Assembly (NCBI GenBank): GCA_977017645.1 | Contig: OZ360219.1 | Coordinates: forward strand, 211,358,001-211,422,000 | DNA length: 64,000 nt | Source of the DNA: Torpedo marmorata | Taxonomy: Eukaryota | Direction of reading: 5' to 3' | Shown: positions 1 through 64,000 of the stretch, in pieces | How positions within the stretch are numbered: the stretch's first letter is position 1 | Layout: every line of letters begins with the position of its first letter | Notes under the pieces: generated by a model | Told to the model about the DNA's origin: nothing | Database searches by the model: none | Seen by the model: only the letters and a program-made list of their open reading frames with translations | Translations under genes and position numbers: made by a program

Positions 1-1075
1 AGAAATAACTATATTTTTGTATTCACAAGATCGAGTTAATGGGATAATTTGACTATCAATAAAATAAATAGTCAATCCGTGAGTATGTACGGTGAACAGA
101 AGAAAAAAACGAATATTCCCTGTCTAGTGGATGAAAAAAAAATGCCAGACATCAATAATACCACATTTTAATAAAAATAATTGAATGAATAAAGCCGATT
201 TGTTCAAAGTGGCTTGTTTAGGAGAAGAACAATCTAAAACTGGGTCTAAACAGCAATTAAAGTCTCCCCCATCACTAATGAATAAAGAGTTAAATGAGAT
301 AAGAGTGAAAAAAGTTCAAAAATCCAGGATCATCCACATTTGGAGCATATACATTAGCAAACACCACCAATTTATTATATAATTTCTCTGTTACAATAAC
401 AAAATGACCATTTGTGTCTGAGACATCATTATGTTGAACAAAGGGAATTGTATGATCTATAAAGATCGATGCCCCTCTGGATTTAGCCTGGAATGAAGAG
501 TGATACCGCCGCCCATTCCACCATCTAAAAAGGCGTGTGTTATCACTTTTGCGTATATGAGTTTCTTGAAGAAATATTATTGGAACCTTAAATTTTTTAA
601 CTTAAGCAAAAATCTTATTTAGTTTTACAGGGTGAATAAAACCATTAATGTTAAAACTAATTAAAGCAATAGCTTGACTCATTTTAAATACTTAAAAAAG
701 TAGAAAAACTAGCAAGTAAAAAAACTTATTTCAGTTAGATTTAACAGAAGTTGAAAATAAGCTAACCAAAAACAGATATGTTTCTTCATGGCCAAAACAG
801 CTTCCAGGAAAGAGTTAACCTCAACTACATCCTGCTCCCACAGCCAGAAAGCCGACCAAAAGACAGCCGGCATGCTAATAACTAATTTACTCATCCCCCA
901 AAATTCCTGCTGGCAAAACTCCAATATTATAATGAAATCTAAAATGTGTTCCAAACAAGACAAAATATTTCTACTGCAATTAATGCCAAGGTCCGAATTT
1001 CACAGAACTGAGACTGCATTTTAAACCATTGATAACAAAAGAAAAACCTGAGATTAAAACTACACATATTAAAAT
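1..1075 (-). mobile_element. Old L1-clade LINE: degraded ORF2 endonuclease N-terminus and inter-ORF region (continues at 16635-17965)
   Basis: Reverse strand of ~400-580 reads FLQETHIRKSDNTRLFRWWNGRRYHSSFQAKSRGASIFIDHTIPFV, an APE-type endonuclease motif; frameshifted. Confidence 0.8.
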
Positions 1076-2260
1076 ATTGATTTAAATGTTTTTTTAAATA
1101 TTTTATTTTAAAATTTAAATCACATGATAATACATATTTATAAATACAAAATTATCAAAATACATGTGATATATTTTCACCCTCCACTCCCTCCCTTCCC
1201 CCTCCCAAACCCACCCACCCCTACTACTCTAATAATATAGAGAAAAAAGTATAGAATTTGGAGAATGTCAATCTAAAAAAGAACAACTATTATACATTGA
1301 TTTTATTGTGGAACACAGGTTCGCCAGTCAGACCCGATATCGAGAGATCCTCAAATCCTTAAGCCCACAGTCTTTATATATGGGCTCCATATTTTCAAAA
1401 AGAAATGATATTTGTTATGTAAATTATAAGTAATTTTTTAAAGTCGTATAGCTGAATGAAGTTCTGCATGCCATCTTTCTAACCGTAAATCTACATCAGA
1501 CTTCCATGTAATAGCAATGCATTTCTTTGAAACAGCTAAAGCAATTCGCAAAAATTCTATTTGATACATAATTAATCTCATTTTAATACTAATTATTTTA
1601 ATATCTCCAAACAAATATATCATACGATTCATTGGGAGTGTAATTCTTAATACTTTGTCTAAAAACTTTTTAACTTTCAGCCAAAAAGCATGTATCCTTG
1701 GACAAAGCCACGTAGAATGTACAAAAGAGCCTGCTTCTCAATTACATCTAAAACATAAATCTGATAGACTCGAATTAAATTTCTTTAATTAATTAGGCGT
1801 TAAGTATAATTGATGCAAAAAGTTATATTGCACTAACTTATATCTAACATTAATAATTTTCATCATACTTTGTTTACATAATTCTTTCCAATGTTCTTCA
1901 TCTATTGTTACATTCATATCTGATTCCCATTTTAATCTTGATTTATAAATTCCTGGTTTAGGCATTTTTTTCTGTAACAATCTATACATTTGAGAAATAA
2001 ATTTATTTATACCCCCATTAGTAACTAATAGTTCCAATTCACTTTGTCTTGGTAAAATTAAACTATGACCTAACTTTTCAACTAAAAATGTTCTTATTTG
2101 ATAATAAGCAAAAAGTGTATTATTTAATACATTAAACTTCTCTTTCATTCTTTGAAACGTAATAAATTTACTAGCTTCAAAACAATCATTCACATTTTTA
2201 ATCCCTTTTTGAAACCAAATTTTAAACAATTGATTATCAATAGTAAATGGGATGTTTATT

Positions 2261-4271
2261 TTTTTTTATTATTTTATTTAAATTTTTAAATCACACAATA
2301 CATAAATCAAAATATATAGTTTCCAAAATACAAGTGATATAAATTTCCTCCCTCCGCACACTCCCACCCTTCCCTACCCCCCCCCAACCCCACTATTCTA
2401 AAAAATAGTAAAAAAAAGAAAGAAAAAGATTAATAGTGAGGAGAGAACCATCTAAAAACTACTTTTATTCTGGAGGTTAAACTCGCCAATAGACCTGATT
2501 TCTAGAGATTTCAAATCCTTAAACCCATAACTCTCATATATGGGCTCCAAATTTTTAAAAAAGAATGATATTTATTGCGTAAATTATAAGTAATCTTTTC
2601 CAAAGGAATACATGAACGAAGTTCTGCATGCCACCTATCTAAACTTAAATCTAAATCTGATTTCCAAGTAATAGCAATACATTTTTTTGAGACAGCTAAA
2701 ACAATTCGCAAAAATTCTACCTGATACATATTCAATCTATTCCTAATACTAAATTTTCTAATATCTCCAAATAAAAATAACATAGGGTCCATTGGAAACA
2801 TAACGTTAAAAACTCTATCTAAAAAATTCTTAACTTTCAACCAAAAATCTTGAATCTTTGGGCATAACCATGTAGAATGAACAAAAGAACCTACTTCATT
2901 CTTACATCTAAAACACAAGTCCGACAACGTCGGATTAAATTTCTTTAATTTTTTTGGTGTTAAATATAGTTGAAAAAAATTATATTGTACTAATCTATAT
3001 CTAACATTAATAACATTAGTCATACTTAATTTACATAAATCTTTCCAATGATTTTCAGCTATATTAACATTTGAATCTAATTCCCATTTTAGTCTTGATT
3101 TATGTAATCCTACTTCAGGCATTTTTCTCTGAAATAATTTATACATTTGAGAAATAAACTTATTAACATTTGCTTTTGTTATTAATAATTCTAACTCATT
3201 ATGTCTTGGAGCAATCAAATCTTCTCCTAATTTCTCAATCAAAAAAGATTTAACTTGATAATAAGCTAACCATGTATTGTCTAATACATTACATTTTTCC
3301 TTCAATCTTTGAAACGTAACAAATCTTCCAGCCTCAAAACAATCTTTAAAATTCTTAATTCCTTTTTGAAACCACGCTTTCAATAACTGATTATTCATAG
3401 TAAATAATAAAAGTGGATTTTGATATAATGGCATATTTAAAGAAATTAATCCTTTCCCACCTATTTCTTTATCTACCTGTGTCCAAATTTCCAACAAATG
3501 TTTAATAATCGGTGAATTTTTCTTTTTTACTAATAATAATTTAGAATTCCACTTATAGATAATATCCTCATTATAATTTTCTCCTATATTATTTAATTCT
3601 ATATTAACCCAAGCAGAATTTGTAGTTAAATCAAAAAATTCATTAACAAATTTTAATTGAGCTGCTTTATAATAATATTGAAAATTAGGAAGTTGCAATC
3701 CTCCCATCTCATAATTCCATGTTAACTTATCCATACTCACTCTTGCTAACTTCTCTTTCCATAAAAGTTTCCTAATAATAAACTTTAAATCTTTAAAAAA
3801 AAATTTTGGAATTCCAAAAGGAATTGATTGAAAAAGATATTGAATTCTTGGAAAAATATTCATCTTAATACAATTTACTCTCCCCATTAAAGTTATAGGC
3901 AAATCTTTCCAATTTTCCAAATCTTTCTTTATTTTCGTAAATAAGGGTACATAATTTAATTTATATAAATTTTCTAATTTTGTATCCACTTTAATTCCCA
4001 AATATTTAATTCCTTCTTTTGCCCACTTAAATTCCGTAACTTCTCTACACCTAGTATAATCACCTTGAGATAAAGCCATTATTTCACTTTTATCTGAATT
4101 AATTTTATACCCAGATATTTCACCATATTCTGTTAATATGATAGCTAATTGTTGAAGTGATGTAATAGATTTTGTCATATATCTTAATACATCATCTGCA
4201 AACAAACTAATCTTATGTTCTTCCATACCTACTTTAATCCCTACTATATTAGGATCTGTCCTAATCAATTC
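2261..4271 (-). mobile_element. 5'-truncated L1 (copy B) inserted into copy A
   Basis: TSD aatgggatgtttatttt at 2246-2262 and 4272-4288; RT SLFADD motif and C-terminal CFRC...H...C region; poly(A) tail. Confidence 0.92.
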
Positions 4272-6521
4272 AATGGGATGTTTATTTTGATATAAAGGCA
4301 TTTTACGAGAAATTAACCATTTCCCTTCTATCTCCCTATCCACTTTATTCCATATTTCTAACAAATGTTTTAAATTAGGAGAATTTTTACCTCCCCTTAA
4401 TATTAATTTAGAATTCCATTTATAAATAACTTCTTCTTTTGAATCCTCTCCTATATTATTTAATTCTATTCTAATCCAAGCAGAAGATTTTTCTAAATCA
4501 AACATTTCATTAATAAATTTTAATTGGGCTCCCTTATAATAATTTTGAAAATTGGGAAGTTGTAAACCTCCCATTTCATAATTTCAAGTTAATTTCTCCA
4601 TACCTACTCTGGCCAACTTTCCCTTCCACAAAAAAATTCCTAATAATTAAATTTAAATCGTTAAAGAATTTTTGAGTAATTTAATAAGGAATTGATTGAA
4701 AAAGATATTGAATTCTTGGAAAATCATTCATTTTGATACAATTTACCCTTCCTATTAAAGCTATAGGTAAATCTTTCCAACTCTCTAAATCTTTTTTAAT
4801 ATTAGTAAATAATGGTAAATAAATTAATTTATATAAATTACCTAATTTTGTATCTATTTTTATTCCCAAATATTTAATTCCATTATTTGACCATTTAAAT
4901 CATGTAATTTCTTGACATTGACGCAAGGACATTATAATAAATGTAATAATTTCACTTTTATCAAAATTAATCCTGTACCCAGATATTTCCCCATATTCTC
5001 TCAATAAAACAGTCGATTGTGTAAAAGAATTAATAGGTTTTGTCATGTAAATCAATACATCATCTGCAAATAAACTAATTTTATGTTCTTCTTTTCCAAC
5101 TTTAATACCTACAATCTTAATCTTGTCTAATTAATTCTGCTAAAGGTTCTATTGCTAAAATAAACAATGCTGGCGACAAAGGTCATCCTTGTCTAGTTGA
5201 CCTAGTCAACAATAAATTTGAAGAAATTTATCCATTTGTCACCACTCTGGCAGAGTGTTCTTTGTTTATTGTTTTAATCCAATTAATAAATATGGTTCCA
5301 AAACCAAATTTTTCCAACACTTTAAATAAATAATTCCACTCTAATCTATCAAAAGCCTTTTCGGCATCTAATGTTAATACTAATGCTAATTCCTCTTTCT
5401 TTTGTGCCACATTTATTAAACTAATCAATCTGGCAATATTATCCTTTGAATATCTATTCTTAATAAAACCCGCTTGATCTGCATGAATTAAATCTGGTAA
5501 ATATTTTGCCACTCTATTTGCTAAAATTTACGCCTTTATCTTATAATCCACATTTAACAATGAAATTGGTCTATATGATTCTGTTTTCAACAAATCTCTA
5601 TCTTTTTTAGGTACAACTGTTATTATTGCATTTGAAAATGTTTCCGGTAGAGAATGAGATTCCGTTATTTGTTTTAACACCTCCATATATGGAGGTATCA
5701 ATAAATCCTTAAATTCCTTATAAAACTTTGATGGGAAACCATCCTCCCCCAGAGACTTTCCACATTTTAAAGAACTAAGAGCATCATTAACTTCTCTCAT
5801 CGTAAACAATGCATCTAAAAATTTTCTACTTTGGGTATTTAATCTAGGTAACTTAATTTTAGATAAAAATTCATTAATTTTAGAATCATCTTTATCGGTT
5901 TGAGATTTATATAAATTTTTTATAGCACTTACAGTTCTAGTAATTTGTTCTTTCTTTAATTGCCATCCTGACATTTTATGAGCTCTTTCTCCCAGTTCGT
6001 AATATCTTTGCTTAGTTCTTTCAATTATTTTATTCCATTTTATATGTTTGTAACGTATTATAATGCAATCTTTTTTTCAATTACATTTTTTCTCTTTTCT
6101 TCTGTTCCCTTTTCTTGCAAATCTTTCTCCAAAAACTTAATCTCCCTCTCCAGATTATCCAATTCCTGAATAAATTCCTTCTTTTTTTATTATTTTATTT
6201 AAATTTTTAAATCACACAATACATAAATCAAAATATATAGTTTTCAAAATACAAGTGATATAAAATTCCTCCCCCCGCACACTCCCACCCTTCCCTAACC
6301 CCCCCAACCCCACTATTCTAAAAAATAGTAAAAAAAAAGAAAAAGATTAATAGTGAGGAGAGAACCATCTAAAAACTAATTTTATTCTTGAGGTTAAACT
6401 TGCCAATAGACCTGATTTCTAGAGATTTCAAATCCTTAAACCCATAACTCTCATATATGGGCTCCAAATTTTTAAAAAAGAATGATATTTATTGCGTAAA
6501 TTATAAGTAATCTTTTCCATT

Positions 6522-7386
6522 TGTTACAGAATCAAACCAGCAACGCCAGAAGACGCAATGCAAAAGGGGTAAAAATTGAAATTATTATTTATTAAACACA
6601 AGTAAACATATAATTTCACAACAATTAACCCCACTATAAACGTCTATAAACTCTATTCTTATCTAAAAGGTGTATGTGTGTGTGTGTAAAGCCCAGACCA
6701 TTACAGTCTGTGCCCAACCCTTATGTAAAAAAATGGAAAAAACTTTCCCCAAAAACCCCAGGTCAGTCATAAAAAAACAAGTCAGTCAAAAAAAAGATAA
6801 ACAGTCTACAAATTTACTCTCTAAGTTCAGGCTTCAACTTTTCCTCTGGGTCTGGTAGAAGTACTTCTGAATGAACGTTGGAGAGAGACAAATGACTGAT
6901 TATGCTTACAAATACTTGTTTTCTTCTCTGATGACGTCCCCTTCTTGTAGGTTCATAAGGATTGCAAGTTCCAGATCCGTATATCTCTGATTTAGGCGTA
7001 TGCTTGAATCTCACAGCTAGCCTTGCTGATCTCACGCCTGTTCAACACCGAAGTTGCTTTTCTCTCAGAATTTCTCTCTGAGACAGGAGGCCATGTGCTA
7101 TTCTGTCAGTCTTTCTCTGACTTTTGCACACAAAATTGGATCTGGCTGTTCTGTAGCCTTGCAACTCACAACTGTCTGCTTTGCAGAGATCTGCCCCTGC
7201 TTTTTGCAAAAGTGCAACAATGTATCTATTCCACAGTCTGTCTGTCTCTCTCTCTCTCTCTCTCTGGGTACACCAAGTCCTGGGGAAGTTAACTTTTTCA
7301 GTACCTGGCCCCAGTGTTTCCTCCAAAAGAATTCATCCTTCCTGCTGACCGTCCACAGTCCAAATGGTCAGTCATGGTCCATAACA
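6522..7386 (-). repeat. 3' LTR of Gmr1-like element
   Basis: Direct repeat of 11507-12372; by eye it differs only in one poly(A) length. Confidence 0.95.
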
Positions 7387-7518
7387 CCTCCCACCCTCAA
7401 AGGAAATTTTGGTCTGCAAGAACAAAATTTAGGAAAGTAAGTGAGGTGTCAGAATATAAACAAAATCTACAATGTTCATCCACAAATACAAAATATGAAC
7501 TATTTTCATTAATAAAGT

Positions 7519-10500
7519 TTAACATCTAGAAAGACAATCAGCAATTACATTATCTCTCCCTTTTATATGAGTGATTACCAAATTATATTCTTGCAAAATT
7601 AGACTCCAATTCAACAACCGTCGATTCTTATTTTTCATTTTACAAAGAAAAACCAATGGATTATGGTCAGTATACACTATGAGTGGTTTTTGAGCTGTAC
7701 AGATATACACATCAAAATGTTGTAGAGCCAATACAAGAGCCAACAACTCTTTCTCTATAGTTGAATAATTCCTTTGATGATCATTGAACTTCTTTGAGAA
7801 GTAGGATACCGGATGTTCAATGTCCTCTTCGTTCTTCTTCTGTAACAGCACCGCACCCACAGCTTCATCGCTCGCATCCACGGCTAAAGAAAACGACTGT
7901 TCTAAATTAGGTGACTTAAGCACAGGTTGGTGGCATAACATGGCTTTCAATTTGACAAATGCTTCCTGACAACCTGTAGACCATACAAATTTCTCTTTCT
8001 TTCTAAGCAAATTTGTGAGAGGGAGCGCAAGATCAGCAAAGTTTTTACAGAACTTGCGGTAGTAGCCAATCATTCCCAGGAACCTCCTCAGAGTTTTCTT
8101 ACCAGTTGGAACAGGGAACTCGGAAATAGCGACAACCTTTGCCTCTACTGGCGCCAATTTCCCCTGTCCTACAACATAACTCCAAGAATTAACAGTCCCA
8201 TGACCCTCTCTGAAACTGGTTTTATCTGTCTCCTCCTTACCCCTGTCAATAACCAGTACCACTGGTAAATGTTCAGTCCCTTTGTGTGGCACCTGTTCAA
8301 AATATGGCTTTATCATATTCACATGACAGACCTGTGTGTCTCGTCTGTGATTAGGTGTTTCTATGACATAGGTGACCTCATTAATTTTTGACTTAACTTT
8401 ATAGGGTCCTGAAAATCTAGCCCTAAGAGGATTTGAAAGGATGGGAAACAAAACTAATACGTTCTCACCAGGTTTAAAAGTTCTCATCTTCGCCTTTCGA
8501 TCATACCAAACCTTCATTTTCTGTTGAGTGGCCTTCAAATTCTCCTTTGCCATCTCACAAGCCCTATGTAATCGATCCTTAAATTTGGAAACATAATCTA
8601 ACAGATTTAAATGCACATCACGATTAATCCACTGTTCTTTTAATAATCTTAAAGGACCTCTCACCTCATGTCCGAAAACTAACTCAAATGGACTAAAACC
8701 AAGCGAATCTTGGACAGACTCCCTCGCTGCAAATAACAACAAATGAACCCCCTCATCCCAATCCTTTTCCTTCTCACAACAATAGGTTCTAATCATGGTT
8801 TTCAAAGTCGAATGGAACCTCTCCAAGGCCCCTTGACTTTCTGGATGGTACGCAGAGGATACAATCTGTTTAACTCCTAGTCCATCAACCACTTGTTGGA
8901 AAACGCCTGACATGAAATTACTGCCCTGATCTGATTGAATTTCTCTTGGCAAACCTACCAAGGTGAAAAACTTTACCATAGCCTTTACAATTGACTTTGC
9001 TTTTATGTTTCTCAGAGGAATGGCCTCTGGAAATCTGGTGGCTGCACACATAATTGTTAACAAATACTCATTCCCTGCCTTGGTTTTGGGCAATGGGCCA
9101 ACACAGTCCACAATTACTCTCGAGAAAGGCTCACTAAACGCAGGGATAGGTTGCAAGGGTGCCACCGGGGGACCCTGATTAGGTTTACCCACCACCTGAC
9201 AAGTGTGACAGGCCCGGCAAAAGCTTACAACCTCCCTTCTCAAACTGGGCCAATAAAACTGTTTCATTATCTTACTTATAGTTTTCTTCACCCCAAGATG
9301 ACCACCTAAGGGTGTACTATGAGCCAAAGTTATTATTTCATCCCTATATACTTTAGGGATCACAACCTGCTGCACTACTGCCCATTCTTCATTTGCAGGA
9401 ACATCACGTGGTCTCCACTGTCTCATCAACACCCCATCTTTTCCATAATACCCTACTGGCACCTTTTTAATCTCCTCTTCAGAGAGAACCTTATCCCTCA
9501 CGTCAGCAAGATCAGGATCGTCCTTTTGCCTTGCTATTAACTCCTGTCGGGATAGTGACAAATCTGTGCCTTCAGGTGTCTTATCAGTGGATGGGTGTAA
9601 CATAGGAGATAGCTCAACCTTTTCCAGGTTTTCTTGATTATCCCTGTCTTTTCCTTTTACCAAGTTATTTTCCACTGCCTTCTCTACAGTGACATTTTTC
9701 TTAGACATGGCCCTGGTTATGGCACATGCCGGATAAATATCAGAGTCTTTCTCTGACTTATCAATGACTGGCTTAGTGGTCATTCGCACTGCAGGAACTA
9801 CTTTACCCTTGGCCAAGTCATTGCCTAACAACAGTGAGACTCCATCTACTGGCAATTCTGATCTCACTCCTATTATAACTGGTCCTTCCACCAAGTCTGA
9901 GTTCAATACTATTTTGTGCAAAGGAATGGACTCAACTTCACCACCAATTCCTTTTATTAAATTTATGTCACCGGTGTCAGTAGCTTCACAAAATTCCAAG
10001 ACACTATCTAACACAAGTGACTGAGCAGCTCCAGTATCTCGCAAGATTTTCACTGGCACTTGTTTTGATCCTGCCTTAACTGAAACAAAACCATCAGTCA
10101 CAAAAGGTTTAAATACATCTTTAACTTGGTCAGTAAATTTATCTCCTTCCTGGGTGTTATGCATCTTCTCACTCTGAATACAAGCATTAGGTGTTGCATC
10201 CTTTTCTCTCTTCTTTTTCAACACTGGACAGCTTGCTATTATATGACCTTCCTTCCTACAGTAGTGGCAAATGGGACCCGAATTGTTTTCCCTTTTCCAC
10301 TTTCCTTCATCCCTTTCCTTAACACCACTTCCAAATTTACTTTCCACTTGCTTCTGATTATCCACCGTGACCTTTTGGAAAATTCTACCTGACGTCCACT
10401 TAGGCTTGTGTGTTAAAGCATATCCATCTGCCAACTTAGCTGAATCTCGCCAAGTTTTCACCTCCTTTTCATCTAAGTATACCTTAATATCCTCAGGAAC

Positions 10501-11400
10501 ACACCTTTTAATCTCCTCGATTATTATCAATTCTCTCAATTGATTGTAATCATTGTTTACTTCCTTAGATGTGCACCACCTATCAAAACACACAACCTTT
10601 TCATAGGCAAACTCTGTATAAGATTGGGTTGCTGATCTTTTTAGATTTCTAAACTTCTGTCTATAAGCCTCTGGAACTAACTCATAAGCCTGGAGTATAG
10701 CCTTTTTCACCGTTTCATAATCAGCAGCTTGTTCTGTGGTGAGAGTAGAATAAGCTTGCTGAGCTTTTCCTTTAATTACACTTTGTAACATAAGAGACCA
10801 TTGGTCTTGTGGCCATTTCAATTTCACAGCCACTTTCTCAAAATGTTGGAAGTACTTATCTATTTCTGCCTCCTCAAATGGAGGAACCAACCTAACTTCT
10901 CTACTAGCCAAAAACCCCTCAGCAGGATGACGAATTTGATTTTGGTGCTCTTCTTGTCTCCTCTCATTTTCCAACCTCATCTTTTCCAGCTCATATTTCC
11001 TATTTTTCTCCTCGTTCTCATATCTCTTTTGTTCTCTGTCTATCTCCATTTCTAATTTCTTTTGTTCCAATTCCCTGTTCTTTTGTTCCCTGTCTGCCTC
11101 CAATTCCCTGTTCTTTTGTTCCAATTCCAATTTCTTTATTTCCAATTGTATGTTTTCAGAAGGTTTACCCTTGGGAAACTGCTCTAACATGCTCTCCTCA
11201 AATTTTTTTTCTTTTATATAGTATTTGACTATTTTTCTCCCAATCTCTGCCTTTTTCATAGATGGTTTTACAGAAGCAATGCCCAACTCTGTTGCTATAG
11301 CCACTAACTGTTCCTTTTTCGCCTTTTTTAAAGTATCAGGTTCAGGTGATTCCAAAAAATGTTCTACATCCATTGTTGCTGGTTTTTTTGTTACACACAC
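7519..11400 (-). CDS. Gag(SCAN-like capsid, CCHC)-protease-integrase-RNase H polyprotein lacking the RT core
   Basis: CHYCRKEGHIIASC zinc knuckle; LRDTGA protease; H..H/C..C integrase zinc finger; DCVGP...SDQG...E core; then YVVGQG...LAVDASD...YSTIEKE...TDHNPL RNase H; no YxDD motif. Confidence 0.9.
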   Translation of the reverse strand: MCVTKKPATMDVEHFLESPEPDTLKKAKKEQLVAIATELGIASVKPSMKKAEIGRKIVKYYIKEKKFEESMLEQFPKGKPSENIQLEIKKLELEQKNRELEADREQKNRELEQKKLEMEIDREQKRYENEEKNRKYELEKMRLENERRQEEHQNQIRHPAEGFLASREVRLVPPFEEAEIDKYFQHFEKVAVKLKWPQDQWSLMLQSVIKGKAQQAYSTLTTEQAADYETVKKAILQAYELVPEAYRQKFRNLKRSATQSYTEFAYEKVVCFDRWCTSKEVNNDYNQLRELIIIEEIKRCVPEDIKVYLDEKEVKTWRDSAKLADGYALTHKPKWTSGRIFQKVTVDNQKQVESKFGSGVKERDEGKWKRENNSGPICHYCRKEGHIIASCPVLKKKREKDATPNACIQSEKMHNTQEGDKFTDQVKDVFKPFVTDGFVSVKAGSKQVPVKILRDTGAAQSLVLDSVLEFCEATDTGDINLIKGIGGEVESIPLHKIVLNSDLVEGPVIIGVRSELPVDGVSLLLGNDLAKGKVVPAVRMTTKPVIDKSEKDSDIYPACAITRAMSKKNVTVEKAVENNLVKGKDRDNQENLEKVELSPMLHPSTDKTPEGTDLSLSRQELIARQKDDPDLADVRDKVLSEEEIKKVPVGYYGKDGVLMRQWRPRDVPANEEWAVVQQVVIPKVYRDEIITLAHSTPLGGHLGVKKTISKIMKQFYWPSLRREVVSFCRACHTCQVVGKPNQGPPVAPLQPIPAFSEPFSRVIVDCVGPLPKTKAGNEYLLTIMCAATRFPEAIPLRNIKAKSIVKAMVKFFTLVGLPREIQSDQGSNFMSGVFQQVVDGLGVKQIVSSAYHPESQGALERFHSTLKTMIRTYCCEKEKDWDEGVHLLLFAARESVQDSLGFSPFELVFGHEVRGPLRLLKEQWINRDVHLNLLDYVSKFKDRLHRACEMAKENLKATQQKMKVWYDRKAKMRTFKPGENVLVLFPILSNPLRARFSGPYKVKSKINEVTYVIETPNHRRDTQVCHVNMIKPYFEQVPHKGTEHLPVVLVIDRGKEETDKTSFREGHGTVNSWSYVVGQGKLAPVEAKVVAISEFPVPTGKKTLRRFLGMIGYYRKFCKNFADLALPLTNLLRKKEKFVWSTGCQEAFVKLKAMLCHQPVLKSPNLEQSFSLAVDASDEAVGAVLLQKKNEEDIEHPVSYFSKKFNDHQRNYSTIEKELLALVLALQHFDVYICTAQKPLIVYTDHNPLVFLCKMKNKNRRLLNWSLILQEYNLVITHIKGRDNVIADCLSRC

Positions 11401-11479
11401 ACTAGCTTTTAATTAGCTTTACCAAAAGGAATGCCTTAAACCAAACTGGGATTCCTTCAATTACCAAGATGGATTTTGA

Positions 11480-11503
11480 TTCAAATCCCGCAACGAGCCC
11501 CCA
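11480..11503 (-). promoter_or_regulatory. Primer binding site, tRNA-Pro
   Basis: Minus strand TGGGGGCTCGTTGCGGGATTTGAA, versus the canonical tRNA-Pro PBS TGGGGGCTCGTCCGGGAT. Confidence 0.85.
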
Positions 11504-11506
11504 ATT

Positions 11507-12372
11507 TGTTACAGAATCAAACCAGCAACGCCAGAAGACGCAATGCAAAAGGGGTAAAAATTGAAATTATTATTTATTAAACACAAGTAAACATATAATT
11601 TCACAACAATTAACCCCACTATAAACGTCTATAAACTCTATTCTTATCTAAAAGGTGTATGTGTGTGTGTGTAAAGCCCAGACCATTACAGTCTGTGCCC
11701 AACCCTTATGTAAAAAAAATGGAAAAAACTTTCCCCAAAAACCCCAGGTCAGTCATAAAAAAACAAGTCAGTCAAAAAAAAGATAAACAGTCTACAAATT
11801 TACTCTCTAAGTTCAGGCTTCAACTTTTCCTCTGGGTCTGGTAGAAGTACTTCTGAATGAACGTTGGAGAGAGACAAATGACTGATTATGCTTACAAATA
11901 CTTGTTTTCTTCTCTGATGACGTCCCCTTCTTGTAGGTTCATAAGGATTGCAAGTTCCAGATCCGTATATCTCTGATTTAGGCGTATGCTTGAATCTCAC
12001 AGCTAGCCTTGCTGATCTCACGCCTGTTCAACACCGAAGTTGCTTTTCTCTCAGAATTTCTCTCTGAGACAGGAGGCCATGTGCTATTCTGTCAGTCTTT
12101 CTCTGACTTTTGCACACAAAATTGGATCTGGCTGTTCTGTAGCCTTGCAACTCACAACTGTCTGCTTTGCAGAGATCTGCCCCTGCTTTTTGCAAAAGTG
12201 CAACAATGTATCTATTCCACAGTCTGTCTGTCTCTCTCTCTCTCTCTCTCTGGGTACACCAAGTCCTGGGGAAGTTAACTTTTTCAGTACCTGGCCCCAG
12301 TGTTTCCTCCAAAAGAATTCATCCTTCCTGCTGACCGTCCACAGTCCAAATGGTCAGTCATGGTCCATAACA
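11507..12372 (-). repeat. 5' LTR of Gmr1-like element
   Basis: Direct repeat of 6522-7386; followed on the minus strand by the PBS. Confidence 0.95.
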
Positions 12373-14767
12373 CAAAGGAATACATGAACGAAGTTCTGCA
12401 TGCCACCTATCTAAACTTAAATCTAAATCTGATTTCCAAGTAATAGCAATACATTTTTTTGAGACAGCTAAAACAATTCGCAAAAATTCTACCAGATACA
12501 TATTCAATCTATTCCTAATACTAAATTTTCTAATATCTCCAAATAAAAATAACATAGGGTCCATTGGAAACATAACGTTAAAAACTCTATCTAAAAAATT
12601 CTTAACTTTCAACCAAAAATCTTGAATCTTTGGGCATAACTATGTAGAATGAACAAAATAACCTACTTCATTCTTACATCTAAAACACAAATCCGACAAT
12701 GTCGGATTAAATTTCTTTAATTTTTTTGGTGTTAAATATAGTTCATGAAAAAAATTATATTGTACTAATCTATATCTAACATTAATAACTTTAGTCATAC
12801 TTAATTTACATAAATCTTTCCAATGATTTTCAGCTATATTAACATTTAAATCTAATTCCCATTTTAGTCTTGATTTATGTAATCCTACTTTAGGCATTTT
12901 TCTCTGAAATAATTTATACATTTGAGAAATAAACTTATTAACATTTGCTTTAGTTATTAATCATTTAACTCATTATGTCTTGGAGCAATCAAATCTTCTC
13001 CTAATTTCTCAATCAAAAAAGCTTTAACTTGATAATAAACTAACCATGTATTGAAAATTAGGAAGTTGCAATCCTCCCATCTCATAATTCCATGTTAACT
13101 TATCCATACTCACTCTTGCCAATTTCTCTTTCCATAAAAATTTCCTAATAATAAACTTTAAATCTTTAAAAAAAAATTTTTGGAATTCCAAAAGGAATTG
13201 ATTGAAAAAGATATTGAAATCTTGGAAAAATATTCATCTTAATACAATTTACTCTCCCCATTAAAGTTATAGGCAAATCTTTCCAATTTTCCAAATCTTT
13301 CTTTATTTTTGTAAATAAAGGTACATAATTTAATTATATAAATTTTCTAATTTTGTATCCACTTTAATTCCCAAATATTTAATTCCTTCTTTTGCCCACT
13401 TAAATTCCGTAACTTCTCTACACCTAGTATAATCACCTTGAGATAAAGCCATTATCTCACTTTTATCTGAATTAATTTTATACCCAGATATTTCACCATA
13501 TTCTGTTAATATGAAAGCTAAATGTTGAAGTGATGTAATAGATTTTGTCATATATATCAATACATCATCTGCAAACAAACTAATCTTATGTTCTTCCATA
13601 CCTACTTTAATCCCTACTATATTAGGATCTGTCCTAATCAATTCAGCTAAAGGTTCTATTGCCAAAACAAATAAAGCTGGTGATAGAGGACATCCCTGTC
13701 TCGTAGAACGCGTTAAAGGAAATTTTGGCGATATTTGTCCATTTGTAATTACTTTAGAATAAATTCCTTCTTAACTTTTTCTGAATAACTTATTATTTGA
13801 CCTCTTAAATAAGCCTTTAAAGCTTCCCAAATAATAAATTTATTATTAGTCGAATTAGAATTAATCTGTAAAAATTCTTGAATTTCTCTTATATAGTTAC
13901 AAAAATCTATTCTTTTCAATAAAGAAGAATTAAATCTCCATCTATATATGATTTTTTTCTTTTTCTGGAATTATACATGACATTAAAAGAGGTGATGATC
14001 AGAAATTATTCTATCTTTATATTGCGCTTGAATCACCCTCTCTTCTAATTGTGATGACAATAAAAAACATATCTATTCTAGAATAAGAATCATGTCTAAA
14101 AGAATAAAAATAGTCTTTTTCTTTTGGATTCAACTTCCTCCAAATATCTATTAAATTCAAATCTTTCATCAAAGTAAGAATTATTTTATCAGTTTTAGTT
14201 CTGATCATTGATTTTGATGTTTTATCTATTATTGCATCTAAACAACAATTAAAATCTCCACCAATTAAAATATTATCATTTGCTTCTGACAAGTACATAA
14301 AAGAATCTTGAATAAATTGTTCATCTTCCATATTTGTCACATATATATTCGTAAGTGTCTACATTTCTGAATATATTTGACAATTTATTAAAACAAATCT
14401 TCCTGCAACATCTATAACCACAGATTGTATTTTAAAAGGCAACTTTTTATTAATTAATATAGCAACTCCTTTTGCTTTAGAATTAAATGAAGACGCTACC
14501 ACTTGACCAACCCATTCTGTTTTCAACTTCGGATGTTCTATTTCTGTCAAATGTGTCTCTTGTAAAAAAGCTTTATCAACTTTTAACTTTTTAATATATG
14601 CTAAAGTTTTCTTCCTTTTAATCGGATTATTTAGCCCATTTATATTAATGCTTACTACATTTATTGATTTACTATCCGCCATTTCTAATATTTAATAAAT
14701 ATCTCTCTATCCGACTAACCGGTTCCCCCTTCCACATTTGTAATATATTTGACATCTCCTTAGAAAA

Positions 14768-14895
14768 NNNNNNNNNNNNNNNNNNNNNNNNNNNNNNNNN
14801 NNNNNNNNNNNNNNNNNNNNNNNNNNNNNNNNNNNNNNNNNNNNNNNNNNNNNNNNNNNNNNNNNNNNNNNNNNNNNNNNNNNNNNNNNNNNNNN
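14768..14895. other. Assembly gap
   Basis: Run of N. Confidence 1.
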
Positions 14896-15019
14896 AGTAC
14901 TACCACCCTCTACTGTTCGGGAAGTGGCCCTCGCCACTAAGGTGACGTGTGGTTAGGTACGGTGAAGTCAAAACGTCCACCCCCCCAACAGATTTTACAT
15001 AACATTTGCTATCATTTCT

Positions 15020-16402
15020 TCATCCCAATCCAGCATCTTCCAGATCTCTGTTTACTTGATCATCATCTATTTCAACTACATCTTCTTGTCCTGAAGTTAT
15101 TTGAAATTTCTCTCTTGGTGGAAACAAATCCGGAGTCGGTTCCATAATAACTTGAGGTTGCCCAATCAATTCTTGATATTTCTTTAAATTTGGAAGTGAA
15201 TTTGCATACTTCAAAGCTTCTTGATTATCAGTAAAAAAGGATGACTGATTCTCTCCAGACTGTACCTTCAATGTCGTAGGATATCTAAATGAAAATTTAT
15301 ATCCTTTGATCCAAAAAATTGCTTTAGCTGGGTTAAATTCTTTTCATTTTTTAATTATTGTTGCGCTTAGATCAGCATAAAAAAATACCCTATTTTTATT
15401 GATCGTCAATGGACCCTGGTTCTTTCTTGTGTTTTGAACAGCTAATCTCAGTATCTTCTCTTTATCCTGGTAACGAAGACATCTAATTAACACTGAGCGT
15501 GGCATTTGTCAAGGATATGGTTTCCTTCTGTTATCTCTATGAGCTCTATCTAATTCAAGTCCATTTGGAAAATGTTCACTAACCAAAGTTTTTGGAATCC
15601 AATTTTGAAAGAATTCAGTTGAATTTATCCTTTCATAATCTTCGGGCAATCCCACAATTTTAACATTATTTCTTCGACTATGGTTCTCCAATACATCTAT
15701 TTTTTGTAAAAGTTCATTTCTTTGTTGTTCCCAACCTGTAAATGAGTCTTCCACTTTGTCCACTCTATCTTTACAGTCCACCATTTCTTCATAATGTTCT
15801 TTAACATCCTTTTCAATTTTCTGGACTTTCGATATTACTTTATCCACAATATTTGTATATTTTTTCATATCATGTTTAATGCCTTTCATTTCTTCCTCAA
15901 CTCCATTAAATCTATATTCCGTGCGTTGATTCATTATTGACACTTGTTTTGTTAATTTATCCATTGCTTGAATAAAAGTCACTGATATTTTTTGTTTACC
16001 TTGAAGTATTTGAGCTTCCTCTCCTCCACTTAATTCTTCATCCTCTCCCTCCATCTCTTCTGTTTCTCCCTCCACTTCTTCATATATTTCTTTCTCTCTC
16101 CTTTTATCCTCTGATTCCATTGATGATGACAATTCTTGTCCAGCATCATATTGAAATGATTGAAGAACTCTTCTTTTGCCGTCAACCTTTGTTGACCGCT
16201 CCCGTTCTATTTCGCGCAGGCTCGTCGTCTCGCACATGCGCGGTCGTTCACTCTCCCATTGTAGTCCCTTAGTCTTCCTTCGAGCGCCAGCGCCATCTTC
16301 CCCAGCTCCCCGGGAAGGTGGCTCTGGCACTGCAATTACCTTGGCCATCCTCGTCCGTGTCGTCCTGGGAGGGAGAGAAACTTGATCCCGCGGCTCCATC
16401 AC
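15020..16402 (-). pseudogene. L1 ORF1p of copy A (coiled coil + RRM/CTD, Transposase_22-like), disrupted
   Basis: LENHSRRNNVKIVGLPE and LELDRAHR motifs after a coiled coil; stop at 15509 and further disruptions downstream. Confidence 0.85.
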
Positions 16403-16634
16403 TAAGGTAGGCCAATCTTCTTAAATTAGACTTTCTTTAAGCACTATTTTCTTTGACTTTTGTACCTTTTCTTTTCTTATAGATATTCTTCAATAGTTAA
16501 CAAAGGATCTTAACTTTAATAACCAAATAAAGTTTTTTTTTTTACAGTTTTTGATTAATTCTGTAAGGAGAGGTGTATTCCCACGTCTCCAACCTACGCC
16601 ATCACGCCACGCCCCCCCATTAATTTAAATGGTT

Positions 16635-17965
16635 AAAACAGAATCAGTAAGCTAAACATTAAAAACTAATTGATTAAAATAAATTACATGTCAAAATTAT
16701 TACTGAAAAAACTCAAATCAAAATGTATAAACACTTAAGGCATTAATTCATTGAGACCTTATTCTTTAATTAAACATTAACAAATTTAAGAAGTGACTCA
16801 TCTACAGAAAATTATAGAAACAATTACTCAGACTGAGACATAATAGCTGGTAATTCTTCATCCAGAAACTTTCAAGCTGCGTCGAGAGAACCAAATGATT
16901 TCTTAGATTTGTCCTTCAGTGTAATTCGCAGATGCGCTAGAAAAAACAGTGTAGGTTTCACCCCTTGATTGTAGAATTCTGACATGATCTTCCTGTACTT
17001 AACACGCTCCTTCATAACCTCAGATGCGTAATCTTCATCAATACGAATCTTCTGTCCTTTGTAGTTGATCATTCCTCTGTGACGAGATTCACGTAGCAAA
17101 AGCTCCTTAGTTTGAAATTCGTGAAACAGACAATAACAGATCGAGGACTCTGGTCGGAAACTGGTTTAAGAACCAGCGATCTGTGTGCTCGATCTATCAT
17201 AGGGTGAGTCGGCAAAACTCCAGAACCAAACACTTCTAGCAAAAAATTTGCAAAGAATTTAGTAGGTTGACCAGCCTCAGTAGATACTTTCAAGCCCAGA
17301 ATTCGTAAGTTAATTCTTCTACAGGTGCCTAACCTTTTATCCGAAAACCTTGGGACCAGACACTTTTCGGAATTCGTATTTTTTCGGATTATAGAGGCTG
17401 ACGTCTTTGCTGCTGCCGGGAGGCCGACGTCCCCGCTGCTGCTGACCCGGGAGGCCAACATCACCGGCCCTGTTGTGATTTGGTACTCCGACCTAGTTCC
17501 TGACCTGCCGGGAGGCTGACTCTGCTGCTTTCCTGACCTGCTGGGTGGCCGAGGCCAACGCCGGCCCCACTCCTGTGTTGTGATTTGGAACGCATGCGCA
17601 AATTTCCATCTCTCCCTCTTCAATCTCTATCCCTCCCCAGCAATGGCAATCTGCGCATGCGTTCCAAATCGGAGGCGCTGGACAAGGGGAGGGGGTTGCA
17701 GTGGCGTCTGTACCTGTACGACGTCTCCGACATTCTACTAACTACCGACGCAGACCGACACGGGATTTTCAAGCGTGAGTTAAGTGTCGGTCACGTCGGG
17801 TCATGTTTGGTGAACACATGACATCCATGAAAAAAAGTTTGGTTTTCAGAGGTTTCCGGTTCTCGGAATTCCGGATAAAATGTTAGGCACCTGTACTTCT
17901 GTTTTCTAAGTTAATAATCTTCTGCTTTAATTCTTCATTAGTCTTTGAAAGCTTTTTACATTTCT
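16635..17965 (-). mobile_element. ORF1 region of the old L1 that starts at position 1, split by a MITE
   Basis: IINLENRS|RRINLRILGL...IDRAHRSL...PRSVIVCF...QKIRIDEDY; the reading is restored when the MITE is removed. Confidence 0.8.
17322..17893. mobile_element. Non-autonomous Tc1/mariner (pogo/Tigger-like) MITE
   Basis: TIRs CAGGTGCCTAACCTTTTATCCG / CGGATAAAATGTTAGGCACCTG; TA duplication at 17320-17321 and 17894-17895. Confidence 0.9.
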
Positions 17966-18711
17966 CTTGCATATCCTCCAAAACATGGCCTCTACCATCT
18001 AGAACAACAAGGATTCATTGCAGATGCAACAAGGAAAGGTCCTGGATGTGGCAGTCCTCCTGGGTATACATCCTGGAGCAATCCATTCCTCCTCAGCACA
18101 AGCTCAGACTCTTTATTATACAGCAAGTAAATTTGTCGAGTACAGACATGATGAATAGTTGGGAACGAATGAACAGCAGTGGCCACTGATGCCTTCGTTA
18201 GCATAAGAGGAAGCTCAGCAGATGGCTTGGCCCAGAAAGGTACAGGACAGCTTCAGCGTACAGAAGAGAAAAGAACTGCTCGCATTACCCAAGAAGCTGT
18301 GCAACATATTCGGTGGCTTGCCAACAAATCCAAATAGCTAGTTCTCAAACTTTTGTCTCCAACATCAAGAGGAAGTCAGAGAGTTATATACCTGACAAAT
18401 TGGTAGGCCAAATAATCAGGGGCTCTGAAGGAGCTGCCAATTTTTGCTCTCTGCTCTTCACAGTTTAGGGCCAATAGTAGCCCCTAACTCTGTATGAGTG
18501 GCTCATGCAGCTCTCCACCATGCCGTCAGGTCATTTGTTCCTTTCCAGTCTCCAGCCAACATTACTCCAACAACTGGTCCAAACCGTCAATGCAGAAGCA
18601 AAGGGCCTTCAAGGGTGATCATTACTATAGGTTACAGCAGATCAAAACTAGTTCCAAAGCACAAAAAAGGTCTGGTACACTCAGTAAATTGTTAAAATAA
18701 TTTATTTACAA

Positions 18712-18920
18712 CATGGTAGAAGCCGATTTAGACCATTGAAACCTGTGCGCCCAATTACACCCATTTAACCAACCCTGTACCTTTTTAGCAGGTGGGAGGA
18801 AACCAGACACCCGGGGAATACCCAAGCATATCACGGGGAGAACGTTCAAACTCCTTACAGACAGCGCCGGATTTGAACGCAGGTCGCTGGCACTGTAATA
18901 GCTTTGTGCTCACCACTATA
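18712..18920 (-). mobile_element. V-SINE (HE1-like) copy
   Basis: Minus strand has a tRNA-like head and the V-domain-like sequence GGAGTTTGAACGTTCTCCCCGTG...GGTTTCCTCCCAC. Confidence 0.7.
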
Positions 18921-19316
18921 CTAATCATGTCACATCTGCACCCCCCAACCATGAACCTCACAACAAATAAAAGCAGTAGATATTGTGCTGTTGCATGGGA
19001 AATTAATTACTTTCAATTGATACATTTGGTTTTAAATCAATTAATTTTGATTAAATGTGGCTGTTTGGTTGACAGTGAAGATTTCAAAATAGCGAATGAG
19101 TTTATGTTCTATGTTCAGAAAAGTTAACGGAGAAAGCCACTGGAATTGCTGAGTACTGAGTAGATGCTCCACACTTGTGGCCGCAAGGCAATGATCTGGC
19201 CCTTTCTGTCACTCACAAAAGGATCTTGACCTAATTCTTAGTCTCGTCTCTATAGTCCTCGAGTTCCTAACCACTGGAAATAGTTTGTACATTCCAGCAG
19301 TTCCCTCAATATCCTG

Positions 19317-19888
19317 TATAGTGACTTCAATCCAACAAATAGTCACTTAGAGGCTAGGTGAGATATTTGTTCTTGACACGTTTCAATTAATTTACTAACA
19401 AGTCCAATATGTTCAAAAAACTTTATTTACACACGTGACTTGTAGCAATCTTCAATGTCTTAAATATCTTCTTTAAACAAAATATAAAGAATTCTTGATA
19501 ACGATGCTTAATAAATTCCTTTAAAAGATTCCTTTCAAAGATTCCTTTAAACGTCATTTAAATGTCTTTAAACGTTCAATGAAACGTTCAATGAAAGATA
19601 TGGTGATCTCACTCACCCTCCTCTAAGCCGCCATCTTTTTCTATTATTTTTTCCTCGATTCGCGCATACTCCAACGCGCATACTCCACCGCGCATACTGC
19701 CGTAACTTCCCAACTGCACATACTGCAATCACTTCCCCACTGTGCATGCGCCCGTTGGAACTCCCGCGCATGCGCAGAGCACTAAATAGGCCCAGCACGG
19801 CCTACTAACCTCCGCGTCTCCTCCGAAACCCGCTGAGACCATCAGAGCGCCGCGATTAAGGTAAGTAACTAAACCTACGGCTCTTACA
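19317..19888 (-). repeat. 3' LTR of BEL element
   Basis: Direct repeat of 32486-33060, several percent diverged by eye; internal GCGCATACT-type and TTCCTTT short repeats. Confidence 0.92.
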
Positions 19889-19992
19889 CCGGCCCCTAAT
19901 TATTATAATTAGACACAATGTCTTAAATAATAATTACACAATAAATTACAAATAACAATAACCATATAACATTCAAACAATATACAAATCTT

Positions 19993-21017
19993 TTTTTTAT
20001 TATTTTATTTAAACTTTTAAATCACAAAATACATAGAGTAAAATATAAAATTGTCAAAATACATGTGATATATTTTCACCCCCCCACCTCCCTCCCCTCC
20101 CTAGCCCCCCCCCTCCCCACTAATCTAATAATATAAAGTAACAGTAAAAATAAAAATAGAAAAAAGAAAAGAAAGGAAAAGATAGAGTAAGGGGAATATC
20201 ATCTATAAACTAATTCTATTACGGAGGTCAAGTTTGCCAGTATATCCGATATCTAGAGATCTTCAAATCCTTAAACCCACAGCTCTCATATATGGGCTCC
20301 AAATTTTCAAAAAGAAATGATATTTATTACATAGATTATAAGGATTTTTTTCCAGTGGTATACACGAACGAAGTTCTGCATGCCATCTTTCTAATCCTAA
20401 ATCTAAGTCAGATTTCCAAGTAATAGCAATGCATTTTTTCAAAACTGCTAAAGCAATTCGTAAAAATTCTACTTGAAACATATTTAATTTCTTTTTAATA
20501 CTAAATTTTCTAATATCTCCAAATAAAAATAACATAGGATCCATTGGAAATGTAATATTACCGGTAAATACTTTATCTAAATTTTTTTTAAATTTCAACC
20601 AAAAATCTTGAATTTTTGGACAAAACCATATAGAATGTACAAAAGAACCTTCATCATTATTACATCTAAAACATAAACCTGATAATGTCGGATTAAATTT
20701 CTTTAATTTTTTAGGTGTTAAATATAATTGATGAAAAAAATTATATTGTACTAATCTATATCTAACATTGATAATCTTCGTCATACTTAATTTACATAAT
20801 TCTTTCCAATGATTTTCATCTATTCTTACATTCAAATCTAATTCCCACTTTAATCTTGATTTATGAATTCCAAATTTAGGCATTTTCTTCTGAAACAATT
20901 TATACATTTGAGAAATAAATTTATTAACTTCTCCATTGGTGACTAATAATTCTAATTCATTTTGTCTTGGTAAAATCAAAGCATGACCTAATTTCTCAAT
21001 TTTAAAAAATAAGCTTT
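19993..21017 (-). mobile_element. 5'-truncated L1
   Basis: ORF2 C-terminus 20263-21024, 3'UTR and poly(A); flanked by tatacaaatctt at 19981-19992 and 21018-21029. Confidence 0.9.
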
Positions 21018-21030
21018 TATACAAATCTTC

Positions 21031-22390
21031 TTTTTTTTTTTTTATATAATTTTATTTAAATTTTAAAATCACAAAATACATGAATCAAAAATAGTATATT
21101 ATTCAAAATACATGTGATATATTACCTCCCCCCTCCCACCCTCCCCTCCCCAACCCCCCCAATACTATTCTAAAAAAAAAAGAATGTTAGTTATAAAGAA
21201 AAAAAAGAAAGAATTGAATAATAAAGTGAGGAGAAAACAAATTACAAGCTAATTCTATTTATATATTGGAGGTTATTTTTGCCAGCGGTACCAACTTCTA
21301 GAGAATTAATTCATACCCATAATTCTCATATATGGGCTCCAAATTTTCAAAAAGAAATGATAATTATTCCGTAAATTATATGTAATTTTTTCCAATGGTA
21401 TACAAGAACGTAATTCTGCATGTAATCTATCTAAATTCAAATCTAAATCTGATTTCCAAGTAATAGCGATACATTTCTTTGAAACCGCTAAGACAATTCG
21501 TAAAAATTCTATTTGATACATATTCAATCTATTTCTAATACTAATTTTTTTAATATCTCCAAATAAAAATAACATAGGGTCCATTGGAGCCGTAATATTA
21601 AAAATTCTATCCAAAAAATCTTTAACTTTAGACCAAAAATTTTGAATTTTTAAACATGACCATGTACAATGTACAAAAGAACCTATTTCATCCTTACATC
21701 TAAAACACATATCTGATAGTGCCGGGTTAAATTTCTTTAATTTTTTAGGTGTTAAATATAATTGATGAAAAAAATTATATTGTACTAATCTATATCTAAC
21801 ATTAATAATTTTAGTCATACTCAATTTACATAATTCTTTCCAATGTTTTTCATCTATATTAATATTTAAATCTGATTCCCAACTTAATCTTGATTTATGT
21901 AATCCTACCTTAGGCATTTTTCTCTGAAGTAATTTATACATTTGTGATATAAATGTGTTAACATTTCCATTAGTAATTAATAATTCTAATCCATCCTGTC
22001 TTGGAGTTGTTAATTGATTCCCCAATTTCTCAACTAAAAATCCTCTAACCTGATAGTAAGCCAAAATTGTATTATCCATTATTCCAAATTTTTCTTTCAA
22101 CCTAGAAAATGTAACAAATCTTCCAGCCTCAAAACAATCTTTAATCTTCTTAATTTCTTTTTGAAACCATAGTTTTAAAAATTGATTATCAATAGAAAAA
22201 GGTAACAATAAATTCTGATACAATGGCATATTCAGAGATAATGACCCTTTTCGTCCTATCTCATTGTCAAATTGAGTCCAGATTTCCAATAAATGTTTAA
22301 TAATCGGTGATTTTTTCTTTTTAACTAATAATAATTTAGAATTCCATTTATAAATAATATCTTCTTTATATCTTTCCCCTATATTATTCA
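21031..22390 (-). mobile_element. 5'-truncated L1, same subfamily as 59078-63540
   Basis: ORF2 C-terminus ending YMRIMGMN; flanked by tatacaaatcttcttttt at 21018 and 22393. Confidence 0.9.
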
Positions 22391-22886
22391 AATATACAAA
22401 TCTTCTTTTTTCTTTCTTCATAAGACCAGAGTTTACCATAACTCTGAATCAACAAAAGCCTGTAACCTGTGAAGTATACAACAACAAATAAAGTCAGTTT
22501 GTATTTATCAAAGTTCCTCCATCTCCAACAGAAGGCAGACCTTGTTAATAGGTCTATTTAGAAAACCGGTCTTAGTTTTAATTCGAACTTGACGCACAAG
22601 ACCCCTTTTGTCCTGAATAGTCTCAATAATTTTTCCAAGTAACCAGGAATTTCTTGGAGCTGAATCGTCCATAATAATTACAATGTCTCCTCAAAGTTCT
22701 TTTATCTCCAGCATCTTTGAGTTAAAACGTCGACCAGTAAACCTCAAATCTTCCTCAGAAAAAATAGATACAGTTTTTCTTTTGAATTTAACACGAGGCA
22801 CTTCTTCAGCATGTCGTTTCACTTTATTCCTTTCTTCAGCATTCCACTTCTCATCTGAAGAATTTAAACTCTTAGAACTAGAATTT

Positions 22887-25094
22887 TCGGGTGGAGTGGG
22901 AATATTTATTTGCTATTTTAGATAAATTTAATTTTGGTTCTGATTTTATTAAATGGATTAAGTTACTATATTCTTGTCCTATGGCCTCAGTTCGGTCCAA
23001 TTTACAACAATGTTTTGTCTTAATAGAGGAACCCGACAAGATTGCTTGTTAAGTCCTTTGCTTTTTGATATAGTATTAGAACCTTTAGCTGTTGCTCTTC
23101 GACATTGTAGAAAATTTAAAGGTATAACTAGAAACGGAATTGAACACAAAGTATCTCTCTATGCGGATGATTTATTGTTATTTATTTCAAACCCTGAAGT
23201 CTCTATACCAAATATATTAACCCTATTTACTCAATTTAGTCAATTTTCAGGGTATAAATTAAATCTACAAAAGAGTGAACTATTGCCCTTAAAAGGACCT
23301 TTTATTGGTTATTCTAATTTTCCGTTTAAAATAGTGAACAATCAATTCCAATACTGAGGAATAACAATTACAAAAACCATAAAAATTTACTGAAAGAAAT
23401 TTTTTGGGTATTAGTTAATAAGGTTAAATTACAATTAGCGGGTTGGTCAATTACAATGATGGGCCATATTAATTTGATTAAAATGAATATTTTGCCTAAA
23501 TTTTTATATCTTTTCTAATCTTTACCAATTTTTATTCCTAAAACCTTTTTTATTTCATTGGATTCAATTCTTTCTTCATAAATATGGCAGGGAAAATATC
23601 CACGTATAAATAAATCCCATCTTCAAAAAATTAAAAGGAATGGAGGATTATCACTTCCAGATTTTAGGTTTTATTATTGGGCGATTAATATTCGTAATTT
23701 GCTTTTGTTATTGCATTTTGATAAGTTACAGAATCGCCCATCCTGGGTGGAAATGGAATTGAAGTTTTCAAAAAAAACATCTATGTTAGCAATTTTAGGA
23801 TCCTTTTTACCATTTTCATTTGTTAGAATAACTCATAATCCGGTATTGAGATATAGGTTGAGAATATGGGCACAGTTTAGAATTTTTTAAAAATTTAATA
23901 GCTTTTCTCTGGCTAGTCATATTATAGATAATAAACCTTTTCCAGCCGTCTGTGATGGATGTAGGATTTAGGGAATGGTATGGATTGGGAATTCATAGTT
24001 TTAATGATCTTTTTATTTGAGATAGTTTTGCCACTTTCGAACAATTGGTCAATAAATTTAATCTTACTAACAGACATTTTTTTAGATACTTACAAATTAG
24101 ACATTTTGTTCAGTCTAAGATTTCAGATTTTCCTCGAATTTTAAGTTCTAATTTTTCTCGATTTACTTTTTAATATACGGTTCTTTTTCAACGTCGATTA
24201 ACATCATGTATATATAATAATTTATTGGTACCGGTAATTAGAGTAGCTTCTATGACGGGGATCAAGAATGAATGGGAATGTGATTTGAATGTTACATTTT
24301 CAGATCAAGATTGGTACAATGCTCTTGATCTAATTAACGCCTCATCTTTTTGTGCTAGATACTGTTTATTACAATTTAAAGTGGTGCATAGAATTCATAT
24401 GTCTAAACTTAAACTATCACATATTTACTCTGTCATAGATCCATTGTGTGAGAGATGTAAAATTTTTGAAGTTTCATATGTTTTGGGAATGCCCCAATTT
24501 GGAGAGATTTTGGAAGGACATTTTTAAATCTTTATCATTGATTTTTAAGATTAATATTGAACCATGTCCTATAATTGCTCTGTTTGGTTTTTCACGTGAA
24601 CTTAACATACCTTTGTCAGCATCACAGGAAAAAGTTTTAGTTTTTTCCACATTGATTGCCAGACGGGCAATTTTATTGAAATGGAAAGATGAGTTATCAC
24701 CGACAGATAGACAATGGTTACTAGATGTAATGTCCTTTCTGAGTTTGGAGAAAAATTAGATATAATATTAAAGATAGAAAGTTTCAATTTTTAAAGATCT
24801 GGGGGCCATTCATTGAATATTATCATGATTGGAAGAATTAATAAAACTGACTATCCCGGGGACTCTGTCCGATGCTTGGAGGTCGCTACAGGATCCATAT
24901 CCATTTTTTACAATATCAAGGTAACCTTACTTAGAGGGAGGGGTTAGAATTGATTAGTTATTAGTGTGTTTTTTTTTTACTTAGTATACATGTATGAATA
25001 CCAGCTGATTTTTTGAATGTTTTTCTTAATCTTGTTACTCTGTATACATGTTTATTATTGAAACTCAATAAAAATATTTTAAAAAAAAAGAAAT
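22887..25094 (+). mobile_element. Older 5'-truncated L1 of a different family inserted into the BEL ORF
   Basis: EWEYLF..., RGTRQDCLLSP, SLYADD; AATAAA and A tail at ~25067-25089; degenerate TSD aactagaattt (22876-22886) / aactaaaattt (25095-25105). Confidence 0.85.
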
Positions 25095-28000
25095 AACTAA
25101 AATTTGAATATTTATCTGATCCTCTCGATTTTAATAAACGAGTTTCATTAACCATTCTGGTTTCTATTGCCTTTTCCTGCAATTCCAAATCCAATTTTGA
25201 AACTTTCAACTCAGTCTCAGTTCCTTCCGAGAAATTAATAACTTGATCTGAAGTGAAAATATCATGGGATACATTGGTATTTCTATTGTCAACTCTGCTG
25301 TGGTAAACTTGAAATTTTTTAATTTCTTCATCTTGCTTGTTACATTTCTGCAATGCAATATCACTTTCTTTCTGCATTGTTAGTAGCTGAACATTCAATT
25401 TACATTCTTGATTGTTTTCTATAATCAACTGTTTTGTGTTATTAACCAATAACTTGTTATCTTTCAAAATATTAATCTCTTCCTCCAACCTTTTACATTT
25501 TGATAATGCTGAATCTCTTTCCTCAATAACTGTATTTATTTCTTCAGCAGTTATTCTTTTCTTCCGCTTTCTGACTTTGCAAATTTTACTTACAATTAAA
25601 TCTTTCTGTTTACTGTTTTCATGATTATCTAATATTTCCAATTCCCCTTTCAACATTTTGTTCTCTGAATTCAATAGCATTAAATTATCATTCACATTCT
25701 TCTTTATTCCATCAGCACAATTTCCTGTGTTCTCCAATTTTACATCACATTGTAACATTTCTTCAATGACTTTGTCTGTTGTAACCTCTGAACTACAAAA
25801 TCTACTTTCAGATTTGTTCTCAGTCACTTGTTTTATTCCTGTATCTGATTCAATTACACATGAATAATCACTTGTATTATTTGTAACATCTTCTAGTACT
25901 TCATTTTTATCCATTTCTGATGAACATAATTCCTTCAATGTTGTTTTAAATACCCTTGATTTATTTTCACATTGATCTGTTTTATTTTCTTCAAAAGTGA
26001 CTTTCTTATTCACAGTCTTTTGCTCTTCTCTTAACTCATCAACTTTCACAACCAATATCCTGTTAATATTTATCGCTAACTGTTCCTGAGCAATATCATT
26101 ATTTCTTTCCAATGGTGCATTGATTGTCCAACCAAGCTTGGTTCTGACAACGTAAGGTCCATTCCCTCTACTCCGTATTACATCTAGTGGTTCCAAAACC
26201 TTTGGCACATCTGAACCAATCAGCATTTCTATTTCAAAATTAACTTCAGGTAGACAAACATTTTTTCAGATAAGACCACCGTTTAATATAATTTTGATGA
26301 GGAATATTTCCTTTATGCACAGGCAATGTCTTCTGAGTATATAAACTTGGAAGATCACAAAATTTTTTATCATCCAATCCAACAACATCTAAGCCTGAAA
26401 CAATGCTGGTTTCTATGACCTTTTCTTGTCCCATGGTTTTCAACATAATTCTTGACCTTCTTCCTTGAATATTAAATTTGTTCATTAGTCCTTCCGTGCA
26501 AAAACATGCAGTGCTGCCTGGGTCAAAAAATGCATATGTATGTACTGTTGCATCCCCTTTCTTGGTCTTGACTTGTACAGGCACTATTGAACCGAGGTAA
26601 TAACATTGTTTTCTGTTTACTCCTTTTCCAATTCCTTGTTTCTTTGATGGATATGCAACATTCTAGGATGTTTCAAATTGCATATGTTACAATTAGTTTG
26701 CTTCTCGCAGTTCTTACTGATGTACCCTTTACACAGACAGCTAAAACATATTCCATTTTCCTTTAAGAAAGCGATCTTCTCATTATGTTCCTTCTTTTCC
26801 AACCGTAAACTAATTCCCAAAGCATGTCCACCTTTACAGAACAAACAACTCTTCTCATCAGGCAAACTTTCCTTTTCCTTATTTACTTTGTCCTTTTCTT
26901 TATTTATAACTGACACATTAGTCGCAAAAGTACTCATTTTCAATTTCGGACTAGGCTGTGAGTTAGACCTCCTTACATCTTTGCCCATTGAATTGTCTCT
27001 GGTATTTCCATATATTGGATCTGTTTCAATGTACACCTATCATTCAAGAAAATTTACCGTCCTTTAAATTAGCTCTTCGACTGTAATTTTCTTGTATATC
27101 ACAAGCCAAATTTCTCCATCTATCCCACAACTTGTAAGGTAATTTTTCTAAGATGATTCGCATATTACCAGGCACTTCAAGCTCACGAATATTATCGATA
27201 TCTTCCATGGCATTACAACATCCTCTTAAAAATAGAGTATATACTTGTAGAGCCTTTACATCATTCTGTTTTATTGATGTCCATTTAAGAGCTTTATCCA
27301 TATAAGCTAAAGCAATTCGATGCTTGTTGCCAAAATGTTGTTCTAGTAAAAGCCTTAGCTCTGTCTAATCCTCTTTCTGAAGACATATGTTGACAACTCT
27401 TTACAAGTTCTTTTGGATATCCTTCTGTAAACATTTCCAAATAATAAAAACAGTCTTCAGGGCCTTGGAATTTATTTTCAATATTGCATTTGAAAGATCT
27501 CATAAATAATTGGTACTGAAGTGGATCACCATCAAAAGTTTGTATCTCTTTCTTGGGTAAAGAAGAGAGAGACTGTAACTGAATCAATGATGCAGCAATT
27601 TCATTTTGTCTTCCCTTGGATGACAATACATTGCTCTGATCACCATCTCTTGTTACAGGTAATGTATCTGGAAACCTCACTGGTGTAGTTTCTCCCATAT
27701 TTCTGATGCTTGACTCAAATGACAAGGGAGCTGCATCGTTCGACCGAACCCAAGCCACAGCTTTGTCTTCAGATATTACCACTGGTACATGTGACTCGAT
27801 ACCACTATGCTATTGAAGGATTTGTCCTTGTATTTGCAAGTCTTGTACCCCTGTTGTTAAAATATCTACTCTTTTGGTTGGTTTCTTTTCCTGTGACTTT
27901 TTTATTAAATATGACCTTTTATTATCAGATACTTTAGATAATTTACTTCGAGCACCAGATACCATTGAGCCTTCTATTGCTTCCTTTTTTGCCTTGGCAA

Positions 28001-28678
28001 TAGTAATGTTTGCTTTCAGCTCCTGCAGCTCCTTTCTCTGCCTTAGCTGCTCCTTCTCTTGCCTTAGCTGCTCCTTTAGCTGCTCCTCCTGTCGTTCTAA
28101 AATTTGTTTATCCTTAAGCGTCTTTTTGTTGTGCAAGAAGAGCGGCCAAGTTAACTTCAATCTTTGTACGTGATGATGCAGAACTTGAAGTATGAGAAAC
28201 TCTGGAGCTTGAACCAGAACTTTGTTTGCTTCTCCTGCTTTCAGCATTTGAGACACTGTCACTTGCTTGTATTTCGTCCTGCAGGTCAGATGTTGTCTTC
28301 TTACTTACCCTCTTCACCAATTTGAATTGTACATCCTTTGTGTTGTGTATTTCGGGGTGTAAGCTTACAATAACACACCGAGACGACTGTCTTCATTCAT
28401 CCTTTATTACTAAACTAAAATGGTATTCAGCGTTACCCCTTATATAGTACGTATGACGTCATTACGTCATACGTTATACGTTACATATACAACACTCTTC
28501 CCCCCCCCACGAAATATAGATTGTTATTATATGATTATATATTCCCCGATCACTGGTAAACTATTGTAACTACTGGAATATAGCGGGGAAACTACAACTA
28601 TAAACAAAAATCATGCAAGTAAAACTAGAACTACTAACTGTTAGTATCATACTGATCATCACTAAAGTGAAAAATCAT

Positions 28679-30700
28679 TTAAGGTACATAGTCTCTCAAA
28701 TGTTCTGGTGGACGTCGTTGACGATGTGATCTTCTTAGGGGTGGATCCCCTACAGCCGTCGAAACCAATGGACTCTTTGCCTTTTTGGGACTCTTTGCCT
28801 TTTCTGGACTCTTTGCCTTTTCTGGACTCTTTGCCTTTTCTGGACTCTTTGCCTTTTCTGCTGTAATATCTTCTTCGAAATGGAAACTGGAATCTGGAGT
28901 CTGTCTTTCTAGATCAGCATCATCGTCATTAACCAAAAATGGCAAATTCTTCAGCTCATCTGTGCAAGAAACTGGATCTTCCACAGCTCTCAGCTGGTCA
29001 ATATGTCGTTTCCATATGTTAGAGTCTACTTGTATTGCATATGAGCAAGGGCTTAGCTTCTTAATGATAACACCTCTTACCCATGTTTCTTTATTATTTC
29101 TGTAATCTCTTACCAACACTCTTTCACCCACTTCCAGAGATCGTGTTGGTTTAGTTGGTGAGGTGTCGTATTCAATACGACCGCTGATATCCGGATGCAC
29201 TGCGGATAGCCTCGTTCGAATATTCCTACCAAACATTAATTCTGCTGGCGTTCTTTTAGTTGTTGAATGCGGTGTATTTCTGTATCCTGCCAGGAAATTT
29301 GCTATTCTATGATTCCATGACAAGTTAAGCAATTTTCCTGCTTTCATTGCGTTTTTAAATGTTCGCACAAAACGTTCCGCTTCTCCATTAGTACTCGGGT
29401 GGTACGGTGCTGAAAGTACATGGCGTATACCATTCTTACGCATGAACATTTTAAATACATCTGAAGTAAACTGAGGACCATTGTCTGATACTAATTCCAC
29501 TGGTGATCCAAATGATGCAAACATAGTTCTTAATTTTTCAATTGTTTGGAGGGTTGTTGTGGTACGCATATGTGAAACTACTAGCCATTTGGAATGTGCG
29601 TCGACCACAATCAAGAAATTCTCCCCCATAAATGGACCTGCAAAATCAACATGAATTCTATGCCATGGTCGAGATGGCCATTTCCATGGATTTGCCTCGG
29701 CCTGGGGAGCTTTAGGTTGCATGTCTTGACAAATGCCACACCTTCGTACAGTTTGCTCAATATCCATATCCATTGATGGCCACCAAACATGCATTCGGGC
29801 TAGCGCTTTCATGCGGACTATTCCCGGATGGTTATCATGCAGTTCTGCCAATATGTCTTTTTGCCATTTCCTGGGAATAATAGTCCTGGCCCCCCATAAT
29901 AAACAACTTTGTTCAATAGTTATTTCATTTCGTTGGATGTAGTAAGGTTTAAGTTCTGCAGAAATAGTGTCCCCTTCTGGCCATCCATTTAATGTAAAAT
30001 ATAAAACCTTGGCCAGTGTTGGTTCATTTCTTACTTCTTTACTGATTATTTTGGCTGTGATGGGCAGATGGCGAAGCTGTTCTTGATTAATAGCTGTGGC
30101 CTCTGATGTCCATTGAACTATCTCTTCTGTTTGACCCGTCTCCGGCAGAGGTAGGCGTGACAAGGCATCAGCATGTCCATTTTGTGTTGCTGGTTTATGT
30201 TTCAACTCATAATCGTAAGCGGCAAGCATTATTGCCCATCTCTGGATTCTGGTTGCTGCCAATACTGGGATGCCTTTTTTAGATCCCAAAATAAAACTGA
30301 GTGGTTTGTTGTCCATTACTAATGTGAATTTCCTTCCATATAAATACTGGTGGAATCTTTTGATTCCGAATACTATGGCCAATCCTTCTTTTTCTAACTG
30401 TGCATAATTTCGTTCACAAGCTGTCAAAGATCGAGATGCATACGCCACTGGTTGCTCTCCCTCTTTTTCTAATCTATTAAGTTCTGCGTCAATTTTTCCT
30501 TTTATCGCAAACGGTACTGTCCTTGGTTTATAAAACTTTGGTTCCGCCTCTGGTTTCAATTTCAATTGTGCCTCCACTCCTTTGATTTTCCCCAGACCTT
30601 TATTAAATAATGTCTGATACTTCTTTAGCACTTGTGATAACTTTGATTCATCTCCTGATTGAACCTTTAGCACTGATCCAATCTCCATCCAATCTAATGG
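28679..30700 (-). CDS. Truncated Pol: partial RNase H + intact integrase + KSP-repeat tail (start uncertain)
   Basis: ELNRLEKEG joins directly to EQPVAYASRSL; HPGIVRMK, HVDFAGP, VSDNGPQF, NGEAERFV integrase motifs. Confidence 0.85.
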   Translation of the reverse strand, partial: PLDWMEIGSVLKVQSGDESKLSQVLKKYQTLFNKGLGKIKGVEAQLKLKPEAEPKFYKPRTVPFAIKGKIDAELNRLEKEGEQPVAYASRSLTACERNYAQLEKEGLAIVFGIKRFHQYLYGRKFTLVMDNKPLSFILGSKKGIPVLAATRIQRWAIMLAAYDYELKHKPATQNGHADALSRLPLPETGQTEEIVQWTSEATAINQEQLRHLPITAKIISKEVRNEPTLAKVLYFTLNGWPEGDTISAELKPYYIQRNEITIEQSCLLWGARTIIPRKWQKDILAELHDNHPGIVRMKALARMHVWWPSMDMDIEQTVRRCGICQDMQPKAPQAEANPWKWPSRPWHRIHVDFAGPFMGENFLIVVDAHSKWLVVSHMRTTTTLQTIEKLRTMFASFGSPVELVSDNGPQFTSDVFKMFMRKNGIRHVLSAPYHPSTNGEAERFVRTFKNAMKAGKLLNLSWNHRIANFLAGYRNTPHSTTKRTPAELMFGRNIRTRLSAVHPDISGRIEYDTSPTKPTRSLEVGERVLVRDYRNNKETWVRGVIIKKLSPCSYAIQVDSNIWKRHIDQLRAVEDPVSCTDELKNLPFLVNDDDADLERQTPDSSFHFEEDITAEKAKSPEKAKSPEKAKSPEKAKSPKKAKSPLVSTAVGDPPLRRSHRQRRPPEHLRDYVP
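28769..28860 (-). repeat. 18-bp tandem repeat encoding (EKAKSP)x5
   Basis: (tggactctttgccttttc)n on the + strand. Confidence 0.95.
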
Positions 30701-31418
30701 ATTTCTGTTTGTTACTTTTCTGGTACAGCAATTTTCTGCTTGGACATCTAGTTTTGATATGTCCTTCTTTATCACAATAATGGCATTTGGCCTTTCTAAA
30801 GTAACAACTGTCAGGGCTGTGGTTGCTTTTTCCGCAGCGAAAGCACTGTGGTTTACCAGGTTTGTTAACATATCCTACTGTTGAGGCTTCTCCCTGTATG
30901 ATATCAATATTTTTCCCAGCCATTTCGAAACTTAATGCTGTAGCATAAGCAGTGGCAATATTTAAATCTGGTTTACTCAGCAATCGTTGTTGGGTGGTAC
31001 GGTCAGCTAGACCCATCACTAACTTGTCTCTTAATGCATCATTTAAGAATTCACCAAAGTCACAACGTTCTGATAACTGACGTAGTTCAGCCAAATATTC
31101 GCTTATTGGCTCGCTTATTATTTGTTTTCTAGAGTAAAACTTATAACGCTCTGCAATAATTACAGGTCTTGGACATAGGTGTTCTCCTATTACTGTGCAT
31201 AGTTCATCATAAGTTTTAGTACTTGGTCTCTCAGGTGCCAACAGAGACTTCATAAGTTTAAAAGTTTTACTTCCCACTTCACTTAAGAATAAAGCTGTTT
31301 TTCTGCTTGTTACTGGTGTATCAACTACATTGTGGGCAACACAGTACATATTGAATCTTTCAATGTAGTCATACCAGTCTTCTGAGTCTTTGAACTCTCC
31401 GAAACGGCTGTCGGCCAT
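30648..31418 (-). CDS. Gag with two CCHC zinc knuckles
   Basis: DWYDYIERF...AERYKFYSRKQ...LRDKLVMG; CFRCGKSNH and CHYCDKEGHIKTRC. Confidence 0.88.
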   Translation of the reverse strand: MADSRFGEFKDSEDWYDYIERFNMYCVAHNVVDTPVTSRKTALFLSEVGSKTFKLMKSLLAPERPSTKTYDELCTVIGEHLCPRPVIIAERYKFYSRKQIISEPISEYLAELRQLSERCDFGEFLNDALRDKLVMGLADRTTQQRLLSKPDLNIATAYATALSFEMAGKNIDIIQGEASTVGYVNKPGKPQCFRCGKSNHSPDSCYFRKAKCHYCDKEGHIKTRCPSRKLLYQKSNKQKSIRLDGDWISAKGSIRR

Positions 31419-32485
31419 TTTGAGTTGTTTTCCCGCGTTTTTCTTCTTTCTTCTTTCTTCTTTGTAAGTGAGCTTATGGAGCTCACTGTTTCTTTCTTCT
31501 TTCTTCTTTTCTTCCCCTCCCTTTCCTTGTTAGTGAGGTCCGTTTTTATCCTCGTCGCCAATCTGTTGTGTATTTCGGGGTGTAAGCTTACAATAACACA
31601 CCGAGACGACTGTCTTCATTCATCCTTTATTACTAAACTAAAATGGTATTCAGCGTTACCCCTTATATAGTACGTATGACGTCATTACGTCATACGTTAT
31701 ACGTTACATATACAACACTCTGCATCTTCATCCTCTTAATTTTCTTCATCCTCTTCATTTTCTTCATCATTTGGTGACACAATTTCAGCCATTTCCTTGC
31801 TATTTTCTTGTTCATCTAACGAAACCGTATCTTCCTTTGCCAGCTTCAGTCTTGCGATGAGAACCCTTTTATTTCCACTTATATCTAGTTTCATTCGCTT
31901 CAATTCTTCTTTAATATCCGCAACCTTCATGTCTTCAATACGTTGGTCCTTAACAGCAACATCAACGATTGCCGCGTCAGCTGCCGATACATCAGTAGCT
32001 GCTGCATCAGTGGCTGCTGCGGCCATTTTACTCGTCTTGTTCCACTGTCCTTCAAGCATACACAACACTAGCCAAATCAGCAGTCCCCAATGGACTAGCG
32101 GCAGCAAATCCAATCTGTGTTCTAACTTGCCAAAGATACACAGAAAAAGTCCACATACTTATGCCTACCACTTCAGATGACTGTAATGTGCTACTATTCA
32201 CAAATGAGTTTCAACCACAACATCCATCAATAATATCGCTGATTTTCCAAAAATGGTTTCTCCAACGTATTTATAGTACACTTTACTATAAGATTTGAAG
32301 CTTTAAATGACTCTCTACCTGTTACACATGGCAGATGGATGTGGATTACAAACTGCCCCCAACTCGACGCATCTCCAAGATGGCCGCCATTTTATTTTAA
32401 ATATCAGTCCAAAGCTCAGAGAGATTATTCTATCTTCTTTCCTTCAATTTTCTGTTCCATACAATAACTCTTTCATTGACTAAAA

Positions 32486-33060
32486 TATAGTGACTTCAAT
32501 CCAACAAATAGTCACTTGGATGCTAGGTAAGAATCCTTGTTCTTGACGCATTTCAATTAATTTACTAACAAGTCCAATATGTTCAAAAAACTTTTTTCAC
32601 ACACGTGACTTGTAGCAATCTTCAATGACTTAAATAACTTCTTTATACGAAATATAAAGAATTCTTGATAACGATGCTTAATAAATTCCTTTAGACGATT
32701 CCTTTCAAAGATTCCTTTAAACGTCATTTAAATGTCTTTAAACGTTAAATGAAATGTTCAATGAAAGATATGGTGATCTCACTCACCCGCCATCTTTTTC
32801 TATTCTTTTTTCCCCGATTCGTTCATGCTCACTGCGCATATTTCACCGTGCATACTCCACCGCGCATACTGCCGTAACTTCCCAACTGCGCATACTCCAG
32901 TCACTTCCCCACTGTGCATGCGCCCGTCGACACTCCCGCACATGCGCAGAGCACTAAATAGGCCCAGCACGCCCTACTAACCTCCGCGTCTCCTCCGAAA
33001 CCCGCTGAGACCATCGGAGCGCCGCGATTAAGGTAAGTAACTAAACCTAATGCTCTTAGA
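32486..33060 (-). repeat. 5' LTR of BEL element
   Basis: Direct repeat of 19317-19888. Confidence 0.92.
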
Positions 33061-33139
33061 TCCTGAATACCTCAATCAAATCACCCTGAACACTTTAAAT
33101 TCCACTGTCTACAACTCTGGTCTGTGATTTCTACTTGAA

Positions 33140-33370
33140 ATTTAGTGGTAGGATGGTGTCGTTACTGGACTAGCATGCAGAATTCTGGACCATTGATCCA
33201 GCGTCTTGCGTTCAAATCCCACCAAGGCAGCAGGAGAATTTAAATTCAAGTAATAAAATAAATCTATGATTAAGAAAAATAAAGTTGCAACCAGGATGAA
33301 ACATTGGATTGTTACACAAACTCATTTGGTTTATGAATGTTCTTTGAGGACAGGAAGCGTCATCCTGTTG
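33140..33370 (+). mobile_element. Degraded tRNA-derived SINE (shark Deu/SacSINE-like); related remnant at ~34880-35070
   Basis: A/B-box-like TAGTGG...GTTCAAATCCC head followed by GAATTTAAATTCA and a core resembling these SINEs; recognised from memory. Confidence 0.5.
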
Positions 33371-36144
33371 AATATTCCATGCCCTGTCCATGACACTTTA
33401 ATGATTCATTCAATCGCACTTCCAGGCCTCAACTTTCCAGCAATGAGAAAATATTCTTTTCTATTTGTTTTAATCCAAATTGTTAATTATAATAATTATT
33501 GTTATGTATTATAGCTTTTCCACTTGATTTTCCCATTTCCCTACATGAATCCTTCCAAGATGAAATATTGATTGTTACAGTATATCACGTTAAATACCCA
33601 TTCACGTTTGTTTGTCCAACAGCTGCTTGTTATAACCAGGTTATATTCATCACATGCTTTCTGTATTCTGAGTGAAGCATTTTAATTTCACAATGAACTG
33701 ATTTTTTTTCACACTTCCTATGCCCTGGGTTCACAGTGGAAAATGAACCTCTGACAGGTTCATTGAAATCTTGTAATAAATGGTCATTAATTTTATCAAC
33801 TGTAAATTCCTGAATCCTTCCAAAATGAAATATAGATTGAACATTCTGCTTGAGTTCTTCTTTCTAGATCATAGCCTAGAAACTACTTTGTTTGCACGTG
33901 TGAATGAATGGTTTGCTCTTTAACTAGCGTGCCCTCTATTATTTCTACTAAGGGTTAATCCATCTCAAACAGCTGCTACGTAATGTCACATGAGAAGTTA
34001 AATAGCTGTCCATTAAAATCACTGAGAGTAAATATAAACAAAATTTTTATGGGTGAGACATTTTGGTCAATGTGAGCAAGTTGGGCCGAAAGGCCTGTTT
34101 CCACGCCGTAAGACTCTGTTACTATTATGTCTTGAGTGACAACAGTAAATTCTTTTCCTTTTTTTTTTACTGCTGATTTAGTATAAAGCTATTAAGGTAG
34201 ATATAACAGAAGTACGTCCACTGATAGAGGATTCAAAAATGAGGGAACTTAATAAAATAGGAACTGGGACATTTAGATGGGAAACCATAAAGTGTTTTAA
34301 CACCAAAATGGTACTGGCTATCTGGAATTATTCCTGGAAATTGGATTATGGTTGCTGGACAAATTGAAACCTTCAAAATTGAGTGATAAATTTCTATTGA
34401 ATACAGGCCCTGTGGAACTCGCGTAGATAAATGTCAAGGTACACATCAGCCACAATCTGATTGAAGATTGCCTTGTGAGGCTGAATGACCAACTCTATTC
34501 CTATGATTGGTAGACCCCAGCTAAATGGAGAAAGCTGTTAAACAGAGTGTAAGAAGTGAGATTCCCAGTGTGGGTCACCTCATCTATATTTTTAAAGCAG
34601 TTAGAAAGCTTTGCAAATTGAAAAACCACTGTTAGTAGATCAAAACACTTTCCCTAATGGTTCTGAGAAAGATGTCTTTGATGCAGAAAAAAGATGGTGC
34701 TGCCACAGTTCTCTCATGGTGTAAGGATGGAACAGGAGTCTTGGATCAAACAAAAACCTTTAAGAACAAGGACAAGGCTGTAACTTCACTGCATAGGTCA
34801 ATTAAAAGATTATTGGTATGGATACTCGACAGATAGAAAACAAAAACAGGTAGAGACATAATTATAAGGTGAATACCTTACTGAACTAGTAATCTAGAAG
34901 CCTCGACTAATAATCCAAGATAATTAGTTTGTAAATTTGTTAATTGGTTTAATATTTTGGAAGTAAACAGGGGAAGTGGTCATGATCCTCGAGGAGTGCA
35001 AAAACACAAATTGTTTGCTCATGTTTTTGACTTAAGGAAAACTGCCCTTGGGTGATCCTTCTGAAGCTGAGCAGAGTTGAAACTTAATTGTGCACTAAAA
35101 GTAACTTTGCAAACCAGTCAGATACACCAATACCTTGGGCATCTGGTGGTGGGGACTAAGTGCCAAACATGGCAGGGAATGTTTGAAAAGCTGCAGCCCC
35201 TCTATATCAAAACAGGGTATGACCTTGGAAAGCTGCAACTCTTATCAGGGGGGTTAGCAAACTTGTCACTAGGGGATGAAAATAAAACAGCACTATTTTA
35301 ACTATTAATTTTAAATTAGAGGACTGACAAAAGAAGGGAGAATTAGATGAATCACAGAAATATACAGACCTATTGAAGACCTAAGGAGCTACTGCAGAGG
35401 AAGTTGCAGGATTTTGACCATTGACGATACGTTTCCAAGTAAGGACGAAGTGTGACTGGGAAGGGAAGTGGAGGTGGTGGTGCTCCAATGTACCTGCTGC
35501 ACTGGTCTTCCCTGGGATTGTAGGAGATTCTGTTGAATGAGAATGGTCAAATAAATCAATGCAGTTTCCATGCTTCATAACTTTATGACTATGACATCAT
35601 CCCCTCCCCTCCACTTTCTGCATTCTGACAGGACCATTCCCTCTGTGGTTCCCTGGTTCACCTTTCCACCTTCAGGAACATCTACTCCAATTCTCCACAC
35701 CCCTTCCCATTGACCAGAAATTCATCAAGATCAGCCACATAGATACCATGGTGACAGAACAAGTTAGAGGCTAGAAATCAAATTGCAAGTGACACACCTC
35801 CTGACTCTCCAAGGCCTTACCACTATGTACTACTATGTAAGAGCATGATAGAGTACTCCCCACTTGCCTAGTTAGGTGCATCGCCAATGTCATCCAGGAC
35901 AAAGAAAGACTACTCCCACATTACCTCTCAAGCACATAAAGTTTACCACCAAGGATAAGGGTAGCAGGAGCATTGGAGCATCGCCACTTGAAATTTCCTT
36001 TTCACGTTGCTTACCATTTTTGCTTGGAAATATGTTCCCAGTTTTTCATCATCATTGGGCCAGTTCCTGGCTCCAAATTCATTGCCTCTGAGAGATTTGG
36101 GCTCCATGTCCATAGGACACTCAAGGCTGCTGCACAGGTTAATA

Positions 36145-36780
36145 GTGTTAAGAAGGTGTAATGTGTGTTGGCCTTCTTTAATCATTGGATTGATTTCAAG
36201 AGCTGCAAGGTAATGTTGCAGCTTTATAAGACCTTAGTTTGTCCACACTTGAAATATTGTGTGCAGTTCTGGTCACAGGAAGGATGTGGATGCGCTAGAG
36301 AGGGTGCAGAGTAGATTTATAATGATGTTGCCTGGATTGGAGAGCATGCCTTGTGAGGATAGGTTGAATGAACTTGGTCTTTTTTACTTGGAGCGATGGA
36401 GGATGAGGGTGACCTGATAGAGGTGCATAACATGAGGAGAAGCATTGATTGTGTGGATGGCCAGAGGCTTTTTCCCAGGGCTGAAATGGCTAACTTGAGG
36501 GGGCCCAGTTTTAAAGGTGCTTGGGAGCAAGTACAGGGAGCATGTAAGAGGTATGTTTTCAACACAGAGAGTGGTGGGTGCATGGAATAAGCTGCTGGCA
36601 ATGGTGGTGGAGGCAGGTAAAATAGGATCTTTGAAGAGACAATAAGATAGATAATGGAACTGAGGAAAATGGAGGATTATGTAGTAGAAGCATTCCAAGC
36701 AGTTGTTAGTGTAAGTTATGAGGTCGGCAAAACACTGTTGACTGAAGGGCCTGTACTGTGCTGCAGATTTCTATGTTATC
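36145..36780 (+). mobile_element. Degraded CR1 LINE 3' fragment
   Basis: LYKTLV.PHLKYCVQFWS...LERVQSRF and RGDLIEV remnants; CR1-type 3'UTR GAAGGGCCTGTACTGTGCTG. Confidence 0.8.
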
Positions 36781-37602
36781 TGTACATGAATGCTGGTGAT
36801 CTCAGTCAAATGCATGTGGCTGCACTTACTGCACCAGCCATGACTGGGCCTGCCTTTCCAGCCTTTCAGAACTTACAGAGCATTGCTGGACAATGGTGGG
36901 ACCTCAAACAGAGCGAGTCACCAGTTACATCATCCGAGCTTCAGCGATCTCCTGAAGTCTGTGCTACAGTGCACAGGCATGAACTTCTGGAATGCTCGGC
37001 CACGGGATCTGCAGCTTGCCGGTTGTTTTCCACCGACTCTATCAACATGTTCCAGGCAAATGGAATGAATTGTAGAGGAGGCAACAGCTCACTGATCCAA
37101 CTGTATCAGATCTCTGGTTCTAACATTCAGACCTGAATTTGTCAAGAATTGGCTTAATGGAGTATTTGGCTTTGATATAGGCAGGGTTCAGGAGACTAAC
37201 TCATGGTATAAATCTTTTAAGGACATTCAGAATTATTTTCTGCAACAAGAAGGTGTACAATATACTTTGGGTTTTTTTTGTAATATTTTATTTATCATTT
37301 TAAATATATTTAACAATCAACAATTATACAAAATACAAAACATCAAGAGAACCCATCCCTCCACACCCCCCCCCTCAAAATAAGTCCTATTAAACAGAGA
37401 AAGAACGGAGAAAAAGAAACAAAAAAAGAGCATCCCATTGTCAGTGCGTACAGTAAAACATATGGAGACATGATAATATCACAATGTTAAAATCTTTACA
37501 GAGGTCTACTGGCTAGCCAGTAGCGATCGTAACCCTATGATGGCACCAGTGAGGTACCTATATGTTCTAAATAAGGCTGCCAGATTTTTAGGAAGGTGTT
37601 AT

Positions 37603-40600
37603 TGATAGGCCTATCAATAAGCACTCAAAAGACTGAGTGGGAACGAACCATAGGCTTTTATTATCATTAAACACAGCTACAGTCGACCTGCAGATCTGAT
37701 CCCGGACTGTGGGCGGGACGGTGGCACAATGGCCTTTATTCAGGTGAGGAAGGGGGAGGGATTACCGGACACCCAGGGGAGGGGGAGGAGACACCGGGAC
37801 AGACCGCAGGACATACTCATACTACACAATATACCTAAACAATGGTTTACCACATTCACCCCTCCTTTTTAAAAGAGTCCAGTGGGGTGACGTGACCACA
37901 GTGACAATTTTACAGAAAACAGATATTTACATGCAATTTTACAGGTCAAGGCGATCCGGTGGTCTGATTCGCCGCTGCGACCTGCGCAGTCCTTGTGGTG
38001 ACGGGGCGGGTTGTGGTGATGGGGGAGATGGCAGGATTGTCTGTGAGGTCGCCTCCTGCCTGGCTTCTTGGAGTGTATTTGGTCCCGGCGAGGGTGCTGG
38101 GTCTGACGTGCTGGAAGGGGGATTGGGGAGGGGTTGCAGCAAGTGGTCTTGCCCGTCGGGAGTTCTTCCGGTGCTCCAGCGTGCGCCAGGTCACGAATTG
38201 ACACCGTGTCCTCTCGCCCATCAGGGAAGACCACGTAGGCATACTGCGGGTTAGCGTGCGCTAACTGCACCCTCTGGACCGTCGGCTCATATTTGCTGCT
38301 CCGAAGGTGGTTGCGGAGCAGCACTGGTCCCGGGGACGTCAGCCAGGCAGGTAGGGTGGTTCCGGTGTTCGACTTCCTGGGGAAGGAGAAAAGTCGTTCG
38401 TGAGGGGTTGCATTTGTGGACGTGCACAGCAGGGACCGGATAGAGTGGAGGGCTTCGGGGAGGACATCTTGCCAGCGGGAGACTGGCAGTCCCCTGGACT
38501 TGAGAGCCAGGAGCGCGGCCTTCCAGACAGTAGCGTTCTCCCTTTCCACCTGTCCATTTCCCCGGGGGTTGTACCCTGTGGTCCTACTAGTGGCGATGCC
38601 TCGGGTCAGTAGGTACTGTCGCAGCTCCTCACTCATAAAAGCTGATCCCCGGTCGCTATGTATATAGTTCGGGAAACCTAACAGCGTAAATACCTGGCGA
38701 AGAGCTTTTATGGTTGAGGTAGCCGAAGTGTCGGGACAGGGGATGGCAAAGGGGAACCGCGAGTACTCATCAATAATATTCAGAAAGTACACATTGCGGT
38801 TCGTGGAGGGAAGGGGGCCCTTGAAGTCAATGCTGAGACGTTCAAAAGGGCGGGTGGCTTTGACCAGCTGTGCCTTGTCGGGGCGGTAGAACTGAGGTTT
38901 GCACTCCGCGCAAACCCACAACTGCTGATCATTGTCCTGACCTCTTCCAGGGAGTATGGCAGGTTCCGTGACTTAACGAAATGAAAGAGCCTGGTAACTC
39001 CTGGGTGGCAGAGGTAGTCATGTAGGGCGCATAATCAGTCGATCTGCGCGCTGGCGCATGATCCCCGGGATAGAGCATCGGAGGGCTCATTGAGCTTCCC
39101 GGGCCGGTAAAGGATGTCGTAATTGTAGGTGGAGAGTTCTATTCTCCACCTCATGATCTTGTCATTTTTGATCTTACCCCACTGCTGATTGTTGAACATA
39201 AACGCCACCGAGCGTTGATCTGTCAGCAGGGTAAAATGCTTACCGGCGAGATAGTGCCTCCAGTGCCTGATGGCTTCCACTATGGCCTGGGCTTCCTTCT
39301 CCACCGCGGAGTGCCGAATTTCGGGGCCTTGGAGGGTCCGTGAGAAAAACGCCACCGGCCTTCCCGCCTGGTTGAGGGTAGCAGCCAGCGCGAAGTCCGA
39401 TGCGTCGCTCTCTACCTGAAAAGGTGTCTCTTCATCCACCGCGTGCATTGTTGCTCGTGCAATGTCCCCTTTTATAAGGTCAAACGCCTTACGCCCCTCC
39501 GAAGCAAGGGGAAATGTGGTGGATTTCACAAGGGGTCGGGCCTTATCCGCATAATTGGGAACCCACTGTGCATAGTATGAGAAGAACCCGAGGCATCGTT
39601 TAAGGGCTTAAGGGGTGGAGGGAAGTGGAAGTTCCAGCAGGGGCCGCATGCGGTCGGGGTCGGGTCCAATCACCCCGTTCTCTACCACATACCCCAAAAT
39701 AGCAAGGCGAGTGGTACCAAACATGCATTTATCTTTATTATACGTGAGGTTTAATGCTTTGGCCGCCTGCAGGAACCTCCGGAGGTTGTTGTCGTGGTCC
39801 TGACGATCATGACCACAGATGGTAATGTCATCCAGGTATGGAAAAGTGGCCTTGAGTTTATAGTGATCCACAATCCTGTCCATCTCCCGCTGGAATACTG
39901 ACACACCATTAGTGACCCCGAAAGGAACACGCAGGAAATGGAACAGCCTGCCATCCGCCTCGAACGCAGTGTATGGGCGGTCCTCCCTTCGGATAGGGAG
40001 CTGGTGGTATGCCGATTTTAGGTCTATCGTTGAGAAAAACCTATACTGGGCAATTTGATTTACTATATCCGCTATTCGTGGTAGCGGATATGCGTCCAGC
40101 TGCGTGAATCGGTTGATGGTTTGGCTGTAGTCCACCACCATCCTACTCTTGGCCCCTTTTACTACGACTACCTGGGCTCTCCAGGGGCTATTACTTCTCT
40201 CAATAATCCCCTCCTGTAATAACCGCTGCACCTCCGTCTTGATAAACGCCCTGTCCCCCGCACTGTATCGCCTGCTCTTGGTTGCCACAGGCTTACAGTC
40301 AGGGGTCAGGTTGGCGAATAGCGACGGGGGCGAGATCTTAAGGGTGGAGAGGCCACAGGTAGTCTGGGGCATGTTGTTCAGGAACTGGTGGTTCGCTACA
40401 GTGATCGCAGGGTGGGGACCGTCATACCGCATCGTGACACTCCGTAAGTGGCTCTGAAAGTCAAGACCCAGTAATACCGGCGCACATAAACGATTCATAA
40501 TAAATAAGGAGAATTGCCGATACTCTGTCCCTTGTACCACAATATTCGCCACACAAGCCCCCCGGATGTCTGTTGTGTGTGACCCAGACGCCATGGCCAC

Positions 40601-42102
40601 CCTCTGGCTTACCGGTATGGTAGTCAGGCCACAGCGCTGAACAGTGTCTGGGTGAATAAAACTCTCCGTGCTGCCAGTATCAAAAAGACAAGTGGTTTTG
40701 TGCCCCTCCACCAGGATGTCCATCATGGATCGCGACAGCTGGTGGGGAACACTCTGGTCGAGGGTGACTGATGCTAAGGTCGGGATGTAGTCATCTTGAT
40801 CCGCAGTTGTTAAAGATGGCTGCTCCCGTGGGTTGCACATGTCGCTGCCGCTCGCACTGCAAGATGGCGGCGGTGGAAGTGCCGGAAGTACCGACGTAGG
40901 GCTATAAGATGGTGGCGCCGGAAGTGCCAGCATCAAAGATGGCCGCCTCCACTCTTCGCACGAGGTCGACGCCGGAAGTGAAAGCAGGTAAGATGGCCGC
41001 TCCCGCATCTCGCACGCAGCGCTACTCGGACCCGCGCATGACTTGGAGCGGCAGGCCTTCGCATAATGGCCTTTCTTGCCGCAGCTGGAGCAAGTCGCGT
41101 CACGGGCCGGGCAGCGTTTCCTTTGGTGCTTGTCGAGCCCACAGAAGTAGCACTTCTCGGGCTCGCAGTTAACAGCTGCGGCGGTGAGAATAGCGGCGGT
41201 AGCGATCGGGTCGCGGCAAACGGCGGCGGCAGTCAGATCGCTGGCAGGGCTAGGGGACGGGGCTGACCACGTTGCAGGCTGGGGGTCGCGCGCCTGCATG
41301 GCGTCCGAGTTCCGCAGCGCGGCCTCCAGCATGTGGGCCATTGAGACAGCAGTACGGAGGTTCAGGTCGGCGTGCTCCAGCAGCCTCTGGCGCACGTATA
41401 CCGACCTGATCCCCATGATAAACGTGTCCCTCTCCAGCAATTCGACGTTTTCCTCAGCAGTCAGCGCCTTACAGTCGCACGCTCGTACCAGCGACTGTAT
41501 GTCCCTGACAAACTCCACGATCGACTCCCCGGCCCGCTGTTTTCGCGTAGAAAGTCGGTACCTCGCGTAGACCGCGTTAACAGGCGTCACGTAGATTCTC
41601 TTCAGCGCATCCATCGCCTCCGTGTAGGTTTTACAGTCCCGAACTGTCGAGAATAACCGAGGGCTTACCCTGGACACGAGGACCCTTAGTTTCTGCTCCT
41701 CGCTTTCCGCTTTGATCGTCATCATAAAGGACTCGAGACAGTGTAGCCAGTGTTCAAAAGAGTTACCGGCATCAGGAGCTAGATGATCGATGTCCAGTCG
41801 GTCCGGTCTTAGAGTGCTCTCCATCAGATTTTAAATGATAATAAAATTGATAGGCCTATCAATAAGCACTCAAAAGACTATGAGTGGGAACGAACCATAG
41901 GCTTTTATTATCATTAAACACAGCTACAGTCAACCTGCAGATCTGATCCCGGACTGTGGGCGGGACGGTGGCACAATGGCCTTTATTCAGGTGAGGAAGG
42001 GGGAGGGATTACCGGGACACCCAGGGGAGGGGGAGGAGACACCGGGACAGACCGCAGGACATACTCATACTACACAATATACCTAAACAGTGGTTTACCA
42101 CA
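37603..42102 (-). mobile_element. GC-rich Ty3/Gypsy LTR retrotransposon, nearly complete (gag-PR-RT-RH-IN with frameshifts)
   Basis: LTRs 37603-37854 and 41848-42102; exact TSD GTTAT; PPT AAAAGGAGGGGTGAA; LFDTGS, YPLP, DLKSAYHQ, YLDD, ESDASD and SIDFKGP/SDRG motifs. Confidence 0.95.
37869..41824 (-). pseudogene. Gag-Pol of the third Gypsy, split into 39608-41824, 39035-39529 and 37869-38921
   Basis: Domains are collinear across frameshifts near 39608, 39035 and 38925; these could be real or consensus errors. Confidence 0.88.
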
Positions 42103-43323
42103 GTTATATCCCTTCCTGAGATTGTATGTGACCTTTTCAAGTGGGATGCAGCTATTCATCTCTGAAGACCACCTATCCACGAGGAGATGGGAGTCAGATT
42201 TCCATGTCACTGCTATGCATTTCCTGGCCACACATAAGGCAATTTCTGTGAATTTAATTTAAGAATTAGTTAGCGATCTACCAACACTGGTAAAGTTCCC
42301 CAGAAGACAAAGCTCTGGGTCTACTGGGAAGATGACTCGCGTGATCTCGGTTAGGGTGTCACAAAGGTCATACCAGAAGGGCCTCACCTTCGTGCAAAGC
42401 CAGGTAGAATGTAAGAAGGAACCAACCTGTATACCATACCTAAAACACATCTCTGATAACTCAGGTTTATATTGGTGTAATTTCTGTGGGGTGAGGTATA
42501 GCTGATGGAGAAAATTATAATGGACCAATCTATACCTGGCATTGATAGTAGCCAACAAACTTCCCTGACATAGATCTGCCCAGAGTTGTTCATCAATTGT
42601 GTCTAAGTCTGACTCCCATCTCACCCTAGATTTATGCAAACCTGGCTTTGGGCTCTCACTCATCAATAAAAAGTTAATTCTAGAAATAAATTTATATACA
42701 TTTCCTTCATGGAGTAGTTTCTCCTTTTCAGTGAGTCCCGGTAGAGTCATTTCAGGGCCCAAATTGGCCCTAAGGAAGGATCGTAACTGGAGGTAACAAA
42801 AAAAGGTCTTATCGGACAAGTCATATGTCTTCTTCAGCTGTTCAAACGACATGAAAAGTCCTTTTTCATAACAATCTTCTAGACGTTGTATCCCCTTATG
42901 ATACCAGGTTTCCAAAATTTTATTGTTGAAAGCCATGGTTATAAGTTCATTTTGTCTTAAAGGTGTTTTCGGTGACAATCTTCTTTTCAGTCCAGAGCCT
43001 CCACAGGTCTCACACCATATTCTAACTAAGTGTTTTAAAATGGTGTTGTCTGTCCTGCTGGCTATAATTCTGGAATTCCTTTTATACATGAAATCATGAC
43101 ACACCTTCTCTTTTAGAGAGTGTAATCCAATTTGTACCCAGGAGGGGGTATCGTCCCCTTCAAAAAATGAAGAAATAAATTTCATTTGGGCCACCAAATA
43201 ATAATTTTTGAAACTAGGCAACCGGATGCCTCCTAATCTATAATCCCATGTTAACGTTTCCATGGATACTCTGGGAACTTTGCAGTTCCAGATAAATTGC
43301 CCAACACGCTTATTAAGGGTTTT

Positions 43324-44668
43324 TTTTAAAATATTTTATTTAAATTTTTTTTAAATCACACATTACATAATTTAAAATGCAAAATTATAAAATTACATGT
43401 GATGCATTTTCACTCCCTCCCTCCCTAACCCTCCCGAAAAGAAAGAAAGAAAGAAGAAAAAGATAAAGTAAGGAGAATGTCAATCTAAAAATGACTATAA
43501 GCTCATTTTATTGTGGAGCACAGGTTCGCCAGTCAGATCCGATATCCAGAGATCTTCAAATCCTTAAACCGACAGTTTTTATATATGGGCTCCATATTTT
43601 CAAAAAGAAATGATATTTATTACGTAAATTATAAGTAATTTTTTCAAGTGGTATACATGAACAAAGTTCTGCATGCCATCTTCTAACCCTAAATCTACAT
43701 CAGATTTCCATGTAATAGCAATACATTTCTTAAAAACAGCTAAAGCAATACATAAAAAATCTGTTTGATACATATTTAATTTCATCTTAATGCTAATTCT
43801 TTTAATATCTCCAAACAATAACATCATAGGATCCATTGGGAGTGTAATTCTTAATACTTTATCTAAAAACTTTTTAACTTTCAACCAAAAATCATATATC
43901 TTTGGACAAAACCATGTAGAATGTACAAAAGAACCTTCCTCTCTATTACATCTAAAACATAAACCGGATAATGTCAGATTAAATTTCTTTAATTTTTTAG
44001 GTGTTAAATATAATTGATGAAAAAATTATATTGCACTAATCTATATCTAACATTAATAATCTTCGTCATACTTTGTTTACATAATTCTTTCCAATGTTCT
44101 TCATCTATTGTTACATTCAAATCTGATTCCCAATTTAATCTTGATTTATGAATTCCTTGTTTAGGCATTTTCCTCTGTAACAATCTATACATTTGAGAAA
44201 TAAATTTATTTACACCTCCATTAGTAACTAATAATTCCAATTCACTCTGACTTGGTAAAGTCAAACTATAGCCCAACCTTTCAACTAAAAATGCTCTGAT
44301 TTGATAATAAGCAAAAAGTGTATTATTTGATACATTAAACTTATCTTTCATTCTTTGAAAAGTAATAAATTTACTAGCTTCAAAACAATCATTTATTTTC
44401 TTAATTCCCTTTTGGAACCAAATTTTAAATAATTGATTATCAACAGTAAATGGAATAAGTTTATTTTGATACAGAGGCATTTTTTGAGAAATTAGCCCTT
44501 TCGCTCCTATCTCTCTATCCACTCTATTCCATATTTCTAACAAATGTTTAAAAATAGGAGAGTTTTTCCCTCTTGCTAATAATAATTTAGAATTCCATTT
44601 ATAAATAACTTCTTCTTTCAAATCTTCTCCTATATTATTTAATTCTATTCTAATCCAAGCAGAAAATT
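43324..44668 (-). mobile_element. 5'-truncated L1 (related to copy A) inserted in the family C L1
   Basis: TSD ttattaagggtttt at 43310-43323 and 44669-44682, followed by AA (TTTT/AA endonuclease site). Confidence 0.92.
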
Positions 44669-46529
44669 TTATTAAGGGTTTTAAAAAAGGTTTGACGCAG
44701 TGAAATGGCCAAGGACTGGAAAAGGTACTGCAATTTTGGCAATATATTCATCTTTACACAGTTGACCCTGCCAATTAGAGTGATGGGAAAGTTCATCCAC
44801 CTACTCAAATCTTCTTCAATTTTACTAAGTAGCGGGAGGTCATTGAGTTTGTATAAATTCTGAAGATCATTATCCACCATTATTCCAAGGTATTTAATGC
44901 CTCCCGAGGGCCATTTGAATGGACTTGTTCGCTGGTACTCAGTGTGATCAAAATTTGTTAGTGGGATGATTTTACTTTTTCCCCAGTTTACCTTGTATCC
45001 TGAAACTTCGCCGTAAGCTTTTAATAGAATCTGTAATTTAGTAAGGGAATTAATCGGATCCGTTAAATACAGGATTACATCATCTGCCATAAGATTAATT
45101 TTGTGGTTTGTCTGACCCACCATAAAACCCTTTATCTCTGGGTCTTGTCTAATTGCCTCTTCCAGGGGCTCAATAGCCAATACAAAAAGTCCTAGAGATA
45201 AGGGGAAACCCTGTCGGCTCGATCTGCTCAAAGGGAATGCTGCCGAGATCTGTCCATTAGTGTTTAACATTAGAGTTTCAACAGTCTAGCTTCAAAGAAA
45301 CATATAAAGTGCTTGTAAACAAAAAAAACTCAAGTACAATACACTGCACACTTATAAAATTGAAAAAAAAACATTCTAAGAACTAAACAAAGATATTATG
45401 AACTGGGAGAAAAAGCACATAAAGTCTTATCCTGGCAATTGAGAGCAGAGGAGAGTTCAAGAACAATAAATTCAATTCAGTCTGAAATGGGCCCAGTTTC
45501 ACATAATCCAACAGAAATCAATGATACATTTAAACAGTTTTATACAAACTTATATAAATCAGAGTCCCCAGAAGACCTGACTAAGATTGATGACTTTTTA
45601 TCCACTATTGAACTACCCAAACTTGACCAAGAAGATCAAGCAAATTTGGACCTCCCCTTTACTTCAAAAGAAATTAAAAAAGCCTTGGGCTAACTACAGT
45701 CCAATAAATCACCAGGGGAGGACGGTTTCCCACCAGAATTTTATAGAGAATTTAAGGATCTACTTATACCCTTCATCATGGATGTAATTAACAGCATCTA
45801 AAACCCAAACTCTCCTTGAATCATTTTCTACTGCCATAATTACTGTGATTCATTAAAAAAAAAACAGGGACCCATTAAAATGCTCCTCATTTCGACCCAT
45901 TTCATTACTAAACTCAGATTACAAATTGATTTCTAAGGCCCTGGCTAACTTGCCGAAATTAATAAATCCAGACCAGAGCGGCTTTATTCTGAAACGCCAG
46001 TCAGCCAACAACCTATGTAGGCTCTTCAATATTATCCACTATGCAAAGTCTAAGGCTGAACCGAGTGTCGTTGTGGCTCTGGATTCTGCGAAAGCCTTTG
46101 ACAGGCTGGAATGGCCATATTTATTTAGAGTCTTGGCCAAGCTCGGATTTGGGCAACTGTTTCTTAATTGGGTTAAAACTCTTTATTACAGACCCAAAGC
46201 CAGGGTCGCCACTAATGGACAGATACGATATACTTTGTAAAGAGAAGTGATACACATCCAGTTAACTGGCTAACAGTGTTTGAATGTGATGGCCATAATA
46301 TGATGGTTTATGTTATTTGAAAAGGAGAAGCATAGAACACATGCTGAAGTTATAGATTTAGACAAGACTAATATAATAGAATGGGATGGCCTATTGGAGT
46401 CATAAACTAGGCAAAATGATCTTCTCTCAAAGGATCAGGAGTTTCGGAATTCTGCTTTCGGAATGTGACAGAAATGTTAACCACTGGAAATGTTGCACCT
46501 TGGAGGGAGGGAAATAAAAATGTGATACA

Positions 46530-46700
46530 CAGGAGACTGCAGATTCTGGAATCTGAAGCTCAGCACAACCTGCTGGATGAACTCAGCAGGTTGAGCAGCA
46601 TCAGTGGGAGAGAAAGAAAGTCTTGGGTTCAGGTTAAAACGTTGACCATTCTTTCTCTCTCACTGATGCTGCTTAACCTGCTGAGTTCCTCCAGCAGATT
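46530..46700. repeat. Fragment of an abundant interspersed repeat (related pieces at ~48665-48860, ~51830-52030, ~58750-59060 and ~63556-63740)
   Basis: Shared GAGACTGCAGAT.CTGGAATCT...GAACTCAGCAGG...GCAGCATC motif; family not securely assigned (possibly Penelope-like termini). Confidence 0.5.
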
Positions 46701-47753
46701 ATGTTTAGAGGTAGAAATGTGACACCCTGGAATATGCTTGGGCCAGTTTTTTTCAAGGCACTCTTTTTTCCTTTTCTGAATCCTCTGGCCAGTCTGCTCT
46801 CCCTTGGGTCCCTCTCCTGTTCTTGGTCACGTAGTAGGACGATCCATGGAGCTATCACAGTACTGGTACTAAATCAAAAAGATCTCCATATCCATGAAGC
46901 AGTCCTGAAACCAGTTCAGATGTTAGATACTATTTAATGTCATGTAATAAAACAGAAATGTAATATTACATGAAATTGCCTTTAGTCTGCCATAAGCTCC
47001 CGGAGCCTCCATAGCCACACAAGACTCCACTTCAGTTCAAACCATCAGCAAACTGAGCCCAGATCCAAACCTCCAACACGATAAGGAAGCCTTCAGGGCC
47101 CATCGGGAGCCCTCCTTGCCCTCAGCATACTCTCGAATCCCAGCCCCAACACGCGACTCTCACGAGCCAGCCTCCAGCAGCCCGCAGCCTGGCGCGAGAC
47201 CCTACATCTCAAGTCGCCAGCAGCACCAAAATCATGTGCATTGATTCAATACTGTAGATACCTTGCTTTGAATTTTGCAGGGAAATGTCAGCAATCTCTA
47301 ACAATCTACAACAGCTGGATTTCCTCATGAACAAAGGCCGGAGATTACAGCCTGCTCAAAGTTCCCAACTCTACTCCAGCACTGGATTCCTCATGGGTTC
47401 CAGTGATGGAGCAAGACATTGTAGTAATTCACAAATAATTTCCAGTGTGGAATTACACAAGCAACTTCCAGCAGATCAGAGTGTCTCAACAATCATTTCA
47501 ACCATGCAATTACTTTAAATATGATTTTTTTTTATTGTTTCAATTGTTTTTAATACTTCTATTTGTTTTAAGTTACTGAATGTCTGAAAAAAAAAACTAA
47601 GGGTTTGAAGAAATCTTGATTGGCTGGGTGCCAAAGATACTTTTCAACATTTTGTGGGTATGGCTTGCTCAGCCCTCGACAACATCCGAGCTCCTCCCAC
47701 CAACATTGCCATCCCATTACTCTTCGAACACCATCTAACACCCACAGTCTTTC

Positions 47754-47917
47754 NNNNNNNNNNNNNNNNNNNNNNNNNNNNNNNNNNNNNNNNNNNNNNN
47801 NNNNNNNNNNNNNNNNNNNNNNNNNNNNNNNNNNNNNNNNNNNNNNNNNNNNNNNNNNNNNNNNNNNNNNNNNNNNNNNNNNNNNNNNNNNNNNNNNNNN
47901 NNNNNNNNNNNNNNNNN
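47754..47917. other. Assembly gap
   Basis: Run of N. Confidence 1.
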
Positions 47918-48969
47918 TGGCAATGCAAGGGCCTCACATCGAGGAATCAAGTCTGCTTCAGGCAACTTCAGATTGGGAACTGCACTTAAGTGAATGGGAA
48001 CATTTTCAGGAATAATGATGAAGGTGGGGGTGGGGGTGGGGGGGGGCTCAGAGTCCACTGCAATTTCAGGGCCTTGTGAGCAGCCCCTGTAATTTTCCTT
48101 AGTAGAACTATCTGATAGAATTTCATAGGGAGGTTAGGAATTAAATTTTGCAACGTAATTCACCATACAGGTAAGTGCCAGTACAATTTTGTGAAGCCGT
48201 GCAAGGATGCTGTTTCCCTGGATCTGTGTGTTGCATGCCCTAATACAGATGGTGTAGCACTTAAAGCACAAGTACTAAATGGAATTTCTAACCCATTAAG
48301 CTTTCATCTTCAATTACTGTCAATAGTATATTTGAAATGCATAAAATATTGGTCAACAAGTAAGAGAGAAAAATAATTGATGTTCAGGTTAAAATTCCAT
48401 TAGTCCTCGGTTCTAAGATTTTATTCTCCCTGGCATCAGGTCAGTATTTAACCCTGAATCAATATCAATAAAATAGATTGATTGGGCTTGATCACTTTGC
48501 TATTCATGGCACCTTCTATTTGCAAGATACCTGCTGTGTTTTCAAGAATGTAACATTGGTTACAATTGAATAATTAGAATGATTCCCAATCATTTCTGTT
48601 TTATGGTGTAAATTAGTCAAAGATAATTTTTAAAGAAATTTTCACCAAATAAAAACATAGAACAGTAAAATCTGTAAACACAATGTTGGAGAAACTCAGC
48701 AGGTCAACCATTGTCCTTTATATAGCAAAGGTAAAAATACATGACCGACGTTTTGGGCTTCTGTGGAAAGGGACCAAAATTTCAGAGTGATGACCTTTTA
48801 TCAGGATTGACTTCTCTCTATACACATGCTATCTGACATGCTGAATTTTGAGCATTTTCTGTGTTTTATTGAATTAATTAAATTATGGAAATTGAACTAT
48901 ATCTGTAAATGTTTGTGAAACAAATAATTATGTATGCCTACACATAAATCTCTTTCTTTGTTTAAACAG

Positions 48970-49838
48970 GAAATATATTTGTTGTCAGCCTGGCCATTGC
49001 AGATCTTGTTGTGGCAATTTATCCATATCCAATGGTCTTGACATCAATATTTCATAATGGCTGGAACCTGGGTTATCTGCATTGCCAAATCAGTGGTTTC
49101 CTGATGGGTTTAAGTGTGATTGGATCAATTTTTAACATCACCGGCATCGCCATCAATCGATATTGCTACATCTGTCACAGTCTGAAGTATGACAAGCTCT
49201 ACAGTGACAAAAATTCTCTGTGCTTTGTGATCCTCATCTGGGCTCTGACGTTTATAGCAATCGTCCCAAATTTGTTCGTGGAATCTTTACAATACGATCC
49301 AAGAGTCTACTCATGCACTTTTGTGCAATCAGTGAGCTCTGCCTACACAGTATCAGTGGTGTTTTTTCACTTCATTCTTCCCATCTCCATTGTCACCTTC
49401 TGCTACCTGAGAATATGGGTCCTTGTCATCCAGGTGAGAAGACGAGTGAAGCCGGACGTGAGAGCCAAACTGAAGCCTCATGATCTGCGAAACTTTGTGA
49501 CCATGTTTGCAGTCTTTGTGCTCTTTGCTGTATGTTGGGCACCCCTTAATATTATTGGCCTCGCAGTCGCTGTGAATCCAGATACAATTGCGCCAAGAAT
49601 TCCAGAATGGCTATTTGTTGCCAGTTACTTCATGGCATATTTCAACAGCTGCCTTAACGCGATCATCTATGGACTTTTGAACCAGAATTTCAGGAGGGAG
49701 TACAAGAGGATTATTATCTCAGTTTGCACTGCAAGGATTTTCTTCCTTGAGAGTTCTAATGATGCTCCAGACAGAATTAAAAGTAAACCTTCTCCCGTAA
49801 TGACAAATAATAATCAAGTCAAGGTAGATTCAGTCTGA
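48970..49838 (+). CDS. MTNR1A: Melatonin receptor type 1A (Mel1a), coding exon 2 (TM2-TM7 and C-terminus)
   Basis: Polypyrimidine tract and acceptor tttaaacag at 48961-48969; exon reads (G)[20 protein letters not shown]; melatonin-receptor signatures [15 protein letters not shown] and NAIIY; Mel1a-type end [17 protein letters not shown]. The ORF-track GTG start at 49011 is not the real start. Confidence 0.96.
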
Positions 49839-52775
49839 ATGGCTTTTGCATTCACTCCATGTGCCAGTCAGTGAAGCTAAAGAGAAAAGAACATTATATT
49901 GAATCGATGGAGCATATAAAATATACATTCAAAGTTGTTAAATTTATGTTTCATTTATCAAACAGGTTATTTTAAAGTATAAAAATAACATAATTCATTT
50001 GTATGGAGTACTAGTACTGAACTAGTACTGAAGAAAAAAAATCATTTTATTTTAAACTTATGCATGCAGAAATATATAAGGAGGAAAAGGTTATTTTTAA
50101 TAATTGATAAATCCTATAAAGCATTGTAGCCTACATATAACAGTAGTGAAAATAATACATTTGATAGTTGAATATGAATATTTCAGGCTAACTTAATCCT
50201 TAAACGTCTGTAAGTCCAAGTTGCCTTACAGGGTTTGTGAGATTGGAAACAAATAGTAAAATTGGTAACAAGCAGTAAATACTATTTTGATTACTGTGTA
50301 TTACATCATTTTATAAACTTAAACATTTATAGAAGAGGCTTAAAATGTATTTTAAAATGGGAAGACATAAATTGTTGTAAATGGAATAGACCTCAAAGTA
50401 AAACCACATAATAAAATTGAGACTTTTATTTTTTAAAATGAACAAAAAGGTTTTGTTTTTAGAAAACAGAGTATTTAGGCAGTGTGGGCTCATAGGCCGG
50501 AAAGGCCTGTTACTGTGCTGTATCAATAAATTAAAAAAAATAAAATAAAATATGTTAAAACATTTACTAATTTAAATTTCTCCTGGGCTGAGAAAAAGAG
50601 AATGATATTTTACTGGCAAATTATTCAGTATCTTTAAAGAAATATGGGAATGTAAATTGCATGTAGGTTGAAGTATATGTAATTTTGGATCAGATGCATG
50701 CACAGAATAATTTAATTTTACCAAAAGTGCTTTTATGGTGTTTGGTATGATAGCTTTGGTTTCAGTGTAATAACATGCATATTTCTGCAGTTTACTCAGT
50801 GAAATTGATTTTGAAAATCAAGAATCTATGAATGTGAATGGTTAACAGACCAATTTATCCTATATATAGCAAGTGAGGTAAAACATTTAATTCAGAGGTT
50901 ACTTACATGTATAATTGAATGATTGGCAGAATTGTGACTATGTTGTGCCAGATCGGAACATTGCTTTTTATGTGTCAATTATCTGGAAGACATCTCTTGA
51001 ATACAGCTTTGTTCAATGACATTTTACCAGTGCTTGTGTATCTGTTTTGTAAATATGGTAATTATTTCATGTTCGAACTAATTTGCTTTTTGAAGATTCC
51101 ATGTTCTTCTTTTAATTGTAAAACTGCAGGGTCAAATTTCAATGGAGCTCTCTGAAGTCCATCACATTGAATGGTGACAGCCCTATCCCATATTGCAGGA
51201 GTTGATTCATCAGGAGGTGTGGAATGATAACCAGGACCTTGAAAGTGCATCTTGAAGCCTCTCTATTAGATACATAACTATAACTATATGTGTGAGTGGT
51301 CCCCGAGTGTTTTCCAGTCAGAAGATAAACAAGTACTCATAGACCTTCAGCTACAATAAGACCCAAAGCTCCAGTTGTGTAATGTGTTCCACTTCCTGTT
51401 AGATTAGAAGCTTATTGGTATGGTCAAGGACTTCTTTTGAAGCTAGAGCTCCAGTGAAGGAGTTAATGCTTCATTGGATGGATATGTCTCCCAGATATGT
51501 CTCTTTAGTATTTGATAATGGCTAAACTGAAAACAAGCAGCAGAATAAAAGTGCAAGCCCTCCACACAGTTTTGTGCTCCAATGTCACCAGAAGTGCATT
51601 GGGCCTGAAAATATGTTTTTTATTTAAATCCAATTATAAATTATAAATGTGATTCAGCCATACTTAGAACTAAGAGCCCCATGTTTTACAACTAGTATCA
51701 GGCACTCACAGACTTGAATTACAGGGCATTTATCATGTCTTATTTTTAATATTCTTTATTTGAAATTATGTATAGAAATACATGATGCTTGTTCTGTTGT
51801 TACAGAAAACATAAAATTGCATTGTAATAAAGTCAGATAAAGCTGAAAAGACTCTGCACAATGGGAAGCATCTGTAGAAAAAAAAAGAGTTGAGGGTATG
51901 AAGTTGACAAAGGGGCATTTATTCTGATGTAGGTACAGTATTTGACCAGAAACATTATCTACAATTGCTGCTGACCACCTCAGTATGACCAGCCTTTTGT
52001 GATTTTATTTCAGGATTCTAGCATCCCCAGTAATTTACTTTGATTTGAAATAAAATTGTACAAATTATTTACATATTTACAGGAAAATGGAAAATAGTAT
52101 TTATATCACTAATATGTTCACAGCAAGGAATTTAATTCAATTACTGAAGCAAGTTCTGAACATACAGTATTTGAAAATGGGTGACAAAAATGATTTAGAA
52201 ATTAGACTGTGACACCAATGTCCTCCGATGGAATTCTTTTCTTTTACCCACAACAAACACATGTCCTATTATGTTGGTGGAACTGAATATCGGAATAGCT
52301 GTATGCTGGGGAAATAATGCAAAGAACACTCTGCCTGTTTACGATCTAATTCTCTTGAAATAGAAAAGGAATCTCAGGCACATGCTATGCTCAATTTAAA
52401 GCATCAAATAAAGATAATAGTATTCCATTGCCTTAATGATGTTACATCACACGGACTTTTTTGGGAATGTCCTATTCATCAAGTAGCATCATAAGCACCC
52501 AGCAGAGGCTAGGCAGCACTAACCAATTTCCTTCTCTGTGGAAAAGACAGTCCTGACCAGACTTTGTTTCCTTCGCTGGAGGAGAGACAGCTTTGTACAG
52601 TGTACAGTGTACAGGGGATAATATCACAGTTGTATGCTTGACTTTCTTGTATACCCATTGTATATATAACCTGCTTTAACTTGCACAGGGATGACATACA
52701 GTCAGTGGTACTTTGTTAGAATTATGCTTAGAATGCAGAAAATACATCTGCATTTCTAGAATCAGAAGTTTAGTA

Positions 52776-55700
52776 CAGCCATTCTCAACCTTTTTTTGGC
52801 TATGGCCCCCTTAGGACTCTACTTAAAGTTTATTGGCTGCCTTCTCTGTGAAGTAGTTAAGTACTTCTCTCCTACCAACTGCATAAAAAAAAATTGTTAC
52901 ACGAGGTGAAAAGAAAACAAGGCTTTTGCTCTGAGCGTAGTAACTGTGGCTTATATTCCAGAACAAACAGACAAATAGAAAATCATTCTTATTGAACATG
53001 TAGGAAAGAAGAAAACATGAACATACATATTACAATTTTAAAAAAAAGACTCTTAGAGCGCAATGGTTTGTACACAATGGGTCTTTGGGGAACCTGAAGC
53101 ATAAACTCGAGAATGTGAAAAGTTAATAAAAATAACTTTAAAAAATAATTCTTAGAAAATGAAAATTTTAGTGAGATCTTTGAGCTTGATGTTCCTGTGC
53201 AAGCTTTTTGATGTCAGGCTCCAAATTGTATCGTGATAGTTGAAGGTCACCTCTTGTTGTGATATCAAGTCTGTTCCTGGATTTTGTCAAGGAAACTACC
53301 TTGCTGAATCCTTGTTCAACTCAGTATGTTGAGGGATAGGCAATGAAAAATATTTTGGCCTTTTCCCATAGTTTTGGAAATCTATTCGGCAGATCACTCT
53401 TAACCCAAAACTCTTTTTTTTCAATTGATTGAATTTACGGCGTGTAATTATATCACTCTGAAGATCATTCAACCTCTCTTGAATTTCTGCGTCAACATCA
53501 GTGGGTTGTTCCTCAAATGGATCTAATATCCAATATGGGATATTGAGGTTTAACAGGTCATTAAATCTTTCCTGCAAATCTGTGTGTATTTGCTTTAGGT
53601 GTAATGTCATTGTCCTTCAGTTCATGTTCAGATTTGGAAATTGTTAAAATTCCTGACGTCTGATATTGCCCAATGGACCAAGCTTTTTAAAGAAAGAAAC
53701 AATGCATCTATAGTGACTTCAATCCAACAATAGTCACTTGGAGGCTAGGTGAGATACTTGTTTTTGACGCGATTACTTTGACTGTATTTAAACGTTCAAT
53801 GTAACGACTTTAAACCATCAATGAAACGATCAATGAAATGTGTTTAAATGTTAAATGAAACGTTCAATAAAAGATATGGCGATCTCACTCACCCTCCTCC
53901 GCCGCCATCTTTTCCTATTCCTTTTCCCGATTCGCGCATGCTCAATGCGCATATTCCACCGCGCACACTCCACCACGCACACTGCCGTCAATTCCCAACT
54001 GCGCATGTGCCCGTCGGCACTCTAGTGCATGCGCAGAGTACTAAATAGGCCTAGCATGGCCTACAAACACCGCGACTCCTCCGTAACCCGCCGAGACATC
54101 GGAGCGCCGTGACCAAGGTAAGTAATTAAGCTTATGGCTCTTACAGCTTCCTTACTATCAATGAGGTTATTGTGTTTGCTCTGTAAGGTCATGGTCAATA
54201 AACTGAGTTTGTCAAAGATAACTGCAAGATAAAATATGTCTGCCTTTGCATCAATGAGTTTTTCTCCATGTTCGTTATGAGAAAGAAAGGAAACAATCAT
54301 GTCCCAGAATGCAACAAAATGATGAAGACAATTTCCTTTGGACGGACAGCCACCTCACCTCAGTATGCAGCAGCAGCGTCTGGAAATGTTCATAATTTTC
54401 TTCACAGAACTGCCAGAATAGATGGCTTTGAAGGGAATGTGATTTTATAAAGTTTACAGTCTTTATGATCATTGAAAGCGAAGCATTTAAACATCCTCTG
54501 AAGTTTTTTAGCCACTAAGTGTTCCCGATGGATATTGCAGTGAACAGTACATACTGAAGGTATAATATTTTTCAGGTGTGTGATGAACCCTCTGTATCAT
54601 CCAACCATTAAAAGCCGCACCATCAGTTTACAGGAACTGTTCTCGTTTATGTAATTCTTAACTTCTTCAAAAATAGTCAGTCCCTCAGTATCTGTTTTAA
54701 TCTTACTGGCAAACAATATCTCTTCCATCAGCTCATTTCCATTCCAGAATCTGGCATATGGCATGGAGAAGAGTGTCGATCGCTTGTAGAATGGATTTGT
54801 CTAATTGTAAAGAGAATTTCTTGGATTGTAATGAAATAACTAATTGTTTTACAATGTCCCTCGCTGTCTCATCAATTCTTCTAGAAATGGTGGAATTAAT
54901 TACTCAAAAGAATTGCCTGAATTGTTTCTTTAGCATTTAAGTTCATGATATCAGATATTATTATGGACACTGAATGCAAGATAAGTGACTCAGCAACATT
55001 ATGAGCACTTCCACTTTTAGCAATCAATTCACTTATCTTGTATGATGCAAGAAGACCATTTTCTACTTCCTATGACAATTCAGTAATCATCTGTTTGAGC
55101 ATTGGCCTTCTCTCAAAATTATCTCGAAGGGTTTAAATAATCCAAGGGTTTATCTTTCTTCTCTTTGTGTACGGTCTCTAAATGTTGGTTCAGCTTGCTT
55201 GGCCTCATGCTTTTGTTTGAAAATGTATTCAAACAAATCAAACACATGGACAGAGAAGGGTTTTGGGGATATGAAACCGTATGATAAGTATTCCACCGAA
55301 TACTGCCGACAGTCCTTTTTTAACCGAAGGACTCATCGGTAAAATTATTTCTGAAAGTAACAAAAATGAATGATTACAAAACGAAAGCACTTCTTACAAG
55401 GGTTAGCTCAAAATTTGGGTTAAATTTTATGGAAAATAATGAACAATACATACCTTCTTCAATAAACGCTAGCAGAAGGAGATATACATTCACTATACAT
55501 CAAGAAAATTCGAAGCAAAATGAGTGCACATGCAGACGTGATAAATATGGAGCAAAACATTTCGGCCCGCAGGCTTATTTCCTGGAATTGAAGATGATAG
55601 AACAAAAGAGGAAAACTACGTCAATGTATAGCCAAAGCTGGTTCCATATTAGTGAAACAATCATGTCGAAGCAAGGAACTCTCTGAAAACATTGTTAATT

Positions 55701-55955
55701 TTCCTAATTTATCGAGGTCATTCTAGACTGTCTCCAAATGCCTCCAACCTTTAAAAAATTGCGTTGCTTGACAACTATATAGCAAAGCCTAGCAGCAAAA
55801 TCCTTTCCTTCCCCCCCCCACAATATTTAATCCGTTCCGTTTCCATGCCCCCGGATACACATTGGATCCCCCTTATTAAGGATTTCAGTCCATAGCCCCC
55901 CTTAAATGTGCTGTGCCCCCAGGGGGGGCCGTATGCTCACCGTTGAGATTGGCTG
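52776..55955 (-). mobile_element. hAT DNA transposon, Buster/Charlie type, decayed transposase
   Basis: TIRs CAGCCATTCTCAAC / GTTGAGATTGGCTG; exact 8-bp TSD GTTTAGTA with central TA; remnants of a BED finger (CLIC...H...H, ~55170-55250), LLHTEVRWLS and VEQGFS. Confidence 0.92.
53709..54145 (-). mobile_element. Solo LTR of the same BEL family, inserted in the hAT transposase
   Basis: Same termini (tatagtgacttcaatccaacaa...ctcttaca) as 19317-19888; TSD gcatc/gcttc. Confidence 0.88.
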
Positions 55956-57379
55956 GTTTAGTACACACTGTACTGTACTGTCTTAATCCATTCATTTACT
56001 ATAAGGAAGATATTCTGAATCAATTATTTATTTTGATAATGAATTATGAACAGAGGGTTGAATTAAAACCATAATAAATAATAAGTTTCAACGAAGTGGT
56101 CAACCAATCCTTTTTGTTGTTGCAAGTATAAATTGATTAACTCATAAATGTACTCCTTTTGAAACACTCAGAACATATCTATGTGCTTTCTTTGCTTCTC
56201 ATAGAAAAGCACTGACATGGAGATAAGACCTGTAAGAAATGCGTTTGCTCTAATGCCCTCTTGAATGGAGTTGATTTCCATAAATTTCATTCAGGTCAAG
56301 AGTCACATAGACAGCAGTAAAAATGAACAACAATCTGTAAGACTGCTAAGGATATGAGACAGCACACACCGGCTTCCTGCAAGGGAAGTGACATGTCTTT
56401 CATCTTTATTAAATGGGCAATATTCCTGGTGAGATGGATTGAAAATAAATCTAGAGGTTTCAGCATCTTAATACATTTACTTTGTTCCCTGCTACAATTT
56501 CTTTTGGGTTCACAAATAGCTGATTAATCTATATTACACTTATATTAATTATATTTAAAGAAATATTGAAAAATAAATTGCACAAATATAATGCAAATTC
56601 TACACTAACATGGATAGGTTGCATACTTTCCTTACATACAAAGATGTATTTAATTTAAATGATAATATTTTTGTAGTGTTTTACATAGATAAATTTGTTA
56701 TTTTAGCAATGATAAGCCAAGTTCAACATTATTTGATTGGTGGACTTTATTCTGAAAGTCAGGAGTTCATAAATTTCAGTATCTCACATATTCTGTGCAG
56801 AGTATCTCAAAATGCAGAAGTGCCTCAATGAATATTGGGCCCAAAAGATATTTCAATTTCTGTGTCCTTCTGTTGCAATACTTATAAATATGACCTTGAT
56901 GGTTAAAAATGAATTTTTTCCCCCATCTGTTACTTTCCAAAGCAATTCCTACAACATCTTGGCATTTGGCTTTATGGTATTTTTCTAGTTAGGAAGAATA
57001 ATCCCTTCAGCCACTGGCTTTGCAAATCTAATCAGCCTGTACAGAAGGACATGAAAAGCAGGAACAGGAGTAGGCCAAACCATCCCTCAAGCCTACTCTG
57101 CCATTCATTCAGGTCAAAGATGGTCTTCCTCATCCACACCACTCTCTAACTTGCTACATCCTTTAATTCCCTTAGAAGCTAAATGTTTATCACCCCAACA
57201 TTGAATTAACCCAGTGACCATGTGCCCACTCTATTTGGGAATGCCGACGAGTTTGTAAGTGAAAAAGTTCTTCCAATTTCAATCATTTGTTGTCAAAGCA
57301 TTTACTGGATTCTTAGTTTTAGACTCTAGCCAAGGAAACCCTCTTTTCATGTATACATAATGCCTACTAACGACCCCCA

Positions 57380-57900
57380 CAGTGTGTAATTCTGGCCGCC
57401 ACATTACAGGAAGAATGTGGAGGCTTTGGAAAGAGTATTGAAGAGGTTTGCCAGGATGTTTCCTGATTTAAAGGGTGTGAGTTATGGGGAGAGGTTTGGA
57501 CAAACTTGGGTTGCTTTCTCTGGAGTGTTTGAGGCTAAGGGGTGACCTGATAGAGGTTTATGAAATCATGAGAGGCATTTATAAAGTGAAGAGTCAGTGT
57601 AAAAGCATCACACACTATAGGACATGCATTTAAGGTGAGGAGAAGCAAGTTGATCAGAGATATGTGGGGCATATGTTTTACACAGAGTGGTGGGTGCCCG
57701 GAATGGGCTGCCAGGAGTACTTGTGGAAGCAGATACAGTAGTCATATTTAAGAGACTTGTAGATAGACACGTGAATATGAAGGGCATGGAGGGATATTGA
57801 TCAAGTGCAAGCAGCAGAGTTTTAGTTTGATTTGGATGTCATGTTGGCTTAGACATGTAGGCTGAAGGGCCTGTTCCTGTGCTGCACTGTTCTATGTTGT
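57380..57900 (+). mobile_element. Degraded CR1 3' fragment, inside older minus-strand CR1-like debris (~57050-58700)
   Basis: FWPPHYRKNVEALERVLKRF, RLRGDLIEVYEIM; CR1-type 3'UTR. Confidence 0.75.
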
Positions 57901-59077
57901 AAGAATTTCAATGGTTTCAATAACAAGATCCCTTGTTCCAAATCCAAGAGACCTATTCGTCTTAACATTTCCTCATGGACCAGGAATTAATCTGGTGAAC
58001 CTTTGCTGCAGCCCATTTGAGTATATCCCTCCTTAGATAAGAAGAACAAAGTTATACACAAAACTCAAGTTGGGGCTCACCAGATGATTGTAGCAGGGCT
58101 TCTATTTACTCCAACCTCCTTGCAATAAAGACTAATATTCCACTTGCCTTTTTAATTGCATTCTTCAATTACCTGTAAATGTACTGGTATTTATATGCAA
58201 AACTACCCAAATCCTCTTGAATACTAACAATAACTAGACCTTCATCTATCAAAAAAAAAATCCTGCTTTTTGACATATCGAAGTGGATAATTCTACTTTT
58301 CTTCACATTGTATCCAAACTGGCAACTTCTTTACCAACCATTTAACCAGCCTTCATTCTTTAGCAGCATCTTTCCATGAAAAGGACTGCTTATTTTTTTC
58401 TCTTTCAGCATTGTTTCATGATCAAATGAAGATATATCATATGCCCTTCCCTCAACTAAGTCTGAATATTAATCATAAATAGCTATGGCCCATACACTAA
58501 CCATTGCAGGATTCTGTTGCAACGTGACCTGCCTTGAGGAAAATTATGCCTTTGAATATATTATTACCTCTGAACCCCTTCTGCACTAATCCTGTAATTC
58601 TTAATTGTACAACAGGCTCTTGGGTAGCATCTCATAGAAAGGTTTATAAAAATCAAAATATACCATGCTAATAATGCTGCCAGTTACACTGTCAACCATA
58701 AAAGAAAATAAAGAAAAATTGCAGAGCAGGAAACCTGAAACAAAAAAACAGAGATACAAGAGACTAGATGGTGGAATCTGGAGCAAAATAAAACTACTGC
58801 GGGAGCTTATCGAGTCAGGCAGTATCTGAAGAGGCAAAGGGGTTGTCGATTTTTCAAGTCAAGATCCTGTATCAGGAGTGAGAGTGGAGAGGGAAGGTAG
58901 CCAACATAAAGAGGCAATACGGAGAGGTGAGACAAGGGCTGATAGGTGATAGGTGGAACCAGATGAGGTCGGCAATGATGGACAGATAGAGCTGGAATGG
59001 GGAATGGGAGGTGAGGGGAGTATGGAGACAGAGGCTGGTGGGGATAGCTGGAAACAGATAAGAAAAAAATGTATAGA

Positions 59078-62000
59078 AGAAAAATTGGAAAGGGAGATTG
59101 AACTTATGGAAAAAGATTTTCAAAGAAATAAAACAATTTTTAAGAGACAACGTTTAATTAGGAAAAAACTGCATTATAATATATTACAAACACGAAAAAT
59201 AGAAAAATTAATTGGTAGAACAAAACAAAGATATTATGAATTGGGAGAAAGAGCACATAAAGTTCTAGCATGGCAATTAAAAAAAGAACAAGTTTCTAAA
59301 ATTATAAATGCTATTAGAAAAAAAAGTACTGGTGAAATAACCTATAAACCTCAAGAAATAAACAATTCCTTTAGAGAATATTATCAGAATTTATACACTT
59401 CACAGATTGATCAAGATGTTACAAAAATTGATAATTTTTTATCTAAAATTACATTGCCTAAATTAAATAATTTTAATAGAGATTTGTTAGATTTACCTAT
59501 TACAATGAGAGAAGTAGTTGAAGTTTTATCGACATTGAAAAGTGGTAAATCTCCTGGTGATGATGGATTTCCGATAGAGTTTTATAAGAAGTTTAAAGAT
59601 TTACTGATACCTATATATATGGAAGTATTGACTCAAATAAAGAAAACTCATTTATTACCGAAAACATTTTTAAATGCTGTTATTACAGTTATACCAAAGA
59701 AAGATAGAGATGTATTAAAAACTGAGTCATACAGACCTATATCACTGTTGAATGTAGATTATAAATTAATGGCAAAAATTTTGACAAACAGATTAGCTAA
59801 GTATAAGGGCTAGTCAGCATGGATTCCTTAAGGGTAAGTCATGCTTGACTAACCTTCTGGAATTTTTTGAAGATGTGACAAAAAGGGTGGACTTGGGAGA
59901 GCCAGTGGATGTGGTGTATTTGGACTTCCAGAAAGCCTTTGATAAGGTACCGCACGAGAGACTAGTGGGCAAGATCAGGGAGCATGGTATTGAAGGTAAG
60001 GTGCTGACATGGATAGGAAGTTGGTTAAGAAATAGGAAACAAAGGGTTGGGGTAAGCGGGTCTTTTTCAGGATGGCAGGATGTGACGAGTGGAGTGCCGC
60101 AGGGATCGGTGTTGGGTCCTCAGTTGTTTGTCATTTATGTAAATGATTTGGATGATAGGATTATTAATAACATGAGCAAATTTGCAGATGACACTAAACT
60201 GGGTGGCGGTGTAAAGTGTGAAGAGGATGTCAGGAAAATGCAGAGGGACTTGGACAGGTTGGGGGAGTGGGCTGAAGAATGGAAGATGAAGTTCAATGTG
60301 AGCAAATGTGAGGTTATCCATTTTGGGGGCAGTAATAGGAAGGCTGAGTATTATTTAAATGGAGACAAGCTAGGGAGTGGGGAAGTGCAGATGGATCTGG
60401 GTGTACTTGTTCACCGGTCACTGAAGGCTAACATGCAGGTTCAGAAAGCTGTGAAGAAGGCAAATGGCATGTTGGCTTTCATAAAGAGGGGATTGGAGTA
60501 TAGGAGCAGAGACGCCCTTCTGCAGTTGTACAGGGCCCTGGTGAGACCCCACCTGGAGTATTGCGTCCAGTTCTGGTCTCCAAGTTTGAGGAAGGACATA
60601 CTAGCTATAGAGGGTGTGCAGCGCAGATTTACAAGGTTAGTTCCAGGGATGGCAGGGTTGACATATGCTGAAAGGTTAGAAAAACTGGACTTATATCCGA
60701 TGGAGTTTAGAAGGATGAGGGGGGACATGATTGAGGTATACAAAATTATCAAGGGGATAGACAGGGTGAAGTCAGATTACTTGTTCCCAATGATGGGAGA
60801 GACGAGGACTAGAGGGCATAGTTTAAGAATACAGGGAAGGCCCTTTAGGACGGAGTTGAGGAAAAATTTTTTTACCCAGAGAAGTGTGAATCTGTGGAAT
60901 GCTCTGCCACAGAGGGTGGTAGAGGCAGATTCGCTGATTATGTTCAAAAGAGAGTTAGATAAGACTCTAGTGGGCAGAGGAGTTAAGGGTTATGGCGAGA
61001 AGGCTGGTAAGGGGTACTGATAGTAGTGATCAGCCATGATCTGTAAAATGGCGGTGCTGGCTCGACGGGCCGAAGGGCCTACTCCAGCTCCTATTGTCTA
61101 TTGTCTATTGTCTATTGTCTATTTAATACATCCAGATCAAGCAGGATTTATTAAAAATAGATATTCGAAGGATAATATAGCAAGATTAATAAGTTTAATT
61201 AATTTGCAAAAAAGGAAACAAGATTTACCGTTGGTGATAACATTAGATGCAGAAAAAGCATTTGATAGATTAGAATGGAATTTTTTATTTAAGGTTTTAG
61301 AGAAATATGGGTTTGGAAATACTTTTATAAATTGGATTAAGACTATATATAAGGAACCTACAGCTAGAGTAATTACAAATGGTCAGATATCATCTAAATT
61401 TTCCTTGACGCGATCAACAAGACAAGGATGTCCTTTATCACCTGCTTTATTTGTATTGGCAATAGAACCGCTGGCTGAAATGATTAGGAAAGATATCAAT
61501 ATAAATGGGATTAAGGTAGGTGCAGAAGAGCATAAAATTAGTTTATTTGCAGATGATGTATTAGTATATATGACAAAATCTATTGGATCGCTTCAACAAT
61601 TAGCTAAGATACTGAGGGAGTATGGTGAGATATCTGGTTATAAAATAAATTCAGATAAGAGTGAAATAATGGCTTTATCTCAAGGAGATTATACTAAATG
61701 TAAAGAGGTTACAGGATTTAAATGGGCTAAAGAAGCAATTAAATATTTGGGAGTTAAAGTAGATACAAAATTGGAAAATTTATATAAATTAAATTATATA
61801 CCTCTATTTCAGAAAATAAAGAAAGATTTGGAAAATTGGAAAGATTTACCTATAACCCTAATGGGAAGAGTGAATTGTATTAAAATGAATATCTTTCCAA
61901 GAGTTCAATACGTTTTTCAATCTATTCCTTTTGGAATTCCTCAAAAATTTTTTAAAGATTTAAAAATCATTGTTAGAAAATTTTTATGGAAAGGAAAATT

Positions 62001-63540
62001 AGCAAGGGTAAGTATGGATAAATTAACTTGGGAATATGAGATGGGTGGATTACAACTCCCCAATTTTCAATATTATTATAAGGCAGCACAATTAAAGTTT
62101 ATTAATGAATTTTTTGATTTAACTAAATCTACTGCTTGGATTAATATAGAATTGAATAATAGAGGGGAAAGATATAAGGAAGATATTATTTATAAATGGA
62201 ATTCTAAATTATTATTAGTTAAAAAGAAAAAATCACCGATTATTAAACATTTACTGGAAATCTGGACTCAGTTAGACAATGAGATAGGACGAAAAGGGTC
62301 ATTATCTTTGAAGATGCCATTGTATCAGAATTTATTGTTACCTTTTTCTATTGATAATCAATTTTTAAAATTATGGTTTCAAAAAGGAATTAAGAAGATT
62401 AAAGATTGTTTTGAGGCTGGAAGATTTGTTACATTTTCTAGGTTGAAAGAAAAATTTGGAATAATGGATAATACGATTTTGGCTTATTATCAGGTTAGAG
62501 GATTTTTAGTTGAGAAATTGGGGTATCAATTAATAACTCCTAGACAGGATGGATTAGAATTATTAATTACTAATGGAAATGTTAACAAGTTTATATCACA
62601 AATGTATAGATTACTTCAGAGAAAGATGCTTAAGGTAGGATTGCATAAATCAAGATTAAATTGGGAATCAGATTTAAATATTAATATAGATGAAAAACAT
62701 TGGAAAGAATTATGTAAATTGAGTATGACCAAAATTATTAATGTTAGATATAGATTAGTACAATATAATTTTTTTCATCAATTATATTTAACACCTAAAA
62801 AATTAAAGAAATTTAATCCGGCACTATCAGATATGTGTTTTAGATGTAGGGATGAAATAGGTTCTTTTGTACACTGTACATGGTCATGTTTAAAAATTCA
62901 AAATTTTTGGTCTAAAGTTAAGGATTTTTTGGATAGAATTTTTAATATTACGGTTCCAATGGACCCTATGTTATTTTTATTTGGAGATATTAAAAAATTT
63001 AGTATTAGAAATAGATTGAATATGTATCAAATAGAATTTTTACGAATTGTTTTAGCGGTTTCAAAAAAATGTATCGCTATTACTTGGAAATCAGATTTAG
63101 ATTTGAGTTTAGATAGATTACATGCAGAATTACGTTCTTGTATACCATTGGAAAAAATTGCATATAATTTACGTGATAAATATCATTTCTTTTTGAAAAT
63201 TTGGAGCCCATATATGAGAATTATGGGTATGAATTAATTCTCTAGAAGTTGGTACCGCTGGCAAAAATAACCTCCAATATATAAATAGAATTAGCTTGTA
63301 ATTTGTTTTCTCCTCACTTTAACTCTTTAATTCTTTATTATTCAACTCTTTTCTTTTCTTTATAACTAACATTCTTTTTTTTTTCTTCTTTTAGAATAGT
63401 GCTGGGGGGGTTGGGGAGGGAATGGTGGGAGGGGGGAGGTAATATATCACATGTATTTTAAATGATATACTATTTTTGATTCATGTATTTTGTGATTTTA
63501 AAATTTAAATAAAATTATTAAAAAAAAATAAAAAAAAAAT
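59078..63540 (+). mobile_element. Young 5'-truncated L1 interrupted by a CR1
   Basis: TSD aaaaaaatgtataga at 59063-59077 and 63541-63555; ORF2 open on both sides of the CR1 (KSPGDDG, YRPISLLN; DQAGF, LDAEKAFD, RQGCPLSP, FADD); AATAAA and A-rich tail. Confidence 0.93.
59805..61120 (+). mobile_element. Young 5'-truncated CR1 LINE with intact RT C-terminus (ORF 59845-61020)
   Basis: SQHGF, YLDFQKAFDKV, SGVPQGSVLGP, FADDTK, RPHLEYCVQFW; 3' end is (CTATTGT)x4. Confidence 0.93.
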
Positions 63541-64000
63541 AAAAAAATGTATAGATGGAGCCAGGCAGGAGGAGGGAGGGGAAAGGGAGAGACAGAAGGT
63601 AATAAGTGAAATCAGAGATAGCAGAGATGATAGGCAGATGGAACCACCTTGGGAAGGGGATAAGAAAGATAGGTGAAGGGAGATGAAACCTGGGTGGATA
63701 GGTGTGTGGGCGATTGGCAGATAGAACCAGGTGGAGGAAGGGAATTAATCTAATGGGGGGAATTAATCTAATGGAAGGGAATTAATCTAATAACATTATA
63801 GATAATTTCCCCCCTCCCCCAACTTTACAGATAAAGCCTCTGACCAGGGAAACTCTTACTAAGCAGGGATAAGGAGACACTTTAAGAGAGTCAGCCCAAC
63901 GGCAAGTGGCATCAATCAGGTCTTCATCCTGGGTGATGCTGTTGCTGTTTCACACAACTTTATTCAAACAGCTGCTACGAACAAAGCGCGACCAAGGCAC

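Follow-up and report, generated by a model that had tools for sequence, protein, structure and literature searches.

A pol-less BEL/Pao retrotransposon family of Torpedo marmorata that carries pieces of BRCA1, MIPOL1 and Elongin A, with its MIPOL1 exons in back-splice order

The window analysed here is a stretch of 64,000 nucleotides from the genome of Torpedo marmorata (assembly GCA_977017645.1, contig OZ360219.1, positions 211,358,001 to 211,422,000), and positions given without a contig name refer to it. Between 19317 and 33060 the window contains a dead, minus-strand copy of a non-autonomous family of BEL/Pao LTR retrotransposons, whose LTRs of about 570 nt differ by 6.1% and which is flanked on both sides by the 5-bp target duplication TCCTG (33061-33065 and 19312-19316). 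Without insertions the members of this family are about 5.8 kb long and consist, in order, of LTR, SAP-gag, protease, cargo, tail and LTR, and the place of reverse transcriptase (RT), RNase H and integrase is taken by intronless, sense, in-frame pieces of the host genes BRCA1, MIPOL1 and Elongin A.

Read along the minus strand, the 5' LTR (32486-33060) is followed by the leader and the start of gag (31718-32485), which includes a SAP domain (frame 31736-32158; Pfam E 1e-9). The gag region is interrupted by a later insertion, a nested minus-strand Gypsy-type element (28341-31717) with identical LTRs of about 155 nt and a target duplication alike at 4 of 5 positions. The remaining gag (26600-28340) contains frameshifts and stops in the window copy (the unbroken frame of copy L133 matches DUF1759, E 7e-6), and the aspartic protease region (26025-26600) is likewise frameshifted (copy L034 gives a weak DUF1758 match, E 0.003). 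The cargo begins with parts of two BRCA1 exons from which the intron is gone (25604-26024) and continues with the late MIPOL1 exons F (part), G and H in spliced form (25298-25603). At 25297/25298 the donor end of exon H meets the acceptor start of the earlier exon B in a junction of the back-splice type, after which come exons B and C, with 81 nt deleted internally (25153-25297), and the first part of Elongin A (25095-25153). A later plus-strand LINE (22887-25094; 11-nt target duplication, alike at 10 of 11 positions) separates this from the second Elongin A part (22711-22886), which spans a host exon junction. The 3' tail of the BEL element, viz. the end of the DUF5641 region and 3' untranslated sequence (22377-22691), is 91% alike to that of the pol-bearing relative L179. 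A third later insertion, of minus-strand LINE fragments (19997-22376), lies in the 3' untranslated part, the end of which, with a purine-rich tract and the 3' LTR (19317-19888), occupies 19317-19996. The LINE and the LINE fragments are presumably L1-like, judging by their motifs. A solo LTR of the same family at 53709-54145 (minus strand; target duplication 4/5), which the sequence-only reading had pointed out, is real.

Several other features of the window were recorded. The SAP DNA-binding domain at the gag start is a property of the BEL family, its helper included (window 31736-32158 (-); L038:974-1408; L179:916-1566). Three Gypsy-type LTR elements with long open frames are present (6519-12012, 28341-31717 and 37869-41830), the label of the first and last being one that we assume; the first two seem young, with LTRs that are nearly identical. 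In the pol tail of the second, a short tandem repeat (28785-28860) scores as the neurofilament-type DUF1388 (E 7e-6) and may represent either another captured fragment or just a simple repeat. The last coding exon of melatonin receptor 1A is located at 48966-49838 (+) (E 3.5e-161), and the BEL element, upstream of it on the opposite strand, probably lies in a long intron or 5' of the gene.

The sequence-only reading had described a frame that stays open past the protease into sequence foreign to retroelements and lacks the polymerase core, and both observations hold. The frame 24961-26265 (-) reads the end of the protease and then about 310 codons not derived from BEL; no RT, RNase H or integrase was detected by Pfam in six element frames between 24964 and 28304, nor in the 895-codon frame of copy L133, these domains being present only in the sister subfamily. 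Compared with a pol-bearing relative, the window passes from the protease (26021) straight to the tail (22691). The C-terminal BEL/Pao domains are evident in the pol-bearing relatives (Peptidase_A17, E 7.6e-47; DUF5641, E 2.7e-30). All 29 other genomic copies from the first search join position 25095 directly to 22886, and the LINE between them is therefore a later insertion, within the cargo. The Gag-protease-MIPOL1 fusion protein also proposed cannot be read from the window copy, because its gag is broken by frameshifts and by the Gypsy insertion.

The identification of MIPOL1 in the sequence-only reading is borne out by a protein search in which every named match among 104 was MIPOL1 (best, shark MIPOL1, E 7.5e-30); the identity of 54% over 132 aligned residues indicates that this is not a generic coiled-coil resemblance. 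Pfam and solved structures gave no match for the window frame, the vimentin coiled coil at E 0.14 being at chance level. MIPOL1 sequence extends over 25153-25603, beyond the 25297-25600 first assigned to it, and the idea that spliced host sequence had been captured in frame stands, with three genes as its source and not one. The stretch before MIPOL1 matches BRCA1 in 14 of 14 protein matches (best E 1.7e-77; the nearest named BRCA1, at 70%, is that of Narcine bancroftii), and the stretch after it matches Elongin-A of the PDB (E 6.4e-22). The host genes lie at G000:C61:25.488-25.505 Mb (BRCA1), G000:C40:64.32-64.64 Mb (MIPOL1) and G000:C41:38.99-39.02 Mb (Elongin A). Since the Elongin A locus on C41 is 93-96% identical to the cargo over a shared exon, compared with 74-77% for a second locus, it is taken as the donor; the second Elongin A-like gene lies at G000:C25:175.32-175.34 Mb.

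Copies of the family occur in two main forms, a fuller one and a trimmed one. The fuller copies contain four BRCA1, five to seven MIPOL1 and four Elongin A exons, intron-free and in sense orientation, which are mostly 90-99% identical to the host exons; the window copy is of the trimmed form and is 72-90% identical to them. The BRCA1 and Elongin A pieces each span three host introns, and all seven MIPOL1 exons have AG/GT ends in the host, with the intron flanks absent from 5 of 5 fuller copies. The alignment to the host locus thus has the MIPOL1 exon junctions crossed without introns, as expected of captured spliced RNA. The cargo, found in every copy examined, has neither poly(A) nor a target duplication of its own, and it replaces pol and does not interrupt it; intronless host sequence occupies the place of internal reading frames between two LTRs, as in LTR-mediated retrocopies.

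Some observations concern the donor genes themselves. A search for the host MIPOL1 exons D and E with DNA of copy L042 returned BEL tails, and these exons were located by a short pattern and a fetch of the region. The acceptor of MIPOL1 exon B is a tandem NAGNAG (L084), of which the element used the first AG; shark MIPOL1 proteins read as if either AG were used. Four cargo-bearing copies (L075, L095, L103 and L110; G000:C40:64.34-64.50 Mb) lie in introns of host MIPOL1, three of them in the sense of the gene, and could disturb its splicing or annotation. A public Narcine BRCA1 isoform (P0106) is without the RING families listed for other BRCA1 matches, and its first 185 or so residues resemble a retrotransposon Gag, possibly an annotation artefact. 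In a frog MIPOL1 (P0121) one exon-sized block is repeated four times, an exon repetition in the same gene of another lineage.

The MIPOL1 part had been read as plain host mRNA, and this does not hold, for its exons are not colinear with the gene. With the host exons lettered A to I on C40 (letters assigned in this analysis), the order in the element is F(part)-G-H-B-C-D(-E). In the host, a GT donor closes exon H, and the AG acceptor in front of exon B lies 206,169 bases upstream. Among 81 loci examined, 76 have both exons, and in 74 of these H and B are joined exactly, with no base lost or added; the two exceptions have deletions of 10 and 19 nt. Exons B to H together comprise 780 nt (260 codons) and both ends are in the same phase, so that the H|B junction keeps the frame. 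Copy L127 enters MIPOL1 at base 48 of exon F and exits after base 25 of exon E, covering 724 of the 780 nt, just under one round, and the other 56 nt, from exons E and F, are absent from every element copy; in the element copies only exons B to H were matched, with no sequence from exon A or I. In the introns flanking the presumed circle (12 and 15 kb) there are only two short inverted matches (159 and 188 nt), which say nothing for or against it. A reversed exon junction lies at splice sites and the sequence is confined to the exons of the presumed circle, which, as far as sequence can tell, agrees with the definition of circRNA-derived sequences in the consulted parts of a published study (PMC4897178). 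The exon order is that of a back-splice junction, and the MIPOL1 piece was likely copied from a circular RNA.

The junctions of the cargo suggest how it was assembled. Short likenesses between the sequences joined are present at 4 of 5 junctions (2-10 nt; a raw count without randomisation), viz. about 10 nt at BEL/BRCA1, 2-4 nt at BRCA1/MIPOL1, 5 nt at MIPOL1-E/BEL and 6 nt at Elongin A/BEL, while the MIPOL1-D/Elongin A junction contains about 10 nt that match neither donor (560 nt searched). The Gag-protease frame is maintained across the first three host junctions and across the back-splice, and is lost where Elongin A joins the BEL tail. To judge from these junctions, the pattern is one of template switching as described for LTR elements in the parts of Tan et al. 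(2016; PMC5131818) that we draw on. L127 has no Elongin A; its MIPOL1 part extends across exons D and E and then joins the BEL tail at a position 21 nt short of the Elongin A switch point. This structure fits a history in which BRCA1 and MIPOL1 would have been captured before Elongin A. Only one such copy was seen among the 40 scored in the search with L042, and it could be a later recombinant and not an early form.

The family is abundant. A 20-nt pattern across the H|B junction gave 5,476 matches in the 6.22-Gb assembly and its control none, which sets a hard lower bound, and the first DNA search gave 3,472 candidates, of which the 40 that were scored all match over their full length at 96% or higher. 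Of the known copies, 20 of 29, 13 of 21 and 1 of 4 contain the pattern, from which about 8,000-22,000 copies are obtained by scaling. A sample of 675,521 bases that was selected without regard to the element includes 5 copies across the junction (4 of them in the introns of MIPOL1 itself and 1 in 150 kb of arbitrary stretches), corresponding to 46,000 copies (Poisson range about 15,000-107,000). Together these estimates suggest some 10,000 to several 10,000 copies. The family, with solo LTRs and helper copies counted, makes up 4.2% of the sampled bases and 3.9% of the arbitrary 150 kb. When every fifth of the first 100 pattern matches was inspected (20 loci, all on C1), 18 were trimmed, 2 intermediate and none fuller; a search with the Elongin A domain gave 136 matches, mostly fuller copies by position. 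Target duplications vary from locus to locus; they agree at 5 of 5 positions in the window copy, L137, L153 and L156, and at 4 of 5 in L135, L161 and the solo LTR; L146 has none (L133, L134 and L155 were not assessable). Among 1.84 billion representatives there were five matches, none of which is a Gag-cargo chimera by length or, where known, by name. Contigs of three sequencing runs, with three organism codes, cover 30 of 30 bins of one trimmed copy, and were rejected as evidence of expression, none being recorded as RNA and one perhaps being the source of the assembly itself.

Two pol-bearing BEL groups are present in the genome. The group of L132 is closer to the fuller copies (85-94% alike) than to the trimmed ones (70-76%). 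In the second group, sampled by pattern, 9 of 10 matches have a BEL pol before the common tail and one is a cargo recombinant; five whole copies share the LTR type of the cargo family, resemble the trimmed form at 84-93% in gag, protease and tail, and have RT, Pao peptidase and integrase domains, although all helper copies seen are broken. The likeness of the trimmed form to this second group leads us to infer that the cargo moved to a newer chassis, probably by recombination, and that it was the trimmed form, on that chassis, that spread. Separately, L171 (G000:C43:113.93 Mb) has a cargo copy joined to a longer helper tail, another recombinant of two subfamilies. The LTRs of the trimmed form and of the helper start with TGT and end with ATA in place of ACA (window 19317 and 53709; L136, L146, L155, L156); the LTR of the fuller copy L137 ends with ACA. 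The earlier proposal of mobilisation in trans gains support from copies with their own 5-bp target duplications and from a pol-bearing subfamily with common LTRs; the circle, the fusion protein and the mobilisation itself are inferred from genomic sequence.

Changes in the cargo were compared between 19-25 fuller and 51-52 trimmed loci, most of them picked by likeness to the query, with the intermediates L041, L051, L147 and L148 left out. Shared changes on the path from the fuller to the trimmed form comprise 98 replacements and 33 silent changes in codon columns (dN/dS 0.69, versus 0.79 for private changes; p 0.48), and counts against the host exons give 94:34 shared versus 479:128 private (p 0.20). 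The amino acids are thus not measurably conserved, and the analogy with oncogene transduction that the sequence-only reading drew gains no support from them. The open frame behaves differently: none of the 98 shared replacements is a stop, versus 25 of 350 private ones (P 7e-4), and all five deletions common to three aligned trimmed copies (24, 120, 81, 195 and 3 nt) are in frame, whereas this is so for 28 of 128 private indels. Counting against this, some copies (3 of 8 frames inspected) share a loss of 2 nt close to the end of the frame. The frame of the cargo was kept open and its amino acids drifted; on our reading, the peptide is filler. Between fuller and trimmed copies dN/dS is low in gag (0.37) and protease (0.23), but this semblance of purifying selection was rejected as evidence on this element: the trimmed form differs from the younger helper by a pS of only 0.03-0.06 (dN/dS 0.48 from 17 changes in gag, 0.95 in protease), and the signal thus reflects the distance between two helper lineages. 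The term "old" was likewise dropped for the fuller copies, since single copies of the two forms lie 2.4% and 2.8% from the commonest base of each column, and "fuller" means earlier in structure only.

Other origins of the MIPOL1 piece have to be weighed against a circular template. A linear RNA with repeated exons, trans-spliced from two MIPOL1 pre-mRNAs, would leave an identical, exact H|B junction with the rest of the history unchanged, and linear poly(A) RNAs are known templates for LTR capture in the portions of Tan et al. relied on here (PMC5131818). Against this origin, the captured stretch is confined to exons B to H, at just under one round (724 of 780 nt) and with nothing from A or I. 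Back-splicing is the commoner source of such junctions, which also counts against trans-splicing, and we regard it as an unlikely source that still deserves some weight. The disorder of the exons might instead have arisen from two separate switches onto ordinary MIPOL1 mRNA, from a DNA rearrangement, or from an old tandem duplication in the host. The family did switch templates many times, and exons A and H both end in AG, a likeness of 2 nt, but both breakpoints lie exactly on splice sites (rough chance for two random breakpoints, 2.4e-4), and the host region from H to I has no second exon B, only a copy of the element; this group of explanations is very improbable. That a LINE-made MIPOL1 retrocopy landed in one BEL copy after integration is scarcely credible. 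LINE fragments are abundant in the window, but the cargo replaces pol, has no poly(A) or target duplication of its own and is common to all copies examined, and the retrocopy is refuted because its junctions are common to dispersed copies.

A further possibility concerns not the origin of the cargo but its role, namely that the cargo peptide (a BRCA1 spacer, the MIPOL1 coiled coil and an Elongin A piece) serves the element, much as a transduced oncogene serves a retrovirus, and drove its spread. All three pieces are in sense and in the Gag-protease frame, stops and frameshifts have been purged, and the point estimates of dN/dS are below 1 (0.70, 0.73 and 0.44). Shared replacements are nevertheless not fewer than private ones by either count given above, and through the five deletions the most abundant form is short of 423 nt of cargo; it also lacks most of the Elongin A domain. 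We consider such a role improbable, and prefer to regard the cargo as filler.

The explanation that we favour, and to which we would assign a probability of about three in four as a whole, is that of a pol-less BEL/Pao family which acquired its cargo by template-switch capture, with MIPOL1 taken from a likely circular RNA. Within a particle, RT would have switched from the element RNA to co-packaged host RNAs at short likenesses, gone once round the 780-nt MIPOL1 circle of exons B to H for 724 nt, passed to BRCA1 mRNA and then returned to the element; a later switch would have replaced the end of the MIPOL1 part by Elongin A. In-frame deletions would then have trimmed the cargo, and recombination with the younger pol-bearing subfamily would have replaced the LTRs, gag, protease and tail before the trimmed form became predominant, with RT and integrase presumably supplied in trans by that subfamily. 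The open frame may have been kept for reasons other than the cargo protein, the likeliest being that an RNA read by ribosomes almost to its 3' end would have greater stability or enter particles more readily, and that one with an early stop would decay or be packaged poorly. A bolder account, to which we give somewhat better than an even chance, is that one circRNA was reverse-transcribed into a vertebrate LTR element and, together with the BRCA1 and Elongin A pieces, multiplied until tens of thousands of copies made up a few percent of the 6.2-Gb genome. The family would then preserve, as a fossil, a back-splicing event in the germ line of a cartilaginous fish, it would be direct sequence evidence for the packaging of circles by LTR particles and for their copying through template switching, and selection would have acted for translatable foreign filler.

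LTR capture of host genes has here reached a scale relevant to genome size in a vertebrate (about 4% of sampled bases). The copies, dated and numbering in the thousands, started from a sequence that is known, that of the host exons, and thus form a natural experiment on the features that a non-autonomous element cannot do without, apparently an open frame and not a protein. Thousands of fragments alike to BRCA1, MIPOL1 and Elongin A may draw silencing small RNAs onto host genes, and they will confuse gene annotation and the calling of circRNAs in this lineage.

Among known systems, acutely transforming retroviruses also carry host sequence in spliced form, joined to gag where pol would otherwise be, and depend on helpers; the present family differs, on its sequence, in being a germline retrotransposon in which no envelope was found and no activity of the cargo has been shown. 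The maize element Bs1 (PMC13317346; also cited in PMC5131818) is likewise an LTR element with three transduced pieces of host genes in a chimeric frame, but it is a plant element described as a new chimeric gene, with no scrambled exons mentioned in the parts of these papers drawn upon, whereas the cargo protein here shows no sign of conservation. In cattle, defective ERVK D-type forms also dominate new insertions through complementation in trans, but have, according to the abstract, no functional genes and no host cargo (PMC10924933), which the present family has. LTR-mediated retroposition by template switching in animals, with Pao/BEL carriers such as BATUMI and BEL18_AG, was described by Tan et al. 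(2016; PMC5131818); the parts of that work compared here share with ours the replacement of part of the reading frames by host RNA, short likenesses at the switch points, several parental genes at one locus, in-frame cargo and non-autonomous recopying. Those cases are single loci or occupy few sites, and the main text does not use the word "circular"; here the exons are in back-splice order, the copies number at least 5,476, and the frame was kept through many changes. In the open-licence papers and preprints searched we found none that deals with this element or with the amplification of a back-splice junction in the frame of an LTR element; LTR capture and circRNA-derived pseudogenes, the latter still called rare in the sections available of a further source (PMC12747553), are each known, and we found no publication in which the two are combined at this scale. 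The closest parallel is mouse circRFWD2, with 33 high-confidence circRNA-derived copies, a mechanism called mysterious, and LTRs enriched only in the flanks, as given in the consulted parts of Dong et al. (2016; PMC4897178). Like it, the present family has a non-colinear exon junction in genomic copies, no poly(A) and an association with LTRs. It differs from that account in that the junction lies inside the reading frame of the LTR element, with visible switch points and more than 100 times as many copies, and it thereby offers a possible mechanism for the retrotransposition of circRNAs, a question left open by PMC4897178, with switch points readable base by base.

Follow-up and report, generated by a model that had tools for sequence, protein, structure and literature searches.

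A clade of BEL/Pao LTR retrotransposons in the genome of Torpedo marmorata begins its Gag protein with a SAP domain that, judged by its sequence, almost certainly originated from the host gene SLTM. One copy lies on the minus strand of the 64,000-nucleotide stretch that we analyzed (the window), and an earlier note on this DNA had proposed that its SAP was an SLTM/SAFB-like module taken from the host. The peptide read from ATG 32026 on the minus strand agreed with the translation, and the motif was recovered by Pfam as PF02037 with an E value of 5.2e-10 (39.1 bits against a cutoff of 23.9). Host capture was confirmed, with SLTM as the donor via a spliced mRNA and not SAFB, but the capture cannot be credited to this element itself, since the SAP belongs to the whole BEL clade, autonomous copies included.

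The window element is a non-autonomous BEL/Pao LTR element at 19317..33060, encoding a SAP-Gag, a protease, a coiled-coil insert, and an integrase C terminus and split by later insertions; all of its parts lie on the minus strand. It is flanked by a perfect 5-nt target duplication, CAGGA (33061-33065 and 19312-19316), and its 5' LTR (32486..33060) and 3' LTR (19317..19888) are 90% identical. ATG 32026, 460 nt inward of the 5' LTR, opens an Ala-rich N terminus (31940..32026) that is diverged and lengthened in the window's family and that we infer, via the intermediate copies L157 and L158, to be the start of SLTM exon 1; in sister-family copies, the host 5' UTR, ATG, and Ala run are matched at the DNA level. 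The 33-codon SAP core (31841..31939), also assigned to SLTM exon 1, is followed by 15 nt that stem from the beginning of SLTM exon 2, the apparent trace of a splice junction (31826..31840), and by an acidic linker (31722..31825) that has a repeat unit of 18 nt and includes a stop at 31736-31738. A young nested Gypsy element (28341..31717) comes next, with LTRs (31564-31717 and 28341-28494) identical over 154 nt and a target duplication of 5 nt whose copies differ at one position (CAGAG/CAAAG); it contains gag, RNase H, and integrase domains, and no protease or reverse transcriptase (RT) match was found in it. The remainder of BEL Gag and the protease (26020..28340) carries a DSVSN motif, a coiled coil, a DUF1759 capsid, and zinc knuckles, interrupted by stops and frameshifts; it is 84% identical in DNA to an autonomous copy, and DUF1759 was found in sister copies. 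The coiled-coil insert of the non-autonomous family (25095..26020) replaces most of pol, with the same join in 17 of 20 sister copies, and an integrase C-terminal remnant lies at 22377..22886. Against an autonomous relative, the window element gave no match to RT, RNase H, or the integrase core. An exact target-duplication 5-mer was present at most 6 nt from the LTR ends in 17 of 24 BEL/Pao copies.

Several other features were seen alongside this element. The best atlas match of the coiled-coil insert was MIPOL1 (0.96, 162 of 256 features), although among the ten best family matches just 3 agreed; the insert may be another host capture, one confined to the window's family. The earlier note had called the SAP the second captured host module of this element; the first, this insert, is a MIPOL1-like lead only. 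About 50 to 76 nt from the 5' ends of both window LTRs (near 32985-33009 and 19813-19837), a 27-nt stretch is 85% like the SLTM 5' UTR (E value, 0.003); it was not found in the LTRs of copies L082 or L085. A partial solo LTR at 53824-54145 is 77 to 82% identical to that of the BEL element, and in copy L005 (2260-2832) the acidic linker has grown in frame to some 30 tandem copies of its 18-nt unit. Elsewhere, the window holds a Gypsy-type open reading frame (ORF) with a SCAN domain (7519-11412, minus strand; LTR pair near 6519-7026 and 11504-12012), whose order of integrase ahead of RNase H we take to be typical of Gmr1-like elements; a second Gypsy-type element, which is broken and has a gag match of PNMA-like type (37869-41830, minus strand); and an intronless rhodopsin-family GPCR ORF (48966-49838, plus strand; 7tm_1 E value, 1e-43).

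The SAP was confirmed to be in frame with BEL Gag by other copies, in which nothing has to be joined. None of 29 other copies carries the nested Gypsy element at this site, and in 15 of them the frame stays open from the ATG across the SAP to the DSVSN motif of Gag; two are borderline, and the rest have stops or frameshifts of their own. For the window copy, the earlier note had claimed a frame continuous with gag apart from a single TAA. The stop at 31736-31738 is indeed present and the junction is in frame, and by arithmetic the frame beyond the nested Gypsy is that of the SAP, but it stays open for only 73 codons before closing at 28116, and gag and protease are broken by additional stops and frameshifts; the claim is therefore valid for the junction only. 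The window copy is a dead, non-autonomous descendant that inherited the SAP-Gag fusion.

The same domain was found in relatives with a complete coding capacity. In the window's family (A, non-autonomous), 17 of 20 sister copies fetched consist of an LTR, SAP-Gag, protease, coiled-coil insert, integrase C terminus, and LTR, with no RT. Autonomous copies were sampled from at least 150 loci with RNase H (PF05380), of which 20 with long frames or the highest scores were taken, and 17 of these 20 carry the SAP, which is window-like in 15 (family B) and more diverged in two (family E); three were unreadable to the 5' end. These relatives have the usual BEL/Pao layout of DUF1759 Gag, protease, RT, Peptidase_A17, and integrase in one ORF, and in one of them, P0003, PF02037 scored 27.5 bits (cutoff, 23.9). 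Seven copies have a single ORF of 2018 to 2134 codons with the SAP at the start and all BEL domains, and since their LTRs are 97 to 100% identical, the SAP-bearing lineage has moved recently. The earlier note had held that a grouping of the SAP with those of autonomous BEL elements would speak against host origin; the SAP does group with them, yet host origin stands, because those SAPs also descend from SLTM.

Among 1.84 billion proteins, the window SAP gave mostly multi-SAP matches, and its five single-domain matches were SLTM-type N termini, one of them named SLTM. A search of the genome with the SLTM protein led to a third BEL family (C), with a SAP 76 to 84% identical to marsupial SLTM; among the best 120 of 415 database matches to the family C SAP, all were SLTM or unnamed or hypothetical SAP proteins, most with an RRM and none with BEL domains, and the top matches were ray SLTMs at 88 to 90%. 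The host SLTM gene was found in this genome on contig C68, with the end of exon 1 at L141:3130 and an intron 1 of 1,184 nt (3131-4314, GT..AG) directly ahead of exon 2. Family C was 84 to 90% identical in DNA to SLTM exon 1 and the UTR in 19 of 20 copies (two of the 20 over the SAP part alone). The host match starts sharply 38 nt 5' of the ATG and stops short of the promoter GC boxes, and in the nine copies shown the sequence upstream of the captured piece is unrelated to these boxes. In all 20 SLTM-like copies, the match runs on into the opening 15 nt of exon 2 (15/15 in 17 copies, 14 in two, and 12 in one), with a likeness to intron 1 of only 4 to 6 of 15; the window copy matched 10 of 15 for exon 2 versus 5 of 15 for intron 1. 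Thus, exon 2 was reached and intron 1 skipped in all 20 copies, showing that a spliced SLTM mRNA was captured. The 20 copies had been chosen by protein likeness to SLTM, which cannot yield identity in the UTR and at synonymous sites, so this choice does not explain the result. Additionally, one contig of run X8, which we guess to be RNA, contained the captured piece followed by host exon 2, as expected of a spliced SLTM transcript.

The families form a graded series. Over the 99-nt core, nucleotide identity to SLTM was 92 for family C, 80 for family D, 69 for family A, 66 for family B, and 57 for family E, and the window copy itself matched the host at 70 of 99 nt and 22 of 33 amino acids. In a SAP phylogeny with both SLTM and SAFB, the element SAPs formed a ladder from SLTM with SAFB outside, and the nodes joining families A, B, D, and E had 98 to 99% bootstrap support. 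By these comparisons, the window SAP is a derived form at the end of a series that starts from SLTM. That the domain is instead an old transposon-borne SAP, or one derived from SAFB, and resembles SLTM by convergence seems extremely improbable. SAPs are known from Zisupton and one Penelope-like element (PMC8557442), and the derived copies have Asn at core position 23 in common with SAFB. However, every group is nearer SLTM than SAFB (57 to 92 versus 46 to 61 of 99 nt; mean for the window's family, 69 versus 52), which argues against SAFB as the donor, and the DNA identity to SLTM spans the 5' UTR, synonymous sites, and the junction of exons 1 and 2, which refutes both versions for families A to D. 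A second donor is unlikely for family E, the most diverged at 57 of 99 nt. The residues Arg-Cys ahead of the SAP core are common to family C and four named ray and skate SLTMs, and five sharks and one chimaera have Arg-Arg; capture in the ray lineage is likely on this ground.

The SAP was probably gained once, near the base of the BEL clade, a conclusion with moderate support from the phylogeny. In a FastTree of Gag-protease, 19 copies from this genome formed one clade (SH, 0.82) among 30 database proteins that lack the SAP. Neither PF02037 nor a profile built from four element SAPs (best E value, 0.75) was found in the best 120 of 278 database relatives of Gag-protease, and 93 of these 120 have at least 100 residues of a different region ahead of the shared DSVSN motif. 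A short stretch after the SAP is weakly like the N-terminal region of the relatives (pairwise E values, 5e-5 to 0.016), so the replacement of the old region may be partial. One query with the ancestral N-terminal region of P0004 did not find it in this genome (37 candidates scored), a word-based protein search with the family B N terminus, a weak test, gave no match, and an atlas search with the same N terminus returned just a generic SAP cluster (0.75).

These observations suggest how the fusion may have arisen. The reverse transcriptase would have switched template onto a co-packaged SLTM mRNA near the 5' end of that mRNA and switched back after 15 to 16 nt of exon 2, taking about 38 nt of 5' UTR and all of coding exon 1. 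The captured piece would have replaced most of the N-terminal region seen in Gag of the relatives, and Gag would have gained a start codon and a SAP.

The SAP core has apparently been maintained since then. Residue counts and dN/dS were based on 82 of 86 copies, as L002, L097, L100, and L132 have a frameshift in the core and were left out. The dN/dS of the core was 0.14 between families C and B (natural copies, pairwise counts) and 0.18 to 0.48 against the host, values that are lowered by the loss of CpG after capture (from 6.1 to 2.2 per 100 nt), which inflates synonymous change, and that come from only 33 codons. The comparison of the window copy with SLTM also indicated purifying selection (Fisher P = 0.0016). 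In four pairwise comparisons, pN/pS ranged from 0.32 to 0.54 for the SAP core, from 0.37 to 0.57 for the capsid, and from 0.6 to 1.2 for the linker and spacer. These ratios point to purifying selection on the core that is about as strong as on the capsid and stronger than on the linker. Such constraint, with ten core positions kept in at least 90% of the 82 copies across five groups, speaks against the SAP being a mere passenger, that is, a folded spacer tolerated after a capture whose only benefit lay in the 5' UTR and start codon supplied by a housekeeping gene. We regard this explanation as unlikely, but some findings agree with it, one of them within the domain itself. When SAP residues were mapped onto SAFB2 by spacing, the arginine equivalent to R45 was replaced by Met, Leu, or Ile in 42 of 42 copies of families A and B, and loss of R45 unfolds the SAFB2 domain (PMC9958909). 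The same paper describes K53 and S54 as needed for DNA binding; 81 of 82 copies retain the lysine equivalent to K53, and the S54 equivalent is Arg or Lys in families A and B. The element SAP is predicted to have the helix-loop-helix SAP fold: the model has helices at 35-44 and 53-74, with a pLDDT of 83 to 84 over residues 31 to 60, and it superimposed on the solved SAPs 1zrj, 2kvu, and 2do1 with an rmsd of 0.5 to 0.9, yet all fold matches had E values above 0.001.

Another finding that agrees with a passenger SAP is a subfamily (e.g., L191-L210) in which the SAP has been removed by an in-frame 147-nt deletion and which spread with the SLTM 5' UTR, ATG, and Ala run still in frame. Thus, the SAP has been dispensable in cis at least once. 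The SAP-deleted junction gave 231 pattern matches versus 31 for the intact family C junction, although the patterns differ and the numbers are no strict ratio. In none of 20 SAP-deleted copies did the stretch fetched include gag as well as RT, RNase H, and integrase; 4 had a complete RT and 2 a complete integrase core. These copies were perhaps supplied with Gag in trans. LTR pairs, found in 7 of the 20, were 84 to 92% identical, so the SAP-deleted branch looks old, while SAP-bearing pairs reach 100%, which again counts against a passenger.

The remaining finding on that side comes from the insertion sites. The earlier note had suggested that the SAP might tether Gag to AT-rich chromatin, and this gained no support: on the local scale, the flanks of 24 insertions had an AT content of 0.596 over 50 nt, compared with 0.597 in 20 background stretches (P = 0.94), and of 0.601 over 200 nt, compared with 0.596 (P = 0.67). 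These flanks give no support for an element targeted to AT-rich (S/MAR) DNA. What we favor, on balance and by analogy, is that the captured SAP gives chromatin docking of Gag without base-composition targeting. The SAP would let Gag bind double-stranded DNA, and many weak contacts per capsid would sum to docking of the particle or of the cDNA-integrase complex. The p12 protein of MLV is an analogous Gag-borne chromatin tether, virus derived and with a tested function. The proposal draws on the SAP of SAFB2, which binds only double-stranded DNA, with micromolar affinity and a slight AT preference (PMC9958909); many such domains on one capsid would act together, as is proposed for the chromatin-binding signal of foamy virus Gag. 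Binding of double-stranded DNA only and the absence of a target-site bias would also fit if the SAP bound not host chromatin but the element's own cDNA or LTR ends in the particle, for condensation, protection, or help to integrase. This seems improbable, as the SAP is at the extreme N terminus, about 300 residues ahead of the capsid domain, and N-terminal extensions of LTR-element capsids usually point outward.

The identity of the donor raises one more explanation beside chromatin docking, namely, that Gag, which is abundant, acts through its SAP as a competitor or poison of the SAFB/SLTM repressors of transposon RNA. SAFB1, SAFB2, and SLTM bind L1 RNA, and their loss raises expression of L1 and, in mouse cells, of LTR/ERV elements (PMC10901741); the SAFB2 SAP may partly dimerize (PMC9958909). 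The clade is also very abundant: families A and B matched 14,155 of the 200,000 bases that were sampled as 20 stretches at arbitrary places, a rough figure, since the matches come from only 4 stretches. Against this explanation, the capture did not include the RRM and ER-rich region of SLTM, the SAP, unlike a mimic, has drifted from its source (in family B, about 20 of 33 residues), and repression by the SLTM family is known from mammalian cells, not cartilaginous fish; we consider it a poor candidate. As the donor family represses L1 and LTR elements in mammalian cells, the theft from a repressor is directly testable. A speculative possibility is that the front end of Gag, taken from the transposon repressor SLTM, acted as a tether or decoy, and that the clade thereby came to make up several percent of this 6.2-Gb ray genome. 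As to numbers, a first look gave 29,045 candidate SAP matches in the genome, which is not a copy number, and family B-type contigs were present at high depth also in runs under two other organism codes. SAP matches of equal score with open frames of 292 or 216 codons were seen on small contigs (C23, C24, C154, C184, C187, C237, C566, C651, C782, C1158, and others) and are perhaps a tandemly amplified copy. Annotation of SAP and SLTM in this lineage is swamped by such transposon copies.

Most accessory domains in transposon proteins are of such age that their donors can no longer be traced. Here, one genome contains the donor gene and its splice junction, the two breakpoints, a graded series of divergence, and a natural deletion subfamily, so that one can trace stepwise how a Gag domain was gained, tuned, and lost. 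Host mRNA capture by LTR elements and SAPs in transposons are known already, and an SLTM piece as the start of BEL Gag appears to be unreported. In a literature search whose scope lay outside Repbase, Dfam, subscription journals, and supplements, we found no report that BEL Gag carries a SAP or a part of SLTM, and the term SAP is absent from the main text of a BEL/Pao survey (PMC3118150).

The closest relatives, the fish BEL/Pao elements (Belpaoviridae; P0004-P0123), likewise have a single Gag-Pol ORF with DUF1759, RT, Peptidase_A17, integrase, and DUF5641; they are 42 to 61% identical to the SAP-bearing clade over Gag-protease and have the DSVSN motif in common with it, but they begin with another N-terminal region, with no SAP in the best 120 of 278. 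Members of the SLTM/SAFB family have the SAP at the N terminus as well, and 31 to 32 of 33 residues are identical in the closest element copies, whereas the derived families keep about 14 to 23 of 33, and the elements lack the RRM and ER-rich region. Zisupton DNA transposons and the Penelope-like elements Chlamys-1_pPol also use a SAP as an accessory DNA-binding domain, but these belong to other transposon classes, and the part of PMC8557442 that deals with them names no donor gene, whereas in the BEL clade donor, splice junction, and breakpoints are visible. As a Gag-borne chromatin tether, the foamy virus signal is the working analogy, although it is a virus-derived motif with a tested function (PMC7828637), and the SAP is a host domain with a putative one. 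Extra ORFs have been described in rotifer LTR elements (PMC5408684), and host mRNAs have been captured by the crocodilian endogenous retroviruses CrocERV29 (KIT ligand) and CrocERV31 (nectin3) (PMC4299795). In those retroviruses, too, a spliced host mRNA entered an LTR element, was amplified, and came under purifying selection. However, the crocodilian captures stand as ORFs of their own, which lie between pol and env or replace them, in single lineages (PMC4299795), whereas the BEL elements took only the first exon and its junction, fused them in frame as the start of Gag, and kept a full pol in some copies.

Follow-up and report, generated by a model that had tools for sequence, protein, structure and literature searches.

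Organization of the element

The window (the whole stretch of 64,000 nucleotides that was analysed) contains a Ty3/Gypsy LTR retrotransposon on its minus strand, with TG...CA LTRs, a target-site duplication, a polypurine tract and the order protease, reverse transcriptase (RT), RNase H and integrase. The 5-bp ATAAC duplication is identical on both flanks, and the pol frame is interrupted in this copy. The following features were assigned:

42103..42107, minus strand: target-site duplication ATAAC, 5' side
41848..42102, minus strand: 5' LTR, TG...CA, 255 bp
41980..41988, minus strand: TATA-like motif GAATAAAGG, common to six families of the host genome, putative promoter element
41951..41956, minus strand: initiator-like CAGTCC; the A at 41955 is the predicted transcription start, 53 nt from the 3' end of the arm
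41903..41915, minus strand: LTR arm, predicted 3' part of a self-primer, with AATAAA inside; predicted cut at 41903/41902
41897..41902, minus strand: predicted second helix, 5' strand, directly behind the arm
41867..41886, minus strand: inner hairpin, arms 41867-41872 and 41881-41886
41854..41859, minus strand: predicted second helix, 3' strand
41846..41863, no strand: palindrome of 18 bp across the LTR end, competing with the second helix; a feature of the family level
41847, minus strand: one-base spacer (A) from the LTR end to the primer site
41834..41846, minus strand: primer-binding position, exact complement of the arm
39608..41824, minus strand: gag, protease and reverse transcriptase frame, gag ATG at 41824
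39035..39607, minus strand: RNase H part
37869..38972, minus strand: integrase part, no chromodomain found
37855..37870, minus strand: polypurine tract preceding the 3' LTR
37603..37854, minus strand: 3' LTR, 252 bp, 98% alike to the 5' LTR
37598..37602, minus strand: target-site duplication ATAAC, 3' side

The element belongs to an abundant family, here called family A, with 1628 candidates in the host genome of 6.2 billion bases; the 40 candidates that were scored are 98-100% alike. Its closest named proteins are from rays, and more relatives were found in a catshark, a sea cucumber and a moth. A search for homologs among longer proteins gave none. Adjoining the element, positions 42259-46240 hold broken pieces on both strands which, from their motifs, we take to be LINE-like ORF2. 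A neighbouring Gypsy element on the minus strand (28341-31721) has identical 158-nt LTRs; most of the RT seems to be missing from its pol frame, and it looks like a young non-autonomous copy.

Primer-binding position

The leader between the 5' LTR and the gag ATG is only 23 nt long (41847-41825) and carries no TGG. No primer site of the tRNA type could be identified: a TGG-initiated site is absent, and among 33 host tRNA predictions (7 isotypes) no match to a 3' end longer than 4-5 nt was obtained. A TGG does occur at the start codon, but it lies 24 nt from the LTR with a tRNA match of at most 5 nt and was rejected as a primer site. An Rfam search of 41700-42200 also gave no match. The neighbouring Gypsy element, with LTRs at 31564-31721 and 28341-28498, served as a control; its TGG site is of the ordinary kind and follows the LTR after 3 bases.

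One base past the CA of the 5' LTR, positions 41846-41834 are the exact reverse complement of 41915-41903, over 13 bases. None of 200 dinucleotide shuffles of the window element with the same geometry reached 13 bp, the best being 9, and for each of eight loci tested the observed duplex length was reached by 0 of 200 shuffles. Folding gave z = -2.9.

The preliminary description had reported a 23-nt leader without a TGG-initiated site, the 13-nt complementarity to the LTR, the palindrome at 41846-41863 and the hairpin at 41867-41886, and all of these are present. The weight that it gave to the palindrome and hairpin has to be shifted, however, because both are features of the family level and the conserved parts are the duplex of arm and primer site and the helix behind it. 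The palindrome was found only in the close families of the window element and is absent from family D and the metagenome relatives.

Conservation of the pairing

Families B, C and D (30 loci each) were collected in the same genome by a search with three divergent gag proteins, and families E to G are represented by single members. Exact pairing of at least 12 bp was found in 30/30 loci of family A, 21/30 of family B, 21/30 of family C and 23/30 of family D, and all 30 fetched copies of family A retain 13 bp. A search with an RT alignment yielded 80 metagenome and 6 genome-collection loci. The gag start could be located in 52 of these, four of which were too short, leaving 48 to be scored. Among these 48 metagenome-derived loci, which presumably come from animal DNA, 27 have exact pairing of at least 12 bp; the other 21 fall below this length, several being one-mismatch or truncated copies. 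No convincing duplex was seen in L215 and L233.

The paired letters change from family to family, in elements whose gag is 27-77% identical to that of the window. Out of 37 whole copies of family B with the same arm in both LTRs, 35 match perfectly and two carry a defect that looks later. Two variant pairs are present in this family (96 of 120 loci parsed), one in 25 copies and the other in 10, and no crossed combination was found. Both sides of the pairing are altered together in L167, a single copy in one metagenome family. At least eight further primer-site variants were found among 33 additional matches of the over-copy type (described below) in the host genome, which means that more families exist than those examined. 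The preliminary description had regarded a tRNA match to the leader, or a normal primer site in other copies, as evidence against self-priming, and covariation of the 13-bp stem in related families as evidence for it. Neither of the former was encountered, the best tRNA match being 4-5 nt in the above set of predictions and the pairing being kept in 30/30 family copies, and the covariation is evident, since the letters differ and the pairing is kept.

Some unusual arrangements were also noticed. The LTR end and primer site are duplicated in tandem ahead of gag in L180, and tandem elements with a common LTR occur in L312 and L318; the second element of L318 represents another family and has a 14-bp pair of its own. 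The elements L233-L238 are situated on contigs filed in bacterial genome bins, which is probably host contamination.

Composition of the duplex and flanking structures

Thirty-three representatives were picked as the best-looking copy per family, and 31 remained after two with a low score were dropped. The first 12 positions of these 31 (372 in total) comprise 363 Watson-Crick pairs, 4 G-U pairs and 5 mismatches, against 266 Watson-Crick and 41 G-U pairs in the predicted helices of the enclosed loop (Fisher p 5e-11), a contrast that is favoured by the selection of representatives and by the register score. A nearly pure Watson-Crick site is expected if the site is copied from an attached primer; a structure under selection alone would presumably tolerate G-U. 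Most representatives show a sharp end of the duplex at 13-18 bp. An A occupies the spacer in 28/31, and RCCT follows directly after the arm in 23/31.

A helix starting within 3 nt of the arm end was predicted in 28 of the 31 representatives, some of these helices being weak and the count having no control set. In the window, GCCTAT behind the arm can pair with 41859-41854, a helix that extends to 7 nt before the primer site and competes with the palindrome. A second flanking duplex was not consistently predicted among the representatives. Pairing of the upstream flap with the end of the leader was seen in family A and is not apparent in family B.

Poly(A) signal in the arm

The AATAAA of the window arm is part of a wider pattern: the arm ends in AATAAA or ATTAAA in 18/31 representatives and most of the others have one-letter variants, with L191 as an arm lacking a poly(A)-like hexamer. 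As the arm holds a poly(A) signal, the duplex would hide this signal in the 5' LTR and leave it free in the 3' LTR. In HIV-1, AAUAAA is hidden by base pairing in the 5' poly(A) hairpin. Both systems would thus share occlusion of the signal near the RNA 5' end, but the HIV-1 hairpin lies within R in a tRNA-primed virus, whereas the partner here is the primer site itself. The motif GAATAAAGG was considered as a poly(A) signal; in that role it would terminate the RNA before the arm is reached, and in family D its place is taken by a T/A-rich box accompanied by CCAAT and GC boxes, so it was rejected.

Rearranged genomic copies

Two copies of family D were the first to be found in which the complement behind the LTR continues further up the LTR. 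By pattern search, 56 such over-copied junctions were identified (7 in family A, 17 in B, 25 in C and 7 in D), and reversed-pattern controls gave 0. Thirty-six of them reach the LTR start, so that the template for those was DNA, and 20 stop early. The 14 early stops of families A-C lie at 20, 20, 21, 23, 31, 35, 37, 46, 52, 52, 53, 55, 61 and 127 nt; 13 of them end by 61 nt and four fall at 52-55 nt, with the initiator-like A at 53. One more copy (L445) jumps at 52 nt. The accumulation at 52-55 nt has a p of 0.0008 against a uniform distribution over 19-175 and of 0.07 against a 19-61 null; long microhomology is seen at two of the four junctions, two could stem from a single event, and the G/C run adjoining these stops could pause a polymerase. 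The stops of family D, at 22-25 nt, carry no information on the start in that family.

A truncated forward piece of the LTR precedes the site in 29 cases, and in seven of these it begins between -6 and +2 relative to the predicted cut (p 9e-5 against a uniform distribution). Breakpoints near the arm end are expected if minus-strand DNA ends there, and microhomology in A-runs can contribute to them. These rare rearranged copies suggest that the RNA is cut at the 3' end of the arm. Switches of template from one inverted repeat to the other while the chromosome replicates can produce such copies as well. At shared polymorphisms, the over-copied stretch differs from its own LTR in 11/16 cases, and ordinary LTR pairs do likewise in 37/53. 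Many of the rearranged copies carry 5-bp target duplications, which is compatible with an origin by reverse transcription or with a later chromosomal one.

Single-LTR insertions with an inverted U5 piece behind the arm were observed in L464, L476, L477, L485, L491, L502, L506 and L507, the piece turning round at the predicted cut or close to it. The 5-bp target duplication is exact in L464 and L477 and near-exact in L476.

Predicted transcription start and primer length

In 7/7 loci from six families of the host genome, a TATA-like motif is situated 31 nt before the A of CAGT, with GC-rich boxes upstream of the pair. From this A to the arm end the distance is 51-53 nt in six loci and 75 nt in the remaining one, the predicted start of family E. 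The corresponding A of the window is at 41955. A start near 41956 was proposed before the over-copied sites were looked for, and these sites thin out there. These features suggest a transcription start near 41955, 53 nt from the 3' end of the arm, and do not favour the start at 41915-41920 that the preliminary description had expected. With a start near 41955 the primer would be about 53 nt long with its last 13 bases paired, and such a long primer appears slightly more probable than a short one of 13 nt. A long primer gives no account of why normal copying would stop at 13-18 nt, which speaks against it.

A pyrimidine run ending in CAG, resembling a splice acceptor, is present 15-45 nt upstream of the arm in L190, L216, L227 and L238 and, in family D, in L106 and L115.

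Placement of the element

No Chromo or SH3_Tf2-1 domain was detected in the window copy or in six related polyproteins (E 0.01; some end before the C-terminus), in agreement with the preliminary description, which had seen no evident chromodomain. Judged by the chromodomain, the element would not be a Tf1/sushi chromovirus. The gag of the window matches PNMA weakly and the RT is distantly like Ty3 (E 8e-30). An RT tree without chromoviruses separates 27 rows of the clade, all selected for an identity of at least 45%, from 12 further Gypsy RTs of the fetched loci by a long branch (100/100). The lineages of these 12 are presumed from motifs or domain order, and with these presumed labels no membership in Gmr1, CsRN1-like or Mag-like groups was seen on the tree.

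Within the host genome, the Chromo matches, judged collectively and not singly, resembled host genes and were set aside as chromovirus candidates; the SH3_Tf2-1 matches examined were elements with integrase before RT (Gmr1-type). Neither set gave a usable chromovirus. An abundant Gypsy family of the host genome with this Gmr1-type order was observed in L254-L283. Viral contigs contained no relatives and no match to what we take to be a chromovirus RT motif, and the ESM Atlas gave generic RT clusters only.

Comparison with known self-primed elements

Butler et al. 2001 is said to have predicted self-priming of Tf1/sushi elements in vertebrate hosts. The experimentally studied self-primed Ty3/Gypsy elements, as described in the accessible parts of the sources, are Tf1 and Tf2 of Schizosaccharomyces pombe and Tj1 of S. 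japonicus (PMC4600332, PMC7175516, bioRxiv 10.1101/2022.12.06.519325, PMC5341516). According to these parts such elements, like the present one, have a primer site just past the 5' LTR with complementarity to part of the LTR and have no tRNA site; they also have a flanking duplex, of which a counterpart is predicted here. Tf1 needs flanking duplexes behind the primer (bioRxiv 10.1101/2022.12.06.519325) and its primer is freed by an RNase H cut (PMC7175516), as far as the available sections of both sources go. That the element works like Tf1 is supported by the sequence evidence. Differences exist as well. The Tf1 'pretzel', in the portion of the literature available, has two flanking duplexes, whereas one is consistently predicted here; Tf1, Tf2 and Tj1 carry a chromodomain (bioRxiv 10.1101/2022.12.06.519325, in part), whereas none was found in this clade; and an arm ending in a poly(A) signal is a feature of this clade that differs from all three.

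In the accessible text of PMC6317226 and bioRxiv 10.1101/2022.12.06.519325, Tf1/sushi chromoviruses are placed in fungi, vertebrates and, as Tcn1, mosses, with self-priming predicted in vertebrate hosts. The present clade differs from these in that Chromo and SH3_Tf2-1 were not found, in its weakly PNMA-like gag and in its distantly Ty3-like RT. Self-priming is also predicted, from complementarity of LTR and primer site, in the TAR lineage of plant Ty1/copia (Houba, Osr-1; PMC6317226, in part); these elements would be self-primed outside the chromoviruses, as here, but belong to another superfamily and kingdom. The same placement in Tf1/sushi, Tcn1 and plant TAR Copia is given in the available parts of PMC3601003, PMC5006619 and PMC10886601. 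Animal non-chromoviral Gypsy clades such as Cigr-1 and MolGy1-16 are described in part of PMC6238403 and may include the present clade, an identity that the motif search did not establish: the clade motifs had no match in five supplements of PMC6238403 or in the wider literature as far as accessible, and no 'PBS' passage occurs in the available text of PMC6238403. The clade was likewise not found in the accessible text of PMC12440569, PMC9873768 and PMC6934838. A search that lay outside subscription journals, Repbase reports and GyDB found no publication in which an animal Gypsy clade other than the chromoviruses is self-primed. The proposed mechanism is a known one; the lineage and geometry have probably not been described before.

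Proposed mechanism and alternatives

On the sequence evidence, it is likely that the element primes reverse transcription with its own RNA and not with a tRNA. The tRNA-independent, Tf1-like priming put forward in the preliminary description is supported by the covariation, the geometry of the site, the second helix and the rearranged copies; the start position attached to it is the part that is not favoured. The transcript would fold so that the arm is placed on the primer site, and the RNA would be cut at the 3' end of the arm (41903/41902), probably by the RNase H of the element as in Tf1. The freed 3' end would prime minus-strand DNA, which would copy about 56 nt up to the cut and jump to the 3' LTR; the copied stretch would contain the sequence past the poly(A) signal on which the first jump depends. 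Later, in plus-strand synthesis, the primer still attached would serve as template for a renewed primer site, which would keep arm and site in register. With less support, the RNA would start near 41955 and only the last 13 bases of the roughly 53-nt primer would be paired. The complete picture is put forward tentatively, at somewhat under an even chance: a non-chromoviral animal Gypsy clade would use a long capped 5' primer (about 50-75 nt in this genome) with the last 13-18 bases paired, the paired end would be a poly(A) signal, the same word ending the RNA at the 3' LTR, being hidden at the 5' LTR and marking the primer cut, and failed copies would record both cut and start.

A stricter Tf1 geometry, with self-priming from a start near 41915 and a primer consisting of the 13-18 paired bases copied to run-off, has a real chance of being correct, though one well short of even. 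Run-off copying would simply explain the sharp end of the duplex at 13-18 bp, the self-primer is the RNA 5' end in Tf1-type elements (PMC7175516 and bioRxiv 10.1101/2022.12.06.519325, as far as accessible), and families B, C and G have an initiator-like CATTC directly before the arm. This CATTC is missing in A, E and F, however, and its A lies outside the duplex; no TATA-like motif is apparent 25-30 nt upstream of the arm, whereas the TATA-like/CAGT pair keeps its 31-nt spacing in 7/7 loci at 51-75 nt from the arm end, and the early over-copy stops extend to 52-55 nt. The duplex could also merely mask the poly(A) signal of the 5' LTR for read-through into gag, another primer such as a host RNA or DNA end being used, which we consider improbable. 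Occlusion of a poly(A) signal has a precedent in HIV-1, the pairing partner is present only behind the 5' LTR, and the frequency of AATAAA, ATTAAA and one-letter variants at the arm end would fit. Masking alone leaves unexplained the fixed one-base offset with its spacer A, the near absence of G-U pairs and the breakpoints at the 3' end of the arm; in addition, the arm of L191 has no such hexamer and no alternative primer site is present.

Maintenance of the inverted repeat by template switching or conversion between the arms at the DNA level, with no role in priming, is highly unlikely. Arm-to-arm inversions and fold-backs do occur in this genome, but only seldom, and they ruin the copy concerned; the geometry does not vary over a clade whose gag identity spans 27-77%, and the element would in any case require a primer. 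Priming by a host tRNA, a tRNA half or another small RNA, the match to the LTR being incidental, has the slightest chance of all. Half-tRNA priming exists in Copia lineages according to the available parts of PMC6317226 and PMC10886601, and the tRNA check spanned only 33 predictions and 7 isotypes. Against it, the site varies between families in step with the LTR arm, the best 3'-anchored tRNA match is 4-5 nt and lies at the start codon, and Rfam gave no match in 41700-42200.

Implications

Failed copies in a genome may reveal where the cut and the start lie, an approach that could be reused for elements for which RNA data are lacking. Elements without a tRNA site would presumably escape control by tRNA fragments. 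In the published view, as far as the accessible literature presents it, self-priming marks the Tf1/sushi chromoviruses, with a predicted plant Copia case in addition. A widespread animal clade that is self-primed and has no chromodomain would, if true, indicate either a further origin of self-priming or an old trait kept more widely, and which of these applies bears on whether tRNA priming came late.
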